Positions 1 to 64,000 of a stretch of 64,000 nucleotides of DNA are shown here, piece after piece (position 1 is the first letter of the stretch; every line of letters starts with the position of its first letter). The notes under the pieces are model-generated. The model did not search any database. It was not told the origin of the DNA and worked only from the letters and a program-made list of their open reading frames with translations. This stretch comes from Hemiscyllium ocellatum (Eukaryota). Location: the NCBI RefSeq assembly GCF_020745735.1, contig NW_026867487.1, positions 4,667,239-4,731,238 on the forward strand. Reading direction: 5' to 3'. A program made the translations under genes and the position numbers.

Positions 1-76
1 GAGCGATGCTCCCGAAAGCTAATGTGCTTCCAATTAAACTTGTTGGACTATAACCTGGTGTCGTGTGATTTTTAAC
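1..76 (+). mobile_element. Penelope-type terminal fragment, cut by the window edge, carrying the 3' half of a hammerhead motif
   Basis: gagcgatgctcccgaaagcta...tgttggactataacctggtg matches the element at 13119-13205, which contains a complete hammerhead core. Confidence 0.55.
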
Positions 77-244
77 ATTAAGCAAGAATGAGTGAGTCTC
101 TCACTGCAACCCCCAGGTCATCTCCTCTGCCCTGAAGCTACTCTTTGCTACCTTTCTCCACCCTCCCCTCTGACCTATCACCTTCATCCCTACCCCTATT
201 TCTCCTGCCATCTCTGGGTTGGGAGTTGAGAGTGTGAGAAAGTG

Positions 245-335
245 TACGTGTGTGTGTGTGTCTTAAGTCTGTGGTGGGGTGCATGTGAGAGTGTGGGAGT
301 ATGTGTGTCTGTTAAGGGTATGTGTGGGTGTCTGG
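245..335. repeat. degenerate (TG)n microsatellite
   Basis: gtgtgtgtgtgtgtc and interrupted TG runs. Confidence 0.8.
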
Positions 336-1075
336 GATGCATTCCATCAGCGTCCGCAGACTTGTCTATCCTTAGATCCATTAGCTTTCCCAACACTACC
401 TCTTCCATAATGATTGTTTCCAGGTCCTCACCCAACTTCGTTTCTTTGTCAATTGCTGGCATGAAATAGAAAGTGCACTGGTGCTAATTTTCCAAAATTT
501 GCTGGACTCTGGGGCAGTCCCAGCAGATTGGAAAACAGCAAATGTGGTGCCACTGTTTAAAAAATGGAGGTAGACAAAAGATGGGAAATTATAGACCGGT
601 TAGCTTAACCTCTGTAGTCGGGGGAGATGCTTGTGTCTATTATTGGTGTCCTCCACTGTGAAGACTTTAACAAAATACCTGTTAAATGCCTCTGCCATTT
701 CATCATATCTCATAACTTAATGCCCCTTCTCATCCTTTAAAGGACCATCATTTACTTTCGCAACTCTTTTTCATTTGATATATTTATAGAAACTTGTGCT
801 GTCTGTCTTTATATTCTGTGCTTTTTTTCTCCCCTCCTGTTTTACCTGACCTTTTTTTTGTAGCTCTGTTTGTGGCTTTCTGTTGACCTTTTTAAAGTGT
901 TCCCAACCTACTAGTTTTATGCTGTTTTTGGCCACTTTGTATACCTTTTTTGATTTGACAGCCTCGCTTATTTCCTTAGACACCCGTGGCAGATTACCCC
1001 TTTCCTTACAGTCCTTCCTTTTCACTGGAGTATACTTTTGCTAAGCACTTTGAAAAATTGCTTTGAAAGTCCTGC
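335..1075. mobile_element. rearranged CR1-type LINE ORF2 fragments in both orientations
   Basis: minus-strand VLGKLMDLRIDKSADADGMHP (335-465); plus-strand ALVLIFQN..DWKTANVVPLF..GNYRPVSLTSVVG (466-625, one frameshift); minus ORF 771-1025 resembles the ORF2 linker. Confidence 0.7.
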
Positions 1076-1341
1076 ACTGAGGAAGGTGATATTGGACTGA
1101 GAGGGATTCCTCCAGGCCTGTCACTCCTGGCCTGCTTCCTAAAAGAGACAGTGGCAGTAAAACACAGAACAAAAATGTCCAAGTATCAGGTATACAAATG
1201 TTGAACACAATGTCCTCCTCATATCCATGCTGGTCATCAAGCACCTATTTATTCTGGTCTCATTTTCTGGCACTCAGCATGTGATCAACATTGTAGTGCC
1301 TTGTATGATTAGGTAAATGCTTCTTCAAGGTTAGAACATAG

Positions 1342-2450
1342 AACGTTACAGCGCAGTCCAGGCCCTCAATGTTGCGCCGATTTGTGGAACTGATCTGAAG
1401 CCCATCTAACCTACACTATTCCATTATCATCCATATGTTTATCCAATGACCATTTAAATCCCCTTGAACGTTGGTGAGTCTACTACTGTTGTAGGCAGGG
1501 CATTCCATGCCCTTACTACCCTCTGATGAAATAACCTACCTCTGACCTATATCTACCACCCTCCACTTAAAGCGATGTCCCTCATTCTAGTCATCACCAT
1601 CAGAGGAAAAAGGCTCTCGCTGTCCACCCTATCTAATCCTCTGGTCATCTTGTATGTCTCTATTAAGTCACCTCTTCACCTCCTTCTCTCTAACAAAAGC
1701 AGCCTAAAATCCCTTAGCCTTTCCTCATAAGACCTTTCCTCCATTCCAGGCAACCTTCTGGTAAATCTCCTCTGCATCCTTTCCAAGTGCTTCCGTATCC
1801 TTCCTATAATGCAGTGACCAGAACTGTATGCAATAGTCCAAGTTTAGCCACACCAGAGCTGCAACATGACCTCATAGCTCCAAAATTCAATCCCTCTGCC
1901 AATAATAGCTAACACACCGTACACCTTAACAACCCTGTCAACCTGGGTGGCAACTTTTGGGGATTTATGCACATGGACACAGATCTCTCTGCTCATCTAC
2001 ACGACCAAGAATCTTACCATTAGCCCAGTACTTTGTGTACTTGTTACTCCTTCTGAAGTGAATCACTTTACACTTTTCTGGATTAAACTCCATTTCCACT
2101 GCCAGTCCAGCTCTGCAACTTATCTATATCCCTCTGTAACCTGCAACATCCTTCCGCGCTGTCCACAACTCTACCGACTTTAGTGTCATCTGCACATTTA
2201 CTAACCCATCCTTCTACGCCTTCATCCAGGTCATTTATAAAACGACTAACAACAGTGGCCCCAAAACAATCTTGCGGTTTACCACTGGTAACTAAACTCT
2301 AAGATGAACATTTACCATCAGTCACCTTTCTTTCAGCCAGCCAATTTCTGATCCAAACTGCGAAATCACCCCTAGTCCCATGCTTCTGTATTTGCGCAAT
2401 AGCCTACCGTAGCGAACCTTAACAAATGCTTTACTGAAATCCATAAACAG
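1342..2450 (-). mobile_element. CR1-type LINE 3' fragment
   Basis: DFSKAF motif in ORF 2322-2522; tail-like agaacatagaac at the left end. Confidence 0.75.
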
Positions 2451-2454
2451 CACA

Positions 2455-5400
2455 TCAAAGAACAAAGAAAATTTACAGCCCAGGAACAGGCCCTTCGGCC
2501 CTCCAAGCCTGAGCTGATCCAATGTACTGTCTAAACCTGTCGGTCAATTCCTAAGCATCTGTACCCCTCTGCTCCCCACCTACTCATGCATCTGTCCAGA
2601 TGCATCTTAAATGAATCTACCGTGCCTGCCTCTACCACCTCTGCTGGCGACGCATTCCAAACGCCCACCACCCTCTGTGTGAAGTACTTGCTGTGTGTAT
2701 CCCCCTTAAACGTTCCACCTCTCACCTTGAAAGCATGACCTCTCATTATTGAATCATTCACCTTGGGGAAAAAGCTTGTCTCTATCCACCCTGTCCATAC
2801 CCTTCATGATTTTGTAAACCTCAATTTCCCTTAGGTTTATTTTCATTAGAAAACAAACCTGCTCAACCTCTCTTCATAGCTAGCACCTTCCATACCAGGC
2901 AACATCCTCGTAAACCTTCTCTGCACCCTCTCCAAAACGTCCACATCCCTTTGGTAATGTGGCGTCCAGAACTGTACGCAGTATTCTAAACGCGGCCGAA
3001 CCTATGTCTTGTACAATTTTACCATGGCTTACCAGCTCTTATACTCAATACCCCGTCCAATGAAGGCAAGTATACTATATATGCCTTCTTGACCACTCTA
3101 TTCACCTGTGCAGCAGCCTTCAGGGTACAATGGACCTGCACTCCCAGATCTCTCTGCCCATCAACTTTTCCCAAGGCTCTTCCATTCGTTGTATAATTCG
3201 CTCGAGAATTAGACTCGCCTAAATGCATCACCTCACATTTGTCTGGATTGAACACCATCTGACACTTTTCCACCCAACTCTCCAGTCTGTCTATATTCTC
3301 CTGTATTCTCTGACAGTCCCTTATGCTTCCTGCTCCTCCACCAATCTTTGTGTCATCTGTAAACTTGCTGATCATACCAACACTGCCCTCTTCTAGATCA
3401 TTTATGTATATTACAAACAACAGTGGCCCCAATACTGACCCCTGTGGGAACACCACTGGTCACCTTTCTCTATGTTGAGAAACTCCCTTCAACTGCTACT
3501 CTCTGTCTCCTGTTGCTCAACCAGTTCTTTATCCACTAGCTAGAACACGCTGCACACCATGTGACTTCACACTCTCCATGAGTCTACAATGGGGAACCTT
3601 ATCAAATGCCTTACTAAAATCCATGTATATGACATCAACAGCCCTTCCTTCATCTATCAACTTGGTCACTTCCTCGAAGAACTCTATCAATTTGGTAAGG
3701 CACGATCTCCCCCGCACGAAACCATATTGCCTATCACTGATAAGCTAATTCCTTTCCAAATATCAATAGATCCTATCCCTCAGTACCCTCTCCAACAACT
3801 TCCCTACCACCGACGTCAGGCTCGCTGGTCTGCAGTTACCCGGAATATCTCTACTACCCTTGTTGTACAGGGGGATAACATGAGCAATCTTCCAGTCCGC
3901 CGATAGCTCGCCTGTATTTCAGGATACCACAAAGATATCTGTCAGAGCCCCAGCTATTTCCACTCTTGCCTTCCTCAGCAACATGGGATAGATCCCATCC
4001 GGTCCTGGGGATTTGTCCACCTTAATAACCTCTAGCATACCCAACACATCTTCCCTACTTATGCCAACATGATCCAGACTAATCAAACTTCTATCTCTAA
4101 TCTCAAGATTCATCATGTTCCTCACCTCCGTGAACACTGATGCAAAGTAATCATTCAGAATCTCACCCATTCTCTCAGGTTTGTCACACCGCCTTCCTTC
4201 ATTATCTTTTAGTGGACCAATCCTTTCTCTAGTTACCCGCTTGCTTCTTATTTCAGAATAAGATGCTTTGGGATTTTCCTTAATTGTGCTTGCTAAAGCT
4301 ATTTCATGACTCCTTTTAGCCCGCTTGATTCCTTCTTTAAGACTTGTCTGACTCTTCCGATATTCCTTCAGCTGCCTAGACCTTATGTACACTTCCCTTT
4401 TCCGTAGTCGTACAATTTCTCCTGTCATCCATGGTTCACTAATCTTGCCTTCCTATCCTTTGCCTTCAACAGGACATGCCTATCCTGCACTGCCGTTAAG
4501 CTATCTTTGAAAGCTTCCCACATCTCTAATGTGGACTTCCCTTCAAATAGCTGCGTTCAATCCACAGTTTCCCAGCTCCTGCCTAATTTTGATATAATTG
4601 GCTTTGGCCCAGTTTAGCACTCTTCCCTTAGGGCTCCTCTCTTCTTTATCTACGAGTCTTATAAAATTTACAGAATTCTGGTCACTGTTCCCAAAGAAAT
4701 CCCCACCGCAACTTCTACCTGGCTCGTTCCCAGTACCAGGTCCAATATGGCCCCTTCCCTCGTCGGACTATTGACATACTGCTCTAGAAAACTCTCCTGG
4801 ATGCTTCGTACAAATTCTACTCCATCCAGACCTCTGCCGCTAAATGTATTCCAGTCAATGTTGGGAAAATCAAAATCTCCCATCACCACTACCCTATTGC
4901 CTCTACATCTATTTACCTACTTGTTCTTCTACCTCACGCACACTGTTGGGCTGTGTGTAATACACCCCAACAATGTAACTGCACCCTTCTTATTCCTCAG
5001 CTCCACCCATAATGCCTCAGTACCCAAGACCGCCATAGTGTCCTCCTTTAGCACAGCCATGATATCGTCCCTGACCAGCAATGCAACTCCACCCCCTCCT
5101 TTTTACTTCCCTCCCTGTCCTGTCTGAAGCGTCTATGTCCTGGAACATTTAGTTGCCAATCATCATGCCCTTCCTTCAACCAAGTGTCTGAGATGGCAAG
5201 AATGTTATACTCACAGGCACCAATCCAAGCCCTACGTTCATCTGCCTTACACACTATACATCCTTAAAGTAGATGCCACCAGTTCTTTTGTGCTCACCTG
5301 CTCTCTGCCTTTTCTTCCCTTGATTAATGTTATCTTCATAATTCTTACAGTCTCCATTCTCCACCTCCCTGCCTACTTGTTTTCTCTTCTGGTTCCCAGT

Positions 5401-5480
5401 CCCCTGCCACATCAGTTTAAAACCTCCACAATAGCAGTAGCAAAAACTCCCCCAAGGACACTGGGGGAGTTACCCTTACC
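2455..5480 (-). mobile_element. CR1-type LINE, most of ORF2 (APE endonuclease plus RT), frameshifted
   Basis: ORFs 5048-5254 (ILAISDTW) and 4668-4889 (VMGDFDFPNIDW, LDLVL) = APE; 3919-4428 (KSPGPDGIYP); 3529-3717 (DFSKAFDKVPH); 3019-3456 (PQGSVLGPLLFVIYINDL, FTDDT) = RT. Confidence 0.92.
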
Positions 5481-5499
5481 CTCATCCACCTGCTTGATC

Positions 5500-7600
5500 A
5501 CCTTCTGAAAGAACACAATAAGGTTTCTCATGTTGACTATCTCTAATCAAATTATTCCTTCCTCGATGATTACCAATCCTACCTCTTATAATCCTTTCCA
5601 ACGCTTTACCCATAACCGAAGCATCACTGGTCTGTAATTACCAGGGTTGTCTCTACTCCCCTTCTTGAACACGGGAACCAAACTTGCTGTCCTCCAGTCT
5701 TCTGGAACTATTCCTGTAGACAATGATGACATAAAGATCAAAGCCAAAGGCTCAGCAATCTCCTCCCTGGCTTCCCAAAGAATCCTAGGATAAATGCCAT
5801 CTGGCCTAAGGGACTTACCTATTTTGACTCTTTCAAGAATTGCTGACATATCCTCCTGATCAACCTTAATCCTGTCTAGTCTAGTAGCCTGTATCTCCGT
5901 ATTCTCCTCGACAACATTTTCTTTGCCTCTGTAAATGCTGACGAAAAATATTCACTTAGCGCCTCTCCTATCTCTTCGGACTCCACGCAAAACTTCCCAC
6001 TATTGACCTTGACAGGCTTGAACTCTTTCTTTTATTCCTGACATAGAAGAGAAAGCTTTAGGATTTTCTTTGATCCTACCTGCCAAAGACTTCTCATCTG
6101 CCCTTCTGGCTCTTCTTAGCTCTCTCTTTCTGTCCTTCCTGGCTAACTTGTAACACTCAAGCACCCTAACTGAGCCTTCATGTCTCATCTTTACGTAATC
6201 CTCCTCCTTCCTCTTGATAAGAGATTCACGTTCTCCCCATGTCTGCGTGGGTTTCCTCCGGGTGCTCCGGTTTCCTCCCACAGTCCAAAGATGTGCGGGT
6301 CAGGTGAATTGGCCATGCTAAATTGCCCGTAGTGTTAGGTAAGGGGTAAATGTAGGAGTATGGGTGGGTTGTGCTTCGGCGGGTCGGTGTGGACTTGTTG
6401 GGCCGAAGGGCCTGTTTCCACACTGTAAGTAATCTAATCTAATCCACGTCTTTAGTAAACCACGGTTCCGTCTCTTGACCACTTCCATCCTGCGTGACAC
6501 AGGCTCCACATTTCAATTGTGCCCAGGCCCTGCAGTTTCCTTTCCCATCCAATGCATCCTAAACCCAACTAATCACGTCAAAGTTGTTTTTCCCCCAGTT
6601 ATAATTCTTGACCTGTGGTATTTACCTATCCCTTTCCATTGCTAAAGTAAACACAACTGAACTGTGGTCACTATCACCAAAGTGCTCACCTATCTCCAAA
6701 TATAACACCTGCTCCTAGTACATTACCCAGTACCAAATCCAATATGGCTTTGCCTCTAGTTGGCTTATCTATATACTGTGTCAGGAAACCCTCATGTATA
6801 CATTGGACAAAAACTAACCTATCTATGGTACGCAAAATATGGTGTTTCCAATCAATATTAGGAAAGTTAAAATCCCCCATAACAACTACCGTGTTACTCT
6901 CGCTCCTATTGAGGATCATCTTTGCATCCTTTCCTCCACATCTCTGGAATTTTTCAGAGATTTTTGAAAACTCCCAACAGGGTGACCTGTCCATGCCTGT
7001 TTCTACCCCTCAGTCCATATTACCTCAGTAGATGAGTCCTCATCAAACGTCCTTTCTGCCACCATAATACTGTCCTTAACCAACAATGCCACCACCTCCT
7101 CTTTTCCCACCTTTCCTGTTGTCAGTGAAACATCAAAACCACAGAACTTGCAACAACTATTTCTGTGCCTGCTCTATCCATGTCTCCGAAATGGCCACAA
7201 CATCGAAGTCCCAGGTACCAACCCATGCTGCACATTCACCCACCTTATTCCAGATTCTTCTGGCATTGAAATAGACACATTTCAAACCACCTTCCTGCTT
7301 GCCGGTACACTCCTGTGACCTTGATACCTTATTCAGAACCTCAGAACTCTCAACCTCCTCTACTCTGGAGCTATAATTCAGGTTCCTCCTGCTGAATTAG
7401 TTTAAATCCTCCTGAAGAGCATGAGCAAACCTCCACCGCCCACCCGCCTCCCAAAGATATTGGTTTCCGTCTGGTTCAGGTGTAGACCATCCCATTTGTC
7501 GAGGTCCCACCTACCCCAGAATGAGCCCCATTTATCCCGGGTATCTGAATTCCTCCCTCCTGCACCATCTCTGTAGCCATGTGTTCAACTCCTCTCTCTC
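5500..7600 (-). mobile_element. second CR1-type LINE, 5' part of ORF2, interrupted by a SINE
   Basis: ORF 6686-6994 (VVVMGDFNFPNIDW, ILDLVLGN); ORF 5586-5849 (PDGIYPRILWE, PEDWRTA, PGNYRPV). Confidence 0.85.
6230..6444 (+). mobile_element. 5'-truncated HE1/V-SINE-like SINE nested in CR1
   Basis: core ttctccccatgtctgcgtgggtttcctccgggtgctccggtttcctcccaca, LINE-like tail ggccgaagggcctgtttcc, (TAATC)n end. Confidence 0.85.
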
Positions 7601-7829
7601 CCTATTCCTCACCTCACTAGCAGGTGGCACGGGTAACAAACCAGAGATAACAACTCTCTTTGTTCTAGCTCTAAGATTGTAATGATTCCTGCATCTGTCA
7701 CCATTTTAAGTACGGCCAGACCTGCTGAGCATCTCCCAGCATTTTCTGATTTTAATCTGGATTTCTGCCATTTTGCATAAGCACTTTGCATCATAGAGTT
7801 AGCAATCAAACAGACTCATTGGTCTAACT

Positions 7830-8350
7830 TTTCCATACTGACTGGCTCTATACTGATCTACTCCAATTAGCCAGCTTTGGCTTATATCCCCCTAAACACT
7901 CACTGTTCATGTACCCATCCAGATGCCTTTTAAATGTTGTAATTATCCGGGTCTCCTCTGCTCACTCATTTCATATGCAAATCATCCTCTGTGTGGAAAA
8001 AATTGCCCCTCTGGTCTCTTTCAAATCTTTCCCCTCCCACCTTCAACCTATACCCACTATTTTAAGCTCCCTTACCCCGGTGAAAAGGACGTTGGCTACT
8101 CACCCAATCCATGATCTGCATGCTTTTATAAACCTCAACAAGGTCATTCCTCAGCCCCTGTCACACCACGCAGCCTACTCAGCCTTTTCCCTGTAGCCCA
8201 ATTCTAAATCCCAGCAACAAATCTTTTCCGAATGTTTAAGTTTCACAATATCTTTCCTACCGCAGGGAGAGCAGAACTGCATCTTCCAAACCGAGCCTAA
8301 CCAGTGTCTAATGCCGCCACAACATGACTTCCCAACTCCTACAGGCAAGT
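7830..8350 (-). mobile_element. degenerate CR1 3' fragment
   Basis: similar to other CR1 3' ends in the window; KDIVKL motif in ORF 8175-8357. Confidence 0.6.
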
Positions 8351-8778
8351 ATTCCAAATACTGCTTTCACCACCCTGCCTACTTGCAACTCCACTTCCGA
8401 GGAACTGTGTACTTGGTCTTAGCCCTTGGGGTGGATTAAAGGGGTGGGGGGAGAAAACAGGAACAGGACTGAGTTGTGTAAAAGGTGTCTGCTTCATACC
8501 TGTCTCTCCCACCTTAATCACTCTCAGTTGTTTTCTGCAGTGATTGGTTTCCTTCCCTGAAGGACATTTATTAACCAGTTTGTTTTAATGAAATCCCAGC
8601 AGTTTCCCTCGGTATCATCTCCACAAATTGCTCTCTGTTTCATAGCTTGTGTTTTCCTCTAATTTCTCTTCATGCTTTTGTTTTGTGTTTGTGATTTGCA
8701 ATCGGAGACTTCAAATGAAACCACATCCGGATCTGACTCTCACTCTGTTTATCATAACCTAATGTTTTCCTCAGAATT

Positions 8779-9486
8779 TTGAACAAGCATTGTTCACAGC
8801 GGAAGAAACGCGCGTCGTCTGCATGTGGGAAAGCCTGTGAAGGTTCATCGGAAATGTCCAAACGCCACCACAATCACCCGAGGGAGAGGCGGTGGAAATG
8901 TGAGGATTGCGGGAAGGGATTTCTTTACCCATCCCAGCTGAAAACTCACCAACGCAGTCACACTGGGGAGAGCCCGTGGAAATGTGGGGATTGCGGGAGG
9001 GGATTTCTTTACCCATCAGAACTGGAAACTCACCACCGCAGTCACACTGGGGAGAAGCCGTTCACCTGCTCCGACTGTGGGATGGGATTCAGTCAGTCGT
9101 CCCACTTGCGAATACACCAACGGGTTCACACCGGAGAGAGACCGTTCGCCTGCTCCGTGTGCGGGAAAGCATTCGCTCAGTCGTCTGACCTGCGGATACA
9201 CCAGCGTGTTCACACTGGAGAGAGGCCATTCACTTGCTCCGACTGTGGGAAAGGATTCGCGTCTTCATCCAGCCTGCTGAAACATCAACGCATCCACACT
9301 GGGGAGAGACCTTTCACCTGTTCCGAATGTGGAAAAGGGTTCAATTACACATCGAAACTACTGATCCACCAGCGGATTCACACTGGGGAGAAACCATTCA
9401 CCTGTCCTGAATGTGGAAAAGGATTCAATCGCTCATGTAATCTGCAGATACACCAGCGCGTTCACACTGGGGAGAGACCATTCTGA
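8779..9486 (+). CDS. C2H2 (Kruppel-type) zinc-finger array with 7 intact fingers; probably a last exon, possibly decaying
   Basis: seven CxxC-x12-HxxxH units with TGE[K/R/S]P linkers; ORF opens on TTG, with candidate acceptor ttttcctcag ending at 8774 and an in-frame TAA at 8755-8757. Confidence 0.9.
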   Translation: MNKHCSQRKKRASSACGKACEGSSEMSKRHHNHPRERRWKCEDCGKGFLYPSQLKTHQRSHTGESPWKCGDCGRGFLYPSELETHHRSHTGEKPFTCSDCGMGFSQSSHLRIHQRVHTGERPFACSVCGKAFAQSSDLRIHQRVHTGERPFTCSDCGKGFASSSSLLKHQRIHTGERPFTCSECGKGFNYTSKLLIHQRIHTGEKPFTCPECGKGFNRSCNLQIHQRVHTGERPF

Positions 9487-9650
9487 TTGTGGGAAAGCAT
9501 TCAATTGCTCATCGAGACTGTTGATACACCAGCGAGTCCATACCAGAGAGAAAACCATTCAGCTGCCCTGAGTGATGGTGTGAAAGCATTCACTCAGTCA
9601 AGCATCCTGCTGAGACACCAGTCCATTTACTCCTGTGGAGAGACTGTTCA
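9487..9650 (+). pseudogene. two frameshifted zinc-finger remnants after the stop
   Basis: shifted frames read SDCGKAFNCSSRLLIHQRVHTREK, PFSCPE and KAFTQSSILLRHQ. Confidence 0.75.
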
Positions 9651-9705
9651 CTTGTTCTGTATCTGGGAAGAGATTTTGAACTATTAGCACGACAGTGAAG
9701 CTTAT

Positions 9706-10012
9706 GGGTGGTACAGTGGTTAGCACTGCTGCCTCACAGCACCAGTTCCCGCCTCTGGTTACTTTCGGTGTAGAGTTTGCACATTCTCCCCGTGTCTGCA
9801 TGGGTTTCCTCCGGCTGCTCCGGTTTCCTCCCACAATCCTAAAACATGCAGGTTAGGTGAATTGGCCACGCTAAATTGCCCATAGTATTAGGTGAAGGGG
9901 TAAATTTAGGGGAATGGGTCTGGGTGGTAATACGCTTCGGTGGGTCCATGTGGACTTGTTGAGCTGAAGGGCCTCTTTCCATACTGTAAGTAATCTAATG
10001 TAATCTAATCTA
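9706..10012 (+). mobile_element. near-full HE1/V-SINE-like SINE
   Basis: tRNA-like head ggtggtacagtggttagcactgctgcctcacagc, V-SINE-like core, (TAATC)n tail. Confidence 0.88.
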
Positions 10013-10299
10013 AGTGACACTGGGATCCTGTTCACCGCCTGTTCTGCTTGTGTCAACATCTTTGCGAGCACATCAGCAAATTCAAAAGAGCCATAGGTGA
10101 AGGGTTTTGCTTTTCCTCACATTTAAGGAATAAACCTTGGTCATTGAGCCATTTACATTCATATTATTAAACCCCCTGAACCATTTAAAGGGCTGATATT
10201 CTGGATGAATCATTGATGCAATTGTGTAGGATGGGTTTGAAAATAATCGCAATGTTACTCTATATCAACACAAGATTGTCCACCTGCACATTGTTTACA

Positions 10300-10860
10300 T
10301 AGGCGGCCGTTCGGCCCTTTGTGTCTGTTCCAGCATTCATCGCGATCATGGCTGATCATCCTACTCCTCCTTTCTCCCATAAACCTTGATCCCATTAGCC
10401 CCAAGTGCTGTATCTAGCTGCCTCTTGAATGCATTCAATGTTTTGGCATCAACTACTTCCTGTGCTAATGAATGCCACAGGCTCACCACTCTTTGGGTGC
10501 AGAAATGTCACCTCATCTCCAACCTAAACGGTCCACCCGGAATCCGCAGACTGTGGAAGCACCCACCATTGGAAATCTCTTCTCTGTCTAGTCCTCTTAG
10601 AATTTTATAAGTGTCTATTAGATCCACCCCCCCCCCCCCACATTCATCTGAACTCCTGTAAAAGCAATCCTAACCTAATTGATGTGTCCTTGTATGTCAG
10701 TCCAGCCATCCCAGGATCAGGCTGGTAAACCTTTGCTGCACTCCCGCGAGAGCACGAGCATCCTTCCTCAGAAAAAGCAACCAAAACTGCTCACAATATT
10801 CTCGGTGTGGCCTCACCATGACCCTGCATAACTGTAGTGACACGCCCCTGCTCCTGTATT
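10300..10860 (-). mobile_element. CR1 3' fragment
   Basis: ccgttcggcccttt tail motif and similarity to other CR1 3' ends. Confidence 0.6.
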
Positions 10861-11309
10861 ACTTGCAGCCTTTCTGAAGGGGTTTTGAAGTTCATCTGGA
10901 TTGTTTAAACAAAATGAGTTCCCTTTGTAACTGTCAATGTTGGGTGTTAACCCTTTTGATATTTAGATCCAGAAAGCATGGTTTAGATATATTTCTGATG
11001 ATATTTGTAAACGTCACAGGTTCAGTTACCTATTTGGGATATAAAATAGTACAACTTGTTAAAATAAGTTGCATCAGGTCTTATTTTCCCTACTTCTGAG
11101 TGCTTTAGAGATAAGCTAATCAGCACCCTTCACATGTACGGTTGGCAGAAAGAGCCTGAAAAGCTGCACGTTTAGTTACAAGTACTGTTGACAAGTATGG
11201 GAGAGCCAGAGAAAATGGACAAAGTGTAAGAAGAGAAGAATCAACGACTGACCAAGGAAGGCATCGACCTTTCAGACCAGTTCATGTACAAGGGAGTTAG
11301 GGTCGAGCC

Positions 11310-12290
11310 ATAGAGACGTACAGCACAGAAACAGACCCTTAGTGCAACTCGTCCATGCTGACCAGGTATCCTAACCTAATCTAGTCCCATTTGCCAGTAC
11401 CCGGCCCATATCCCTTCACACCCTTCCTATTCATATACCCATCCAAATGCCTCTTAAATGTTGCAATTGTACCAGCCTCCACCACTTCCTCTGACAGCCC
11501 ATTCCATACTCGTACCACCCTCTGTGAGAAAAAGTTGCCCCTTAGGTTTCGGGTGAGAGTGGAAAGATATATAAAAAAAACCTATGCCCTCTAGTTCTGG
11601 ACTCTCTGACCCCAGGGAAAAGACTTTGCCTATTTATCCTATCCATGCCCCTCATAATTTTGCCAACCTCTATAAGATCACCCCTCAGCCTCTGACGCTC
11701 CAGGGAAAACAATCCCAGTCTGTTCAGCCTCGCCCTGTAGTTCAAATCCTCCAACCCTGGCAACATCTTTGTAACTCTTTTCTGAACCCTTTCAATTTTC
11801 ACAACATCTTTTCGATAGGAAGGAGACCATAATTGCATGCAATATTCCAACAGTGGCCTAACCAATTGCCTGTACAGCCGCAACATGACCTCCCAACTCC
11901 TGTACCCAATACTCTGACCAATAAAAGAAAGCATACCAAACGCCTTCTTCACTATCCTATCTACCTGTGACTGCACTTTCAAGGAGCTATAAACCTGCTC
12001 TCCAAGGGCTCTTTGTTCAGCAACGCTCCCTAGGACCTTACCATTAAGTGTATAAGTCCTGCTAAGATTGCTTTCCCAAAATGCAGCACCTTGCATTTAT
12101 CTAAATTAAATACTTGGCCCATATCCCTCTAAATCCTTCCTATTCATACACCCATCCAGATGCCTGTTAAATGCTGTAATTGTACCAGCCACCACCACTC
12201 CCTCTGGCAACTTATTCCATACACACACTACCCTCTGCATGCAAAAGTTGCCACATCGGTCCTTCTTTTATATCTTTCCCCTCTCGCCCT
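11310..12290 (-). mobile_element. CR1 3' ORF2 fragments
   Basis: ORF 11542-12096 (RPLLEYCMQLWSP, IERVQKR, LFSLERQRLRGDLIEV, SRTRGH). Confidence 0.85.
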
Positions 12291-13118
12291 AAAGCTGGTT
12301 TGACATGGTTGAATTGCACTGATTTTAACACTTGCGGTTTAATGAACAAAGCAGATGAGTTGAGGACACAAATTAAAAATGGGGTGTGATGACTGAGACA
12401 TTGTTGAGGTTGAGGCAGGGTTTGAAGATCACTATCCAGGAAACGGGATATTCCTGTGAGACAGCGAAGGAGGCAAAAGAAGAGGTGTCTCTGTTTGTTA
12501 CATTTAGGGAATGTTAGACTGCCTGTAACTGAGTAGTACAAACTGGATTGTTATGACTGGCCAAACTGAGTAGCATAAGATGGCTGCACACAACTATTGC
12601 TGACAGCAGGATTTTATTGAGGTGGCCATTAATTGCATTTGACTCTGTAAGCCATAGAGAAAACAATTAACATTTGCAGCTAACACCAAAGGTGACTACA
12701 TTAGACACATGACAATAGGTGCAGGAGTAGGCCATTCGGCCCTTCAAACCAGCACCACCATTCATTGTGATCATAGCTGATCATCCAAAATCAGTATCCT
12801 GTTCCTGCCTTATCCCATAACCCCAAAACACGTTCTTAGTCCACTAAAGGATTCAAACCAGACCACAACAGTTTACAGTTAAGCAGGCATAGCACAAACG
12901 GTTAATTCTCTTTTTCTCTCTCCCACTGTCTCTCGTTTAAGATATGAGAATCTGTTAGACCTCACGGCATTTTTGAAAATGATCCAAATGATCAATATTC
13001 TTTTGTTTTCCCTATAATGAGAAATTTCTAATTAATTGGCAGTTTCAGAAAATGTTTAGCAATGACGACTGTCAGAGTAACATGATTTGGAGATGCTGGT
13101 GTTGAACTGGGGTGGAAT

Positions 13119-13153
13119 CACCTGATGAAGGAGCATTGTTCCGAAAGCTAGTG
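13119..13153 (+). ncRNA. minimal type I hammerhead ribozyme motif (family 2) in a Penelope-type terminus
   Basis: cac-CTGATGA-a-ggagc att gttcc-GAAA-g-CTA-gtg: stem I cac/gtg, 5-bp stem II, palindromic AGCT stem III. Confidence 0.7.
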
Positions 13154-13205
13154 TGCTTCCAATTCAACCTGTTGGACTATAACCTGGTGTTGTGAGATTT
13201 TTAAC

Positions 13206-13500
13206 TGTCACTGTATTTCCACATATGGAGTCAGATATTACGAGGGGGCATAGCTTTAAATTAAGGGGTGGTATGTATAGGACAGATGTTAGGGGTAGAT
13301 TCTTTACTCAGCGAGTTGTGAGTTCATGGAATGCCCTGCCAGTAGCAGTGGTGGACTCTCCCTCTTTATGGGCATTTAAACGGGCATTGGATAGACATAT
13401 CTCAGAGGATAGTGGGCTAGTGTAGGTTAGGTGGGCTTGGATCGTCGCAACATCGAGGGCCGAAGGGCCTGTACTGCGCTGTATTTTTCTGTGTTCTATC
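13206..13500 (+). mobile_element. CR1 3' end
   Basis: RGHSFKLRGG..RGRFFTQRVVSSWNALP, then tail gggccgaagggcctgtactgcgctgta. Confidence 0.8.
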
Positions 13501-14244
13501 ACTGTCACCGTGATTGGGCTAGGGGGCTGTCAATCTCAGTGAAAATGCTGTGTGGGTGAAAGAGAGCCAATGACCGAGCAACAACTCAGCTTTGCTGACC
13601 AATAGGAATCAAAGTGGGGTGGTGGGGGGCGTGTGCTCTCGGAGTTGAAATGAATGACATTCTGAAGACAGCGGGTGTGTCTTTTTTTGTGTGTGAACTT
13701 TGTGCCGTTATGTTTTCCTGAGTGCTGTTACTGAGCTATAACTAAGCAAAACAAAAAGTAATATTTTGAATCCGCCCCGCGTCTGGTACTCTCTTTGAAA
13801 GAAAGGATATCAGGGAGATTGTTACAACAATGAGAGATGATATCTTAGAAAACGCTTTCATCAAACTCCTATGGGTACAGATTGTAGAGCCGGTAAAGAG
13901 GCAAATTTCAGGAAAGTCTAAACATAAGATCGTGATAGTGGGGGATTTTTAACTTCCCCAACATTAACTGTGGTCGTCATTCTGTGAAAGGTTTAAAGGA
14001 ACTTATAAAATGGATGCAGGAGAGCAGTTGAGGCCAGTTATATAGAAATTCCCCAACCAGGAAGGGGGAGCTCTTGCAATCAATTTTAGATCACAAAGAC
14101 AGACAAATCTTTAAATAAGCAGGGAGGGAGTATTTTTCAGACCAATGTCGTAACTCATTTAAAGTGATTCAGGAATATTTTGGAGAAAGAAAATCAAAGA
14201 TGGACCTCAAATCGGAGTCGTAATCAGGTTGATTTTAATAAGGA

Positions 14245-14752
14245 GAAAGTGAGGACTGCAGATGCTGGAGATCAGAGCTGAAAAATGTGTTGCTGGAAAA
14301 GCGCAGCAGGTCAGGCAGCATCCAAGGAGCAGGAGAATCGACGTTTTGGGCATGAACCCTTCTTCAGGAATGAGGAAAGTGTGTCCAGCAGGCTGAGATA
14401 AAAGGGAGGGAGGAGGGACTTGGGGAGGGGAGTTGGAAATGCGATAGGTGGAAGGAGGTTAAGGTGAGGGTGATAGGCTGGAGTGGGGGTGGGGGCGGAC
14501 AGGTCAGGAAGAAGATTGAAGGTTAGGAAGGCTGTGCTGAGTTTGAGGGATTTGACTGAGACAAGGTGGGGGGAGGGAAAATGAGGAAACTGGAGAAATC
14601 TGAGTCACCCCTTGTGGTTGGAGGGTTCCTAGGCCGAAGATGAGGCACTCTTCCTCCAGCCGTCGTGTTGCTATGGTCTGGCGATGGAGGAATCCAAGGA
14701 CCTGCATGTCCTTGGTGGAGTGGGAGGGGGAGTTGGAAGTGTTGAGCCACGG
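14245..14752 (-). mobile_element. Penelope-like element 3' fragment (end of GIY-YIG region plus terminus)
   Basis: SPSHSTKDMQVLG..RRLEEECLIFGLGTLQPQG matches the end of the element at 25382-27817; hammerhead copy near 14335-14372 has G12 changed to A. Confidence 0.85.
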
Positions 14753-14849
14753 AGCCACATAGAAAAATACAGCGCAGTACAGGCCCTTCGGCCCTCGATG
14801 TTGCGACGATCCAAGCCCACCTAACCTACACTCGCCCACTATCCTCCAT

Positions 14850-15330
14850 ATACGCAGAAAGATGCTGCGAAACTTGAAAGGGTTCAAAAACATTTACAAG
14901 AATGTTGCCAGAGTTGGAGGAATTCAGCTACAGGGAGAGGTTGAATAGACTGGGCTTGTTTTTCCTGGAGCGCAGAGGCTAAGGTGTGACCTGATAGAGG
15001 TTTATAAAATCTTGAAGGGCATGGATAGGATAAATAGACAAAGCCTTTTCCGGTGGGGTGTGGAATCCAGAACTAGAAGACATAGGTTTAAGGTGAGAGG
15101 GGAAAGATATAAAAGAGACGTGTTTGGAATGAGCTGCCAGAGGAAGTGATGGAGGCTGGTAGAATTGCAACATTTAAATGGCAACAGGATGGGTATATGG
15201 ATAGGAAGAGTTTGGAGGGATATGGGCCGGGTGCTGGCAGGTGGGACTAGATTGGGTAGGGATAGCTGATGGACAAGTTGGATTACAGGGTCTGTTTCTG
15301 GGCTGTACCTCTCTATGACTCTATGACTCT
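14850..15330 (+). mobile_element. CR1 3' fragment
   Basis: gaaagggttcaaaaacatttacaagaatgttgcca...gacctgatagaggtttataaaat, tail ctctatgactctatgac. Confidence 0.75.
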
Positions 15331-15519
15331 CTAACCTGAAATAATGCAGATCCCACTAATGCTGATCTTGCACATCGCATGCTGTGTTCAATGTAACTTG
15401 TATACCTCTGCCTAAGCCTTTTTGATGTGTACATCTGTGCTTACTATGGTATGCCGGTACTGCTCGTAAAACAAGCTTTTTTTATTGTACCTCAGTACCT
15501 TTTGACAATCAATCAGTCA

Positions 15520-17000
15520 AAATTCAGATGGGGAGTGAGAGAAAGATGTGCTCTTGTTAGTGGTATTCTACTGAAATGGAGGGGAATGATCCTTTGAATG
15601 GAAAGAATCGTTGGATGAGAAGGGGGCCCAATCATGCTATTGTGAGTGATGAGAAAGGGCAAGAAAAAAACACGGCTGAAAGGTCGGATGGGATTGGGAG
15701 TCCTGTCAACCACTATAAGTGGAAAACTGCGGTAATGGAAGAAGAAAACCACGTCAGTAGCGTTGTTTACAAAGGTGGTATCATCCAATGAGATACGACC
15801 CTGTTGAAGGAACTAGGAGAATGGGATGGACTCCTCACAGGACTCGAGGTGCGAAGAGCTGAGGTGAAGGTAGCTTTGTGAGTCACTGGTTTTGTAGTGA
15901 ATGACAGTGTGCAGTTTATTTTCTGAAATGGAATTGGAGAGGTCAAGGGAAGGAAGGGAAATGGATGATGTGAAAGTTATAGAGGCATGTAAATTGAAAG
16001 AAGAATTATCAAATTTCTCAAGATCCAGGCTGGAGCACGAAGTGGTACATTGATTAGGTTAAATTACTTACACTGTGGAAACAGGCCCTTCAACCCAACA
16101 AGTCCACACTGACTCTCCGAACAGAAGCCCATCCAGACCCACTCCCCTACATTTACCCCTGCACCTAACACTACAGGCAGGTTAGCATGTGCAATTCACC
16201 TAACCTGCACATTTTTGGACTGTGGGAGGAAACCCAAACAGACACGGGGAGAATGTACAAACTACACACAGACCTGAGGTGGGAATTGAACCCAGGTCTC
16301 TGGCGCTATGAGGCAGCAGTGCTAACCACTGTGCCACCCAGAAGTAGCCATCAATGTATCGAAGTGATATTTGTACATCTGGGCCAGTGTAGGACTGGAA
16401 TAAGGATTATTCCAAGTGCATCACAAAGAGGCAGACACAACTTGGACCCATGCGGGGCCCATGGCCACCCATTTCACTTGGTGGAAGTGAGATAAATTAA
16501 AGGAGAAGTTGTTCAGTGAGAGAAAACTTTCAGCCAAGCAGAGGAGAGTGATGATGGATGGAAATTATTCAGGCATGTGGTCGAGAGAGAAGCTGAAGGA
16601 TCTCAGATCATCCTTGTGGCAAATGGAGGTATAGAGAGATTGGACATGAATGGTGAAGAGGAGACAGAGACAGGGAACTGGAAATTGTCATTATAGCAGA
16701 GGGCATTAGTGGAATCATGGATGTTGGTTGTCAAGATCTGTACAAGTGGAGAGAAGATGGAGTCAAGGTATGAGGAAATTAGCTTGGTATGCGCAGTAAG
16801 AGTCTGATTCGATGGTCCTACTTGGGAAGTTTGGTTTGTGGATTTTGTGAAGCAGATAAAAGCTGGATGTCGGGGGTTGGGAGGCTATCCGGGTGGAAAC
16901 CGTGACGGGGGGGTGGGGGTAGTCTCCAGAGGTAATGAGGGAGGTGACAGTTTTGGCAACAATGGTTTGATGTCTGGATGTGGGGAGGTGCATGGGGAGG
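15520..17000 (-). mobile_element. old degenerate Penelope-like RT fragments
   Basis: ORF 15513-15788 (HPTILSIQRIIPLHF) and ORF 16763-17047 (FYLLHKIHKPNFPSR) resemble the Penelope ORF at 25.7-27.5 kb. Confidence 0.6.
16033..16339 (-). mobile_element. HE1/V-SINE-like SINE
   Basis: reverse complement of the element at 9706-10012. Confidence 0.85.
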
Positions 17001-17356
17001 ATGGGAAGAATTATCTGCAAATTGCATTGGTCCTCCACACGATACATAAGGGTGCACCAGACAACACTGGCACTATCTGTATGAAAATATTTGAAGTTGG
17101 GGTTAGACCTGAAAGAGCAAAATACAGCCCTTTCAGAGGCAGACAGGTTAGAGTGGTGAGAGGGACAATAAAATTGGGATTGTCAATGTCATGCCATTGG
17201 CTTTCAGTTTGCACCTATACAGTGAATATTGGGAGATCACATTATACAGAATCGATTTTCACCAGTGCACCTCAGTAGCATGGGAAACATTGGTGTTAAC
17301 AGTGCATTCTCTCAGCCATTGTGACAAAAGCTGAGAACACATCGCTCAAACGAAAC

Positions 17357-17394
17357 GTTCTGTAGAGGAGTCATATCAGACTCAAAAAGTTAAC
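17357..17394 (+). ncRNA. degenerate hammerhead motif (family 3); paralogs at 37462-37499 and 56942-56979
   Basis: gtt-ctgtaga-g-gagtc atatca gactc-aaaaa-gtt-aac; the paralog keeps CTGAAGA and GAAA but has one stem II mismatch. Confidence 0.45.
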
Positions 17395-17779
17395 ACTATT
17401 TCCCTCGTGACAGATATTGCCAGATCTGTTGGAGCTCTGTAGCTGTTTCTGATTTTATTTCACATTTCTCAATGATTGCATCATCGCACCATTCCGACGC
17501 ACTTTATGATTTAACTTCAATTTTTGTGTGAACACAAAGCAGTCTTTGCAGAGACTCTTGAAAAATTGCTATTGTTGACTTTATTTCAAGTCGGGGGGAG
17601 AAAGTGAGGAGCTGCATCATTCTTGACGAAGAGCTTAAGCTCAAAACATCGACCCTCCTGATCCTTGGATGCTTGGATCTGCTGTGATTGTCCAGTGCCA
17701 CACTTTTGACTTTATTTCAATTGGCCACAGCAGGGTATTGGGTGAAGTTTTCCATAAGCAACAATCATGCCTCGGTTAA

Positions 17780-18730
17780 ACATCTTTTAATTTCAAAAAA
17801 TATAGTTTATTCATAAGACAAATCTCTTTGTGTATATACATTCAACCAAAAAACTGTTCAGTTCTGCACAGTTGCATATCAAGTAAACACAAACAACCTT
17901 CGAGTTTGATCATACACAAAACCAAAAACCTCTCTTGCACAAAGATTACTATTATTTATATATTTTTGACACACTAAGAGAGTCCAATATTTGAATTGAC
18001 CCCCATTTACCTTCAACAGGAAGGCCTCAGACGGTGGTTTTTCCCCACTGTGTCTTGGCAGTAGCTGCCCTAAACTTTGACGTGGACCTCAGCAAGTATT
18101 CCTGGTCATTGGAATATGTCAACCTGCAAAACTCGATTGGATAGGTAAAAACAATGACTGCAGATGCTGGAAACCAGATTTTGGATTGGTGGTGCTGGAA
18201 GAACACAGCAGTCTAGGCAGCATCCAAAATATTTTGGATTGGTGGTGCTGGAAGAACGCAGCAGTTCAGGCAGCATCTGAGGAGCAGCACCGAGGATGCT
18301 GCCTGAACTGCTGTGCTCTTCCAGCACCACCAATCCAAACACTCGATTGGAGTTAGCTCCTTGTTCTGGATGACGAACAAGGCTCGGGCAGATCAAAGAG
18401 TGTCTTTCAATGTTTTTTTTCAATGGTCCTCAAGATGTAGTTGATGCTTGTAAAGGTGTGTTTCCTAGGGAACGGACTGTAGACTACATGGAGCAGCCCA
18501 GGACGAACCTCAACAAAGAGCATTGTATTTTACTTACTTGGCAAGAGCTAATTTCAGCAGGAGGTGTGCGACAGTCTCAACCCCTCAGCAGCTGGTTCAA
18601 GGGCAGTGTCCGGTGATACAGGTGGACCATGGATGCATGGTAGTGCTCCTCTCACCACCAGCCAAGTAATGTCTTCCAACAGGGACTGTATTGAAAATGT
18701 TGTTTCAATTCTGAGGATGGGGCACGGGAC
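17780..18730 (-). mobile_element. Tx1/L1-clade LINE 3' fragment; paralogs at ~37895-38610 and ~57375-58090
   Basis: minus strand encodes GVETVAHLLL and QEYLLRSTSKFRAATAKTQWG, resembling the C-terminus of Tx1-like ORF2 (recognised from memory). Confidence 0.6.
18142..18340. mobile_element. 199-bp Penelope-terminus-derived insertion with an internal hairpin
   Basis: 11-bp direct repeat ACTCGATTGGA at 18131-18141 and 18341-18351; insert absent from the paralog near 38240. Confidence 0.8.
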
Positions 18731-19859
18731 ACAAAATGTAAACTTTGATTTCTCTGCACAGATGCCACCAGACCTGCCGAGTTTTTCCAGAAACCCCCGT
18801 TTTTGTACCAGTGTCAGTCCATTTGTTTACTGACCCACAAGGGAAACCTCACCTGCAGTCACTGATAAGTGTCCAGACCATTAGATGAGCAGAATCCTAA
18901 AAGAGTTATACATCCAAGAATAAACTAAATCGATTTGAAAATTCCAAATATCGGGATTATAATACTGCATGTAACTTTCTCTCAAAGTAAATCACCATCT
19001 CACCTTGAATATATTCTTTCAGTGTCACTGAATCAAAATTGTGGAACTCCCTTGCTAACAGCACTGTGGGTATCCTTTCAAGATCACCTTCTCTAATCCA
19101 ATTTGTGGTCACAGTCGTATTCGGTTTCTCTTAAATGTCGCTAGAGGGATGAGAGGACTCCTCTAGCCCTTATACAACTGTCTTTATCAGATGTAAAATA
19201 TAAGAAATTTAGGTGCGGGGTGAGGAATGTTGATCTATGGACAGCCGAGCAAGCAGAAACCACATGCGACTGGGACTTTCACTGGTGACTTTGATTAAGC
19301 AGCCGTTATTGAGTGTGTTTACGTGTTCAGTTTTGTTCAGATCGGAGCTACATCCCACTTTCTGGTTGGTATTTGAAAGTAAACCTGCATTATCCTCTAC
19401 CAACGAATCTGTCCTTCGCTATTCTGAAACCACTAACATGCAGCTGCAGGAGCAGTGCTTAATATCCCGCAACACGTTTGATGCTATTCAGGTTGCTCCA
19501 GCGACGCACTGACCGATCAGAATCACGTGACCTATCAGAATCACGTGACCTATCATTGTTTCCATCACCAAAATGTTTGGATTTTGTTGGAGGAAACGTG
19601 CTGCTGTATTTTCTACATCGCTCATAGTAGTAAACGCAAAACACTTTGTTACATGTCAAAAGACATGAAATCATGAGTTCACTTTTCATTCACTAAAACT
19701 GACAGTTTCAGCTTATTCCAATAATACATTTATAACGAATAAAGTTTTGCATTCAAATCAAAAATATCAGACATCACCGTGAATTTGCGAACCCTTTCAG
19801 ATCCTCTCCTCACCTCGCCGTTTGCCTGACACACTGTCATGTTCAGTGACTCCCTGACA

Positions 19860-19898
19860 AGTTTTTGTACAGGATCGGCCCAGTTCTGAGTCTCAGTG
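19860..19898 (-). other. 23-RSS
   Basis: heptamer CACTGAG (19898-19892), 23-bp spacer, nonamer ACAAAAACT (19868-19860). Confidence 0.85.
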
Positions 19899-20979
19899 GG
19901 GCGCAGTGCGCAGTAATACATTGCAGAGTCTGCCAGTTCTGTTTTCACCACTTTCAGCTTGATGGTGTGATTCACATGATCGAGCTCTGAGGATAACCGG
20001 TCTCCGTGAAACTTCTCTGCGTTCCCGTCAAATTTGTTCCTCATTAGCAGAAACTCCATGGAACCACTGGAATGTTGACGGTACCAGTAAAGGTCCGGAG
20101 TGCTGCTTGTTGTAGTGTAATTACAGAACAACTGGACACTGTTCCCCTCATTCACTGCGATCGAAGCCGGTGTCTGTGAGACAGAATCTCCTCGACAAAG
20201 TCCTGTAAAATTGATCGACCAATTTATTTGATCGGTTAATTGATCGACTTATTCACACGTGCACTTCAGCGCAGTGAAAAGCTTTGTTTACGAGCGGTAT
20301 AGGCAGATCATAGTTTTAAAAAATGATTTACAGATCATAGAATGGGAAGAACAAATTTAGACTGAGGCATACAGGTTATGTCGCAAAGGTCAGCATTAGC
20401 AAGTTCAGCACTTGAAGTTAGAGACTCCAGGAGAATCCAGAAATTACAGAAAACACTACATTATTCTTATGCCACAGTCATCCTTGAACAATTATCTGAG
20501 AAATAAGGCAGGGAAGATAAACAGGAATTAATTTCATGCAACTCAGCAGATGTACGGCTTTGACAGATTGAATAAAACCTCCTTCAATAAACAGATCACA
20601 CCGTCCATCGAGGTCATTTTCCATTTCGCTCCCGATCCCGAAGGGAAAACTGCAGACGGTATGTGAGTTTAAAGGTCTCACCTCTGTCAAAGTATCTGAA
20701 TGGACCCAGTTCTGCTTAACTCCCAGCCTAGCTCCTCCACTGACTTTCACTCGGGGACGTTCGCTATCTCATCCCAAACAGCGCTGGGGTTGGAAAAGTT
20801 TGGCTCCACGTGAATATTTTCATTTGGAGAGAATGTATCGGTGCCTCTGTGTTGAATGAACTGCGGGTTTAAATGCAATTGCCGCTGCGGATCTGAATCA
20901 CAAAGATCCTGAAAGTATCAAACCTACCCGTTAGAACAGCTGCAGCTGCGAGGAATAAACGCAGTGCTTCTGGCGACAT
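19899..20979 (-). CDS. TRAV: TCR alpha/delta V segment, family c, copy A (leader 20979-20928, V exon 20202-19899)
   Basis: leader MSPEALRLFLAAAAVLT with phase-1 donor gtaggt; acceptor ttttacag; GDSVSQ..LFCNY..WYRQ..DSAMYYCALRP; followed by RSS. Confidence 0.9.
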
Positions 20980-21318
20980 CGTCACAGAGAGATCACAGTG
21001 AATGCGAGCAGAAGTGGGCGAAGCTAAAATAACTTGACTCAAGAATTGCTAACACTTCCGGATCTCTGCCCATTGGTTCATTGTTGACGAAGGCATCAGG
21101 TGGCAACCAATGAGTTTCAAACGCCTTTGTTCTTCAATTCAACCAATCAGCTTCAAGCACCTTGAACTTCATTTCAGATGACCGCAAGACAAAGGAACAG
21201 GATGAAATTATTCACCAGACAACGGGGTTTTACAGGGACTTTAAACAAACATTGACGTTTGGCAGTTTTCTTTGTCCCCAGGCGAAGTCAGAGAAGGAAC
21301 ATGGTTCACATTGTTCGA

Positions 21319-21819
21319 TTTGGAGATGCCGGTGTTGGACTGGGGTGCACAAAGTTATATATCACACAACACCAGGTTGTAGTCCAACAGGTTTATTTGG
21401 AAGCACTGGCTTTTGGAGCGCTGCCCCTTCAACACGTGGTTGTGGAGTATAAGATTGTAAGACACAGAGTTGAGAGCAAAAGGTTACAGTGTGATGTAAC
21501 TGAAATTATGTATTGAAAAAAGTATTGGGCCGACATGGCACCAATTGTTAAAGTTCACTTGAGAATGTAACTTAAAAAAATTCTGCGCTTCATAAATGAG
21601 AGAACTGAAACCAACATGTTCATTCTAAAAGATGAGAGACTTAACAAACAATCCAGGTCTTTTATCAATACATAATTTCAGTTACATCACACTGGAAACT
21701 TTTGCTATAAATTATGTACCTTACGAACTTATACTCCACAACCACCTGATGAAAGACAGCTGGTGCTTTCAAATAAACCTATTAGGCTATAACTTGGTGC
21801 TGTGTGACTTTAAAATGTG
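21319..21819. mobile_element. 501-bp foldback insertion made of inverted Penelope-type termini
   Basis: inverted arms at ~21361-21523 and ~21659-21810; flanked by TTGTTCGA / TTGTTGGA; absent from the paralog near 41215. Confidence 0.7.
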
Positions 21820-22757
21820 TTGTTGGAGTGTCAGAACTTGAGTTCCTCAATTAAGAGTACAGCTCTCTGACGTTTTGAAAACTTGCTTGAGCTGAAGGTC
21901 AGTGTGTATGAAGTATTTGGAGACAGTGATGATATCAATTTTAAAAAAACCTACATCTTCAGTTACTTAAATGGTAGAGTGGAATATTGATTTAGCTGCA
22001 TTTTCTGATAAGATTCATAGCTGTCGACATTCCTTTAATTTTACATTGTTCCATATCTATACCGGATACATTGCTGCACCTAGAGAAAATGGTTCAATGC
22101 CACATTTTCAAGGCTTATTAGTGATGCACGCCAGAAATGCATGCGGCACCCAAATACTATAATTGATTTTTAAAAGAAAGACGTGATGATTCACTTTCTC
22201 TAAAAGTCTGCATGGGAATGGCGAGAGAGCAGAGGTACGCATTAAGACAAATCTTGACAGAAGAGAATGTATTTTGCAAAAGACACAAAGCGAAATGGCA
22301 AGGCAAGCGATGAGGATGGCACAAAGAGTGCAAGGAGGGCATAAAGAGTTTAAGAGAGTGGGACTACCGCTTCCTCTGGCGGGATATCGAAAAGACGTCT
22401 CCTTGCACCACAAGGAAATGAACAACTCAATCAATGGGATGATATCGAATGATTAGCTTGTTGGAATCATTTTTGAGATGACTGGATTGTGTAACTGTTA
22501 ATGAAATGTGAATGATGTTGAAAGAAATTGTTATGTTATTTCTTTCTCTCATTTTTGTATTTCACTGATGTTAGCATATGCGAGTATGCTTGCGATGCCT
22601 TCGCCCACATTTCCATTTCTGTTCACTTCTTCCACTTACGTCTTGCTCGGTTGTATTATCTCTTTTTCTTTGTTACCACATTCCCCTTGACATCGAATTA
22701 TAGAGCCCTGGAATAATAACATTGATACTCAGTACTGCGACCCGCCAACTTGGTATA

Positions 22758-22796
22758 GGCTTTTGTCCAGATTCTTCCTCTGTTTGTAACACTGTG
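22758..22796 (-). other. 23-RSS
   Basis: CACAGTG (22796-22790), 23-bp spacer, ACAAAAGCC (22766-22758). Confidence 0.9.
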
Positions 22797-23133
22797 CCCC
22801 CATTGGCGCAGAGATAGACGGCGGTGTCGTTAGGTCTAGTGTCTCTCACACTTAGGACAGTGTGTTTGTAGTCCGCACTGACTGAAGCAGAGACCCTGTC
22901 CTGTTGATCAGCTTCTCTTTTGGCCAGCACCAGATACTGGGCTGGCTGGTTCGAGAACTGTCAGTACCAATGCACTATGCCAGATGCCGTTGCTATGGCG
23001 CACTCTATGGAAGTGTTTTCTGCCTCCTTAACAACTGTCCACTGAGCAAGTTGCGTGACTTCATCCTCTCCCGTTTCTACCTTGTAGATCAGAGAGGAAA
23101 GCAGAAAAAAAAACTCGGTAAATTTGAGACATC

Positions 23134-23231
23134 TGAAAATGTGTTCCTGGTTAAAGCACAGCAGGTTAGGCAGCATCCAAGGAATAGGAAATTCGACGTT
23201 TCGGGCATAAGCCCTTCATCAGGAATGAGGA
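23134..23231 (-). mobile_element. 98-bp Penelope-terminus mini-insertion
   Basis: 8-bp direct repeat GAGACATC at 23126-23133 and 23232-23239; single copy of this 8-mer in the paralog. Confidence 0.88.
23191..23226 (-). ncRNA. minimal type I hammerhead ribozyme motif (family 1), intact core
   Basis: attc-CTGATGA-a-gggc ttat gccc-GAAA-c-GTC-gaat on the minus strand. Confidence 0.75.
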
Positions 23232-23830
23232 GAGACATCATCAAGTTACATGAAACGTAAGGTCCACCGAGTTCTGTTGGGGAAAAAAAGAGTTAACAAT
23301 GAGAAAAACACTCTTTTCGTGTCGAACACAGTGTTGCCTTCTTTCGAAGTTGTGAAATAAGTTATGTCTTCGAGTTTATCTTTCCGTACCACGCTTTTCG
23401 CACAATGTGTGTAATGGCACTCCGCTCTCTCATTTAATATATGTCAACGATTCAGCCTGCCCTCTAGTGGCTAAGTCTGGAAATTGTTCTCACCAGAATT
23501 GAATTCACACGATCTTGGTCAATGAAAACCAAAATATCAGATTCCTCCTGTCGCCCCCCACCCCCAAAATATCCTTGCCTGGTTTACTCGACACTTTTTA
23601 TTTCAAATGCAGCACCCAACGATTTCAGGGTATTTTCTTCAAACATTGCAACTGAAACTGTATTCCACACTTCCATCAGCCTGACGAAATTAAGCAAAAG
23701 GTCTCAACATTAATCCGAACATTTTGTCCTGTGATTTGAAGCGGCGTGTCACCTCAGCGTGATGTAATGTGACACACACACACACACACACACACTCTCT
23801 CTCTGATGGGGTCTGCCCAAATAAGGGCCC

Positions 23831-23866
23831 ATTCCTGAAGAAGGGCTTATGCCCGAAATGTCGAAT
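23831..23866 (+). ncRNA. minimal hammerhead motif (family 1); paralogs at 43271-43306 and 62757-62792
   Basis: attc-CTGAAGA-a-gggc ttat gccc-GAAA-t-GTC-gaat; the paralogs have a G to T change right after GTC. Confidence 0.65.
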
Positions 23867-24004
23867 CACCTGTTCCTTGGATGCTGCCTGACCTGCTGCG
23901 CTTTTCCAGCAACACATTTTCAGCTCTGCCCAAAACCAGGCAAGTATCTCTGAAATCTCATTCTCTTGGAAGATGCTGTCCATTCATTATGCTGGTGCTT
24001 CAGA

Positions 24005-24545
24005 AGCTGAAACTAAATGGTGCGGCCGCACTTGGAGTATTGGGCATAGTTCTGGTCACCACATTAGGAAGGATGTGAAAGCTTTGGAAAGAGTTCAGAG
24101 GAGATTTACTGGGATATTGCCTGTTATGGATGAGAGGTTTTACGAGGAAAGGCTGAGGGACTTGAGGATGTTTTCATTGGAGAGAAGAAGGTTGAGAGAT
24201 GAATTAATTGAGACAGAGAAGATAACCAGAGGGTTGGATGGAGAGGACAGCGAGAGCCTTTTTCCTGGGATGGCGATGGCTAGCACGACGGGACATGGCT
24301 TTAAACCGAGAAGTGATAGATATAGGACAAATATCAGAGGTAGTTTCTTTACTCAGAGAGTAGAAGGGGCGTGGAACGCACTTCCTGCAGCAGTAGTAGA
24401 CTTGCCAACTTTAAGGGCATTTGAATGGCCATTGGATAGGCAGGTGGACGAGAACAGAATAATGTAGGTTAGACGGGCTTCAGATCGGTTTCACAGATTG
24501 TCGCAACACCGAGGGCTGAAGGGCCTGTACTGCGCTGGAATGTTC
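24005..24545 (+). mobile_element. CR1 3' end; paralogs at ~43445-43985 and ~62931-63471
   Basis: ORF 23973-24467 (ALERVQRRFT, FSLERRRLRDELIE, FFTQRVEGAWNALP) plus tail. Confidence 0.85.
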
Positions 24546-24635
24546 CATGTCCTAAATGTGGACAGAAGTGAAGCGACAGATAGCGTGCGAAATGAAAACG
24601 AGTCGGGGACTTGGTAAATTTTAGGTTTTTGCTTT

Positions 24636-24900
24636 TGTGTGTGTGTGCGTGCCTCTGGTGTGTGTGTGTGTGTGTGTGTGTCTTTGTATTTATAATTCTG
24701 TCTGCGCATCTATTTATGTATGTTGCGGCCTGTGTATATGTGTGCTTTTCTGTGGCTACCAATGTGCATTTCTGTGTTCATGTGCATGTCTTTTTGTGTG
24801 TTTACATGTGTGTGTGTGTCTGTGTTTATCTTTATCTGTTGGTGTTTGTGTGCGTGTGCGGGCACATGTGTGTGAATGGATGTGTCCATCTCCTTGTGAA
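24636..24900. repeat. TG-rich low-complexity tract; paralogs at ~44076-44320 and ~63562-63800
   Basis: interrupted (TG)n that generates spurious Cys/Val-rich and His/Thr-rich ORFs. Confidence 0.85.
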
Positions 24901-25386
24901 AAGGAAAATATGCTGGCTTGATGTTGAAAATATGACAGTGTCGAAGTTCTCTGCTTGTTGCTGTCCTCTGAATAAGATCATATGGTTCCACCATCTGCTC
25001 TCGAATCGGACATTTCAAAAACCATCACATTCTCTTAAGAAGGCTCAGATTGGGAATTTTTCAAGGGCTACTTTCTAATATTCATGACGTAATAGAACGA
25101 GGGGTTATAGTTTAAACTCATCCATTTTTAAACAGCGATCCAATGTTCTGAGATCAATGATTTGGATGAGAATGTTCTAGGCATGAACGGAAAGTTTGCA
25201 GATGACACTAACATCGGAGGTATGGTGGACAGTGAGGAAGGTCATCAGAAATTGCAGCAGGATCCTGATCAGTTGGGGAACTGGGCCAGAAATGGTAAAT
25301 GGAATTTGGTATGAGGGCTTGCATTGTGGAAAGCTAATTCAAAGCAAGAGTTTGATGATGGATGGTAGTGCCTTAAGGAGGCACTA

Positions 25387-25532
25387 CCCCAAGTCCCTCC
25401 TCCCTACCTTTTATCTTAGCCTGCTGGAAACGCCCCTCCCCCAAGTCCCTCCTCCCTACCTTTTATCTTAGCCTGCTGGAACACCCCTCCCCCAAGTCCC
25501 TCCTCCCTACCTTTTATCTTAGCCTGCTGGAA
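25387..25532 (+). repeat. 51-52-bp tandem repeat (about 3 units) at the Penelope 5' end
   Basis: ccccaagtccctcctccctaccttttatcttagcctgctggaa units starting near 25387, 25439 and 25490. Confidence 0.9.
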
Positions 25533-27685
25533 CCTTCTAACCTGCAATTTTCTTCCTGACCTCTCCTCCCCCACCCCACTCCGGCCTATCAGCCTCAACT
25601 TGACTTCCTTCCACCGATCACATCTCCATCGCCCCTCCCCAATTCCCTCCTCCCTCCTTTTATCTTAGCCAAATGGAATCCACTCCCGGCAGACAAGGGA
25701 GGCGCGGTAGTAGTTTGGCGCAGTGACCTTTATACCTCTGAGGCCAAATGCCAGTTCGCAGACGCCTCCTCCTATTGCCCCCTTGACCATGACCCCACCT
25801 CCCACCACCAAACCATCATCTCCCAGACCATTCATAACCTCATTACGTCAGTGGGTCTCCCATCCATCGCCTCCAACCTCATAGTCCCACAACCCCGCAC
25901 TGCCCGTTTCTACCTCCTGCCCAAAATCCACAAACCTGACTGCCCCGGCCGAGCCATTGTCTCAGCCTGCTCCTGCCCACCAAACTCATCTCTGCGTACC
26001 TCGATATGGTTCTGTCCCCCTTAGTCCAAGAACTGCCCACTTACGTTCGGGACACCACTCATGCCCTCCACCTCCTCCATGATTTTTGCTTCCCCGGTCC
26101 CCAACGCCTTATCTTCACGATGGACATCCAGTCCCTGTAAACCTCCATCCCCCATCACGAAGGACTCAAAGCCCTCCGCTTCTTCCTTTCCCGACGCACC
26201 AACCAGTACCCTTCTACTGACACCCTCCTTCGACTGACTGAACTGGTCCTCACCCTGAACAACTTCTCTTTCCAATCCTCCCACTTCCTCCAAACTAAAG
26301 GAGTTGCCATGGGCACCCGCATGGGCCCCAGCTATGCCTGTCTCTTCGAAGGATATGTGGAACAGTCCATCTTCCACAACTACACTGGCACCACCCCCCA
26401 CCTTTTCCTCCGCTACATCGATGACTGTATCGGCGCTGCCTCGTGCTCCCACGAGGAGGTTGAACAGTTCATCAACTTTACCAACACCTTCCATCCCGAC
26501 CTCAAAATCACCTGGACTGTCTCAGACTCCTCTCTCCCCTTCCTAGACCTTTCCATTTCTATCTCAGGAGACCGAATCAACACAGACATCTACTATAAAC
26601 CGACTGACTCCCACTGCTACCTGGACTACACCTCCTCCCACCCTGCCCCCTGTAAAAACGCCATCCCATATTCCCAATTCCTTCGTCTCCGCCGCATCTG
26701 CTCCCAGGAGGACCAGTTCCAATACCGTCCAGCCCAGATTGCCTCCTTCTTCAAGGACAGCAGATTCTCCCCAGACGTGATCGACGACGCCCTCCACCGC
26801 ATCTCCTCCACTTCCCGCTCCTCCGCCCTTGAGCCCCGCCCCTCCAACCGCCACCAGGACAGAACCCCACTGGTTCTCACCTACCACCCCACCGACCTCC
26901 GTATACAGCGTATCATCCGCCGTAATTTCCACCACCTCCAAACAGACCCCACCACCAGGGATATATTTCCCTCCCCTCCCCTATCAGCGTTCCGCAAAGA
27001 CCACTCCCTTCGTGACTCCCTCGTCAGGTCCACACCCCCCACCAACCCAACCTCCACTCCCGGCACATTCCCCTGCAACTGCAGCAAATGCAAAACTTGT
27101 GCCGACACCTCCTCCGTTACCTCTCTCCAAGGCCCCAAGGGATCCGTCCATATCCGCCACAAGTTCAACGGCACCTCCACACACATCATCTATTGCATCT
27201 GCTGCACCCGATGTGGCCTCCTCTATATTGGGGAGACGGGCCGGCTACTTGCGGAACGCTTCAGGGAACATCTCTGGGATGCCCGGACCAACCAACCCAA
27301 CCACCCTATGGCTCAACACTTTAACTCTCCCTCCCACTCCACCAAGGACATGCAGGTCCTTGGACTCCTCCATCGCCAGAACATAACAACACCATGGTTG
27401 GAGGAAGAGCGCCTCATCTTCCGCCTGGGAACCCTCCAACCACAAGGGATGAACTCAGATTTCTCCAGTTTCCTCATTTTCCCCTCCCCCCACCTTGCCT
27501 CAGTCGATTCCCTCGAACTTAGACCGCCCTCCTAACCTGCAATTTTCTTCCTGACCTCTCCGCCCCCACCCGACTCCGGCCTATCACCCTCACCTTGACC
27601 TCCTTCCAATATCACATCTCCACCGCCCCTCCTCCATGTCCTTCCTCCCTACCTTTTATCTTAGCCTGCTGGACACACTTCCCTC

Positions 27686-27721
27686 ATTCCTGATGAAGGG
27701 TTTTAGCCCGAAACGTCGAAT
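27686..27721 (+). ncRNA. minimal hammerhead motif in the Penelope 3' terminus
   Basis: attc-CTGATGA-a-gggt ttta gccc-GAAA-c-GTC-gaat. Confidence 0.75.
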
Positions 27722-27832
27722 TTCCTGTTCCTTGGATGCTGCCTGACCTGCTGCGCTTTAACCAGCAACACACTTTCAGCTCCGATCTCCAGCATCTGCA
27801 GACCTCACTTTTTACTCCGTGCCTGAAGGAGG

Positions 27833-28545
27833 TTAGTGCAACAGACGCACCTCGGTGTTCAGGTGGACGGTTCTCTGAAACTCACAGTTTGACAGGACAG
27901 CAAAAAAAAAGCTTTTGGCACACAAACCTTCATCAGTCAGTGAATTGAGTATAGAAGTTGTGAAGTTATGTTGTAGTTGTACAGGAGATGATCAGGCCGT
28001 ACTTGGAGTATTGTGCTCAGTATGGTCACCTTGCTATATGAAGGATTTGTTAAAATGGAAAGAGTGCAGAAGAAATTTACAAGCAGCTTGCCTTAACTCA
28101 ATGGTCAATTTAGTAGGAGAGATTGGACAAACTAGGATTTACATCTTTATCGTATAGGAGACTGAGGGAAACGTGGATGGGGGTGTGGATCTTATCAAGG
28201 TGTATAAGACCATGAGAAACATGGACGGTGTGAATGAACTCAATCTTTTTCCCAGGGTTGGGGAATCAAGAACGAGAGGGCATCAGTTTAAGGGGAAAGA
28301 ATAAAAGGGAAGCTCACGGGCAACATTTTTAACACAGATGGTGGTACTCATGTGGAATGACATGCCAGTGGAAGCGGTTGAGGCGGGTACATTCACAACA
28401 TTTAAAGGGATTTAGATAAGTGCATGGATAGGAAAGGATTAGAAGCATACCGGCCAAGTGCAGGAAAATGATGCTAGCATGGACAGACGGCATGGACCAT
28501 TTCAGTCAGAGGACATGTTTCCCTGCTGTAGGACTCTATGACTCC
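27833..28545 (+). mobile_element. 3' part of the CR1 relic interrupted by the Penelope element (5' part ~25090-25381); paralog ~47314-48025
   Basis: continues CR1 ORF2-like sequence across the insertion; tail ctgtaggactctatgactc. Confidence 0.7.
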
Positions 28546-31500
28546 CTCCATTTTTCAATCAGAGACGAGGGAAAAGTTGTCTGTCAGAGCATTGTGAGAT
28601 TTGGGAATGTCCTTCCTCAAAAGGCAGTGATCTTCACTTGAGAGATGTCCCGAACTGATTCTGAATGTCTTCACCGTAACTGAGGGAAGGATGCTTTCAA
28701 AGTAGTTGTCGTACAGAAGGATAATACATTCCAGGCCTGGAGTATCGCTCAAAAACTGACTTTTTGAAGCGTAGTCAGTATATTTAGGAAATCGGGAATC
28801 TAATTTAATTGTTATGGATATTGATGCAAATACAGATTTATTAAAATGAAACAGTGCTGAAGGAATTTGCACGCATGTTGCCTGAACTTAATGGTCTAAT
28901 TTAGAAGGATTTCCATGACAGAAGAAATTTATAGATTTACATTTCCGAATACAACTGCATGAATGGAATCCCTGCACAGCCGTATGACCTGCAGTTCCTG
29001 GAGGTATCCCAAAAGGTCAATAGCGTATCAAAGTTCATAAAATTCCGGATTTACCTGTCCTTTATTCCCAAATTAACAGAGAGTCCGGCCGGGTTTCTGT
29101 ACTTAACATAAATTATTATTCATTATAAATGAATTTATTCCAGATGCAGGTTAAAAATTATGAAAGGATGATATATAATTCAATCGGTTGCAAGTCTTAC
29201 TGCCATGAACAACTACCACCCTGTATTCCTTTAGTGCAGAGAAATCAGGCATCCAGAACTGGGCTGGCATTTTAATGGATCCTGTCTCAGTGTTCGCTGT
29301 GTTGACGCTTCTGGTTGTAGGACTTGTTGCTTCTTAATCTGTTTTCTCCAGGCACATTTGCTGAAGGTGGTACACAATGTTTCACACTGATCACGCCTGT
29401 CACGCACACACTGTATAAGTGTGTGAGCAGATGCTGCTGTACATTTGAAAAATGCAATGCGTTGCTGCCATTCCTCTGACATAATCCCCAACGATTTTTC
29501 CACTCTGCCTGTGCATTGGTGTGTAGCCACCAGGAGAGGGTGGCATTGTGTCACTTTCAGTACAGAGAACCAGGGAGAGCTGCTTTGACCAAACCTAACT
29601 GTCTGGTAGAAGTGATGGTGACCAGCCTTCTTGAATGTCTACACTGCTTGCTGAGTTGGGGCACCTACATTGTTGTTAGCAAGACATTTCCAGGGTCCTG
29701 ACCAAGTCGTGCCGTGTATGGCCTGAGAGTGAAGTGGCCCCATTCATCTACTGTGTTTGTCTTTCTAAGGAGTAGAGGGAATGAGAATGTTCTGTTGTAG
29801 GACAAATTACTGCAATGCAATGTTGCAGCCATAATTCTGCAGCTGTGCATTAGTGATAAGACAGTGAATATTGCTGCTGATGCAGGTGTCAGTCCCGTAT
29901 GTTTTTGTGTTTTTCTGCATTTCATCGACATGAGGAACTTCTGCAGTCCAAATTTATGATTGACCTGATATTCCATGCATCTTCCCTTTACCCCTTTACG
30001 CGGACTTTTAGTCATCCTTTCTTTAATTTTAAATTACTTTGAATCCTTTCACTTCTATGTTTCTTGCGGCCTTGCAAAGCGTACAACATGGGTATTTTCA
30101 ATCTTTCGCTAGCCACAGTTCAATTATTTTCCAACTACATGTTTCTGTTTTCGTGGAACAAATAATAATTACAAACTATATAATACCTCTTCAACCACTC
30201 AGTACTGTCTGTGTACTTCCAAATCATTCTGTGTATTTTGGCAATCCATCATTAGCATTTTCCGACTCCAATTTTCATTGTTTCCATTGTTCAGGTTTCA
30301 GACTCTATTTACAGAATGAATGATGCCACTTTGAAACTTGATTAAAACTTGCACAACATTACTTTCTGTATTCAACAGCACCTATGAAGAGCAAGGTTAT
30401 TACGGCCTGAAGTGTCACCTGAAATAGTAAACTTATGATGGACACTATTGCATTTAACATGGAGTTAGAAAAGATTAACAATGATTAAAGCATCCTGGGA
30501 AATCGAACTCTGCCTTGACTAAAGTGACGATGCTCATCCACATACTGCAGAATCCAGACAGGTTACAGGTGCCCCCAGATGGTTTGCATACAAACCTGAG
30601 AGCTGCAGACCCTGCAACACACACCTGAGGTTGGAGTTGAATGCAACAATGGAATGCCGCCCTCGGGGACAATTTGAAATAGTGAAAGATTCGCTGGAGA
30701 GAGAGGCGCCTGACACCCTTATTTGGAGGAGGTTACGTGCACCCAGCGTTTACCATATTGGATGCCTGAGGGCCAACCTGCCATCAACGTGCCAACACCT
30801 GGTTGGGTCTGATCCTTCAGGGTAATCGAACCTGATTAATCTGTTGGAAGATCCTCAACACCCTCCCAAAAAGGCGTGAAAACTCGGAAGGAGAGCAGTC
30901 AACACAAAATCACACCCAGGATGGTAACTCGAGAATAACCACCGAAGGAGAAGACACCGTCAAGACATCGGAAGTGAAGGGAGGCATCATTACATGGAGC
31001 CTGGTCAAGTTTGAATGTGGTGGTACACGAATGTACAAAGTTAAATTAAATCATAAGATATGTCGTTGTTCTTTTTTTGATGGTTTATGGTTCTCATATT
31101 AATTGTGTCCAATAAACGAAAATCATTTTCTGTTAGAGTCGACTCACGGTTCTTTTGCTGTATCGAAGAACTTTAACACACTGTGTGGCAGGTACAACAT
31201 TATGAATTTTTCTCCGTCTTTAACCAATGTTAAACCTAAAACAAGCTGATTTTGATTTGGTCCTTTAACGGTTTGCTTCAGAAAAGTTCATAACAAACTC
31301 CAGAAATTCATCTCCCACAGATTTCGTCAATGGATTTACAGCTAGGATAGGTAATTGAATCACTTGCCACAATCCTCCCATATTCATGGTTCCTCCTTGA
31401 CAACGTTATCTTTGTGTCTGCTCAGGAGGTGATTGATTGAATCCATGACTGCACATTAGTTGAGCATAGTGTCTCCTTGCTGTGAATGTTTGTCAAACTT

Positions 31501-31684
31501 CTTGATGAGTTTAAATTCCTTTCTCAGTAAGGCTGTGATTGCATTCATAATATGAAACACAATTTTGGATGCTGGAGATCTGAAACACATAGATGGTTGT
31601 GTTTGTGATTTGTTCCTCACTGAAAATAAAGTGTCAGATATAAGTTTCCAGTTTGAAAATGGCACTTCATAATTAGAGTAATAA

Positions 31685-32190
31685 TCATAGAGTCAGAGAG
31701 GAGTACTGCATGAAAACAGACCCTTCGGTCCAACCCGTCCAAGTTATCCAGATATCCCAATTTAGTTCCACTTGCCAGCAACCGGCCCAGATCCCTCTAA
31801 ACCCTTACTATTCATCTACCCATCCAAATGCCTCTTAAATGTTGTAAATGTACTAGCCTCCACCGCTTCTTCTGGCAGCTCATTCATACACGGAACACCC
31901 TCTGCGTGTAAAAGTTGCCCCGTAGGTCTCTTTTATATTTTTCCCCCCTCACCCTAAACCTATGCCCTGTGGTTCTGGACTCCCACACCGCAGGGAAATG
32001 ACTTTGTCTATTTACCCTATCCATGTCCCCCATAATTTTATAAACCTCTATCATGTCACCCCTCAGCCTCTGACGCTCGAGGGAAAACAGCCCCAGCCTT
32101 TTGGTCTCTCCCTATAACTCAAATCCTCGAACCCTGGCAACATTCCTGTAAATCTTTGCTGAACCATTTCACGTTTCACAACATTCTCCC
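31685..32190 (-). mobile_element. CR1 3' end; paralog 51165-51670
   Basis: reverse complement of the CR1 3' ORF2 and tail seen elsewhere in the window. Confidence 0.75.
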
Positions 32191-32864
32191 AACAGTTGTA
32201 CCTGTTTGTATTACCGTCCTGATTTATGGGCAAAAACACATTTGAAAGCAGTTAGGTGAACTCTGTTATAAAATTGCAGGTGGAAGTGCAAGTGAAATGC
32301 ATCTGTGGAGTTCTTCAATAATGATAATAGTTTGAATACTAGATAAAGAAGGGCATGCATTGTGTCCAAGAATTTCCTTTTGTCGTGATATGTGTACCTA
32401 CACACTGACCTTTGAGATATGCTCATTCCTTCTCATGAATTAAAATGAACTGAAATGCATTAGCTGAAATAAAGACCAATACACCTTCAATGGGAACTTT
32501 CAAAATAAAACGGGAAGTATGTTTGGAAAGCAAAACTTCGGAGAAAGATTACAAAAGCAGGTGGAGAACACCTTTTAGTATTTTAGCTATGTTATTATTC
32601 CAGAGAGTCAGTTAATGTCCTGGGAAACAGGATACGAGTCCCTCCAAAGTAGATGGTGAAATTTGATATGCATAAAATTAAATATCTGAAATTAAGAGTC
32701 TAACAATGACCATGGCAACATTGTCGATTGATTGACGTGATTCAATAATGGACTTCCGGAAATCCTCTGTCCTGTCCTGGTCTGGCCCATATGCGACGAC
32801 AGACCCACAACACGAGTGTAACAAGCTACTCTATTGATAGATATCAGAGAGTTCCTGCAGTGTG

Positions 32865-33165
32865 AAAACGGGCCATTACAAGTCCACACCTCCCACCGAA
32901 GAGTTACCCACCCAGAGTCAACCAATAAATCCGCATCTCCCCTGATGAACCCTATCTACACATCCCTGAGCACTATGTACAGTTTTAGCATGACCAATTC
33001 ACCTAGCCTGCACATATTTGGATATTGGGGGAAACCAGAGCACTTGGAAGAAATCCACGCAAACACGAGGGAATGTGCAAACTCCATTCAGACAAGGCTC
33101 GAATCGAATGTCGGTCCCTGGTGCTGCGAGGCAGCAGTGCGAACCACTGAGCCACCGTGCCGTCC
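32865..33165 (-). mobile_element. diverged V-SINE-like SINE; paralog 52345-52645
   Basis: gaggcagcagtgcgaaccactgagccacc head and aaaccagagcacttggaagaaatccacgc core on the reverse strand. Confidence 0.7.
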
Positions 33166-34236
33166 ACGTCTAACAATCTTCTTGAATTATCATCAAAGGT
33201 ATGATCCACATGGCGTCAGAAAAATAAATAACTGCAGAAAAAGTAATGTGGACTCTGCAAAGTTGTCCTTACGAACATCTGGGAAGTCGTGCCAAAGTCG
33301 GAGAGCTGTCTTACAGACGAGTCAAGCAACAGCCTGACAAACTCAGAACAATAGATTCATATCTGATAGACAACATCTAAGACACAACGGCCACCATCCC
33401 TGTGTATGTCCCATCCCACCGGCAGGATAGATTGAGCTGAGGTAGCCAGGCCATTGCATGCAGTCAGGAGGGAGTTGCCCTCACAATCATCGGCATTGTC
33501 TCCAGACATTATGACGTTCCATGGCTTAAGGTTATTTATGCCCAAGTATTCTCCTGCTGATTAAAGCATACTGCATTACCTTGAGTGATAAATGACTCCA
33601 TATTGTTTGTTTGTTTGTGTGTGTGCGTGTGTGTGTGTGTGTCACTCTTCTTATGGTTGCATCAAATTGCTTTGCGGAAGCAGTTCTCAAGGGCGAATGA
33701 CGTCATTCTGTTGCAATTCATCATGTCCTCTGTAAGTAACGTAATCAATTTTCACTGCTAAAACTTCCAGATCTGATGCAAAACTGTCTTTGAAAACTGA
33801 TGTCATCTGAATCTGATTGGTGGGGTTTTTGATGCAGTGAAAATTTTAAACTGCATGGGACGAAAATTGTTTCTGTTTGAAGTCAGCAAACTGCCAAAAC
33901 ACAATGAGCCCCACTAGCACCACAACCCAGATTCGAGGTCGATAACTGCTTGTCATTTCCTCGCTCAACTTCACTGTGGACATTGGCTGCGCAGATTGAT
34001 TGAGACCCGAGTAATAAAACAATTTTGCAATTTTTCACCTTTCATCTCACCTACAGAGAAAAATCTACCTCTATGAAGAGTACCCGATCGATTGCTGCTG
34101 AAAATATAGTGTAATGGTGGAAGACGATATAACGTCTGCAAGTATGAGAGAAAAGCAACAGGTTGAGCAAGACAGCCAGGGAAGAGATTGTAGAGAGTCA
34201 GCTCTATTTGGTCCTGTCTTAACTGTGATTGGTGCA

Positions 34237-34248
34237 ATGTTGACGTCA
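34237..34248 (+). promoter_or_regulatory. CRE-containing motif ATGTTGACGTCA in a V promoter; paralog 53717-53728
   Basis: TGACGTCA about 150 bp upstream of the leader ATG, with reverse CCAAT (attgg) just 5' of it. Confidence 0.55.
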
Positions 34249-34398
34249 GATATGAGAAACCACCCAGTTGGATCAAGGGAACAAATGTCTCACTTGTCCG
34301 GAAAGTGAAGGTTGTTTCTGATCGGGTTTCAGCCCCGCATGTAAGATCGGAAGGTCAAAATATTTTGAAAAATACGTTGTTTACTGCCGAACCTGAAA

Positions 34399-34833
34399 AT
34401 GTGCTTTTTATGTGCTTTACTGATAATTATGACAGTGGTGTCAGGTAAGTTCGACCTAAAATCATCAATATGCGCTTCACCAGTTCGATCTTCACATTTT
34501 TTACAACTTCATTATTTCTGTTGCAGGTTCGAGTGGCCAAGATTCAGTTTCCCAGCATCCACTTGAAAAAACGGTTCAGGAAGGAGAGACTGTAATCTTC
34601 AACTGTAATTACACAGCACAGATCACTGCTCCAGTGCTCTTTTGGTACATCCAATATCCCGGGGAAGCTCCGGGATATTTACTGAGTAGATTCAACAAGG
34701 ATGAAGGACAGACGTCTCCAGCTTTCTCTGACAGGTTCTCTTCTACTCTGGACAAAAAGCAGAAAATGTTTCCTTTAAATATCACTGTTGCTCTTGTATC
34801 TGACTCTGCCGTCTACCACTGTGCGCTGAGTCT
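34399..34833 (+). CDS. TRAV: TCR alpha V segment, family a, copy B (leader 34399-34444, V exon 34527-34833)
   Basis: MCFLCALLIIMTVVS, donor gtaagt, acceptor ttgcag; QDSVSQ..FNCNY..WYIQYPGEAP..DSAVYHCALS. Confidence 0.92.
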
Positions 34834-34872
34834 CACGCTGATAAAGAGTTGCATTCAGTCCATACAGAAACT
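34834..34872 (+). other. 23-RSS
   Basis: CACGCTG, 23-bp spacer, ACAGAAACT. Confidence 0.8.
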
Positions 34873-35129
34873 ATCCAGACGCACTCATGAGCCTCCTTTC
34901 CCTACTTGTACCCTAAGCCACATTTCTGATGTGTCGCTGAATTGTCAACTGACAAGATATTGGAAACCAAACGAAAAACATCTGTAATCCAAAGATAACT
35001 CTGCCTGCATTTCACATTGTGCGTTTTTCTACATAAAACCTTCTTATATCGCTGTGCCCGCCGATGGCACGCAGTAATAGAAGAAGCAGAGGGCCATTTA
35101 ACCCAACGAGCCCGCTTTGCCAATCATTA

Positions 35130-35450
35130 AGATCTATCCATTGTCTCGGCTCTTCTGACCTGCATTATCCCCATAACCCTTATTTTCCCAAATATGCAAA
35201 AACTCATTCAAATGTGTCTTGAATAAATTTAATGAAGCTGCCTCCTCTACTTCCTTTGGCATGGAATTCCACTGTCTCTGGGAAAAGCAGTTTCTCCTTT
35301 ACTCAATCCTAAACCCACTTGCCCTAATATTGAGGCCACCGCCTCCAAAACCAGTAAATCTTTCCTCAAGTAAGGAGATCAGAACTGCGCACAATACTCC
35401 GGGTGCGGCCTCACCAACACATTGTACTGTTACAGCAGAACCTCCATGCT
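35130..35450 (-). mobile_element. degenerate CR1 3' fragment; paralog 54610-54930
   Basis: similarity to other CR1 3' ends. Confidence 0.55.
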
Positions 35451-35732
35451 CTTAAATGCAATCAGCATTAAATATTAAGCACTAGTGAGCAGGGCTGACT
35501 TTGTTAAAGGGGAGAATTGAAGTTAGTGCTGCTGTCAGGTTTATTCAGTGATCAGCAAGCCCTGGCGTGGAGTATATTTTGGGTCGACATTGATAGATTA
35601 ATGAATCAACAGGGACAGATGTGAATTGAGTAGTCTGCCAGAAGTTGGAAATGATGTGGATCATATTGTTCGCTAGTGGAGCAGGTTGAACGGAACAAAC
35701 AGCCTCCTTTATTTCGCACCGGACGTCCCGTG

Positions 35733-35750
35733 GTCAACATGTTGACGTCA
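35733..35750 (+). promoter_or_regulatory. palindrome GTCAACATGTTGAC overlapping CRE TGACGTCA in a V promoter; paralog 55213-55230
   Basis: about 150 bp upstream of the leader ATG at 35897. Confidence 0.55.
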
Positions 35751-35896
35751 TTGACTGGAGATCAAAGCAGCTGTTAGCCGATATGGTGATTCCGAACCAT
35801 TCAGCAGCGAGACCGGATATGACACACTATTGACTGCCAGCTGAAAAGAATCAGCTTCAATTTTCTTTGTTCCCACTCACCATCTGCTCTGCAAAT

Positions 35897-36398
35897 ATGT
35901 CGACTGTTATTATTTATTCATTTCTCACTACTACAATGTTCTTAAAAGGCAAGTCTCTGAGTTGTAATTTATTCTCTTGTGTTAAAATATCTATAGCAAT
36001 TTTCGATTTATTTGTGTTCCCTCGATTACAGTATATGCGTTGACTCGGTAACATTCATAGTGAGCGTCACTTTATTTTTATATTTGCACAGGTGTTAATT
36101 GTGCCGATTCGATCTCACAGAAGCCGGCTACAGTGAGACAATTTGAAAGAGATTCAGTCACCATTCGTTTCAGATATTCGACCACAGATAGCATGCATAC
36201 TTTGCAACTGTACCGTCAGGACCCAGGGAAGTCTCCAATATTCTTAATCTACGTTGACAACTTTGGCAGTATTAACAGAGGAGAGGGGGTGTCCGATCGA
36301 TTTTCTGCATCTTTGGACAAGTCAAAAAATGAGGGGAATTTCACCATCTATGAACTGCAGGTGTCTGACAGCGCAGTATATTACTGTGGACTGAGACA
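35897..36398 (+). CDS. TCR alpha/delta V segment, family b, copy B; open frame but lacks Cys23 and Trp41 (leader 35897-35948, V exon 36092-36398)
   Basis: MSTVIIYSFLTTTMFLK with GC donor gcaagt; DSISQKP..VTIRFRY..LQLYRQDPGKSP..DSAVYYCGLR. Confidence 0.85.
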
Positions 36399-36437
36399 CA
36401 CAGTGACAGGAACCAGGCTGAGCCTCGTGCAAAAACA
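36399..36437 (+). other. 23-RSS
   Basis: CACAGTG, 23-bp spacer, GCAAAAACA. Confidence 0.9.
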
Positions 36438-37735
36438 CTGCCAAAATGGAACCAAGAGCTAAATGTGGCTAGTCAAGTCGAGAGTAACATTTACTTCCTA
36501 CCGTAATGCCTGAATGAACCAAGTTCAAATTTAAAAAATATATTTCACACCGAAAGGTCAATGGGTGCTGACTCCGAGAGGGATCTGTGTTCTCACTCTA
36601 TGTTTAATACAAGTGAATAAGATGCAAACATACGATTAAAGAATTGATGACATTGGGCAAATGAAAGTGATTGCCATAGAATTACTGTTAGAAACATCTG
36701 GCATTGTGCTCCAGCCATTGAAGGGGGTGCACAACAGAAATCATGAATCATCAGCTTCAGAACTCCCTGCGACACTGAATTAAGTGACAACAGAAACTTG
36801 ACTTCGAGCAATGCGATGTGATGCGTTCAATATCCAAAAGCAAATCTGTCATTCTTCCTGATATACTTCAATTTAGCGTTTGCCCTCGGTCTGATTTTGA
36901 TCATCCATTAGCTATTCCATGTATCTGCAGCTTATGATTCCTCTGTGATTGATTATTGTTGTACTGATGTTTGCTCATTAGCTTCCTGTCTTGATAACAA
37001 TGTCATGGCGCCATCTAATGATGTAGATGCTTGATACTAATGCATGTAAATGTCTTTAACACTGAGAAAACTCTGATCAGTTTACTACAATTGTTTTGAC
37101 TTTCTCTAGACAGGCTTCAGTGACCATTGTAAATTGATATTTCACGTCACATCCATTTGTTCCTCTGAATGTAATATTTCTGGAACGTTTGATCTGGGAT
37201 ATATTTCGTTCGAAGTTGGAGTTAGACATGAAAGAGCAAAATGCAACCATTTCAGAAGCGGACAGTTCAGAGTTGTGAGAGGAAGAATAAAATTGAGATT
37301 GTCAATGTCACGCCTCTGGCCTTCAATTTGCACCTGCATAGTGAAGGTTGGGAGATCAGATTATACGGAACCAATTTTCGCAAATGCACCTCAGTAGCCT
37401 GGAGAACATGGCGTTAACGGTGTGTTCTCTCAACCATTATGACAAAAGCTGTGAACAAAACGTTCTGAAGAGGAATCATATCAGACTCGAAAAGTTAACA
37501 TAGTTTCACTCTTGACAGATATTGCCAGATCTGTTGAAGTTCTGTAGCTGTTTCTGATGTTATTGCATATTTGTCACCAATTACATCACCGTAATATTCC
37601 TTTGCAATGTTATCATTTTGTGATTTAACTTCATTTTGTTGGGGAGGGGGGAATGAAAAGCAGTCTTTGCAAAGATCTTCAAAATTGCTATGAGTGACTT
37701 TACTTCATGTCGGGGGAGATAGTGAGGACTGCATT

Positions 37736-37771
37736 ATTCCTGATGAAGAGCTTAAGATCGAAACGTTGACC
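37736..37771 (+). ncRNA. degenerate hammerhead motif with GAGC-type stem II; paralogs near 17620-17652 and 57216-57251
   Basis: attc-CTGATGA-a-gagc ttaa gatc-GAAA-c-GTT-ga; the 17.6-kb copy has a perfect gagc/gctc stem but a mutated core. Confidence 0.45.
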
Positions 37772-39780
37772 CTCCAGATCTGTCTGACTTGTTGTGCGTC
37801 TCCAGTGGCACACATTTGACTTTATTTCACGTCGCCACAGCAGGGTGTTGGGTGAAGTTTTCAATAAGCGATAATCACACTTCAATTGAACTTCTTTTAA
37901 TTTCAAAAATATAGTTTACTCATAAAACAATATTTTCATGTATATACCTTGAACTAAAAACTGTTCCATTCTACACAGTTGCTTATCAAGTAAACACACA
38001 GAACGTTCGAGTTTGACTAAATACAAACCAAAGACCTCTCCTGCACATACAACGCTGCTATTTACATATATTTGTCACACTAGGAAAGTCCGATAATTGA
38101 ATGTACCCTCATTTGCCTTCAGCATGATGACCTCAGTCTATGGTCTTTCCCAACTGTGTCTTGGCAGTAGCTGCCCCAATTTTTCATGTGGACTTCAGCA
38201 TGTAGTCCTGATCATAAGAATATCTCAATGTGCAAAATCAGATCGAGGTCAACTCGTTATTCTGGAAGATGAACAAGGCTCAGCAGACCAAGTAGTGTCT
38301 TTCAATGCTTTGATGGTCCTCAAGGTGCAATTGATGCCTGAAATGGCGTGTGTCTGAGGGAAAAGACCATAGCGCACATGAAGCTGCTCAGGACGAGCAT
38401 CAACAAAATTATTGCATTTTACTCCAGACCTACTTGGCAAAGGCAAATTCGAGAAGGAGATGTGTGACAATCTCAAACCCTCGGCAGCCAGTTCAAGGGT
38501 GTTTGTGGTGACACAGGCGGACCATGCATTTATGGTAGAGCCTTTCCCACCACCAGCCAAACGATGTCTTCAAATAGGGGTTGTATTGATAATGTTGTTT
38601 CAAATCTGAGGAAAGGGCACGGGACACAAAACGTAAACTTTAATTTCTCTTCACTGATGCCACCAGACGTTTTCCAGAAACCCCCGTTTTTGTATCAGTA
38701 TCAGTCCATTAGTTTCATGACCCAAAGGGAAAATCTCTGCAATCAGGGATAAGTGTCCAGGCAGTTAAATAAACAGAATCCCAGCGGAGTCATATATCCA
38801 AGACTAAACAAAATCGATTCGAAAATTCCGAATGTTTGGATTACAATACCACCTGTAACTTTCTCTCAACCTAAGTCACCAATTTACAGAGAACAGTATA
38901 TATATTATTTCACAGCCACTGTGTCAAAATTCTGGATCTCCCTTGCTAACAGCACTGTGAGTTTCCTTCCATCTCAAAGAGCTCAGCAGTCCAAGAGGCA
39001 GATCACCTCCACCTTCTCCAATGCAATTTGTGGTCGTAATAGTATTCGGTTTCACTTAAATGTCGCCAGAGGCAGGACAGGATCCTCTCGTCTTTACACC
39101 ATTGACATAATCAGGTAAGAACGATTGAGATCAATCAACAAATTGAGGTGTCCGTTGAAGAATGTTCATTTCCAGACAGCCCAGCAAGCAGAAACCACAT
39201 GCGAATAAGACTTCCACTAATCACGTTGCCTCATTAATCTGCCATTATTGAGTGTGTTTGTTTGATTAGTGTTGTTCAGATTGGAGCTATATCCCACTTG
39301 CTGGTTGGTATTTGAAAGCAAGGCTGCGTTATCCTGGACCAACGAATCTGTCTCTCGCTATTTTGAAACGGTTAACATGCAGCTGCAGAGGCAGGACCTC
39401 AATACAGCACAAAATGTTTGATGTTATTCAGGTTGCTCCGGCGGTGCACGTGGCCGATCAAAATCACGTGACCGATTATGGTTTCCCTCACCAAATGCTT
39501 TGGATTTTGTTGGACGTAACTCGTTGCAGCATTTTCGCTATATCTCATTGCAGTAAACGTGGAACGCTTTGGGACATTTCAAAAGGCATGGACTCATGCA
39601 TTCACTTTTCATTCACTAAACTGACAGCTTTTGTTTATTTCAATAATATATTTATAACGAATAAAGTCATGTATTCAAGTGAAAAAGTATCAGATTTTAC
39701 GCGAATTCGGGTACAATTTCAGATCCACTCTTGATCTCACCGTTTGCCTGACACACTGTCATGTTCAGTGACTCCCTGAC

Positions 39781-39819
39781 AGTTTTTGTACAGTGTCGGC
39801 CCTGTTCTGACTCTCCGTG
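39781..39819 (-). other. 23-RSS
   Basis: CACGGAG, 23-bp spacer, ACAAAAACT. Confidence 0.82.
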
Positions 39820-40884
39820 GGGCGCAGTGCGCAGTAATACACTGCAGAGTCTGCCAGTTCTGTTTTCACCACTTTCAGGTTGATGGTGCAGTTCACATGA
39901 TCGAGCTTTGAGGACAACCGGTCCCCTTGAAACCTTTCTGCGTTCGCTCCAAATTTGCTTCTCTGTAGCAGAATCTCCATGGAACCATTGGAATGTTGGA
40001 GGTACCAGAAAAGGTAAGGAGTGCTGCTTGTTGTCGTATAATTACAGAACAACTGGACATTGTCCTCCTCATTCACTGCAATTGAAGCCGGTGTCTGTGA
40101 GACAGAATCTCCTCGGCAAAGTCCTGCAAAAATCGATTGATCAATTTACTTGATTGATTTGTCACGTGTACCTCAGTGCACTGGAAAGCTTTCTTTACCA
40201 GCGGTATCGGCAGATCATAGAAAAGAAGGATGTACAGATAATAGAATGAGAAGAACAAATTTAGACAGAGGCAGACAGGTTACGTTTAAAAGGTCAACAT
40301 TAGCAGGATCAGCACTTTAAGTTAGAGACTCTCGGAGAATCCGAAAATTACAGAAAATATTTCATTTTTCTGTTGCCGCAATCACCCCCTGACCTTGAAC
40401 AATAACCTGCGAAATAAGTTCGGGAAAGAACAAAAATTAATTACATGCAACTCGGCAGCTATATTGGTAAAGGGATTTGACAGATTAAATAAAACCTCCT
40501 TCAGTACACGGGTCACACCGCCTAACAAGGTCATTTTCCATTTCGTTCCCGATCCTGAAGGGAAAACTGCAGATGGTATGTTAATTTATAACTCTCGCCT
40601 CTGTCAATGTATCTGAACAGACCCCGTCCTTCTTAATTCCCAGCCTAAGTCTTCAACAGTCTTTCAATTGGGTCGTTTGCTAACTCATACCAAATAGTGC
40701 AGGTGTTGGATAAATTTGGTTATATTGATTTGGAGACAATGTATCACTTCTTCTACTTTGATGGAACTGTTGGGGTTAATGTAATTGTCGCTGTGGATAT
40801 GAAAGAAAAAGATCATCAACTTATCAACCTACCAGTTAGAACAGCTGCAGCTGTGAGGAATAAACACAATGCTCCAGGCGTCAT
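39820..40884 (-). CDS. TRAV: TCR alpha/delta V segment, family c, copy B (leader 40884-40833, V exon 40123-39820)
   Basis: MTPGALCLFLTAAAVLT, donor gtaggt, acceptor tttgcag; LFCNY..WYLQ..DSAVYYCALRP. Confidence 0.9.
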
Positions 40885-42282
40885 TGTTACCGAGAGATCA
40901 CAGCGAATGTGAGCAGATCGAAGCTAAAGTAATTTTCGTCAAGAATTGCTAACATTTCCGGATCTCTGCCCATTGGTTCATTGTTGACAAAGGCATGAGG
41001 TGACAACCAATGATTGTCAAACGCCTTTGTTCATTAATTCACACAATCAGCTTCACGCGCTTTGAACTTCATTTCATATGGCCACAAGAGAAAGGAACAC
41101 CGTGAATTTATGAGCCAGACGACGGGGTCTTGCATACACTTTGAACCAACATTGATATTTGGCAGTTTTAGGTTCTCTGCAGGCGAAGTCAGAGAAGGAA
41201 CACAGTCCACGTTGTTCGAGTGTCAGAAGCAGGAATTCTGCAGATCAGCGAACAGCTCTCTGGCATTTTGAGATCTTCCATTCACCAGGCTGAGAGACAG
41301 TGTGTTAGAGTTTTTTGGACACAGTGACGATGTCCATTAAAAAAAGTGCATATTCAATTTCTTAAATACTTGAGTGGAATGTCGATTTTGCTGCATTTTC
41401 TGGTAAGATTCATAGCAATCGACATTTCTTTAATTTTACATTGTGCCATCACAAATGTATCAACGGTATCTACACCGGGTTCATTACAGCAAAAAGACAA
41501 AATGGTTCACTGCCGCATTTCCAACGTGCATTAGTGATGCATACAAGAGTTGCATGCAACACCCAAATACTGTAATATTTTTTGAAGGAACACATGATGA
41601 CAGAGTTACTCTGAAAGTCTGAATGGGAATGGTGAGAGAGCAGCGGTACACATTAATAGAAATCCTGACAGAAGAGAATGTATTTTGTCAAAGACGCAAA
41701 CGTAAATGGCAAGGCAAGCGGTGAGGATGGCACAAAGTGTCTGCGATAAGGACACAACGAATTCAAGTGAGTGGGACTACAGTTTCCACTGGAACAGGTA
41801 TCTGGGAACGTTGCACCTCAAGGAAATGAACAGTTGAGTCGACGGGATGATGCAGAATGATTAGCTTATTCGAATCATTTTTGAGAGAACTGGAATGTGT
41901 AAGTGTTAATGAAATGTGAATGATGTTAAAAGAAAGGCCATATTACTTTCCTTCAAGGTTAATTTATGACTTAAACTGATGTAATATTTAACGTCTATGC
42001 ATGACACTCGTTATTTTTCCCTTTTATCTTTCAATAGTTTATCATCATTTCATCTTCTACATGTATTGTTACTTTATTTCCGCTCTTTCTCTCATCTTTT
42101 ATTTCACTGATGTTAGCATATGTGAATGTGCTTGCTTTATCTCCACCCAGACTTCCAATTCTCTTCACTTCGTGCACTCTTCCTGCTCGGTTGTTCTACC
42201 GCTTTTTCTGTTGCCGTGGTCCCCTTAACATCGAATTATACAGCCCTGAAATAATTGCATTGATGCTCAGCAGCGTGGCATA

Positions 42283-42321
42283 GGTTTTTGTTCAGACTCT
42301 CCCTCTGCTTGTAACACTGTG
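42283..42321 (-). other. perfect consensus 23-RSS
   Basis: CACAGTG, 23-bp spacer, ACAAAAACC. Confidence 0.95.
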
Positions 42322-42659
42322 CCCTCACTGGCACAGAGATAGATGGCGGTGTCGTTAAGTCTGGTGTCTCGCACACTCAGGACACTGAGTTTGTAATCTG
42401 TCCTGACTGAAGCGGAGATCCTCTCATGTTGATCAGCTTCTCTTTTGGCCATCACCAGATGCTGGGGCGGCTGGTTCGGGAGCTGTCTGTACCAATGCAC
42501 TGTGCGAAATGTCGTTGTTGTGGAGCACTCTATGGAAGCGTTTTCTGCCTCCTTAACAACTGTCCACTGAGCAAGTTGCGTGACTTCATCCTCTGCCGTT
42601 TTTACCTTGTAGATCAGAGAGGAAAGCAGGAAAAGAACTCGGTAAATTTGAGACATCAT
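42322..42659 (-). CDS. TRAV: TCR V segment, family d, copy B; leader and V in one uninterrupted frame
   Basis: MMSQIYRVLFLLSSLIYKVKTA-EDEVTQ..IEC..WYRQLPNQPP..DTAIYLCASE; 112 codons plus GG, then RSS. Confidence 0.88.
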
Positions 42660-43206
42660 CAAGTTACATGAAGTGTAAGGTCCACCGAGTTCTGTTGGGA
42701 AAAAAAAAGATTTGACAATGAGAAAAACACTCTTTTCGTGTCGAACACAGTGTTGCCTTCTTTCGAAGTTGTGAAATAATTTATGTCTTCGAGTTTATCT
42801 TTCCATACCAGGCTTTTCGCACAATGTGTGTATGGCACTCCGCTCTCTCATTTAATATATGTCAACGATTCAGCCTGCCCTCTAGTGGCTAAGTCTGGAA
42901 ATTGTGACGTAAATGTTCTCACCAGAATGGAATTCACACGATCTTGTTCAATGAAAACCAAAATATCTGATTCCTCCTGCCGCCCCACACCCCCCCACCC
43001 CCAAATATCCTTGCCTGGTTTACTCGGCACTTTTTATTTCAAATGCAGCACCCAACGATTTCAGGGTATTTTCTTCACGCATTGCAACTGCAACTGTATT
43101 CCAGACTTCAATCAGCCTGCCTAAATTAAGCAAAAGACCTCAACATTAATCGGAACATTTTGTCCTGTGCTTTGAGGCGGCATGTCACCTCAGCGTGATG
43201 GAATGT

Positions 43207-43248
<42 letters not shown>

Positions 43249-44821
43249 GGGTCTGACCAAATAAGGGCCCATTCCTGAAGAAGGGCTTATGCCCGAAATG
43301 TCTAATCACCTGTTCCTTGGATGCTGCCTGACCTGCTGCGCTTTACCAGCAACACATTTTCAGCTCTGCCCAAAACCAGGCAAGTATCTCTGAAATCTCA
43401 TTCTCTTGGAAGATACTGTCCATTCATTATGCTGGTGCTTCAGAAGCTGAAACTAAATGGTGCGGCCGCACTTGGAGTATTGCGCATAGTTCTGGTCACC
43501 ACATTAGGAAGGATGTGAAAGCTTTGGAAAGAGTTCAGAGGAGATTTATTGTGATATTGCCTGTTATGGATGAGAGGTTTTACGAGGAAAGGCTGAGGGA
43601 CTTGAGGATGTTTTCATTGGAGAGAAGAAGGTTGAGAGATGAATTAATCGAGACATAGAAGATAACCAGAGGGTTGGATGGAGAGGTCAGTGAGAGCCTT
43701 TTTCCTCAGATAGCGATGGCTAGCACGACGGGACCTGGCTTTAAACTGAGGAGTGATCGATATAGGACAAATATCAGAGGTAGGTTGTTTACTCAGAGAG
43801 TAGAAGAGGCGTGGAATGCTCTTCCTGCAACAGTAGTAGGCTCTCCAACTTTAAGGGCATTTAAATGGCCATTGGATAGGCATGTGGACGAGAACAGAAT
43901 AATGTAGGTTAGACGGGCTTCAGATCGGTTTCACAGGTTGTCGTAACACCGAGGGCCGAAGGGCCTGTACTGCGCTGGAATGTTCCATGTCCTAAATATG
44001 GACAGAAGTGGAGCAACAGATAGCGTGTGAAATGAAAACGAGCAGGGGACTTGCTAAATTTTAGCATTTTGCTTTTGTGTGTGTGTGCGTGCCTCTGGGT
44101 GTGTGTGTGTGTGTGTGTGTCTTTGTATTTATAATTCTGTCTGCGCATCTATTTATGTATGTTGCGGCCTGTGTATATGTGTGCTTTTCTGTGGCTACCA
44201 ATGTGCATTTCTGTGTTCATGTGCATGTCTTTTTGTGTGTTTACGTGTGTGTGTCTGTGTTTATCTTTATCTGTTGGTGTTTGTGTGCGTGTGCGGGCAC
44301 ATGTGTGTGAATGGATGTGTCCATCTCCTTGTGAAAAGGAAAATATTCTGGCTTGATGTTGAAAATATGACAGTGTCGAAGTTCTCTGCTTGTTGCTGTC
44401 CTCTGAATAAGATCATATAGTTCCACCATCTGCTCTCGAATCGGACATTTCAAAAACCATCACATTCTCTTAAGAAGGCTCAGATTGGGAATTTTTCAAG
44501 GGCTACTTTCTAATATTCATGACGTAATAGAACGAGGGGTTATAGTTTAAACTCATCCATTTTTAAACAGCTATCCAATGTTCTGAGATCAATGATATGG
44601 ATGAGAATGTTCTAGGCATGAACGGAAAGTTTGCAGATGACACTAACATCGGAGGTATGGTGGACAGTGAGGAAGGTCATCAGAAATTGCAGCAGGATCC
44701 TGATCAGTTGGGGAACTGGGCCAGAAATAGTAAATGGAATTTGGTATGACGGCTGGCATTTTGGAAAGCTAATTCAAAGCAAGAGCTTGATGATGGATGG
44801 TAGTGCCTTAAGGAGGCACAA

Positions 44822-45018
44822 CCCCAAGTCCCTCCTCCCTACCTTTTATCTTAGCCTGCTGGAACGCCCCTCCCCCAAGTCCCTCCTCCCTACCTTTTAT
44901 CTTAGCCTGCTGGAAACGCCCCTCCCCCAAGTCCCTCCTCCCTACCTTTTATCTTAGCCTGCTGGAACGCTCCTCCCCCAAGTCCCTCCTCCCTACCATT
45001 TATCTTAGCCTGTTGGAA
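44822..45018 (+). repeat. 51-52-bp tandem repeat (about 4 units) at the Penelope 5' end
   Basis: same unit as 25387-25532 with one more copy. Confidence 0.9.
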
Positions 45019-47166
45019 CCTTCTAACCTGCAATTTTCTTCCTGACCTCGCCTCCCCCACCCCACTCCGGCCTATCAGCGTCAACTTGACTTCCTTCCAC
45101 CTATGTCATCTCCATCGCCCCTCCCCAAGTCCCTCCTCCCTACCTTTTATCTTAGCCTGCTGGAATCCACTCCTGGCAGACAAGGGAGGCGCGGTAGTAG
45201 TTTGGCGCGGCGACCTTTATACCTCTGAAGCCAAACGCCAGCTCGCAGACGCCTCCTCCTATTGCCCCCTTGACCATGACCCCACCTCCCACCACCAAAC
45301 CATCATCTCCCAGACCATCCATAACCTCATCACCTCAGCGGGTCTCCCATTCTTCGCTTCCAACCTCATAGTCCCACAACCCCGCACCGCCCGTTTCTAC
45401 CTCCTGCCCAAAATCCACAAACCTGACTGCCCCGGCCGACCCATTGTCTCAGCCTGCTCCTGCCCCACCAAACTCATCTCCGCGTAGCTCGACACGGTTC
45501 TGTCCCCCTTAGTCCAAGAACTGCCCACCTACGCTCGGGACACCACCCACGCCCTCCACCTCCTCCATGATTTTTGCTTCCCCGGTCGCCAACGCCTTAT
45601 CTTCACGATGGACATCCAGTCCCTGTACACCTCCATCCCCCATCACGAAGGACTCAAAGCCCTCCGCTTCTTCCTTTCCCGACGCACCAACCAGTACCAT
45701 TCTACTGACACCCTCCTTCGACTGACTGAACTGGTCCTCACCCTGAACAACTTCTCTTTCTAATCCTCCCACTTCCTCCAAACTAAAGGAGTTGCCATGG
45801 GCACTCGCATGGGCCCCAGCTATGCCTGTCTCTTCGAAGGATATGTGGAACAGTCCATCTTCCGCAACTACACTGGCACCACACCCCACCTTTTCCTCTG
45901 CTACATCGATGAATGTATCGGCGCTGCCTCGTGCTCCCACGAGGAGGTTGAACAGTTCATCAACTTTACCAACACCTTCCATCCCGACCTCAAATTCTCC
46001 TGGCCTGTCTCAGACTCCTCTCTCCCCTTCCTAGACCTTTCCATTTCTATCTCAGGAGACCGAATCAACACAGACATCTACTATAAACCGACTGACTCCC
46101 ACTGCTACCTGGACTACACCTCCTCCCACCCTGCCCCCTGTAAAAACTCCATCCCATATTCCCAATTCCTTTGTCTCCGCCGCATCTGCTCCCAGGAGGA
46201 CCAGTTCCAATACCGTCCAGCCCAGATTGCCTCCTTCTTCAAGGACAGCAGATTCTCCCCAGACGTGATCGACGATGCCCTCCACCGCATCTCCTCCACT
46301 TCCCGCTCCTCCGCCCTTGAGCCCCGCCCCTCCAACCGCCACCAGGACAGAACCCCACTGGTTCTCACCTACCACCCCACCAACCACTGCATACAGCGCA
46401 TCATCCGCCGTAATTTCCACCACCTCCAAACAGACCCCACCACCAGGGATATATTTCCCTCCCCTCCCCTATCAGCGTTCCACTCCCTTCGTGACTCCCT
46501 CGTCAGGTCCACACCCCCCACCAACCCAACCTCCACTCCCGGCACATTCCCCTGCAACCGCAGCAAATGCAAAACTTGCGCCGACACCTCCTCCGTTTCC
46601 TCTCTCCAAGGCCCCAAGGGATCCTTCCATATCCGCCACAAGTTCACCTGCACCTCCACACACATCATCTACTGCATCCACTGCACGCGATGTGGCCTCC
46701 TCTATCTTGGGGAGACGGGCCGCCTACTTGCGGAACGCTTCAGGGAACATCTCTGGGATGCCCGGACCAACCAACCCAACCACCCGGTGGCTCAACACTT
46801 TAACTCTCCCCCCCACTCCACCGAGGACATGCAGGTCCTTGGACTCCTCCATCGCCAGAACATAACAACACCATGGTTGGAGGAAGAGCGCCTCATCTTC
46901 CGCCTGGGAACCCTACAACTACAAGGGATGAACTTAGATTTCTCCACTTTCCTCAGTTTTCCCTCCCCACACCTAGCCTCAGTCGATTCCCTCGAACTCA
47001 GCACCGCCCTCCTAACCTGCAATTTTCTTCCTGACCTCTTCGGCCCCACCCCACTCCGGCCTATCACCCTCACCTTGACCTCCTTCCAAATATCACATCT
47101 CCATCGCCCCTCCCCAAAGTCCCTCCTCCCTACCTTTTATCTTAGCCTGCTGGACACACTTTCCTC

Positions 47167-47202
47167 ATTCCTGATGAAGGGCTTTAGCCCGAAACGTCGA
47201 AT
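47167..47202 (+). ncRNA. minimal hammerhead motif with intact core in the Penelope 3' terminus
   Basis: attc-CTGATGA-a-gggc ttta gccc-GAAA-c-GTC-gaat. Confidence 0.78.
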
Positions 47203-50200
47203 TTCCTGTTCCTTGGATGCTGCCTGACCTGCTGCGCTTTAACCAGCAACACATTTTCAGCTCTGATCTCCAGCATCTGCAGACCTCACTTTTTACTCAG
47301 TGCCTTAAGGAGGGTAGCGCAACAGACGCACCTTGGTGTTCAGGTGGACGGTTCTCTGAAACTCACAGTTTGACAGGACAGCAAAAAAAAGCTTTTGGCA
47401 CACAAACCTTCATCAGTCAGGGAATTGAGTATAGACGTTGTGAAGTTATGTTGCTGTTGTACAGGAGATGATGAGGCCGTAATTGGAGTATTGTGCTCAG
47501 TATGATCACCTTGCTCTATGAAGGATTTGTTAAAATGGAAAGAGTGCAGAAGAAATTTACAAGCATGTCGCCTGAACTCAATGGTCAATTTAGAAGGAGA
47601 GATTGGACAAACAAAGATTTATATCTTTCGTGTGTAGGAGACTGAGGGAAACGGGGATTGGGGTGTGGATCTTATCAAGATGTCTAAGACCATGAGGAGC
47701 ATGGACGGTGTGAATGAACTCAATCTTTTTCCCAGGGCTGGGGAATCAAGAACGAGAGGGCATCTGTTTAAGGGGAAAGAATAAAAGGGAAACCAACGGG
47801 CAACATTTTTAACACAGGTGGTGGTACTCATGTGGAATGACATGCCAGTGGAAGCGGTTGAGGCGGGTACATTCACAACATCTAAAGGGATTTAGATAAG
47901 TGCATGGATAGGAAAGGATTAGAAAGATACCGGCCAAGTGCAGGAAAATGATGCTAGCATGGACAGACGGCATGGACCATTTCAGTCAGAGGACATGTTT
48001 CCCTGCTGTAGGACTCTATGACTCCCTCCATTTTTCAATCAGAGACGAGGGAAAAGTTGTCTGTCAGAGCATTGTGAGATTTGGGAATGTCCTTCCTCAA
48101 AAGGCAGTGATCTTCACTTGAGAGATGTCCCGAACTGATTCTGAATGTCTTCACCGTAACTGAGGGAAGGATGCTTTCAAAGTAGTTGTCGTACAGAAGG
48201 ATAATACATTCCAGGCCTGGAGTGTCGCTCAAAAACTGACCTTTTGAAGCGTAGTCAGTATATTTAGGAAATCGGGAATCTAATTTAATTGTTATGGATA
48301 TTGATGCAAATACAGATTTATTAAAATGAAACAGTGCTGAAGGAATTTGCACGCATGTTGCCTGAACTTAATGGTCTAATTTAGAAGGATTTCCATGACA
48401 GAAGAAATTTATAGATTTACATTTCCGAATACAACTGCATGAATGGAATCCCTGCACAGCCGTATGACCTGCAGTTCCTGGAGGTATCCCAAAAGGTCAA
48501 TAGCGTATCAAAGTTCATAAAATTCCGGATTTACCTGTCCTTTATTCCCAAATTAACAGAGAGTCCGGCCGGGTTTCTGTACTTAACATAAATTATTATT
48601 CATTATAAATGAATTTATTCCAGATGCAGGTTAAAAATTATGAAAGGATGATATATAATTCAATCGGTTGCAAGTCTTACTGCCATGAACAACTACCACC
48701 CTGTATTCCTTTAGTGCAGAGAAATCAGGCATCCAGAACTGGGCTGGCATTTTAATGGATCCTGTCTCAGTGTTCGCTGTGTTGACGCTTCTGGTTGTAG
48801 GACTTGTTGCTTCTTAATCTGTTTTCTCCAGGCACATTTGCTGAAGGTGGTACACAATGTTTCACACTGATCACGCCTGTCACGCACACACTGTATAAGT
48901 GTGTGAGCAGATGCTGCTGTACATTTGAAAAATGCAATGCGTTGCTGCCATTCCTCTGACATAATCCCCAACGATTTTTCCACTCTGCCTGTGCATTGGT
49001 GTGTAGCCACCAGGAGAGGGTGGCATTGTGTCACTTTCAGTACAGAGAACCAGGGAGAGCTGCTTTGACCAAACCTAACTGTCTGGTAGAAGTGATGGTG
49101 ACCAGCCTTCTTGAATGTCTACACTGCTTGCTGAGTTGGGGCACCTACATTGTTGTTAGCAAGACATTTCCAGGGTCCTGACCAAGTCGTGCCGTGTATG
49201 GCCTGAGAGTGAAGTGGCCCCATTCATCTACTGTGTTTGTCTTTCTAAGGAGTAGAGGGAATGAGAATGTTCTGTTGTAGGACAAATTACTGCAATGCAA
49301 TGTTGCAGCCATAATTCTGCAGCTGTGCATTAGTGATAAGACAGTGAATATTGCTGCTGATGCAGGTGTCAGTCCCGTATGTTTTTGTGTTTTTCTGCAT
49401 TTCATCGACATGAGGAACTTCTGCAGTCCAAATTTATGATTGACCTGATATTCCATGCATCTTCCCTTTACCCCTTTACGCGGACTTTTAGTCATCCTTT
49501 CTTTAATTTTAAATTACTTTGAATCCTTTCACTTCTATGTTTCTTGCGGCCTTGCAAAGCGTACAACATGGGTATTTTCAATCTTTCGCTAGCCACAGTT
49601 CAATTATTTTCCAACTACATGTTTCTGTTTTCGTGGAACAAATAATAATTACAAACTATATAATACCTCTTCAACCACTCAGTACTGTCTGTGTACTTCC
49701 AAATCATTCTGTGTATTTTGGCAATCCATCATTAGCATTTTCCGACTCCAATTTTCATTGTTTCCATTGTTCAGGTTTCAGACTCTATTTACAGAATGAA
49801 TGATGCCACTTTGAAACTTGATTAAAACTTGCACAACATTACTTTCTGTATTCAACAGCACCTATGAAGAGCAAGGTTATTACGGCCTGAAGTGTCACCT
49901 GAAATAGTAAACTTATGATGGACACTATTGCATTTAACATGGAGTTAGAAAAGATTAACAATGATTAAAGCATCCTGGGAAATCGAACTCTGCCTTGACT
50001 AAAGTGACGATGCTCATCCACATACTGCAGAATCCAGACAGGTTACAGGTGCCCCCAGATGGTTTGCATACAAACCTGAGAGCTGCAGACCCTGCAACAC
50101 ACACCTGAGGTTGGAGTTGAATGCAACAATGGAATGCCGCCCTCGGGGACAATTTGAAATAGTGAAAGATTCGCTGGAGAGAGAGGCGCCTGACACCCTT

Positions 50201-53200
50201 ATTTGGAGGAGGTTACGTGCACCCAGCGTTTACCATATTGGATGCCTGAGGGCCAACCTGCCATCAACGTGCCAACACCTGGTTGGGTCTGATCCTTCAG
50301 GGTAATCGAACCTGATTAATCTGTTGGAAGATCCTCAACACCCTCCCAAAAAGGCGTGAAAACTCGGAAGGAGAGCAGTCAACACAAAATCACACCCAGG
50401 ATGGTAACTCGAGAATAACCACCGAAGGAGAAGACACCGTCAAGACATCGGAAGTGAAGGGAGGCATCATTACATGGAGCCTGGTCAAGTTTGAATGTGG
50501 TGGTACACGAATGTACAAAGTTAAATTAAATCATAAGATATGTCGTTGTTCTTTTTTTGATGGTTTATGGTTCTCATATTAATTGTGTCCAATAAACGAA
50601 AATCATTTTCTGTTAGAGTCGACTCACGGTTCTTTTGCTGTATCGAAGAACTTTAACACACTGTGTGGCAGGTACAACATTATGAATTTTTCTCCGTCTT
50701 TAACCAATGTTAAACCTAAAACAAGCTGATTTTGATTTGGTCCTTTAACGGTTTGCTTCAGAAAAGTTCATAACAAACTCCAGAAATTCATCTCCCACAG
50801 ATTTCGTCAATGGATTTACAGCTAGGATAGGTAATTGAATCACTTGCCACAATCCTCCCATATTCATGGTTCCTCCTTGACAACGTTATCTTTGTGTCTG
50901 CTCAGGAGGTGATTGATTGAATCCATGACTGCACATTAGTTGAGCATAGTGTCTCCTTGCTGTGAATGTTTGTCAAACTTCTTGATGAGTTTAAATTCCT
51001 TTCTCAGTAAGGCTGTGATTGCATTCATAATATGAAACACAATTTTGGATGCTGGAGATCTGAAACACATAGATGGTTGTGTTTGTGATTTGTTCCTCAC
51101 TGAAAATAAAGTGTCAGATATAAGTTTCCAGTTTGAAAATGGCACTTCATAATTAGAGTAATAATCATAGAGTCAGAGAGGAGTACTGCATGAAAACAGA
51201 CCCTTCGGTCCAACCCGTCCAAGTTATCCAGATATCCCAATTTAGTTCCACTTGCCAGCAACCGGCCCAGATCCCTCTAAACCCTTACTATTCATCTACC
51301 CATCCAAATGCCTCTTAAATGTTGTAAATGTACTAGCCTCCACCGCTTCTTCTGGCAGCTCATTCATACACGGAACACCCTCTGCGTGTAAAAGTTGCCC
51401 CGTAGGTCTCTTTTATATTTTTCCCCCCTCACCCTAAACCTATGCCCTGTGGTTCTGGACTCCCACACCGCAGGGAAATGACTTTGTCTATTTACCCTAT
51501 CCATGTCCCCCATAATTTTATAAACCTCTATCATGTCACCCCTCAGCCTCTGACGCTCGAGGGAAAACAGCCCCAGCCTTTTGGTCTCTCCCTATAACTC
51601 AAATCCTCGAACCCTGGCAACATTCCTGTAAATCTTTGCTGAACCATTTCACGTTTCACAACATTCTCCCAACAGTTGTACCTGTTTGTATTACCGTCCT
51701 GATTTATGGGCAAAAACACATTTGAAAGCAGTTAGGTGAACTCTGTTATAAAATTGCAGGTGGAAGTGCAAGTGAAATGCATCTGTGGAGTTCTTCAATA
51801 ATGATAATAGTTTGAATACTAGATAAAGAAGGGCATGCATTGTGTCCAAGAATTTCCTTTTGTCGTGATATGTGTACCTACACACTGACCTTTGAGATAT
51901 GCTCATTCCTTCTCATGAATTAAAATGAACTGAAATGCATTAGCTGAAATAAAGACCAATACACCTTCAATGGGAACTTTCAAAATAAAACGGGAAGTAT
52001 GTTTGGAAAGCAAAACTTCGGAGAAAGATTACAAAAGCAGGTGGAGAACACCTTTTAGTATTTTAGCTATGTTATTATTCCAGAGAGTCAGTTAATGTCC
52101 TGGGAAACAGGATACGAGTCCCTCCAAAGTAGATGGTGAAATTTGATATGCATAAAATTAAATATCTGAAATTAAGAGTCTAACAATGACCATGGCAACA
52201 TTGTCGATTGATTGACGTGATTCAATAATGGACTTCCGGAAATCCTCTGTCCTGTCCTGGTCTGGCCCATATGCGACGACAGACCCACAACACGAGTGTA
52301 ACAAGCTACTCTATTGATAGATATCAGAGAGTTCCTGCAGTGTGAAAACGGGCCATTACAAGTCCACACCTCCCACCGAAGAGTTACCCACCCAGAGTCA
52401 ACCAATAAATCCGCATCTCCCCTGATGAACCCTATCTACACATCCCTGAGCACTATGTACAGTTTTAGCATGACCAATTCACCTAGCCTGCACATATTTG
52501 GATATTGGGGGAAACCAGAGCACTTGGAAGAAATCCACGCAAACACGAGGGAATGTGCAAACTACATTCACACAAGGATAGAATCGAATGTCGGTCCCTG
52601 GTGCTGCGAGGCAGCAGTGCGAACCACTGAGCCACCGTGCCGTCCACGTCTAACAATCTTCTTGAATTATCATCAAAGGTATGATCCACATGGCGTCAGA
52701 AAAATAAATAACTGCAGAAAAAGTAATGTGGACTCTGCAAAGTTGTCCTTACGAACATCTGGGAAGTCGTGCCAAAGTCGGAGAGCTGTCTTACAGACGA
52801 GTCAAGCAACAGCCTGACAAACTCAGAACAATAGATTCATATCTGATAGACAACATCTAAGACACAACAGCCACCATCCCTGTGTATGTCCCATCCCACC
52901 GGCAGGATAGATTGAGCTGAGGTAGCCAGGCCATTGCATGCAGTCAGGAGGGAGTTGCCCTCACAATCATCGGCATTGTCTCCAGACATTATGACGTTCC
53001 ATGGCTTAAGGTTATTTATGCCCAAGTATTCTCCTGCTGATTAACGCATACTGTATTACCTTGAGTGATAAATGACTCCATATTGTTTGTTTGTTTGTGT
53101 GTGTGCGTGTGTGTGTGTGTGTCACTCTTCTTATGGTTGCATCAAATTGCTTTGCGGAAGCAGTTCTCAAGGGCGAATGACGTCATTCTGTTGCAATTCA

Positions 53201-53878
53201 TCATGTCCTCTGTAAGTAACGTAATCAATTTTCACTGCTAAAACTTCCAGATCTGATGCAAAACTGTCTTTGAAAACTGATGTCATCTGAATCTGATTGG
53301 TGGGGTTTTTGATGCAGTGAAAATTTTAAACTGCATGGGACGAAAATTGTTTCTGTTTGAAGTCAGCAAACTGCCAAAACACAATGAGCCCCACTAGCAC
53401 CACAACCCAGATTCGAGGTCGATAACTGCTTGTCATTTCCTCGCTCAACTTCACTGTGGACATTGGCTGCGCAGATTGATTGAGACCCGAGTAATAAAAC
53501 AATTTTGCAATTTTTCACCTTTCATCTCACCTACAGAGAAAAATCTACCTCTATGAAGAGTACCCGATCGATTGCTGCTGAAAATATAGTGTAATGGTGG
53601 AAGACGATATAACGTCTGCAAGTATGAGAGAAAAGCAACAGGTTGAGCAAGACAGCCAGGGAAGAGATTGTAGAGAGTCAGCTCTATTTGGTCCTGTCTT
53701 AACTGTGATTGGTGCAATGTTGACGTCAGATATGAGAAACCACCCAGTTGGATCAAGGGAACAAATGTCTCACTTGTCCGGAAAGTGAAGGTTGTTTCTG
53801 ATCGGGTTTCAGCCCCGCATGTAAGATCGGAAGGTCAAAATATTTTGAAAAATACGTTGTTTACTGCCGAACCTGAAA

Positions 53879-54313
53879 ATGTGCTTTTTATGTGCTTTAC
53901 TGATAATTATGACAGTGGTGTCAGGTAAGTTCGACCTAAAATCATCAATATGCGCTTCACCAGTTCGATCTTCACATTTTTTACAACTTCATTATTTCTG
54001 TTGCAGGTTCGAGTGGCCAAGATTCAGTTTCCCAGCATCCACTTGAAAAAACGGTTCAGGAAGGAGAGACTGTAATCTTCAACTGTAATTACACAGCACA
54101 GATCACTGCTCCAGTGCTCTTTTGGTACATCCAATATCCCGGGGAAGCTCCGGGATATTTACTGAGTAGATTCAACAAGGATGAAGGACAGACGTCTCCA
54201 GCTTTCTCTGACAGGTTCTCTTCTACTCTGGACAAAAAGCAGAAAATGTTTCCTTTAAATATCACTGTTGCTCTTGTATCTGACTCTGCCGTCTACCACT
54301 GTGCGCTGAGTCT
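53879..54313 (+). CDS. TRAV: TCR alpha V, family a, copy C (leader 53879-53924, V exon 54007-54313; RSS 54314-54352)
   Basis: no difference seen from 34399-34833. Confidence 0.92.
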
Positions 54314-55376
54314 CACGCTGATAAAGAGTTGCATTCAGTCCATACAGAAACTATCCAGACGCACTCATGAGCCTCCTTTCCCTACTTGTACCCTAAGCCA
54401 CATTTCTGATGTGTCGCTGAATTGTCAACTGACAAGATATTGGAAACCAAACGAAAAACATCTGTAATCCAAAGATAACTCTGCCTGCATTTCACATTGT
54501 GCGTTTTTCTACATAAAACCTTCTTATATCGCTGTGCCCGCCGATGGCACGCAGTAATAGAAGAAGCAGAGGGCCATTTAACCCAACGAGCCCGCTTTGC
54601 CAATCATTAAGATCTATCCATTGTCTCGGCTCTTCTGACCTGCATTATCCCCATAACCCTTATTTTCCCAAATATGCAAAAACTCATTCAAATGTGTCTT
54701 GAATAAATTTAATGAAGCTGCCTCCTCTACTTCCTTTGGCATGGAATTCCACTGTCTCTGGGAAAAGCAGTTTCTCCTTTACTCAATCCTAAACCCACTT
54801 GCCCTAATATTGAGGCCACCGCCTCCAAAACCAGTAAATCTTTCCTCAAGTAAGGAGATCAGAACTGCGCACAATACTCCGGGTGCGGCCTCACCAACAC
54901 ATTGTACTGTTACAGCAGAACCTCCATGCTCTTAAATGCAATCAGCATTAAATATTAAGCACTAGTGAGCAGGGCTGACTTTGTTAAAGGGGAGAATTGA
55001 AGTTAGTGCTGCTGTCAGGTTTATTCAGTGATCAGCAAGCCCTGGCGTGGAGTATATTTTGGGTCGACATTGATAGATTAATGAATCAACAGGGACAGAT
55101 GTGAATTGAGTAGTCTGCCAGAAGTTGGAAATGATGTGGATCATATTGTTCGCTAGTGGAGCAGGTTGAACGGAACAAACAGCCTCCTTTATTTCGCACC
55201 GGACGTCCCGTGGTCAACATGTTGACGTCATTGACTGGAGATCAAAGCAGCTGTTAGCCGATATGGTGATTCCGAACCATTCAGCAGCGAGACCGGATAT
55301 GACACACTATTGACTGCCAGCTGAAAAGAATCAGCTTCAATTTTCTTTGTTCCCACTCACCATCTGCTCTGCAAAT

Positions 55377-55878
55377 ATGTCGACTGTTATTATTTATTCA
55401 TTTCTCACTACTACAATGTTCTTAAAAGGCAAGTCTCTGAGTTGTAATTTATTCTCTTGTGTTAAAATATCTATAGCAATTTTCGATTTATTTGTGTTCC
55501 CTCGATTACAGTATATGCGTTGACTCGGTAACATTCATAGTGAGCGTCACTTTATTTTTATATTTGCACAGGTGTTAATTGTGCCGATTCGATCTCACAG
55601 AAGCCGGCTACAGTGAGACAATTTGAAAGAGATTCAGTCACCATTCGTTTCAGATATTCGACCACAGATAGCATGCATACTTTGCAACTGTACCGTCAGG
55701 ACCCAGGGAAGTCTCCAATATTCTTAATCTACGTTGACAACTTTGGCAGTATTAACAGAGGAGAGGGGGTGTCCGATCGATTTTCTGCATCTTTGGACAA
55801 GTCAAAAAATGAGGGGAATTTCACCATCTATGAACTGCAGGTGTCTGACAGCGCAGTATATTACTGTGGACTGAGACA
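55377..55878 (+). CDS. TCR V, family b, copy C, lacking Cys23/Trp41 (leader 55377-55428, V exon 55572-55878; RSS 55879-55917)
   Basis: no difference seen from 35897-36398. Confidence 0.85.
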
Positions 55879-58800
55879 CACAGTGACAGGAACCAGGCTG
55901 AGCCTCGTGCAAAAACACTGCCAAAATGGAACCAAGAGCTAAATGTGGCTAGTCAAGTCGAGAGTAACATTTACTTCCTACCGTAATGCCTGAATGAACC
56001 AAGTTCAAATTTAAAAAATATATTTCACACCGAAAGGTCAATGGGTGCTGACTCCGAGAGGGATCTGTGTTCTCACTCTATGTTTAATACAAGTGAATAA
56101 GATGCAAACATACGATTAAAGAATTGATGACATTGGGCAAATGAAAGTGATTGCCATAGAATTACTGTTAGAAACATCTGGCATTGTGCTCCAGCCATTG
56201 AAGGGGGTGCACAACAGAAATCATGAATCATCAGCTTCAGAACTCCCTGCGACACTGAATTAAGTGACAACAGAAACTTGACTTCGAGCAATGCGATGTG
56301 ATGCGTTCAATATCCAAAAGCAAATCTGTCATTCTTCCTGATATACTTCAATTTAGCGTTTGCCCTCGGTCTGATTTTGATCATCCATTAGCTATTCCAT
56401 GTATCTGCAGCTTATGATTCCTCTGTGATTGATTATTGTTGTACTGATGTTTGCTCATTAGCTTCCTGTCTTGATAACAATGTCATGGCGCCATCTAATG
56501 ATGTAGATGCTTGATACTAATGCATGTAAATGTCTTTAACACTGAGAAAACTCTGATCAGTTTACTACAATTGTTTTGACTTTCTCTAGACAGGCTTCAG
56601 TGACCATTGTAAATTGATATTTCACGTCACATCCATTTGTTCCTCTGAATGTAATATTTCTGGAACGTTTGATCTGGGATATATTTCGTTCGAAGTTGGA
56701 GTTAGACATGAAAGAGCAAAATGCAACCATTTCAGAAGCGGACAGTTCAGAGTTGTGAGAGGAAGAATAAAATTGAGATTGTCAATGTCACGCCTCTGGC
56801 CTTCAATTTGCACCTGCATAGTGAAGGTTGGGAGATCAGATTATACGGAACCAATTTTCGCAAATGCACCTCAGTAGCCTGGAGAACATGGCGTTAACGG
56901 TGTGTTCTCTCAACCATTATGACAAAAGCTGTGAACAAAACGTTCTGAAGAGGAATCATATCAGACTCGAAAAGTTAACATAGTTTCACTCTTGACAGAT
57001 ATTGCCAGATCTGTTGAAGTTCTGTAGCTGTTTCTGATGTTATTGCATATTTGTCACCAATTACATCACCGTAATATTCCTTTGCAATGTTATCATTTTG
57101 TGATTTAACTTCATTTTGTTGGGGAGGGGGGAATGAAAAGCAGTCTTTGCAAAGATCTTCAAAATTGCTATGAGTGACTTTACTTCATGTCGGGGGAGAT
57201 AGTGAGGACTGCATTATTCCTGATGAAGAGCTTAAGATCGAAACGTTGACCCTCCAGATCTGTCTGACTTGTTGTGCGTCTCCAGTGGCACACATTTGAC
57301 TTTATTTCACGTCGCCACAGCAGGGTGTTGGGTGAAGTTTTCAATAAGCGATAATCACACTTCAATTGAACTTCTTTTAATTTCAAAAATATAGTTTACT
57401 CATAAAACAATATTTTCATGTATATACCTTGAACTAAAAACTGTTCCATTCTACACAGTTGCTTATCAAGTAAACACACAGAACGTTCGAGTTTGACTAA
57501 ATACAAACCAAAGACCTCTCCTGCACATACAACGCTGCTATTTACATATATTTGTCACACTAGGAAAGTCCGATAATTGAATGTACCCTCATTTGCCTTC
57601 AGCATGATGACCTCAGTCTATGGTCTTTCCCAACTGTGTCTTGGCAGTAGCTGCCCCAATTTTTCATGTGGACTTCAGCATGTAGTCCTGATCATAAGAA
57701 TATCTCAATGTGCAAAATCAGATCGAGGTCAACTCGTTATTCTGGAAGATGAACAAGGCTCAGCAGACCAAGTAGTGTCTTTCAATGCTTTGATGGTCCT
57801 CAAGGTGCAATTGATGCCTGAAATGGCGTGTGTCTGAGGGAAAAGACCATAGCGCACATGAAGCTGCTCAGGACGAGCATCAACAAAATTATTGCATTTT
57901 ACTCCAGACCTACTTGGCAAAGGCAAATTCGAGAAGGAGATGTGTGACAATCTCAAACCCTCGGCAGCCAGTTCAAGGGTGTTTGTGGTGACACAGGCGG
58001 ACCATGCATTTATGGTAGAGCCTTTCCCACCACCAGCCAAACGATGTCTTCAAATAGGGGTTGTATTGATAATGTTGTTTCAAATCTGAGGAAAGGGCAC
58101 GGGACACAAAACGTAAACTTTAATTTCTCTTCACTGATGCCACCAGACGTTTTCCAGAAACCCCCGTTTTTGTATCAGTATCAGTCCATTAGTTTCATGA
58201 CCCAAAGGGAAAATCTCTGCAATCAGGGATAAGTGTCCAGGCAGTTAAATAAACAGAATCCCAGCGGAGTCATATATCCAAGACTAAACAAAATCGATTC
58301 GAAAATTCCGAATGTTTGGATTACAATACCACCTGTAACTTTCTCTCAACCTAAGTCACCAATTTACAGAGAACAGTATATATATTATTTCACAGCCACT
58401 GTGTCAAAATTCTGGATCTCCCTTGCTAACAGCACTGTGAGTTTCCTTCCATCTCAAAGAGCTCAGCAGTCCAAGAGGCAGATCACCTCCACCTTCTCCA
58501 ATGCAATTTGTGGTCGTAATAGTATTCGGTTTCACTTAAATGTCGCCAGAGGCAGGACAGGATCCTCTCGTCTTTACACCATTGACATAATCAGGTAAGA
58601 ACGATTGAGATCAATCAACAAATTGAGGTGTCCGTTGAAGAATGTTCATTTCCAGACAGCCCAGCAAGCAGAAACCACATGCGAATAAGACTTCCACTAA
58701 TCACGTTGCCTCATTAATCTGCCATTATTGAGTGTGTTTGTTTGATTAGTGTTGTTCAGATTGGAGCTATATCCCACTTGCTGGTTGGTATTTGAAAGCA

Positions 58801-59299
58801 AGGCTGCGTTATCCTGGACCAACGAATCTGTCTCTCGCTATTTTGAAACGGTTAACATGCAGCTGCAGAGGCAGGACCTCAATACAGCACAAAATGTTTG
58901 ATGTTATTCAGGTTGCTCCGGCGGTGCACGTGGCCGATCAAAATCACGTGACCGATTATGGTTTCCCTCACCAAATGCTTTGGATTTTGTTGGACGTAAC
59001 TCGTTGCAGCATTTTCGCTATATCTCATTGCAGTAAACGTGGAACGCTTTGGGACATTTCAAAAGGCATGGACTCATGCATTCACTTTTCATTCACTAAA
59101 CTGACAGCTTTTGTTTATTTCAATAATATATTTATAACGAATAAAGTCATGTATTCAAGTGAAAAAGTATCAGATTTTACGCGAATTCGGGTACAATTTC
59201 AGATCCACTCTTGATCTCACCGTTTGCCTGACACACTGTCATGTTCAGTGACTCCCTGACAGTTTTTGTACAGTGTCGGCCCTGTTCTGAGTCTCCGTG

Positions 59300-60364
59300 G
59301 GGCGCAGTGCGCAGTAATACACTGCAGAGTCTGCCAGTTCTGTTTTCACCACTTTCAGGTTGATGGTGCTGTTCACATGATCGAGCTTTGAGGACAACCG
59401 GTCCCCTTGAAACCTTTCTGCGTTCGCTCCAAATTTGCTTCTCTGTAGCAGAATCTCCATGGAACCATTGGAATGTTGGAGGTACCAGAAAAGGTAAGGA
59501 GTGCTGCTTGTTGTCGTATAATTACAGAACAACTGGACATTGTCCTCCTCATTCACTGCAATTGAAGCCGGTGTCTGTGAGACAGAATCTCCTCGGCAAA
59601 GTCCTGCAAAAATCGATTGATCAATTTACTTGATTGATTTGTCACGTGTACCTCAGTGCACTGGAAAGCTTTCTTTACCAGCGGTATCGGCAGATCATAG
59701 AAAAGAAGGATGTACAGATAATAGAATGAGAAGAACAAATTTAGACAGAGGCAGACAGGTTACGTTTAAAAGGTCAACATTAGCAGGATCAGCACTTTAA
59801 GTTAGAGACTCTCGGAGAATCCGAAAATTACAGAAAATATTTCATTTTTCTGTTGCCGCAATCACCCCCTGACCTTGAACAATAACCTGCGAAATAAGTT
59901 CGGGAAAGAACAAAAATTAATTACATGCAACTCGGCAGCTATATTGGTAAAGGGATTTGACAGATTAAATAAAACCTCCTTCAGTACACGGGTCACACCG
60001 CCTAACAAGGTCATTTTCCATTTCGTTCCCGATCCTGAAGGGAAAACTGCAGATGGTATGTTAATTTATAACTCTCGCCTCTGTCAATGTATCTGAACAG
60101 ACCCCGTCCTTCTTAATTCCCAGCCTAAGTCTTCAACAGTCTTTCAATTGGGTCGTTTGCTAACTCATACCAAATAGTGCAGGTGTTGGATAAATTTGGT
60201 TATATTGATTTGGAGACAATGTATCACTTCTTCTACTTTGATGGAACTGTTGGGGTTAATGTAATTGTCGCTGTGGATATGAAAGAAAAAGATCATCAAC
60301 TTATCAACCTACCAGTTAGAACAGCTGCAGCTGTGAGGAATAAACACAATGCTCCAGGCGTCAT
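59300..60364 (-). CDS. TRAV: TCR V, family c, copy C (leader 60364-60313, V exon 59603-59300; RSS 59261-59299)
   Basis: as copy B except FR3 Ser for Cys and one RSS spacer base. Confidence 0.9.
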
Positions 60365-61801
60365 TGTTACCGAGAGATCACAGCGAATGTGAGCAGATCG
60401 AAGCTAAAGTAATTTTCGTCAAGAATTGCTAACATTTCCGGATCTCTGCCCATTGGTTCATTGTTGACAAAGGCATGAGGTGACAACCAATGATTGTCAA
60501 ACGCCTTTGTTCATTAATTCACACAATCAGCTTCACGCGCTTTGAACTTCATTTCATATGGCCACAAGAGAAAGGAACACCGTGAATTTATGAGCCAGAC
60601 GACGGGGTCTTGCATACACTTTGAACCAACATTGATATTTGGCAGTTTTAGGTTCTCTGCAGGCGAAGTCAGAGAAGGAACACAGTCCACGTTGTTCGAG
60701 TGTCAGAAGCAGGAATTCTGCAGATCAGCGAACAGCTCTCTGGCATTTTGAGATCTTCCATTCACCAGGCTGAGAGACAGTGTGTTAGAGTTTTTTGGAC
60801 ACAGTGACGATGTCCATTAAAAAAAGTGCATATTCAATTTCTTAAATACTTGAGTGGAATGTCGATTTTGCTGCATTTTCTGGTAAGATTCATAGCAATC
60901 GACATTTCTTTAATTTTACATTGTGCCATCACAAATGTATCAACGGTATCTACACCGGGTTCATTACAGCAAAAAGACAAAATGGTTCACTGCCGCATTT
61001 CCAACGTGCATTAGTGATGCATACAAGAGTTGCATGCAACACCCAAATACTGTAATATTTTTTGAAGGAACACATGATGACAGAGTTACTCTGAAAGTCT
61101 GAATGGGAATGGTGAGAGAGCAGCGGTACACATTAATAGAAATCCTGACAGAAGAGAATGTATTTTGTCAAAGACGCAAACGTAAATGGCAAGGCAAGCG
61201 GTGAGGATGGCACAAAGTGTCTGCGATAAGGACACAACGAATTCAAGTGAGTGGGACTACAGTTTCCACTGGAACAGGTATCTGGGAACGTTGCACCTCA
61301 AGGAAATGAACAGTTGAGTCGACGGGATGATGCAGAATGATTAGCTTATTCGAATCATTTTTGAGAGAACTGGAATGTGTAAGTGTTAATGAAATGTGAA
61401 TGATGTTAAAAGAAAGGCCATATTACTTTCCTTCAAGGTTAATTTATGACTTAAACTGATGTAATATTTAACGTCTATGCATGACACTCGTTATTTTTCC
61501 CTTTTATCTTTCAATAGTTTATCATCATTTCATCTTCTACATGTATTGTTACTTTATTTCCGCTCTTTCTCTCATCTTTTATTTCACTGATGTTAGCATA
61601 TGTGAATGTGCTTGCTTTATCTCCACCCAGACTTCCAATTCTCTTCACTTCGTGCACTCTTCCTGCTCGGTTGTTCTACCGCTTTTTCTGTTGCCGTGGT
61701 CCCCTTAACATCGAATTATACAGCCCTGAAATAATTGCATTGATGCTCAGCAGCGTGGCATAGGTTTTTGTTCAGACTCTCCCTCTGCTTGTAACACTGT
61801 G

Positions 61802-62139
61802 CCCTCACTGGCACAGAGATAGATGGCGGTGTCGTTAAGTCTGGTGTCTCGCACACTCAGGACACTGAGTTTGTAATCTGTCCTGACTGAAGCGGAGATC
61901 CTCTCATGTTGATCAGCTTCTCTTTTGGCCATCACCAGATGCTGGGGCGGCTGGTTCGGGAGCTGTCTGTACCAATGCACTGTGCGAAATGTCGTTGTTG
62001 TGGAGCACTCTATGGAAGCGTTTTCTGCCTCCTTAACAACTGTCCACTGAGCAAGTTGCGTGACTTCATCCTCTGCCGTTTTTACCTTGTAGATCAGAGA
62101 GGGAAGCAGGAAAAGAACTCGGTAAATTTGAGACATCAT
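61802..62139 (-). CDS. TRAV: TCR V, family d, copy C, single-frame leader-V (RSS 61763-61801)
   Basis: as copy B except Pro for Ser in the leader. Confidence 0.88.
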
Positions 62140-62686
62140 CAAGTTACATGAAGTGTAAGGTCCACCGAGTTCTGTTGGGAAAAAAAAAGATTTGACAATG
62201 AGAAAAACACTCTTTTCGTGTCGAACACAGTGTTGCCTTCTTTCGAAGTTGTGAAATAATTTATGTCTTCGAGTTTATCTTTCCATACCAGGCTTTTCGC
62301 ACAATGTGTGTATGGCACTCCGCTCTCTCATTTAATATATGTCAACGATTCAGCCTGCCCTCTAGTGGCTAAGTCTGGAAATTGTGACGTAAATGTTCTC
62401 ACCAGAATGGAATTCACACGATCTTGTTCAATGAAAACCAAAATATCTGATTCCTCCTGCCGCCCCACACCCCCCCACCCCCAAATATCCTTGCCTGGTT
62501 TACTCGGCACTTTTTATTTCAAATGCAGCACCCAACGATTTCAGGGTATTTTCTTCACGCATTGCAACTGCAACTGTATTCCAGACTTCAATCAGCCTGC
62601 CTAAATTAAGCAAAAGACCTCAACATTAATCGGAACATTTTGTCCTGTGCTTTGAGGCGGCATGTCACCTCAGCGTGATGGAATGT

Positions 62687-62731
<45 letters not shown>
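62687..62731. repeat. (CA)n microsatellite; shorter paralogs at ~43207-43245 and ~23771-23795
   Basis: pure CA run, 6 nt longer than in copy B. Confidence 0.9.
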
Positions 62732-62734
<3 letters not shown>

Positions 62735-64000
62735 GGGTCTGACCAAATAAGGGCCCATTCCTGAAGAAGGGCTTATGCCCGAAATGTCTAATCACCTGTT
62801 CCTTGGATGCTGCCTGACCTGCTGCGCTTTACCAGCAACACATTTTCAGCTCTGCCCAAAACCAGGCAAGTATCTCTGAAATCTCATTCTCTTGGAAGAT
62901 ACTGTCCATTCATTATGCTGGTGCTTCAGAAGCTGAAACTAAATGGTGCGGCCGCACTTGGAGTATTGCGCATAGTTCTGGTCACCACATTAGGAAGGAT
63001 GTGAAAGCTTTGGAAAGAGTTCAGAGGAGATTTATTGTGATATTGCCTGTTATGGATGAGAGGTTTTACGAGGAAAGGCTGAGGGACTTGAGGATGTTTT
63101 CATTGGAGAGAAGAAGGTTGAGAGATGAATTAATCGAGACATAGAAGATAACCAGAGGGTTGGATGGAGAGGTCAGTGAGAGCCTTTTTCCTCAGATGGC
63201 GATGGCTAGCACGACGGGACCTGGCTTTAAACTGAGGAGTGATCGATATAGGACAAATATCAGAGGTAGGTTGTTTACTCAGAGAGTAGAAGAGGCGTGG
63301 AATGCTCTTCCTGCAACAGTAGTAGGCTCTCCAACTTTAAGGGCATTTAAATGGCCATTGGATAGGCATGTGGACGAGAACAGAATAATGTAGGTTAGAC
63401 GGGCTTCAGATCGGTTTCACAGGTTGTCGTAACACCGAGGGCCGAAGGGCCTGTACTGCGCTGGAATGTTCCATGTCCAAAATATGGACAGAAGTGGAGC
63501 AACAGATAGCGTGTGAAATGAAAACGAGCAGGGGACTTGCTAAATTTTAGCATTTTGCTTTTGTGTGTGTGTGCGTGCCTCTGGGTGTGTGTGTGTGTGT
63601 GTGTGTGTCTTTGTATTTATAATTCTGTCTGCGCATCTATTTATGTATGTTGCGGCCTGTGTATATGTGTGCTTTTCTGTGGCTACCAATGTGCATTTCT
63701 GTGTTCATGTGCATGTCTTTTTGTGCGTTTACGTGTGTGTGTCTGTGTTTATCTTTATCTGTTGGTGTTTGTGTGCGTGTGCGGGCACATGTGTGTGAAT
63801 GGATGTGTCCATCTCCTTGTGAAAAGGAAAATATTCTGGCTTGATGTTGAAAATATGACAGTGTCGAAGTTCTCTGCTTGTTGCTGTCCTCTGAATAAGA
63901 TCATATAGTTCCACCATCTGCTCTCGAATCGGACATTTCAAAAACCATCACATTCTCTTAAGAAGGCTCAGATTGGGAATTTTTCAAGGGCTACTTTCTA

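Follow-up and report, generated by a model that had tools for sequence, protein, structure and literature searches.

The window analysed here, a 64,000-nucleotide stretch of the Hemiscyllium ocellatum genome, consists over its whole length (1-64000) of three tandem units of approximately 19.5 kb, each with a single V gene (A, B and C). Units 2 and 3 (25384-44512 and 44870-64000) are 99.1% identical, whereas unit 1, home to pseudogene A, has diverged far more (78-95%). Pseudogene A occupies 22758-23133 on the minus strand, with leader and V exon fused, no leader intron and a 23-spacer RSS, the heptamer CACAGTG lying at 22796-22790 and the nonamer ACAAAAGCC at 22766-22758 on the same strand with a 23-nt spacer between them. 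Paralog B (42300-42665, minus strand) is intact, has an uninterrupted insertion site and translates to an intact 120-aa leader-plus-V product; paralog C (~61780-62145) is 99% identical to B. The leader and V exon form one continuous frame without a leader intron in 42300-42665 and 61780-62145 also, and the same fusion is present at L001:10001-10429, L002:3001-3351 and L003:3001-3393 of the bamboo shark Chiloscyllium punctatum, and is conserved across both shark species.

The product of B matched the Pfam V-set model at 6.5e-09. Most of the best solved-structure matches of the V were TCR alpha chains, although the top two were antibody diabody constructs, and by this comparison the V gene is TCR-alpha-like. 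The closest database relatives of B were three V-set genes of C. punctatum with 83-84% identity, and the polarity of changes was read from an alignment of six loci comprising A, B, C and the DNA of three C. punctatum genes (L001-L003). Relationships among these loci (22740-23480 against 42260-42900 and L001-L003) are mosaic: the upstream, promoter side of A groups with B, from which it has diverged by approximately 5% upstream, and the 3' half of the A V exon groups with one C. punctatum gene. This pattern suggests gene conversion among the V paralogs. Private changes in A are distributed unevenly, with 0 in 210 bp of the upstream region and 16 in 336 bp of the V exon.

An insert of 98 bp (23134-23231, minus strand) lies at the start codon of V copy A in the sense orientation of the V. 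Alignment of A with B gave a gap of 106 columns, made up of the 98-bp insert and one extra copy of GATGTCTC. This target-site duplication of 8 bp is perfect (8/8 identical) and contains the ATG; its upstream copy was placed at 23232-23239 and its downstream copy at 23126-23133 (both minus strand), the latter carrying the retained authentic ATG at 23132-23130. The upstream copy, together with the A/T at 23241-23240, keeps the tandem ATGATG start, with ATGs at 23241 and 23238. The 98 extra bases and the ATG-containing 8-bp duplication described in the first-pass annotation were both recovered in the A/B alignment and in a BLAST search of the insert against the window. The AAATTT flank of the insertion site is AT-rich, as reported for other PLEs (Penelope-like elements); a target preference of the endonuclease was considered and set aside, as one site proves nothing.

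The insert is missing from paralogs B and C and from the three C. punctatum V genes in the six-locus alignment, and a single uninterrupted GAT(G/A)TCTC is found in all five relatives of A. The insertion took place in copy A only, after A had separated from B and C. The same footprint would be left if the 106 bp were ancestral and had been deleted precisely between the 8-bp repeats elsewhere, and B and C count as only one lineage in this respect. Such a history would nevertheless require several identical, precise deletions, as the three C. punctatum genes, which are separate loci, also do not carry the insert. An assembly artefact would be at odds with clean junctions and a perfect duplication, which are unlike misassembly, and under either alternative the insert would not be expected to be what it is, a dispersed repeat whose end matches that of other independent copies. 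The chance that the gap stems from ancestral deletion or misassembly is regarded as negligible.

BLAST of the insert against the window yielded six more full-length matches. Two of these, at 47162-47260 and in its paralog at 27682-27779, close a long reading frame with a GIY-YIG motif, and the insert shares 93.9% identity with the copy at 47162-47260, itself located behind a PLE RT/GIY-YIG reading frame. The long copy (44817-47298, plus strand) comprises frameshifted RT pieces, a 476-aa ORF with the GIY-YIG motif and the module at 47162-47260, and has a tail of approximately 37 bp and a 15-bp flanking duplication AGTGCCTTAAGGAGG; its paralogous long copy ends at approximately 27817. The Pfam GIY-YIG model scored 22.6 bits, at the cut-off, in the paralogous copy and 16.7 bits in the long copy itself, and the nearest protein atlas neighbours of the 476-aa frame (0.97) were eukaryotic clusters with HTH_animal, GIY-YIG and RVT_1. 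Pfam RVT_1 was undetected in the broken RT pieces upstream of this frame, which contain motifs that we take to be those of a PLE reverse transcriptase. The family combines a reverse transcriptase with a C-terminal GIY-YIG endonuclease, and the identification of the insert as a Penelope terminus in V sense orientation, made at first from the letters alone, is upheld by the link to this frame and by the copy ends described below.

Shorter members of the family were also found. A 5'-truncated copy with a tail, 505 bp in length and with a G12-to-A change in its hammerhead, lies at 14246-14750 on the minus strand. A tail-less mini-insert of 103 bp (23822-23924, plus strand) is flanked by a 10-bp duplication TCTGCCCAAA at 23812-23821 and 23925-23934, and is common to all three V units, being located at 43270-43363 and 62756-62849 in B and C. 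C. punctatum L001 represents an empty site for this mini-insert which, given its duplication and the empty site, is a second, independent insertion of the family. Duplications thus measure 8 bp (V copy A), 10 bp (23822-23924) and 15 bp (44817-47298), and copy lengths of 98, 103 and 505 bp and approximately 2.5 kb indicate 5' truncation to different extents. Taken together, these observations support the reading of the 98-bp insert as a genuine insertion of a PLE terminus with target-site duplication.

Further structures of the family were observed in the window and at the C. punctatum locus. The 103-bp mini-insert (23812-23934, 43252-43377 and 62738-62863) adjoins a (CA)n tract and has 8 extra 5' bases, TAAGGGCC. 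The complex PLE insertion at 44802-47313 (paralog ~25368-27835), bounded by the 15-bp duplication AGTGCCTTAAGGAGG, begins on its 5' side with four to five tandem units of approximately 52 bp, followed by the truncated RT/GIY-YIG body; the units are partial copies of the stretch directly upstream of the hammerhead, each ending near GCCTGCTGGAA. At 47100-47227 and at L001:843-1322, and hence in both species, the PLE frame reads right across the hammerhead and meets its stop codon immediately beyond, in GCTGCCTGA, which reflects either an element ORF that overlaps the ribozyme or low-complexity read-through. Tandem and inverted blocks resembling PLE ends (GGCAGCATCC... facing GGATGCTGCC...) form a hairpin-like arrangement at 18140-18340. 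In C. punctatum, a tail-less fragment at L001:701-861 (minus strand) and a tail-bearing fragment at L001:1196-1394 (plus strand) are inverted PLE ends approximately 330 bp apart, an arrangement that has been described for PLEs. A second hammerhead-bearing family with a different, imperfectly paired helix II is present at 37736-37769, 57216-57249 and 17617-17673 (CTGATGAAGAGCTTAAGATCGAAACGTT and a decayed relative).

The ends of eight copies, six of them independent and two of those from the C. punctatum locus, were aligned. Three independent copies (V copy A, 23822-23924 and L001:701-861) are tail-less and end at CATTTTCAG(C); another three (47162-47298, the copy at 14246 and L001:1196-1394) bear a tail and extend approximately 37 bp further. 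An optional "tail" of 30-40 bp is known from PLE copies (PMC8557442), and two adjacent internal start sites of reverse transcription, both downstream of the hammerhead, have been shown biochemically for an Anolis PLE (PMC11167929). The shark copy ends match both the published tail and the two start sites. The insert in V copy A is thus a tail-less, strongly 5'-truncated copy, comprising little besides the hammerhead and the first-copied piece. A fixed 5' end of an approximately 100-bp unit was also considered, the two mini-inserts starting at most 7 nt apart, just before helix I; two such cases are indistinguishable from chance 5' truncation.

Within the insert a minimal type-I hammerhead was located at 23191-23226 on the minus strand by motif match, with features as described in PMC4209133. 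Helix I (AUUC/GAAU) is formed by 23226-23223 with 23194-23191, and is followed by the core CUGAUGA (CTGATGA in the DNA) at 23222-23216, an unpaired A at 23215 and helix II at 23214-23203 (GGGC-UUAU-GCCC, four GGGC/GCCC base pairs). GAAA at 23202-23199 leads into the palindrome ACGU at 23199-23196, C17 at 23195 and G1.1 at 23194, so that the predicted cut, between 23195 and 23194, precedes the retained ATG at 23132 by 62 nt. Helix III amounts to 1 bp with a palindromic 2-nt loop (A-CG-U ahead of C17). Both the intact core on the V strand and the position of the cut, put at about 60 nt 5' of the downstream ATG in the first-pass annotation, agree with the strict motif scan, in which all core boxes were present.

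The strict motif pattern occurred 8 times in the window, where shuffles led one to expect 0.01 occurrences. Rfam hammerhead models gave no match over the window at the gathering score, nor at 23000-23400 with E-values of up to 10. All eight copies keep helix II fully paired (100%), and the extra base ahead of GGGC is A in seven of them and U in one. A covariation count over these closely similar copies gave 93.8% of cells paired, a figure equalled by shuffles, with changes from G-C to G-U only; compensatory changes were absent among the eight, which are few and too similar. Given the lack of compensatory change, the ribozyme call rests on the motif match and the family context. The core in V copy A is fully intact, whereas other copies carry G12A, a C-to-U change at 15.2 or G1.1-to-U, and its hammerhead is among the best kept of the eight compared. 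As far as can be judged from sequence, the insert holds a predicted PLE minimal hammerhead with all published features.

Two further lesions were identified in A. A leader T9 run at 23105-23113 (minus strand) is one base longer than in all five relatives, each of which has TTCTTTTCC; A differs from this by two C-to-T changes and one extra T, which takes the downstream frame out of register with the ATG at 23132. In FR2, a TGA at 22961-22963 (minus strand; W-Y-stop-Q) stands where all five relatives have AGA, as read in the W-Y-R-Q motif of B. The FR2 stop and the 1-nt leader shift, both listed in the earlier annotation, are confirmed by these alignments with B and the five relatives. As none of the five relatives possesses the insert, the longer run or the TGA, all three lesions are derived in A. 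Each of the two, the extra T and the FR2 TGA, is an inactivating lesion in its own right.

The effect of the insertion on translation was assessed from a map of every ATG. The original ATGATG (23241, 23238) now opens an out-of-frame ORF of 50 codons that spans the insert and terminates at 23089, extending past and overlapping the retained ATG at 23132. The ATG supplied by the insert at 23176 opens an ORF of 71 codons (22961-23176, minus strand) that ends at the FR2 TGA, as had been claimed; it is in the V frame solely owing to the extra T in the leader, and is preceded by ATGs at 23219 and 23208. Under ordinary ribosome scanning, the upstream ATGs and the overlapping out-of-frame ORF would be expected to prevent translation of the V leader. 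Since an ORF overlaps the retained ATG and two further ATGs are present, the insertion alone should abolish V leader translation and, by itself, inactivate the gene.

A sequence of events can be given in outline: the 103-bp mini-insertion was followed by the split of the A and B lineages and this in turn by the three lesions in A, with the recent duplication of B and C separate from these. The order of the lesions within A is less readily obtained. Over its 98 bp the insert departs from the nearest subfamily copies at 4 private positions; dating by these private substitutions failed, as they may have been inherited from the source copy, and the disparity between 0 changes in 210 bp upstream and 16 in 336 bp of V exon provides no single neutral rate. 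Point and slippage mutations are generally commoner than insertions into a given 100-bp target. This would be in keeping with an insert that landed, as a neutral passenger without causal role, in a V gene already dead through the stop or the frameshift, as would the 16 private changes in the A V exon. Exonic insertions are moreover rare and selected against, with 0.24-0.32% of such elements being exonic in Xenopus (bioRxiv 10.64898/2026.07.22.740005), and survival would be easier in a pseudogene. Against this, V genes are redundant and a knock-out insertion into a live copy would be tolerated too, and the absence of private changes from 210 bp upstream and the identical duplication copies do not point to a long period of neutral decay; as the first-pass annotation also cautioned, a single sequence does not put the events in order. 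On balance, insertion into a gene that was already dead is held to be marginally favoured, and it is rather doubtful that the insertion preceded both the extra T and the FR2 TGA.

The remaining alternative, advanced in the first-pass annotation, assigns the first loss of function to the ribozyme. The hammerhead would cut V transcripts approximately 60 nt before the ATG, removing the cap and silencing the gene, with the stop and frameshift following later. From its position at the ATG, the insert would be part of the mRNA; none of its core nucleotides is altered on the V sense strand, the state of its hammerhead ranks among the best in the set of eight, and protein-assisted cleavage has been published for a PLE hammerhead (PMC11167929). 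A helix III of 1 bp with a 2-nt loop means, however, that a single copy cannot form the active fold. Single minimal hammerheads of PLEs showed no detectable cleavage and dimers cleaved only at a low level (PMC4209133), and the Anolis PLE hammerhead, which is dispensable for insertion, cleaves only with the PLE protein (PMC11167929). No sense-strand partner hammerhead is found near V copy A, the nearest other copy (23822-23924) being oppositely oriented and located 5' of the V. In nearest-neighbour folding, which cannot judge ribozymes stabilised by tertiary contacts, the active-like monomer had -9.0 against an MFE of -11.7, and the MFE structure sequesters core and cut site by pairing the core GAUG with CGUC at the cut site; for the dimer, a double hammerhead with intermolecular ACGU/ACGU pairing had -16.9 against -26.2 for the dimer MFE.

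Silencing by self-cleavage is not supported, in view of the 1-bp helix III, the published inactivity of single copies and the lack of a sense-strand partner nearby; the insertion alone, without any cleavage, already disrupts the translation start. Ribozyme-driven silencing is considered unlikely; that it came first, ahead of the other lesions, is improbable and is the least supported part of the earlier reading. Some activity in vivo could occur, for example with a PLE protein aiding cleavage in trans. A more elaborate proposal is that mini-elements act as conditional switches, the hammerhead being silent alone and cleaving the host mRNA when PLE protein, or plentiful PLE RNA that pairs with it, is supplied. 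If so, PLE bursts would knock down genes with sense-strand 5' copies, and the ribozyme would have been what cost the shark this V gene; this proposal is highly improbable.

The explanation that best accommodates the data overall, and which is put forward with good though not complete confidence, is that a PLE copied a short part of itself into V gene A, with the hammerhead as a passenger. The PLE reverse transcriptase/GIY-YIG machinery left the 8-bp target-site duplication, and the new DNA consists only of the terminal 98 nt of the element, made up of the minimal hammerhead and a piece of approximately 60 nt reaching to the tail-less terminus. Of the two known PLE start sites, reverse transcription would have used the upstream one; this would account for the missing tail of the copy in A. 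The hammerhead, as a single copy with a helix III of 1 bp, would be expected to cleave little or not at all. The mosaic orthology between A and the C. punctatum genes counts against this explanation.

So understood, the locus records a clean, datable strike of a PLE mini-element on a coding exon, for which an uninterrupted paralog and insert-free outgroup genes are at hand. The loss of a single V copy is to be expected where the family is redundant, and an exonic hit there is unsurprising. The shark family also displays the two alternative copy ends found biochemically in a lizard element, and V copy A could serve as a natural test of cleavage in vivo by solitary minimal hammerheads.

The predicted hammerhead is closest in its features to the minimal hammerheads of PLEs, which are mostly solitary truncated copies (Cervera & de la Pena 2014, PMC4209133). 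It shares with these the CUGANGA and GAAA boxes, an unpaired base between A9 and G10.1, the G10.1-C11.1 pair, a 4-bp helix I, its location in the PLE terminal region and a palindromic ACGU in place of a real helix III. It differs in having no Rfam model match and in the length of helix II, which is 4 bp in the shark as opposed to 6-8 bp in the minimal hammerheads of Schistosoma and Drosophila.

In the geometry of its ends, the shark family resembles the Anolis element (Frangieh et al. 2024, PMC11167929; Craig et al. 2021, PMC8557442), with a hammerhead followed some tens of nucleotides on by the copy end. Copies of the shark family stop at either of two points, each beyond the hammerhead cut site and separated by approximately 37 bp, with V copy A taking the inner one. 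In the shark, where the element is known from sequence, 61 nt separate the cut site from the inner end, compared with approximately 85-92 nt in Anolis.

Non-LTR retrozymes and PLE hammerhead monomers (bioRxiv 10.64898/2026.07.22.740005; PMC5680766) likewise present a short non-coding hammerhead unit from the PLE terminal region, with dispersed monomers that are rare in exons. Unlike a retrozyme, the shark insert is a lone monomer with its own duplication, showing no tandem array and no evidence of circular RNA, and within the same window its unit forms an unbroken stretch with the 3' end of an autonomous PLE. Being a single unit between unique V-gene flanks, it is at most a monomer derivative of a non-LTR retrozyme.

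The discontinuous hammerhead in the CLEC2 3' UTR of mammals offers a parallel of another kind, in that it too lies inside a cellular mRNA and could lower expression by cleavage in cis. The shark hammerhead differs in having no helix III, in its position at the 5' end and in its occurrence in a gene that is otherwise broken too. The CLEC2 3' UTR hammerhead studied by Martick and colleagues in 2008 is reported to possess stable helices and to be active as one unit. Set beside these systems, the insert in V copy A is a fresh instance of a known, locally abundant element type and no new kind of system.

What the first reader, a model, noticed from the sequence alone, without database searches (positions are those of the whole stretch)
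42322..42659. TCR V gene with leader fused to the V exon (no leader intron), resembling the TRAV4/TRAV26 lineage
Seen: ATG, a basic-then-hydrophobic stretch (MMSQIYRVLFLLSSLIYKVKTA) and the V domain share one frame. The other three V families here all have a separate phase-1 leader exon. The Trp41-to-Cys104 stretch is 54 residues versus 60 in family a, and the RSS is a perfect consensus. From memory, this stretch aligns without gaps to human TRAV26-1 (WYRQIHSQGPQY..DTAVYYC), and chicken V-alpha-1 and some marsupial TRAV of that group were reported to lack the leader intron. Inference: if this is a shark, the intronless TRAV lineage may date to the jawed-vertebrate ancestor. Alternatively it could be an independent retro-processed origin. 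Same gene at 61802-62139; pseudogene at 22797-23241.
Basis: partly seen in the sequence, partly recalled or inferred. Interest (0 to 1): 0.72.

Follow-up and report, generated by a model that had tools for sequence, protein, structure and literature searches.

The report
Shark TCR V gene, unsplit leader
This shark T-cell-receptor V gene segment encodes its signal peptide and variable domain in one exon and keeps a perfect recombination signal, a conserved exception to the usual split leader previously described in chicken, and a nurse shark relative is unexpectedly used in a TCR beta chain.

Summary
On the minus strand, an ATG (42659), a 22-residue hydrophobic leader, a V-set domain and a perfect 23-RSS (42321-42283) lie in one ORF. 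A near-identical copy sits at 61802-62139 and a broken copy at 22797-23241, inside a 19.5-kb four-V cassette repeated three times.

The fusion is real and old. Four bamboo shark germline genes and one metagenome-derived shark gene have the same layout. A nurse shark cDNA protein is colinear with it from the ATG. No upstream exon can feed in, because the acceptor-like AG is missing in 3 of 6 intact genes and in-frame stops precede the ATG in three.

The domain is alpha/delta-like and its neighbours are alpha/delta-type. TRAV26-1 is not its best match. Bird TRAV1-type genes fall in another well-supported clade, although an AU test cannot reject a common clade. No marsupial TRAV precedent was found.

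The only transcript of this family joins it to a J and C-beta.

The scan flagged this same family several times elsewhere in this genome, and one follow-up reached the same structural conclusion. I class it as a new member of a known kind (chicken TRAV1 and TRGV1), of moderate interest.

The parts
42594..42659 (-). Leader (signal peptide) coding part, 22 codons, contiguous with the V domain; start at ATG 42659 or ATG 42656
   Evidence: The ATG is conserved in all six intact germline relatives, and three of them have in-frame stops upstream. Nurse shark cDNA protein P0006 starts at the homologous Met.
42322..42593 (-). V domain coding part (EDEVTQ... to ...YLCASE plus 2 nt), with Cys45, Trp56 and Cys109 present
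   Evidence: Pfam V-set at 35.5 bits. dN/dS is 0.27-0.54 against bamboo shark genes and there are no indels.
42283..42321 (-). 23-RSS: heptamer 42321-42315, spacer 42314-42292, nonamer 42291-42283; perfect consensus
   Evidence: 0 mismatches.
42849..42862 (-). TATA-like block (ACATATATTAAATG) about 190 nt upstream of the ATG; candidate core promoter
   Evidence: Conserved in subfamily A and partly in B; coordinates. Function is inferred.
42875..42888 (-). CTCF-site-like motif CCACTAGAGGGCAG, sense strand, about 220-250 nt upstream of the ATG
   Evidence: It occurs once per cassette and only upstream of this family, in the window and in three bamboo shark loci. It matches 13 of 14 bases upstream of the divergent P0004. 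Binding is not tested.
42692..42702 (-). Acceptor-like T-run plus CCCAACAG, 33 nt upstream of the ATG; not a conserved splice site
   Evidence: The AG is absent in bamboo shark P0002, P0003 and P0004.
61763..62139 (-). Second intact copy of the gene (61802-62139) with a perfect RSS (61763-61801); one difference, S13P
   Evidence: The cassette copies are 99.1% identical over 18.6 kb.
22758..23241 (-). Pseudogene copy: 98-nt insert plus 8-nt duplication after the start codon, +1 T frameshift, TGA in FR2, nonamer with 1 mismatch
39813..40121 (-). Neighbouring family b V exon (alpha-like, split leader); further copies at 59290-59601 and 19886-20215
36073..36408 (+). Neighbouring family c V exon (lacks Cys23 and Trp41), opposite strand; further copy at 55553-55888
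34399..34837 (+). Neighbouring family d V gene with a conventional phase-1 leader exon (34399-34444), 82-nt intron and V exon; further copy of the V exon at 53985-54317

Best explanation
This is a germline, apparently functional T-cell-receptor V gene segment of a cartilaginous-fish V lineage that is alpha/delta-like in sequence. Its start codon, signal peptide and V domain lie in one uninterrupted exon, followed by a consensus 23-RSS. It is one of four V genes in a 19.5-kb cassette: families a and b on one strand, c and d on the other. The cassette is repeated in tandem inside an alpha/delta-type V array. The inferred mechanism is as follows. Transcription starts from a promoter within about 250 nt upstream. 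RAG joins the V to a partner with a 12-RSS. The mature mRNA needs only the J-to-C splice, and translation starts at the conserved ATG. The fusion arose before the two shark subfamilies (A, here; B, nurse and bamboo shark) split, and probably after the lineage separated from its elephant shark relatives. Which constant region this particular copy serves is not known.
For: One ORF runs from the ATG to the RSS in two copies. The RSS is perfect and the V-set domain is confirmed. Bamboo shark genes P0001-P0004 and shark gene P0009 have the same single-ORF layout, with read-through of the RSS in the gene models. Nurse shark protein P0006 contains leader, V, junction, J and C in one chain, so it comes from spliced mRNA. 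It aligns with the genomic leader plus V from its first Met, apart from the window's extra first Met. The ATG is conserved. The upstream acceptor-like AG is lost in 3 of 6 genes, stops lie 3, 17 and 25 codons upstream of the ATG in three genes, and no conserved upstream leader exon exists within 1.5 kb. Leader, V and RSS form an indel-free block between indel-rich flanks, and V dN/dS is 0.27-0.54. The same four-V cassette occurs on a bamboo shark contig. The core family has 99/96 support, and with three Callorhinchus genes 96/85. All named non-shark neighbours are alpha or alpha/delta V genes. Solved-structure matches are mostly alpha chains.
Against: There is no transcript of this exact gene or species. 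Expression rests on one nurse shark protein record that is 65% identical. Signal-peptide cleavage was not predicted. Position -3 of the expected site (VKTA|ED) is Lys or Glu in subfamily A, which is unusual, and comparable single-exon leaders of chicken TRGV1 were judged poor signal peptides (PMC10972964). Leader dN/dS is about 1 on only 4-5 changes. The window holds no J or C segment, so locus identity is inferred from the neighbours and from unchecked earlier notes.
Confidence: 0.85

Rival explanations
1. A conventional split leader is hidden here. A distant upstream exon encodes the true leader and splices into the acceptor-like site at 42692, or into an AG inside the apparent leader, so the in-frame ATG is incidental.
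For: T9CCCAACAG at 42702-42692 looks like a strong acceptor in phase 1, and the frame stays open for 33 codons upstream of the ATG in this copy.
Against: The AG is absent in bamboo shark P0002, P0003 and P0004. P0003 has a TGA three codons before the ATG, and P0002 and P0004 have stops 17 and 25 codons upstream. The only upstream ATG-plus-hydrophobic ORFs are (TG)n artefacts, and splicing them into that acceptor creates a stop. The nurse shark cDNA protein begins at the homologous Met.
Confidence: 0.04
2. The family is functionally a V-beta family. Members, possibly including these copies, are used in TCR beta chains. That could happen because relatives sit in the beta locus, or because V segments of the alpha/delta-type array rearrange to D-beta/J-beta in trans.
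For: P0006 joins this leader and V family to a J ending LTVLE and to a constant start that is identical over 28 residues to a protein named T-cell receptor beta chain [Ginglymostoma cirratum]. It also aligns with mouse TCR beta across the V-J-C junction. The window V ends in CAS, a common V-beta ending (my own knowledge). A 23-RSS is compatible with a 5' D-beta 12-RSS.
Against: This rests on one protein record only, and it belongs to subfamily B, which groups with P0004 and P0009 rather than with the window gene. The window's neighbours and nearest named relatives are alpha/delta-type. Earlier notes, which are unchecked, put the beta locus on another piece of the assembly. Subfamily B flanks share nothing with this cassette beyond the gene, so B may simply live elsewhere.
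Confidence: 0.25
3. This is an open reading frame without function. The segment is intact and recombination-competent on paper, but it is rarely or never expressed as protein because the fused leader is a poor signal peptide.
For: The residue at -3 of the expected cleavage site is charged. Leader substitutions cluster in the last five residues with dN/dS near 1. Chicken single-exon TRGV1 leaders were classed as ORF for this reason (PMC10972964).
Against: The hydrophobic core MSQIYRVLFLLSSLIY is almost invariant between two genera while the flanks diverge 9-29% with many indels. A family member appears in an in-frame TCR transcript with this leader. The V exon is under purifying selection.
Confidence: 0.1
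4. The shark family and avian TRAV1 descend from one intronless V lineage that already existed in the jawed-vertebrate ancestor.
For: Chicken TRAV1 has the same gene structure (PMC10972964). An owl TRAV1-type protein with the QVQQ motif is the best named non-shark hit of the family profile, at E 4.4e-8. The AU test does not reject a joint clade (p 0.22 and 0.48).
Against: In the careful tree, bird TRAV1-type domains lie in a starred clade with mammalian TRAVs (96/82), which as far as is known have split leaders. The shark family lies in another starred clade with Callorhinchus genes (96/85). The profile search is limited by shared 5-residue words. One shared origin would require many independent regains of the intron.
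Confidence: 0.12

Closest known systems
Chicken TRAV1 (V-alpha-1) genes, and most chicken TRGV1 genes
   Same: Start codon, leader and V domain are encoded in one exon and the RSS is retained. They form a multi-member family inside an otherwise split-leader locus (PMC10972964).
   Different: They belong to a different vertebrate class and, in my tree, to a different clade. Many chicken members have weak RSSs or poor predicted signal peptides, whereas this gene has a perfect RSS. The chicken feature is described there as unique.
Opossum TRMVj (TCR mu)
   Same: It is a V exon that lacks the leader intron (PMC2275272).
   Different: TRMVj is already joined to D and J in the germline, has no RSS, and is thought to be retro-transposed. 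The shark gene is unrearranged, with an intact RSS and a conserved upstream region.
Shark NAR-TcR supporting V-delta segments
   Same: They are shark TCR V segments that lack a separate leader exon (my own knowledge of Criscitiello et al. 2006; not read here).
   Different: Those have no leader at all and receive an upstream exon through a splice acceptor. This gene has its own ATG and hydrophobic leader, and its acceptor-like AG is not conserved.
Human TRAV26-1
   Same: Solved chains named TRAV26-1 match the mature domain at E about 4e-8.
   Different: It is not the best match, since several other alpha chains score 1e-10 to 3e-9. The matched ranges differ by two residues, so the whole-domain alignment is not gapless. 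To my knowledge human TRAV genes have split leaders.
Nurse shark TCR beta cDNA protein P0006 (UniParc UPI0001F848D4)
   Same: It has the same leader and V family: 65% identity, colinear from the Met.
   Different: It belongs to subfamily B and is joined to J-beta/C-beta. The window gene belongs to subfamily A and sits among alpha/delta-type V genes.

Membership tests
Rearranging antigen-receptor V gene segment (V-set domain plus RSS) | V-set immunoglobulin domain with Cys23, Trp41 and Cys104 | tested here: met
   Pfam PF07686 scores 35.5 bits against a cut-off of 26. Cys45, Trp56 and Cys109 of the precursor are invariant in the family.
Rearranging antigen-receptor V gene segment (V-set domain plus RSS) | Recombination signal directly 3' of the V, heptamer-23-nonamer | tested here: met
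   CACAGTG, 23 nt, ACAAAAACC with 0 mismatches at 42321-42283.
Rearranging antigen-receptor V gene segment (V-set domain plus RSS) | Working signal peptide | tested here: inconclusive
   There is a basic residue (R7), a 10-residue hydrophobic core, and Ala or Gly at -1. But Lys or Glu sits at -3 in subfamily A. No signal-peptide predictor was available.
Rearranging antigen-receptor V gene segment (V-set domain plus RSS) | Found rearranged in transcripts | tested here: inconclusive
   This is shown for a 65% identical nurse shark relative only. No transcript of this gene or species was available.
Single-exon-leader V genes (chicken TRAV1 type) | ATG, leader and V in one exon with no leader intron | tested here: met
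   plus cDNA colinearity.
Single-exon-leader V genes (chicken TRAV1 type) | Common descent with avian TRAV1 | tested here: inconclusive
   The two groups fall in separate starred clades, but AU p values of 0.22 and 0.48 for a forced joint clade do not reject it.
TRAV/TRDV (alpha/delta V genes) | Nearest relatives are alpha/delta V genes | tested here: met
   Solved-chain matches are dominated by alpha chains. Named neighbours are TRAV23/DV6, TRAV21, alpha chain V regions and alpha/delta variable 22.0.
TRAV/TRDV (alpha/delta V genes) | Lies in the TRA/TRD locus, upstream of TRDC/TRAJ/TRAC | not testable with these tools
   The window holds no J or C segment. Neighbouring families b and d are alpha-type (nurse shark alpha-V5 primers in PMC5931798). 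Unchecked earlier notes place antibody-type VH and NAR relics on the same piece.
TRAV/TRDV (alpha/delta V genes) | Expressed with C-alpha or C-delta | tested here: inconclusive
   The only family transcript found carries C-beta. No alpha or delta transcript was found in three word-index searches and one exhaustive search.
TRAV4/TRAV26 lineage | Groups with TRAV4/26 orthologues in a tree | not tested
   No TRAV4/26 sequences were available from the tools. Solved TRAV26-1 chains match but rank below other alpha chains.
NAR-TcR supporting V-delta | No leader; a conserved 5' splice acceptor receives the NAR V exon | tested here: not met
   The gene has its own conserved ATG and leader, and the acceptor-like AG is absent in 3 of 6 genes.
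Retro-processed germline-joined V (TRMVj type) | V already joined to D/J, RSS lost | tested here: not met
   The RSS is intact, and the upstream region is conserved between genera and contains a TATA-like block and a CTCF-like motif.

The most novel reading that the evidence does not exclude
One fused-leader V lineage serves both the TCR beta system and the alpha/delta system in sharks. Either V genes of alpha/delta type were copied into the beta locus and kept working there, or V segments lying in the alpha/delta array rearrange to D-beta/J-beta. In either case the usual strict assignment of V families to one TCR locus would not hold for this lineage.
Probability: 0.3. Interest if true: 0.7.

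Novelty: new member of a known kind. Interest (0 to 1): 0.48.

Why it matters
Reviews and locus papers treat the split leader as a property of all V gene segments (PMC2275272), and the chicken single-exon leader is called unique (PMC10972964). A conserved and apparently used shark family with the same structure shows that the leader intron is dispensable for a rearranging V gene. It also shows that the intron has been lost, or bypassed, at least once in the oldest living jawed-vertebrate lineage. In practice, V-gene finders that demand a splice acceptor will miss this family in shark genomes. The beta-chain transcript of a family that looks and sits like alpha/delta V genes raises a testable question about V-gene traffic between TCR loci.

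Tried and rejected
1. Structure prediction from the 8-sequence family alignment gave mean pLDDT 41.5. That is too poor for a fold search, so none was run.

2. As a control for alpha-versus-beta assignment, I searched a named nurse shark V-beta against solved chains. The list filled with antibody VH constructs, so this method cannot positively identify shark V-beta. I use it only to say that the window V is alpha-like.

3. Rfam found no ribozyme or other family in the pseudogene insert at E up to 0.01, and only chance-level snoRNA hits at E up to 10.

4. Genomic DNA could not be obtained for the catshark relative P0063 (file too large; its gene model spans 2.2 kb, so it has an intron somewhere), for the elephant shark gene P0042, or for the cDNA P0006. 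As a result the fusion could not be dated outside orectolobiform sharks, and no 5' UTR could be compared.

5. Three papers that might settle the beta usage or the chicken details were not held.

6. A third AU test, family a with the clade around the nurse shark V-beta, did not finish. The members of that clade carried no beta names, so I dropped it.

7. The idea that GTAAAAACGGCAG inside the leader is a collapsed intron was rejected. It is 13 nt long, removing it breaks the frame, and it is not conserved.

8. A look-up of earlier notes by sequence was blank.

Full report
**What is there**

The feature lies on the minus strand. ATG ATG at 42659-42654 opens a reading frame of 112 codons plus two bases that ends at 42322. 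It encodes a 22-residue leader with one Arg and then a ten-residue hydrophobic core. A V domain follows, with the canonical Cys, Trp and Cys; Pfam V-set scores 35.5 bits against a cut-off of 26. Directly after it comes CACAGTG, 23 nt and ACAAAAACC without a mismatch. Only two such perfect sites exist in the window, both behind copies of this gene.

The window holds three tandem copies of a cassette of about 19.5 kb. Copies 2 and 3 are 99.1% identical over 18.6 kb, and copy 1 is much older. The gene at 61802-62139 differs by one base (S13P). The gene at 22797-23241 is dead: it has a 98-nt insert with an 8-nt duplication right after the start codon, an extra T in the leader, and a TGA in FR2.

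Each cassette carries four V genes. Families a (this one) and b are on the minus strand, and families c and d are on the plus strand. Family d has a textbook phase-1 leader exon with an 82-nt intron. Families c and b have plausible leader exons. Nothing comparable lies upstream of family a. The Trp-to-Cys stretch is 54 residues here, against 59 in b and 60 in d.

**Is the fusion real?**

Four lines of evidence say yes.

- Relatives have the same layout. Four bamboo shark "hypothetical proteins" (84-85% and 55% identical) are single ORFs that run from the same Met through the V and read through the RSS. A fifth gene, on a metagenome contig, has the same layout.
- A transcript matches the genome. 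Protein P0006 contains leader, V, a junction, a J and the start of a constant region, so it can only come from spliced mRNA. It aligns with the genomic leader plus V from its first Met (query 2-111 to 1-110).
- Nothing upstream can supply a different leader. The acceptor-like T-run plus CCCAACAG at 42702-42692 has no AG in three of the six intact genes. In-frame stops lie 3, 17 and 25 codons before the ATG in three genes. The only upstream ATG-plus-hydrophobic ORFs are (TG)n microsatellites, and splicing them into that site makes a stop.
- The block is under constraint. Leader, V and RSS are indel-free in every comparison with the bamboo shark, while both flanks diverge 9-29% with many indels. 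The V exon has dN/dS 0.27-0.54.

The weak point is the cleavage region. The last five leader residues vary, and position -3 is Lys or Glu in this subfamily. I could not run a signal-peptide predictor.

**What kind of V it is**

The mature domain matches solved TCR alpha chains far more often than anything else, despite the abundance of antibodies in that library. The first beta chain appears at E 1e-7. Family b next door is clearly alpha-like. Family d resembles nurse shark alpha-V5 as defined by published primers (PMC5931798).

Every named non-shark neighbour I looked up is an alpha or alpha/delta V gene. The same four-V cassette occurs on a bamboo shark contig. Earlier notes of this scan, which I did not check, call the genome the epaulette shark. 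They place antibody-type VH segments and NAR relics on the same assembly piece, and the beta locus on another piece. I therefore read the window as part of an alpha/delta-type V array.

**The unexpected point**

P0006 continues into a J ending LTVLE and a constant start that is identical over 28 residues to a protein named T-cell receptor beta chain of the nurse shark. It also aligns with mouse TCR beta across the junction. So the one known transcript of this family is a beta chain.

In the careful tree, P0006 groups with bamboo shark P0004 and with P0009 as subfamily B (100/86). Subfamily B is sister to the window's subfamily A, and together they have 99/96 support. Subfamily B shares no flanking sequence with this cassette, so it may lie in the beta locus, but I could not test that. 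Which constant region subfamily A serves is open.

**Evolution**

The shark family joins three elephant shark V genes with 96/85 support, so the lineage is old within cartilaginous fish. Their exon structure could not be read.

The literature confirms that chicken TRAV1, and most chicken TRGV1, encode leader and V in one exon; the authors call this unique (PMC10972964). The marsupial case is TRMVj, a germline-joined V without an RSS, not a TRAV (PMC2275272).

An owl TRAV1-type protein is the best named non-shark hit of the family profile. In the tree, however, bird TRAV1-type domains sit with mammalian TRAVs in another starred clade. An AU test with 88 columns does not reject a forced joint clade (p 0.22 and 0.48). 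Independent origin is the simpler reading, but it is not proven.

How the fusion arose is also open. The leader length and the position four codons before the mature end fit a precise loss of the usual phase-1 intron. Alternatively, a new ATG may have arisen in the 3' end of the old intron. The hydrophobic core is 83% pyrimidine at all three codon positions, unlike the family d leader exon. This is a hint, not a test.

**Regulatory hints**

A TATA-like block about 190 nt upstream of the ATG and a CTCF-site-like motif 220-250 nt upstream are conserved. The motif occurs once per cassette, always on the sense strand, and only in front of this family, in both sharks.

**Standing**

The scan has flagged this family several times elsewhere in this genome, and one follow-up (s1-219758) reached the same structural conclusion. 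I found no paper describing it in sharks. I class it as a new member of a known kind, of moderate interest. The beta-chain usage is the part most worth following up.

Noticed in passing
window 42875-42888, 62355-62368, 23457-23470 (minus strand); L001 9754-9767, L003 9758-9771, L004 7273-7286: CCACTAGAGGGCAG, which looks like a CTCF-site core, occurs exactly once per cassette. It is always 220-250 nt upstream of the family-a ATG on the sense strand and never near families b, c or d. It matches 13 of 14 bases upstream of the divergent P0004.
   Followed up: partly
window about 23134-23231 (minus strand), inside the pseudogene leader: A 98-nt insert flanked by an 8-nt duplication (GATGTCTC) sits right after the start codon. 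It contains CTGATGA...GAAAC, but Rfam finds no hammerhead or other family there (nothing at E up to 0.01, chance-level hits only at E up to 10). The duplication restores an ATG, so the frameshift and the stop are what killed the gene, not the insert.
   Followed up: partly
window 34399-42659 and 53985-62139; L001, L003, L004: Each cassette holds two V genes on one strand (a, b) and two on the other (c, d), and this is conserved in the bamboo shark. Whatever the position of the J-C region, half of the V genes of every cassette would have to rearrange by inversion.
   Followed up: no
window 36073-36408 and 55553-55888 (plus strand): The family c V exon is open and has an RSS with 2 mismatches, but it has Phe and Leu where Cys23 and Trp41 should be (TIRFRYSTT...LQLYRQ). 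The bamboo shark copy shows the same.
   Followed up: no
window 24500-63480: Cassette copies 2 and 3 are 99.1% identical over 18.6 kb (147 mismatches). This is either a very recent duplication or two haplotypes laid in tandem by the assembler. The family b copies differ by Cys to Ser in HVNCTINL.
   Followed up: partly
P0169 (nurse shark protein named T-cell receptor beta chain), residues 20-116: This V-beta domain's best matches among solved structures are antibody heavy-chain V domains, not TCR beta chains.
   Followed up: no
L005 (JGI metagenome 3300026616, contig of 1001 nt): A shark TCR V gene of subfamily B with a fused leader and a 23-RSS sits on a metagenome contig. It is presumably host DNA in a microbiome sample.
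   Followed up: no
window about 43245-43280 and 62725-62760 (minus strand, about 590-620 nt upstream of the ATG): A (TG)n microsatellite upstream of the gene yields spurious Met-Cys-Val repeat ORFs that a naive leader search picks up.
   Followed up: yes
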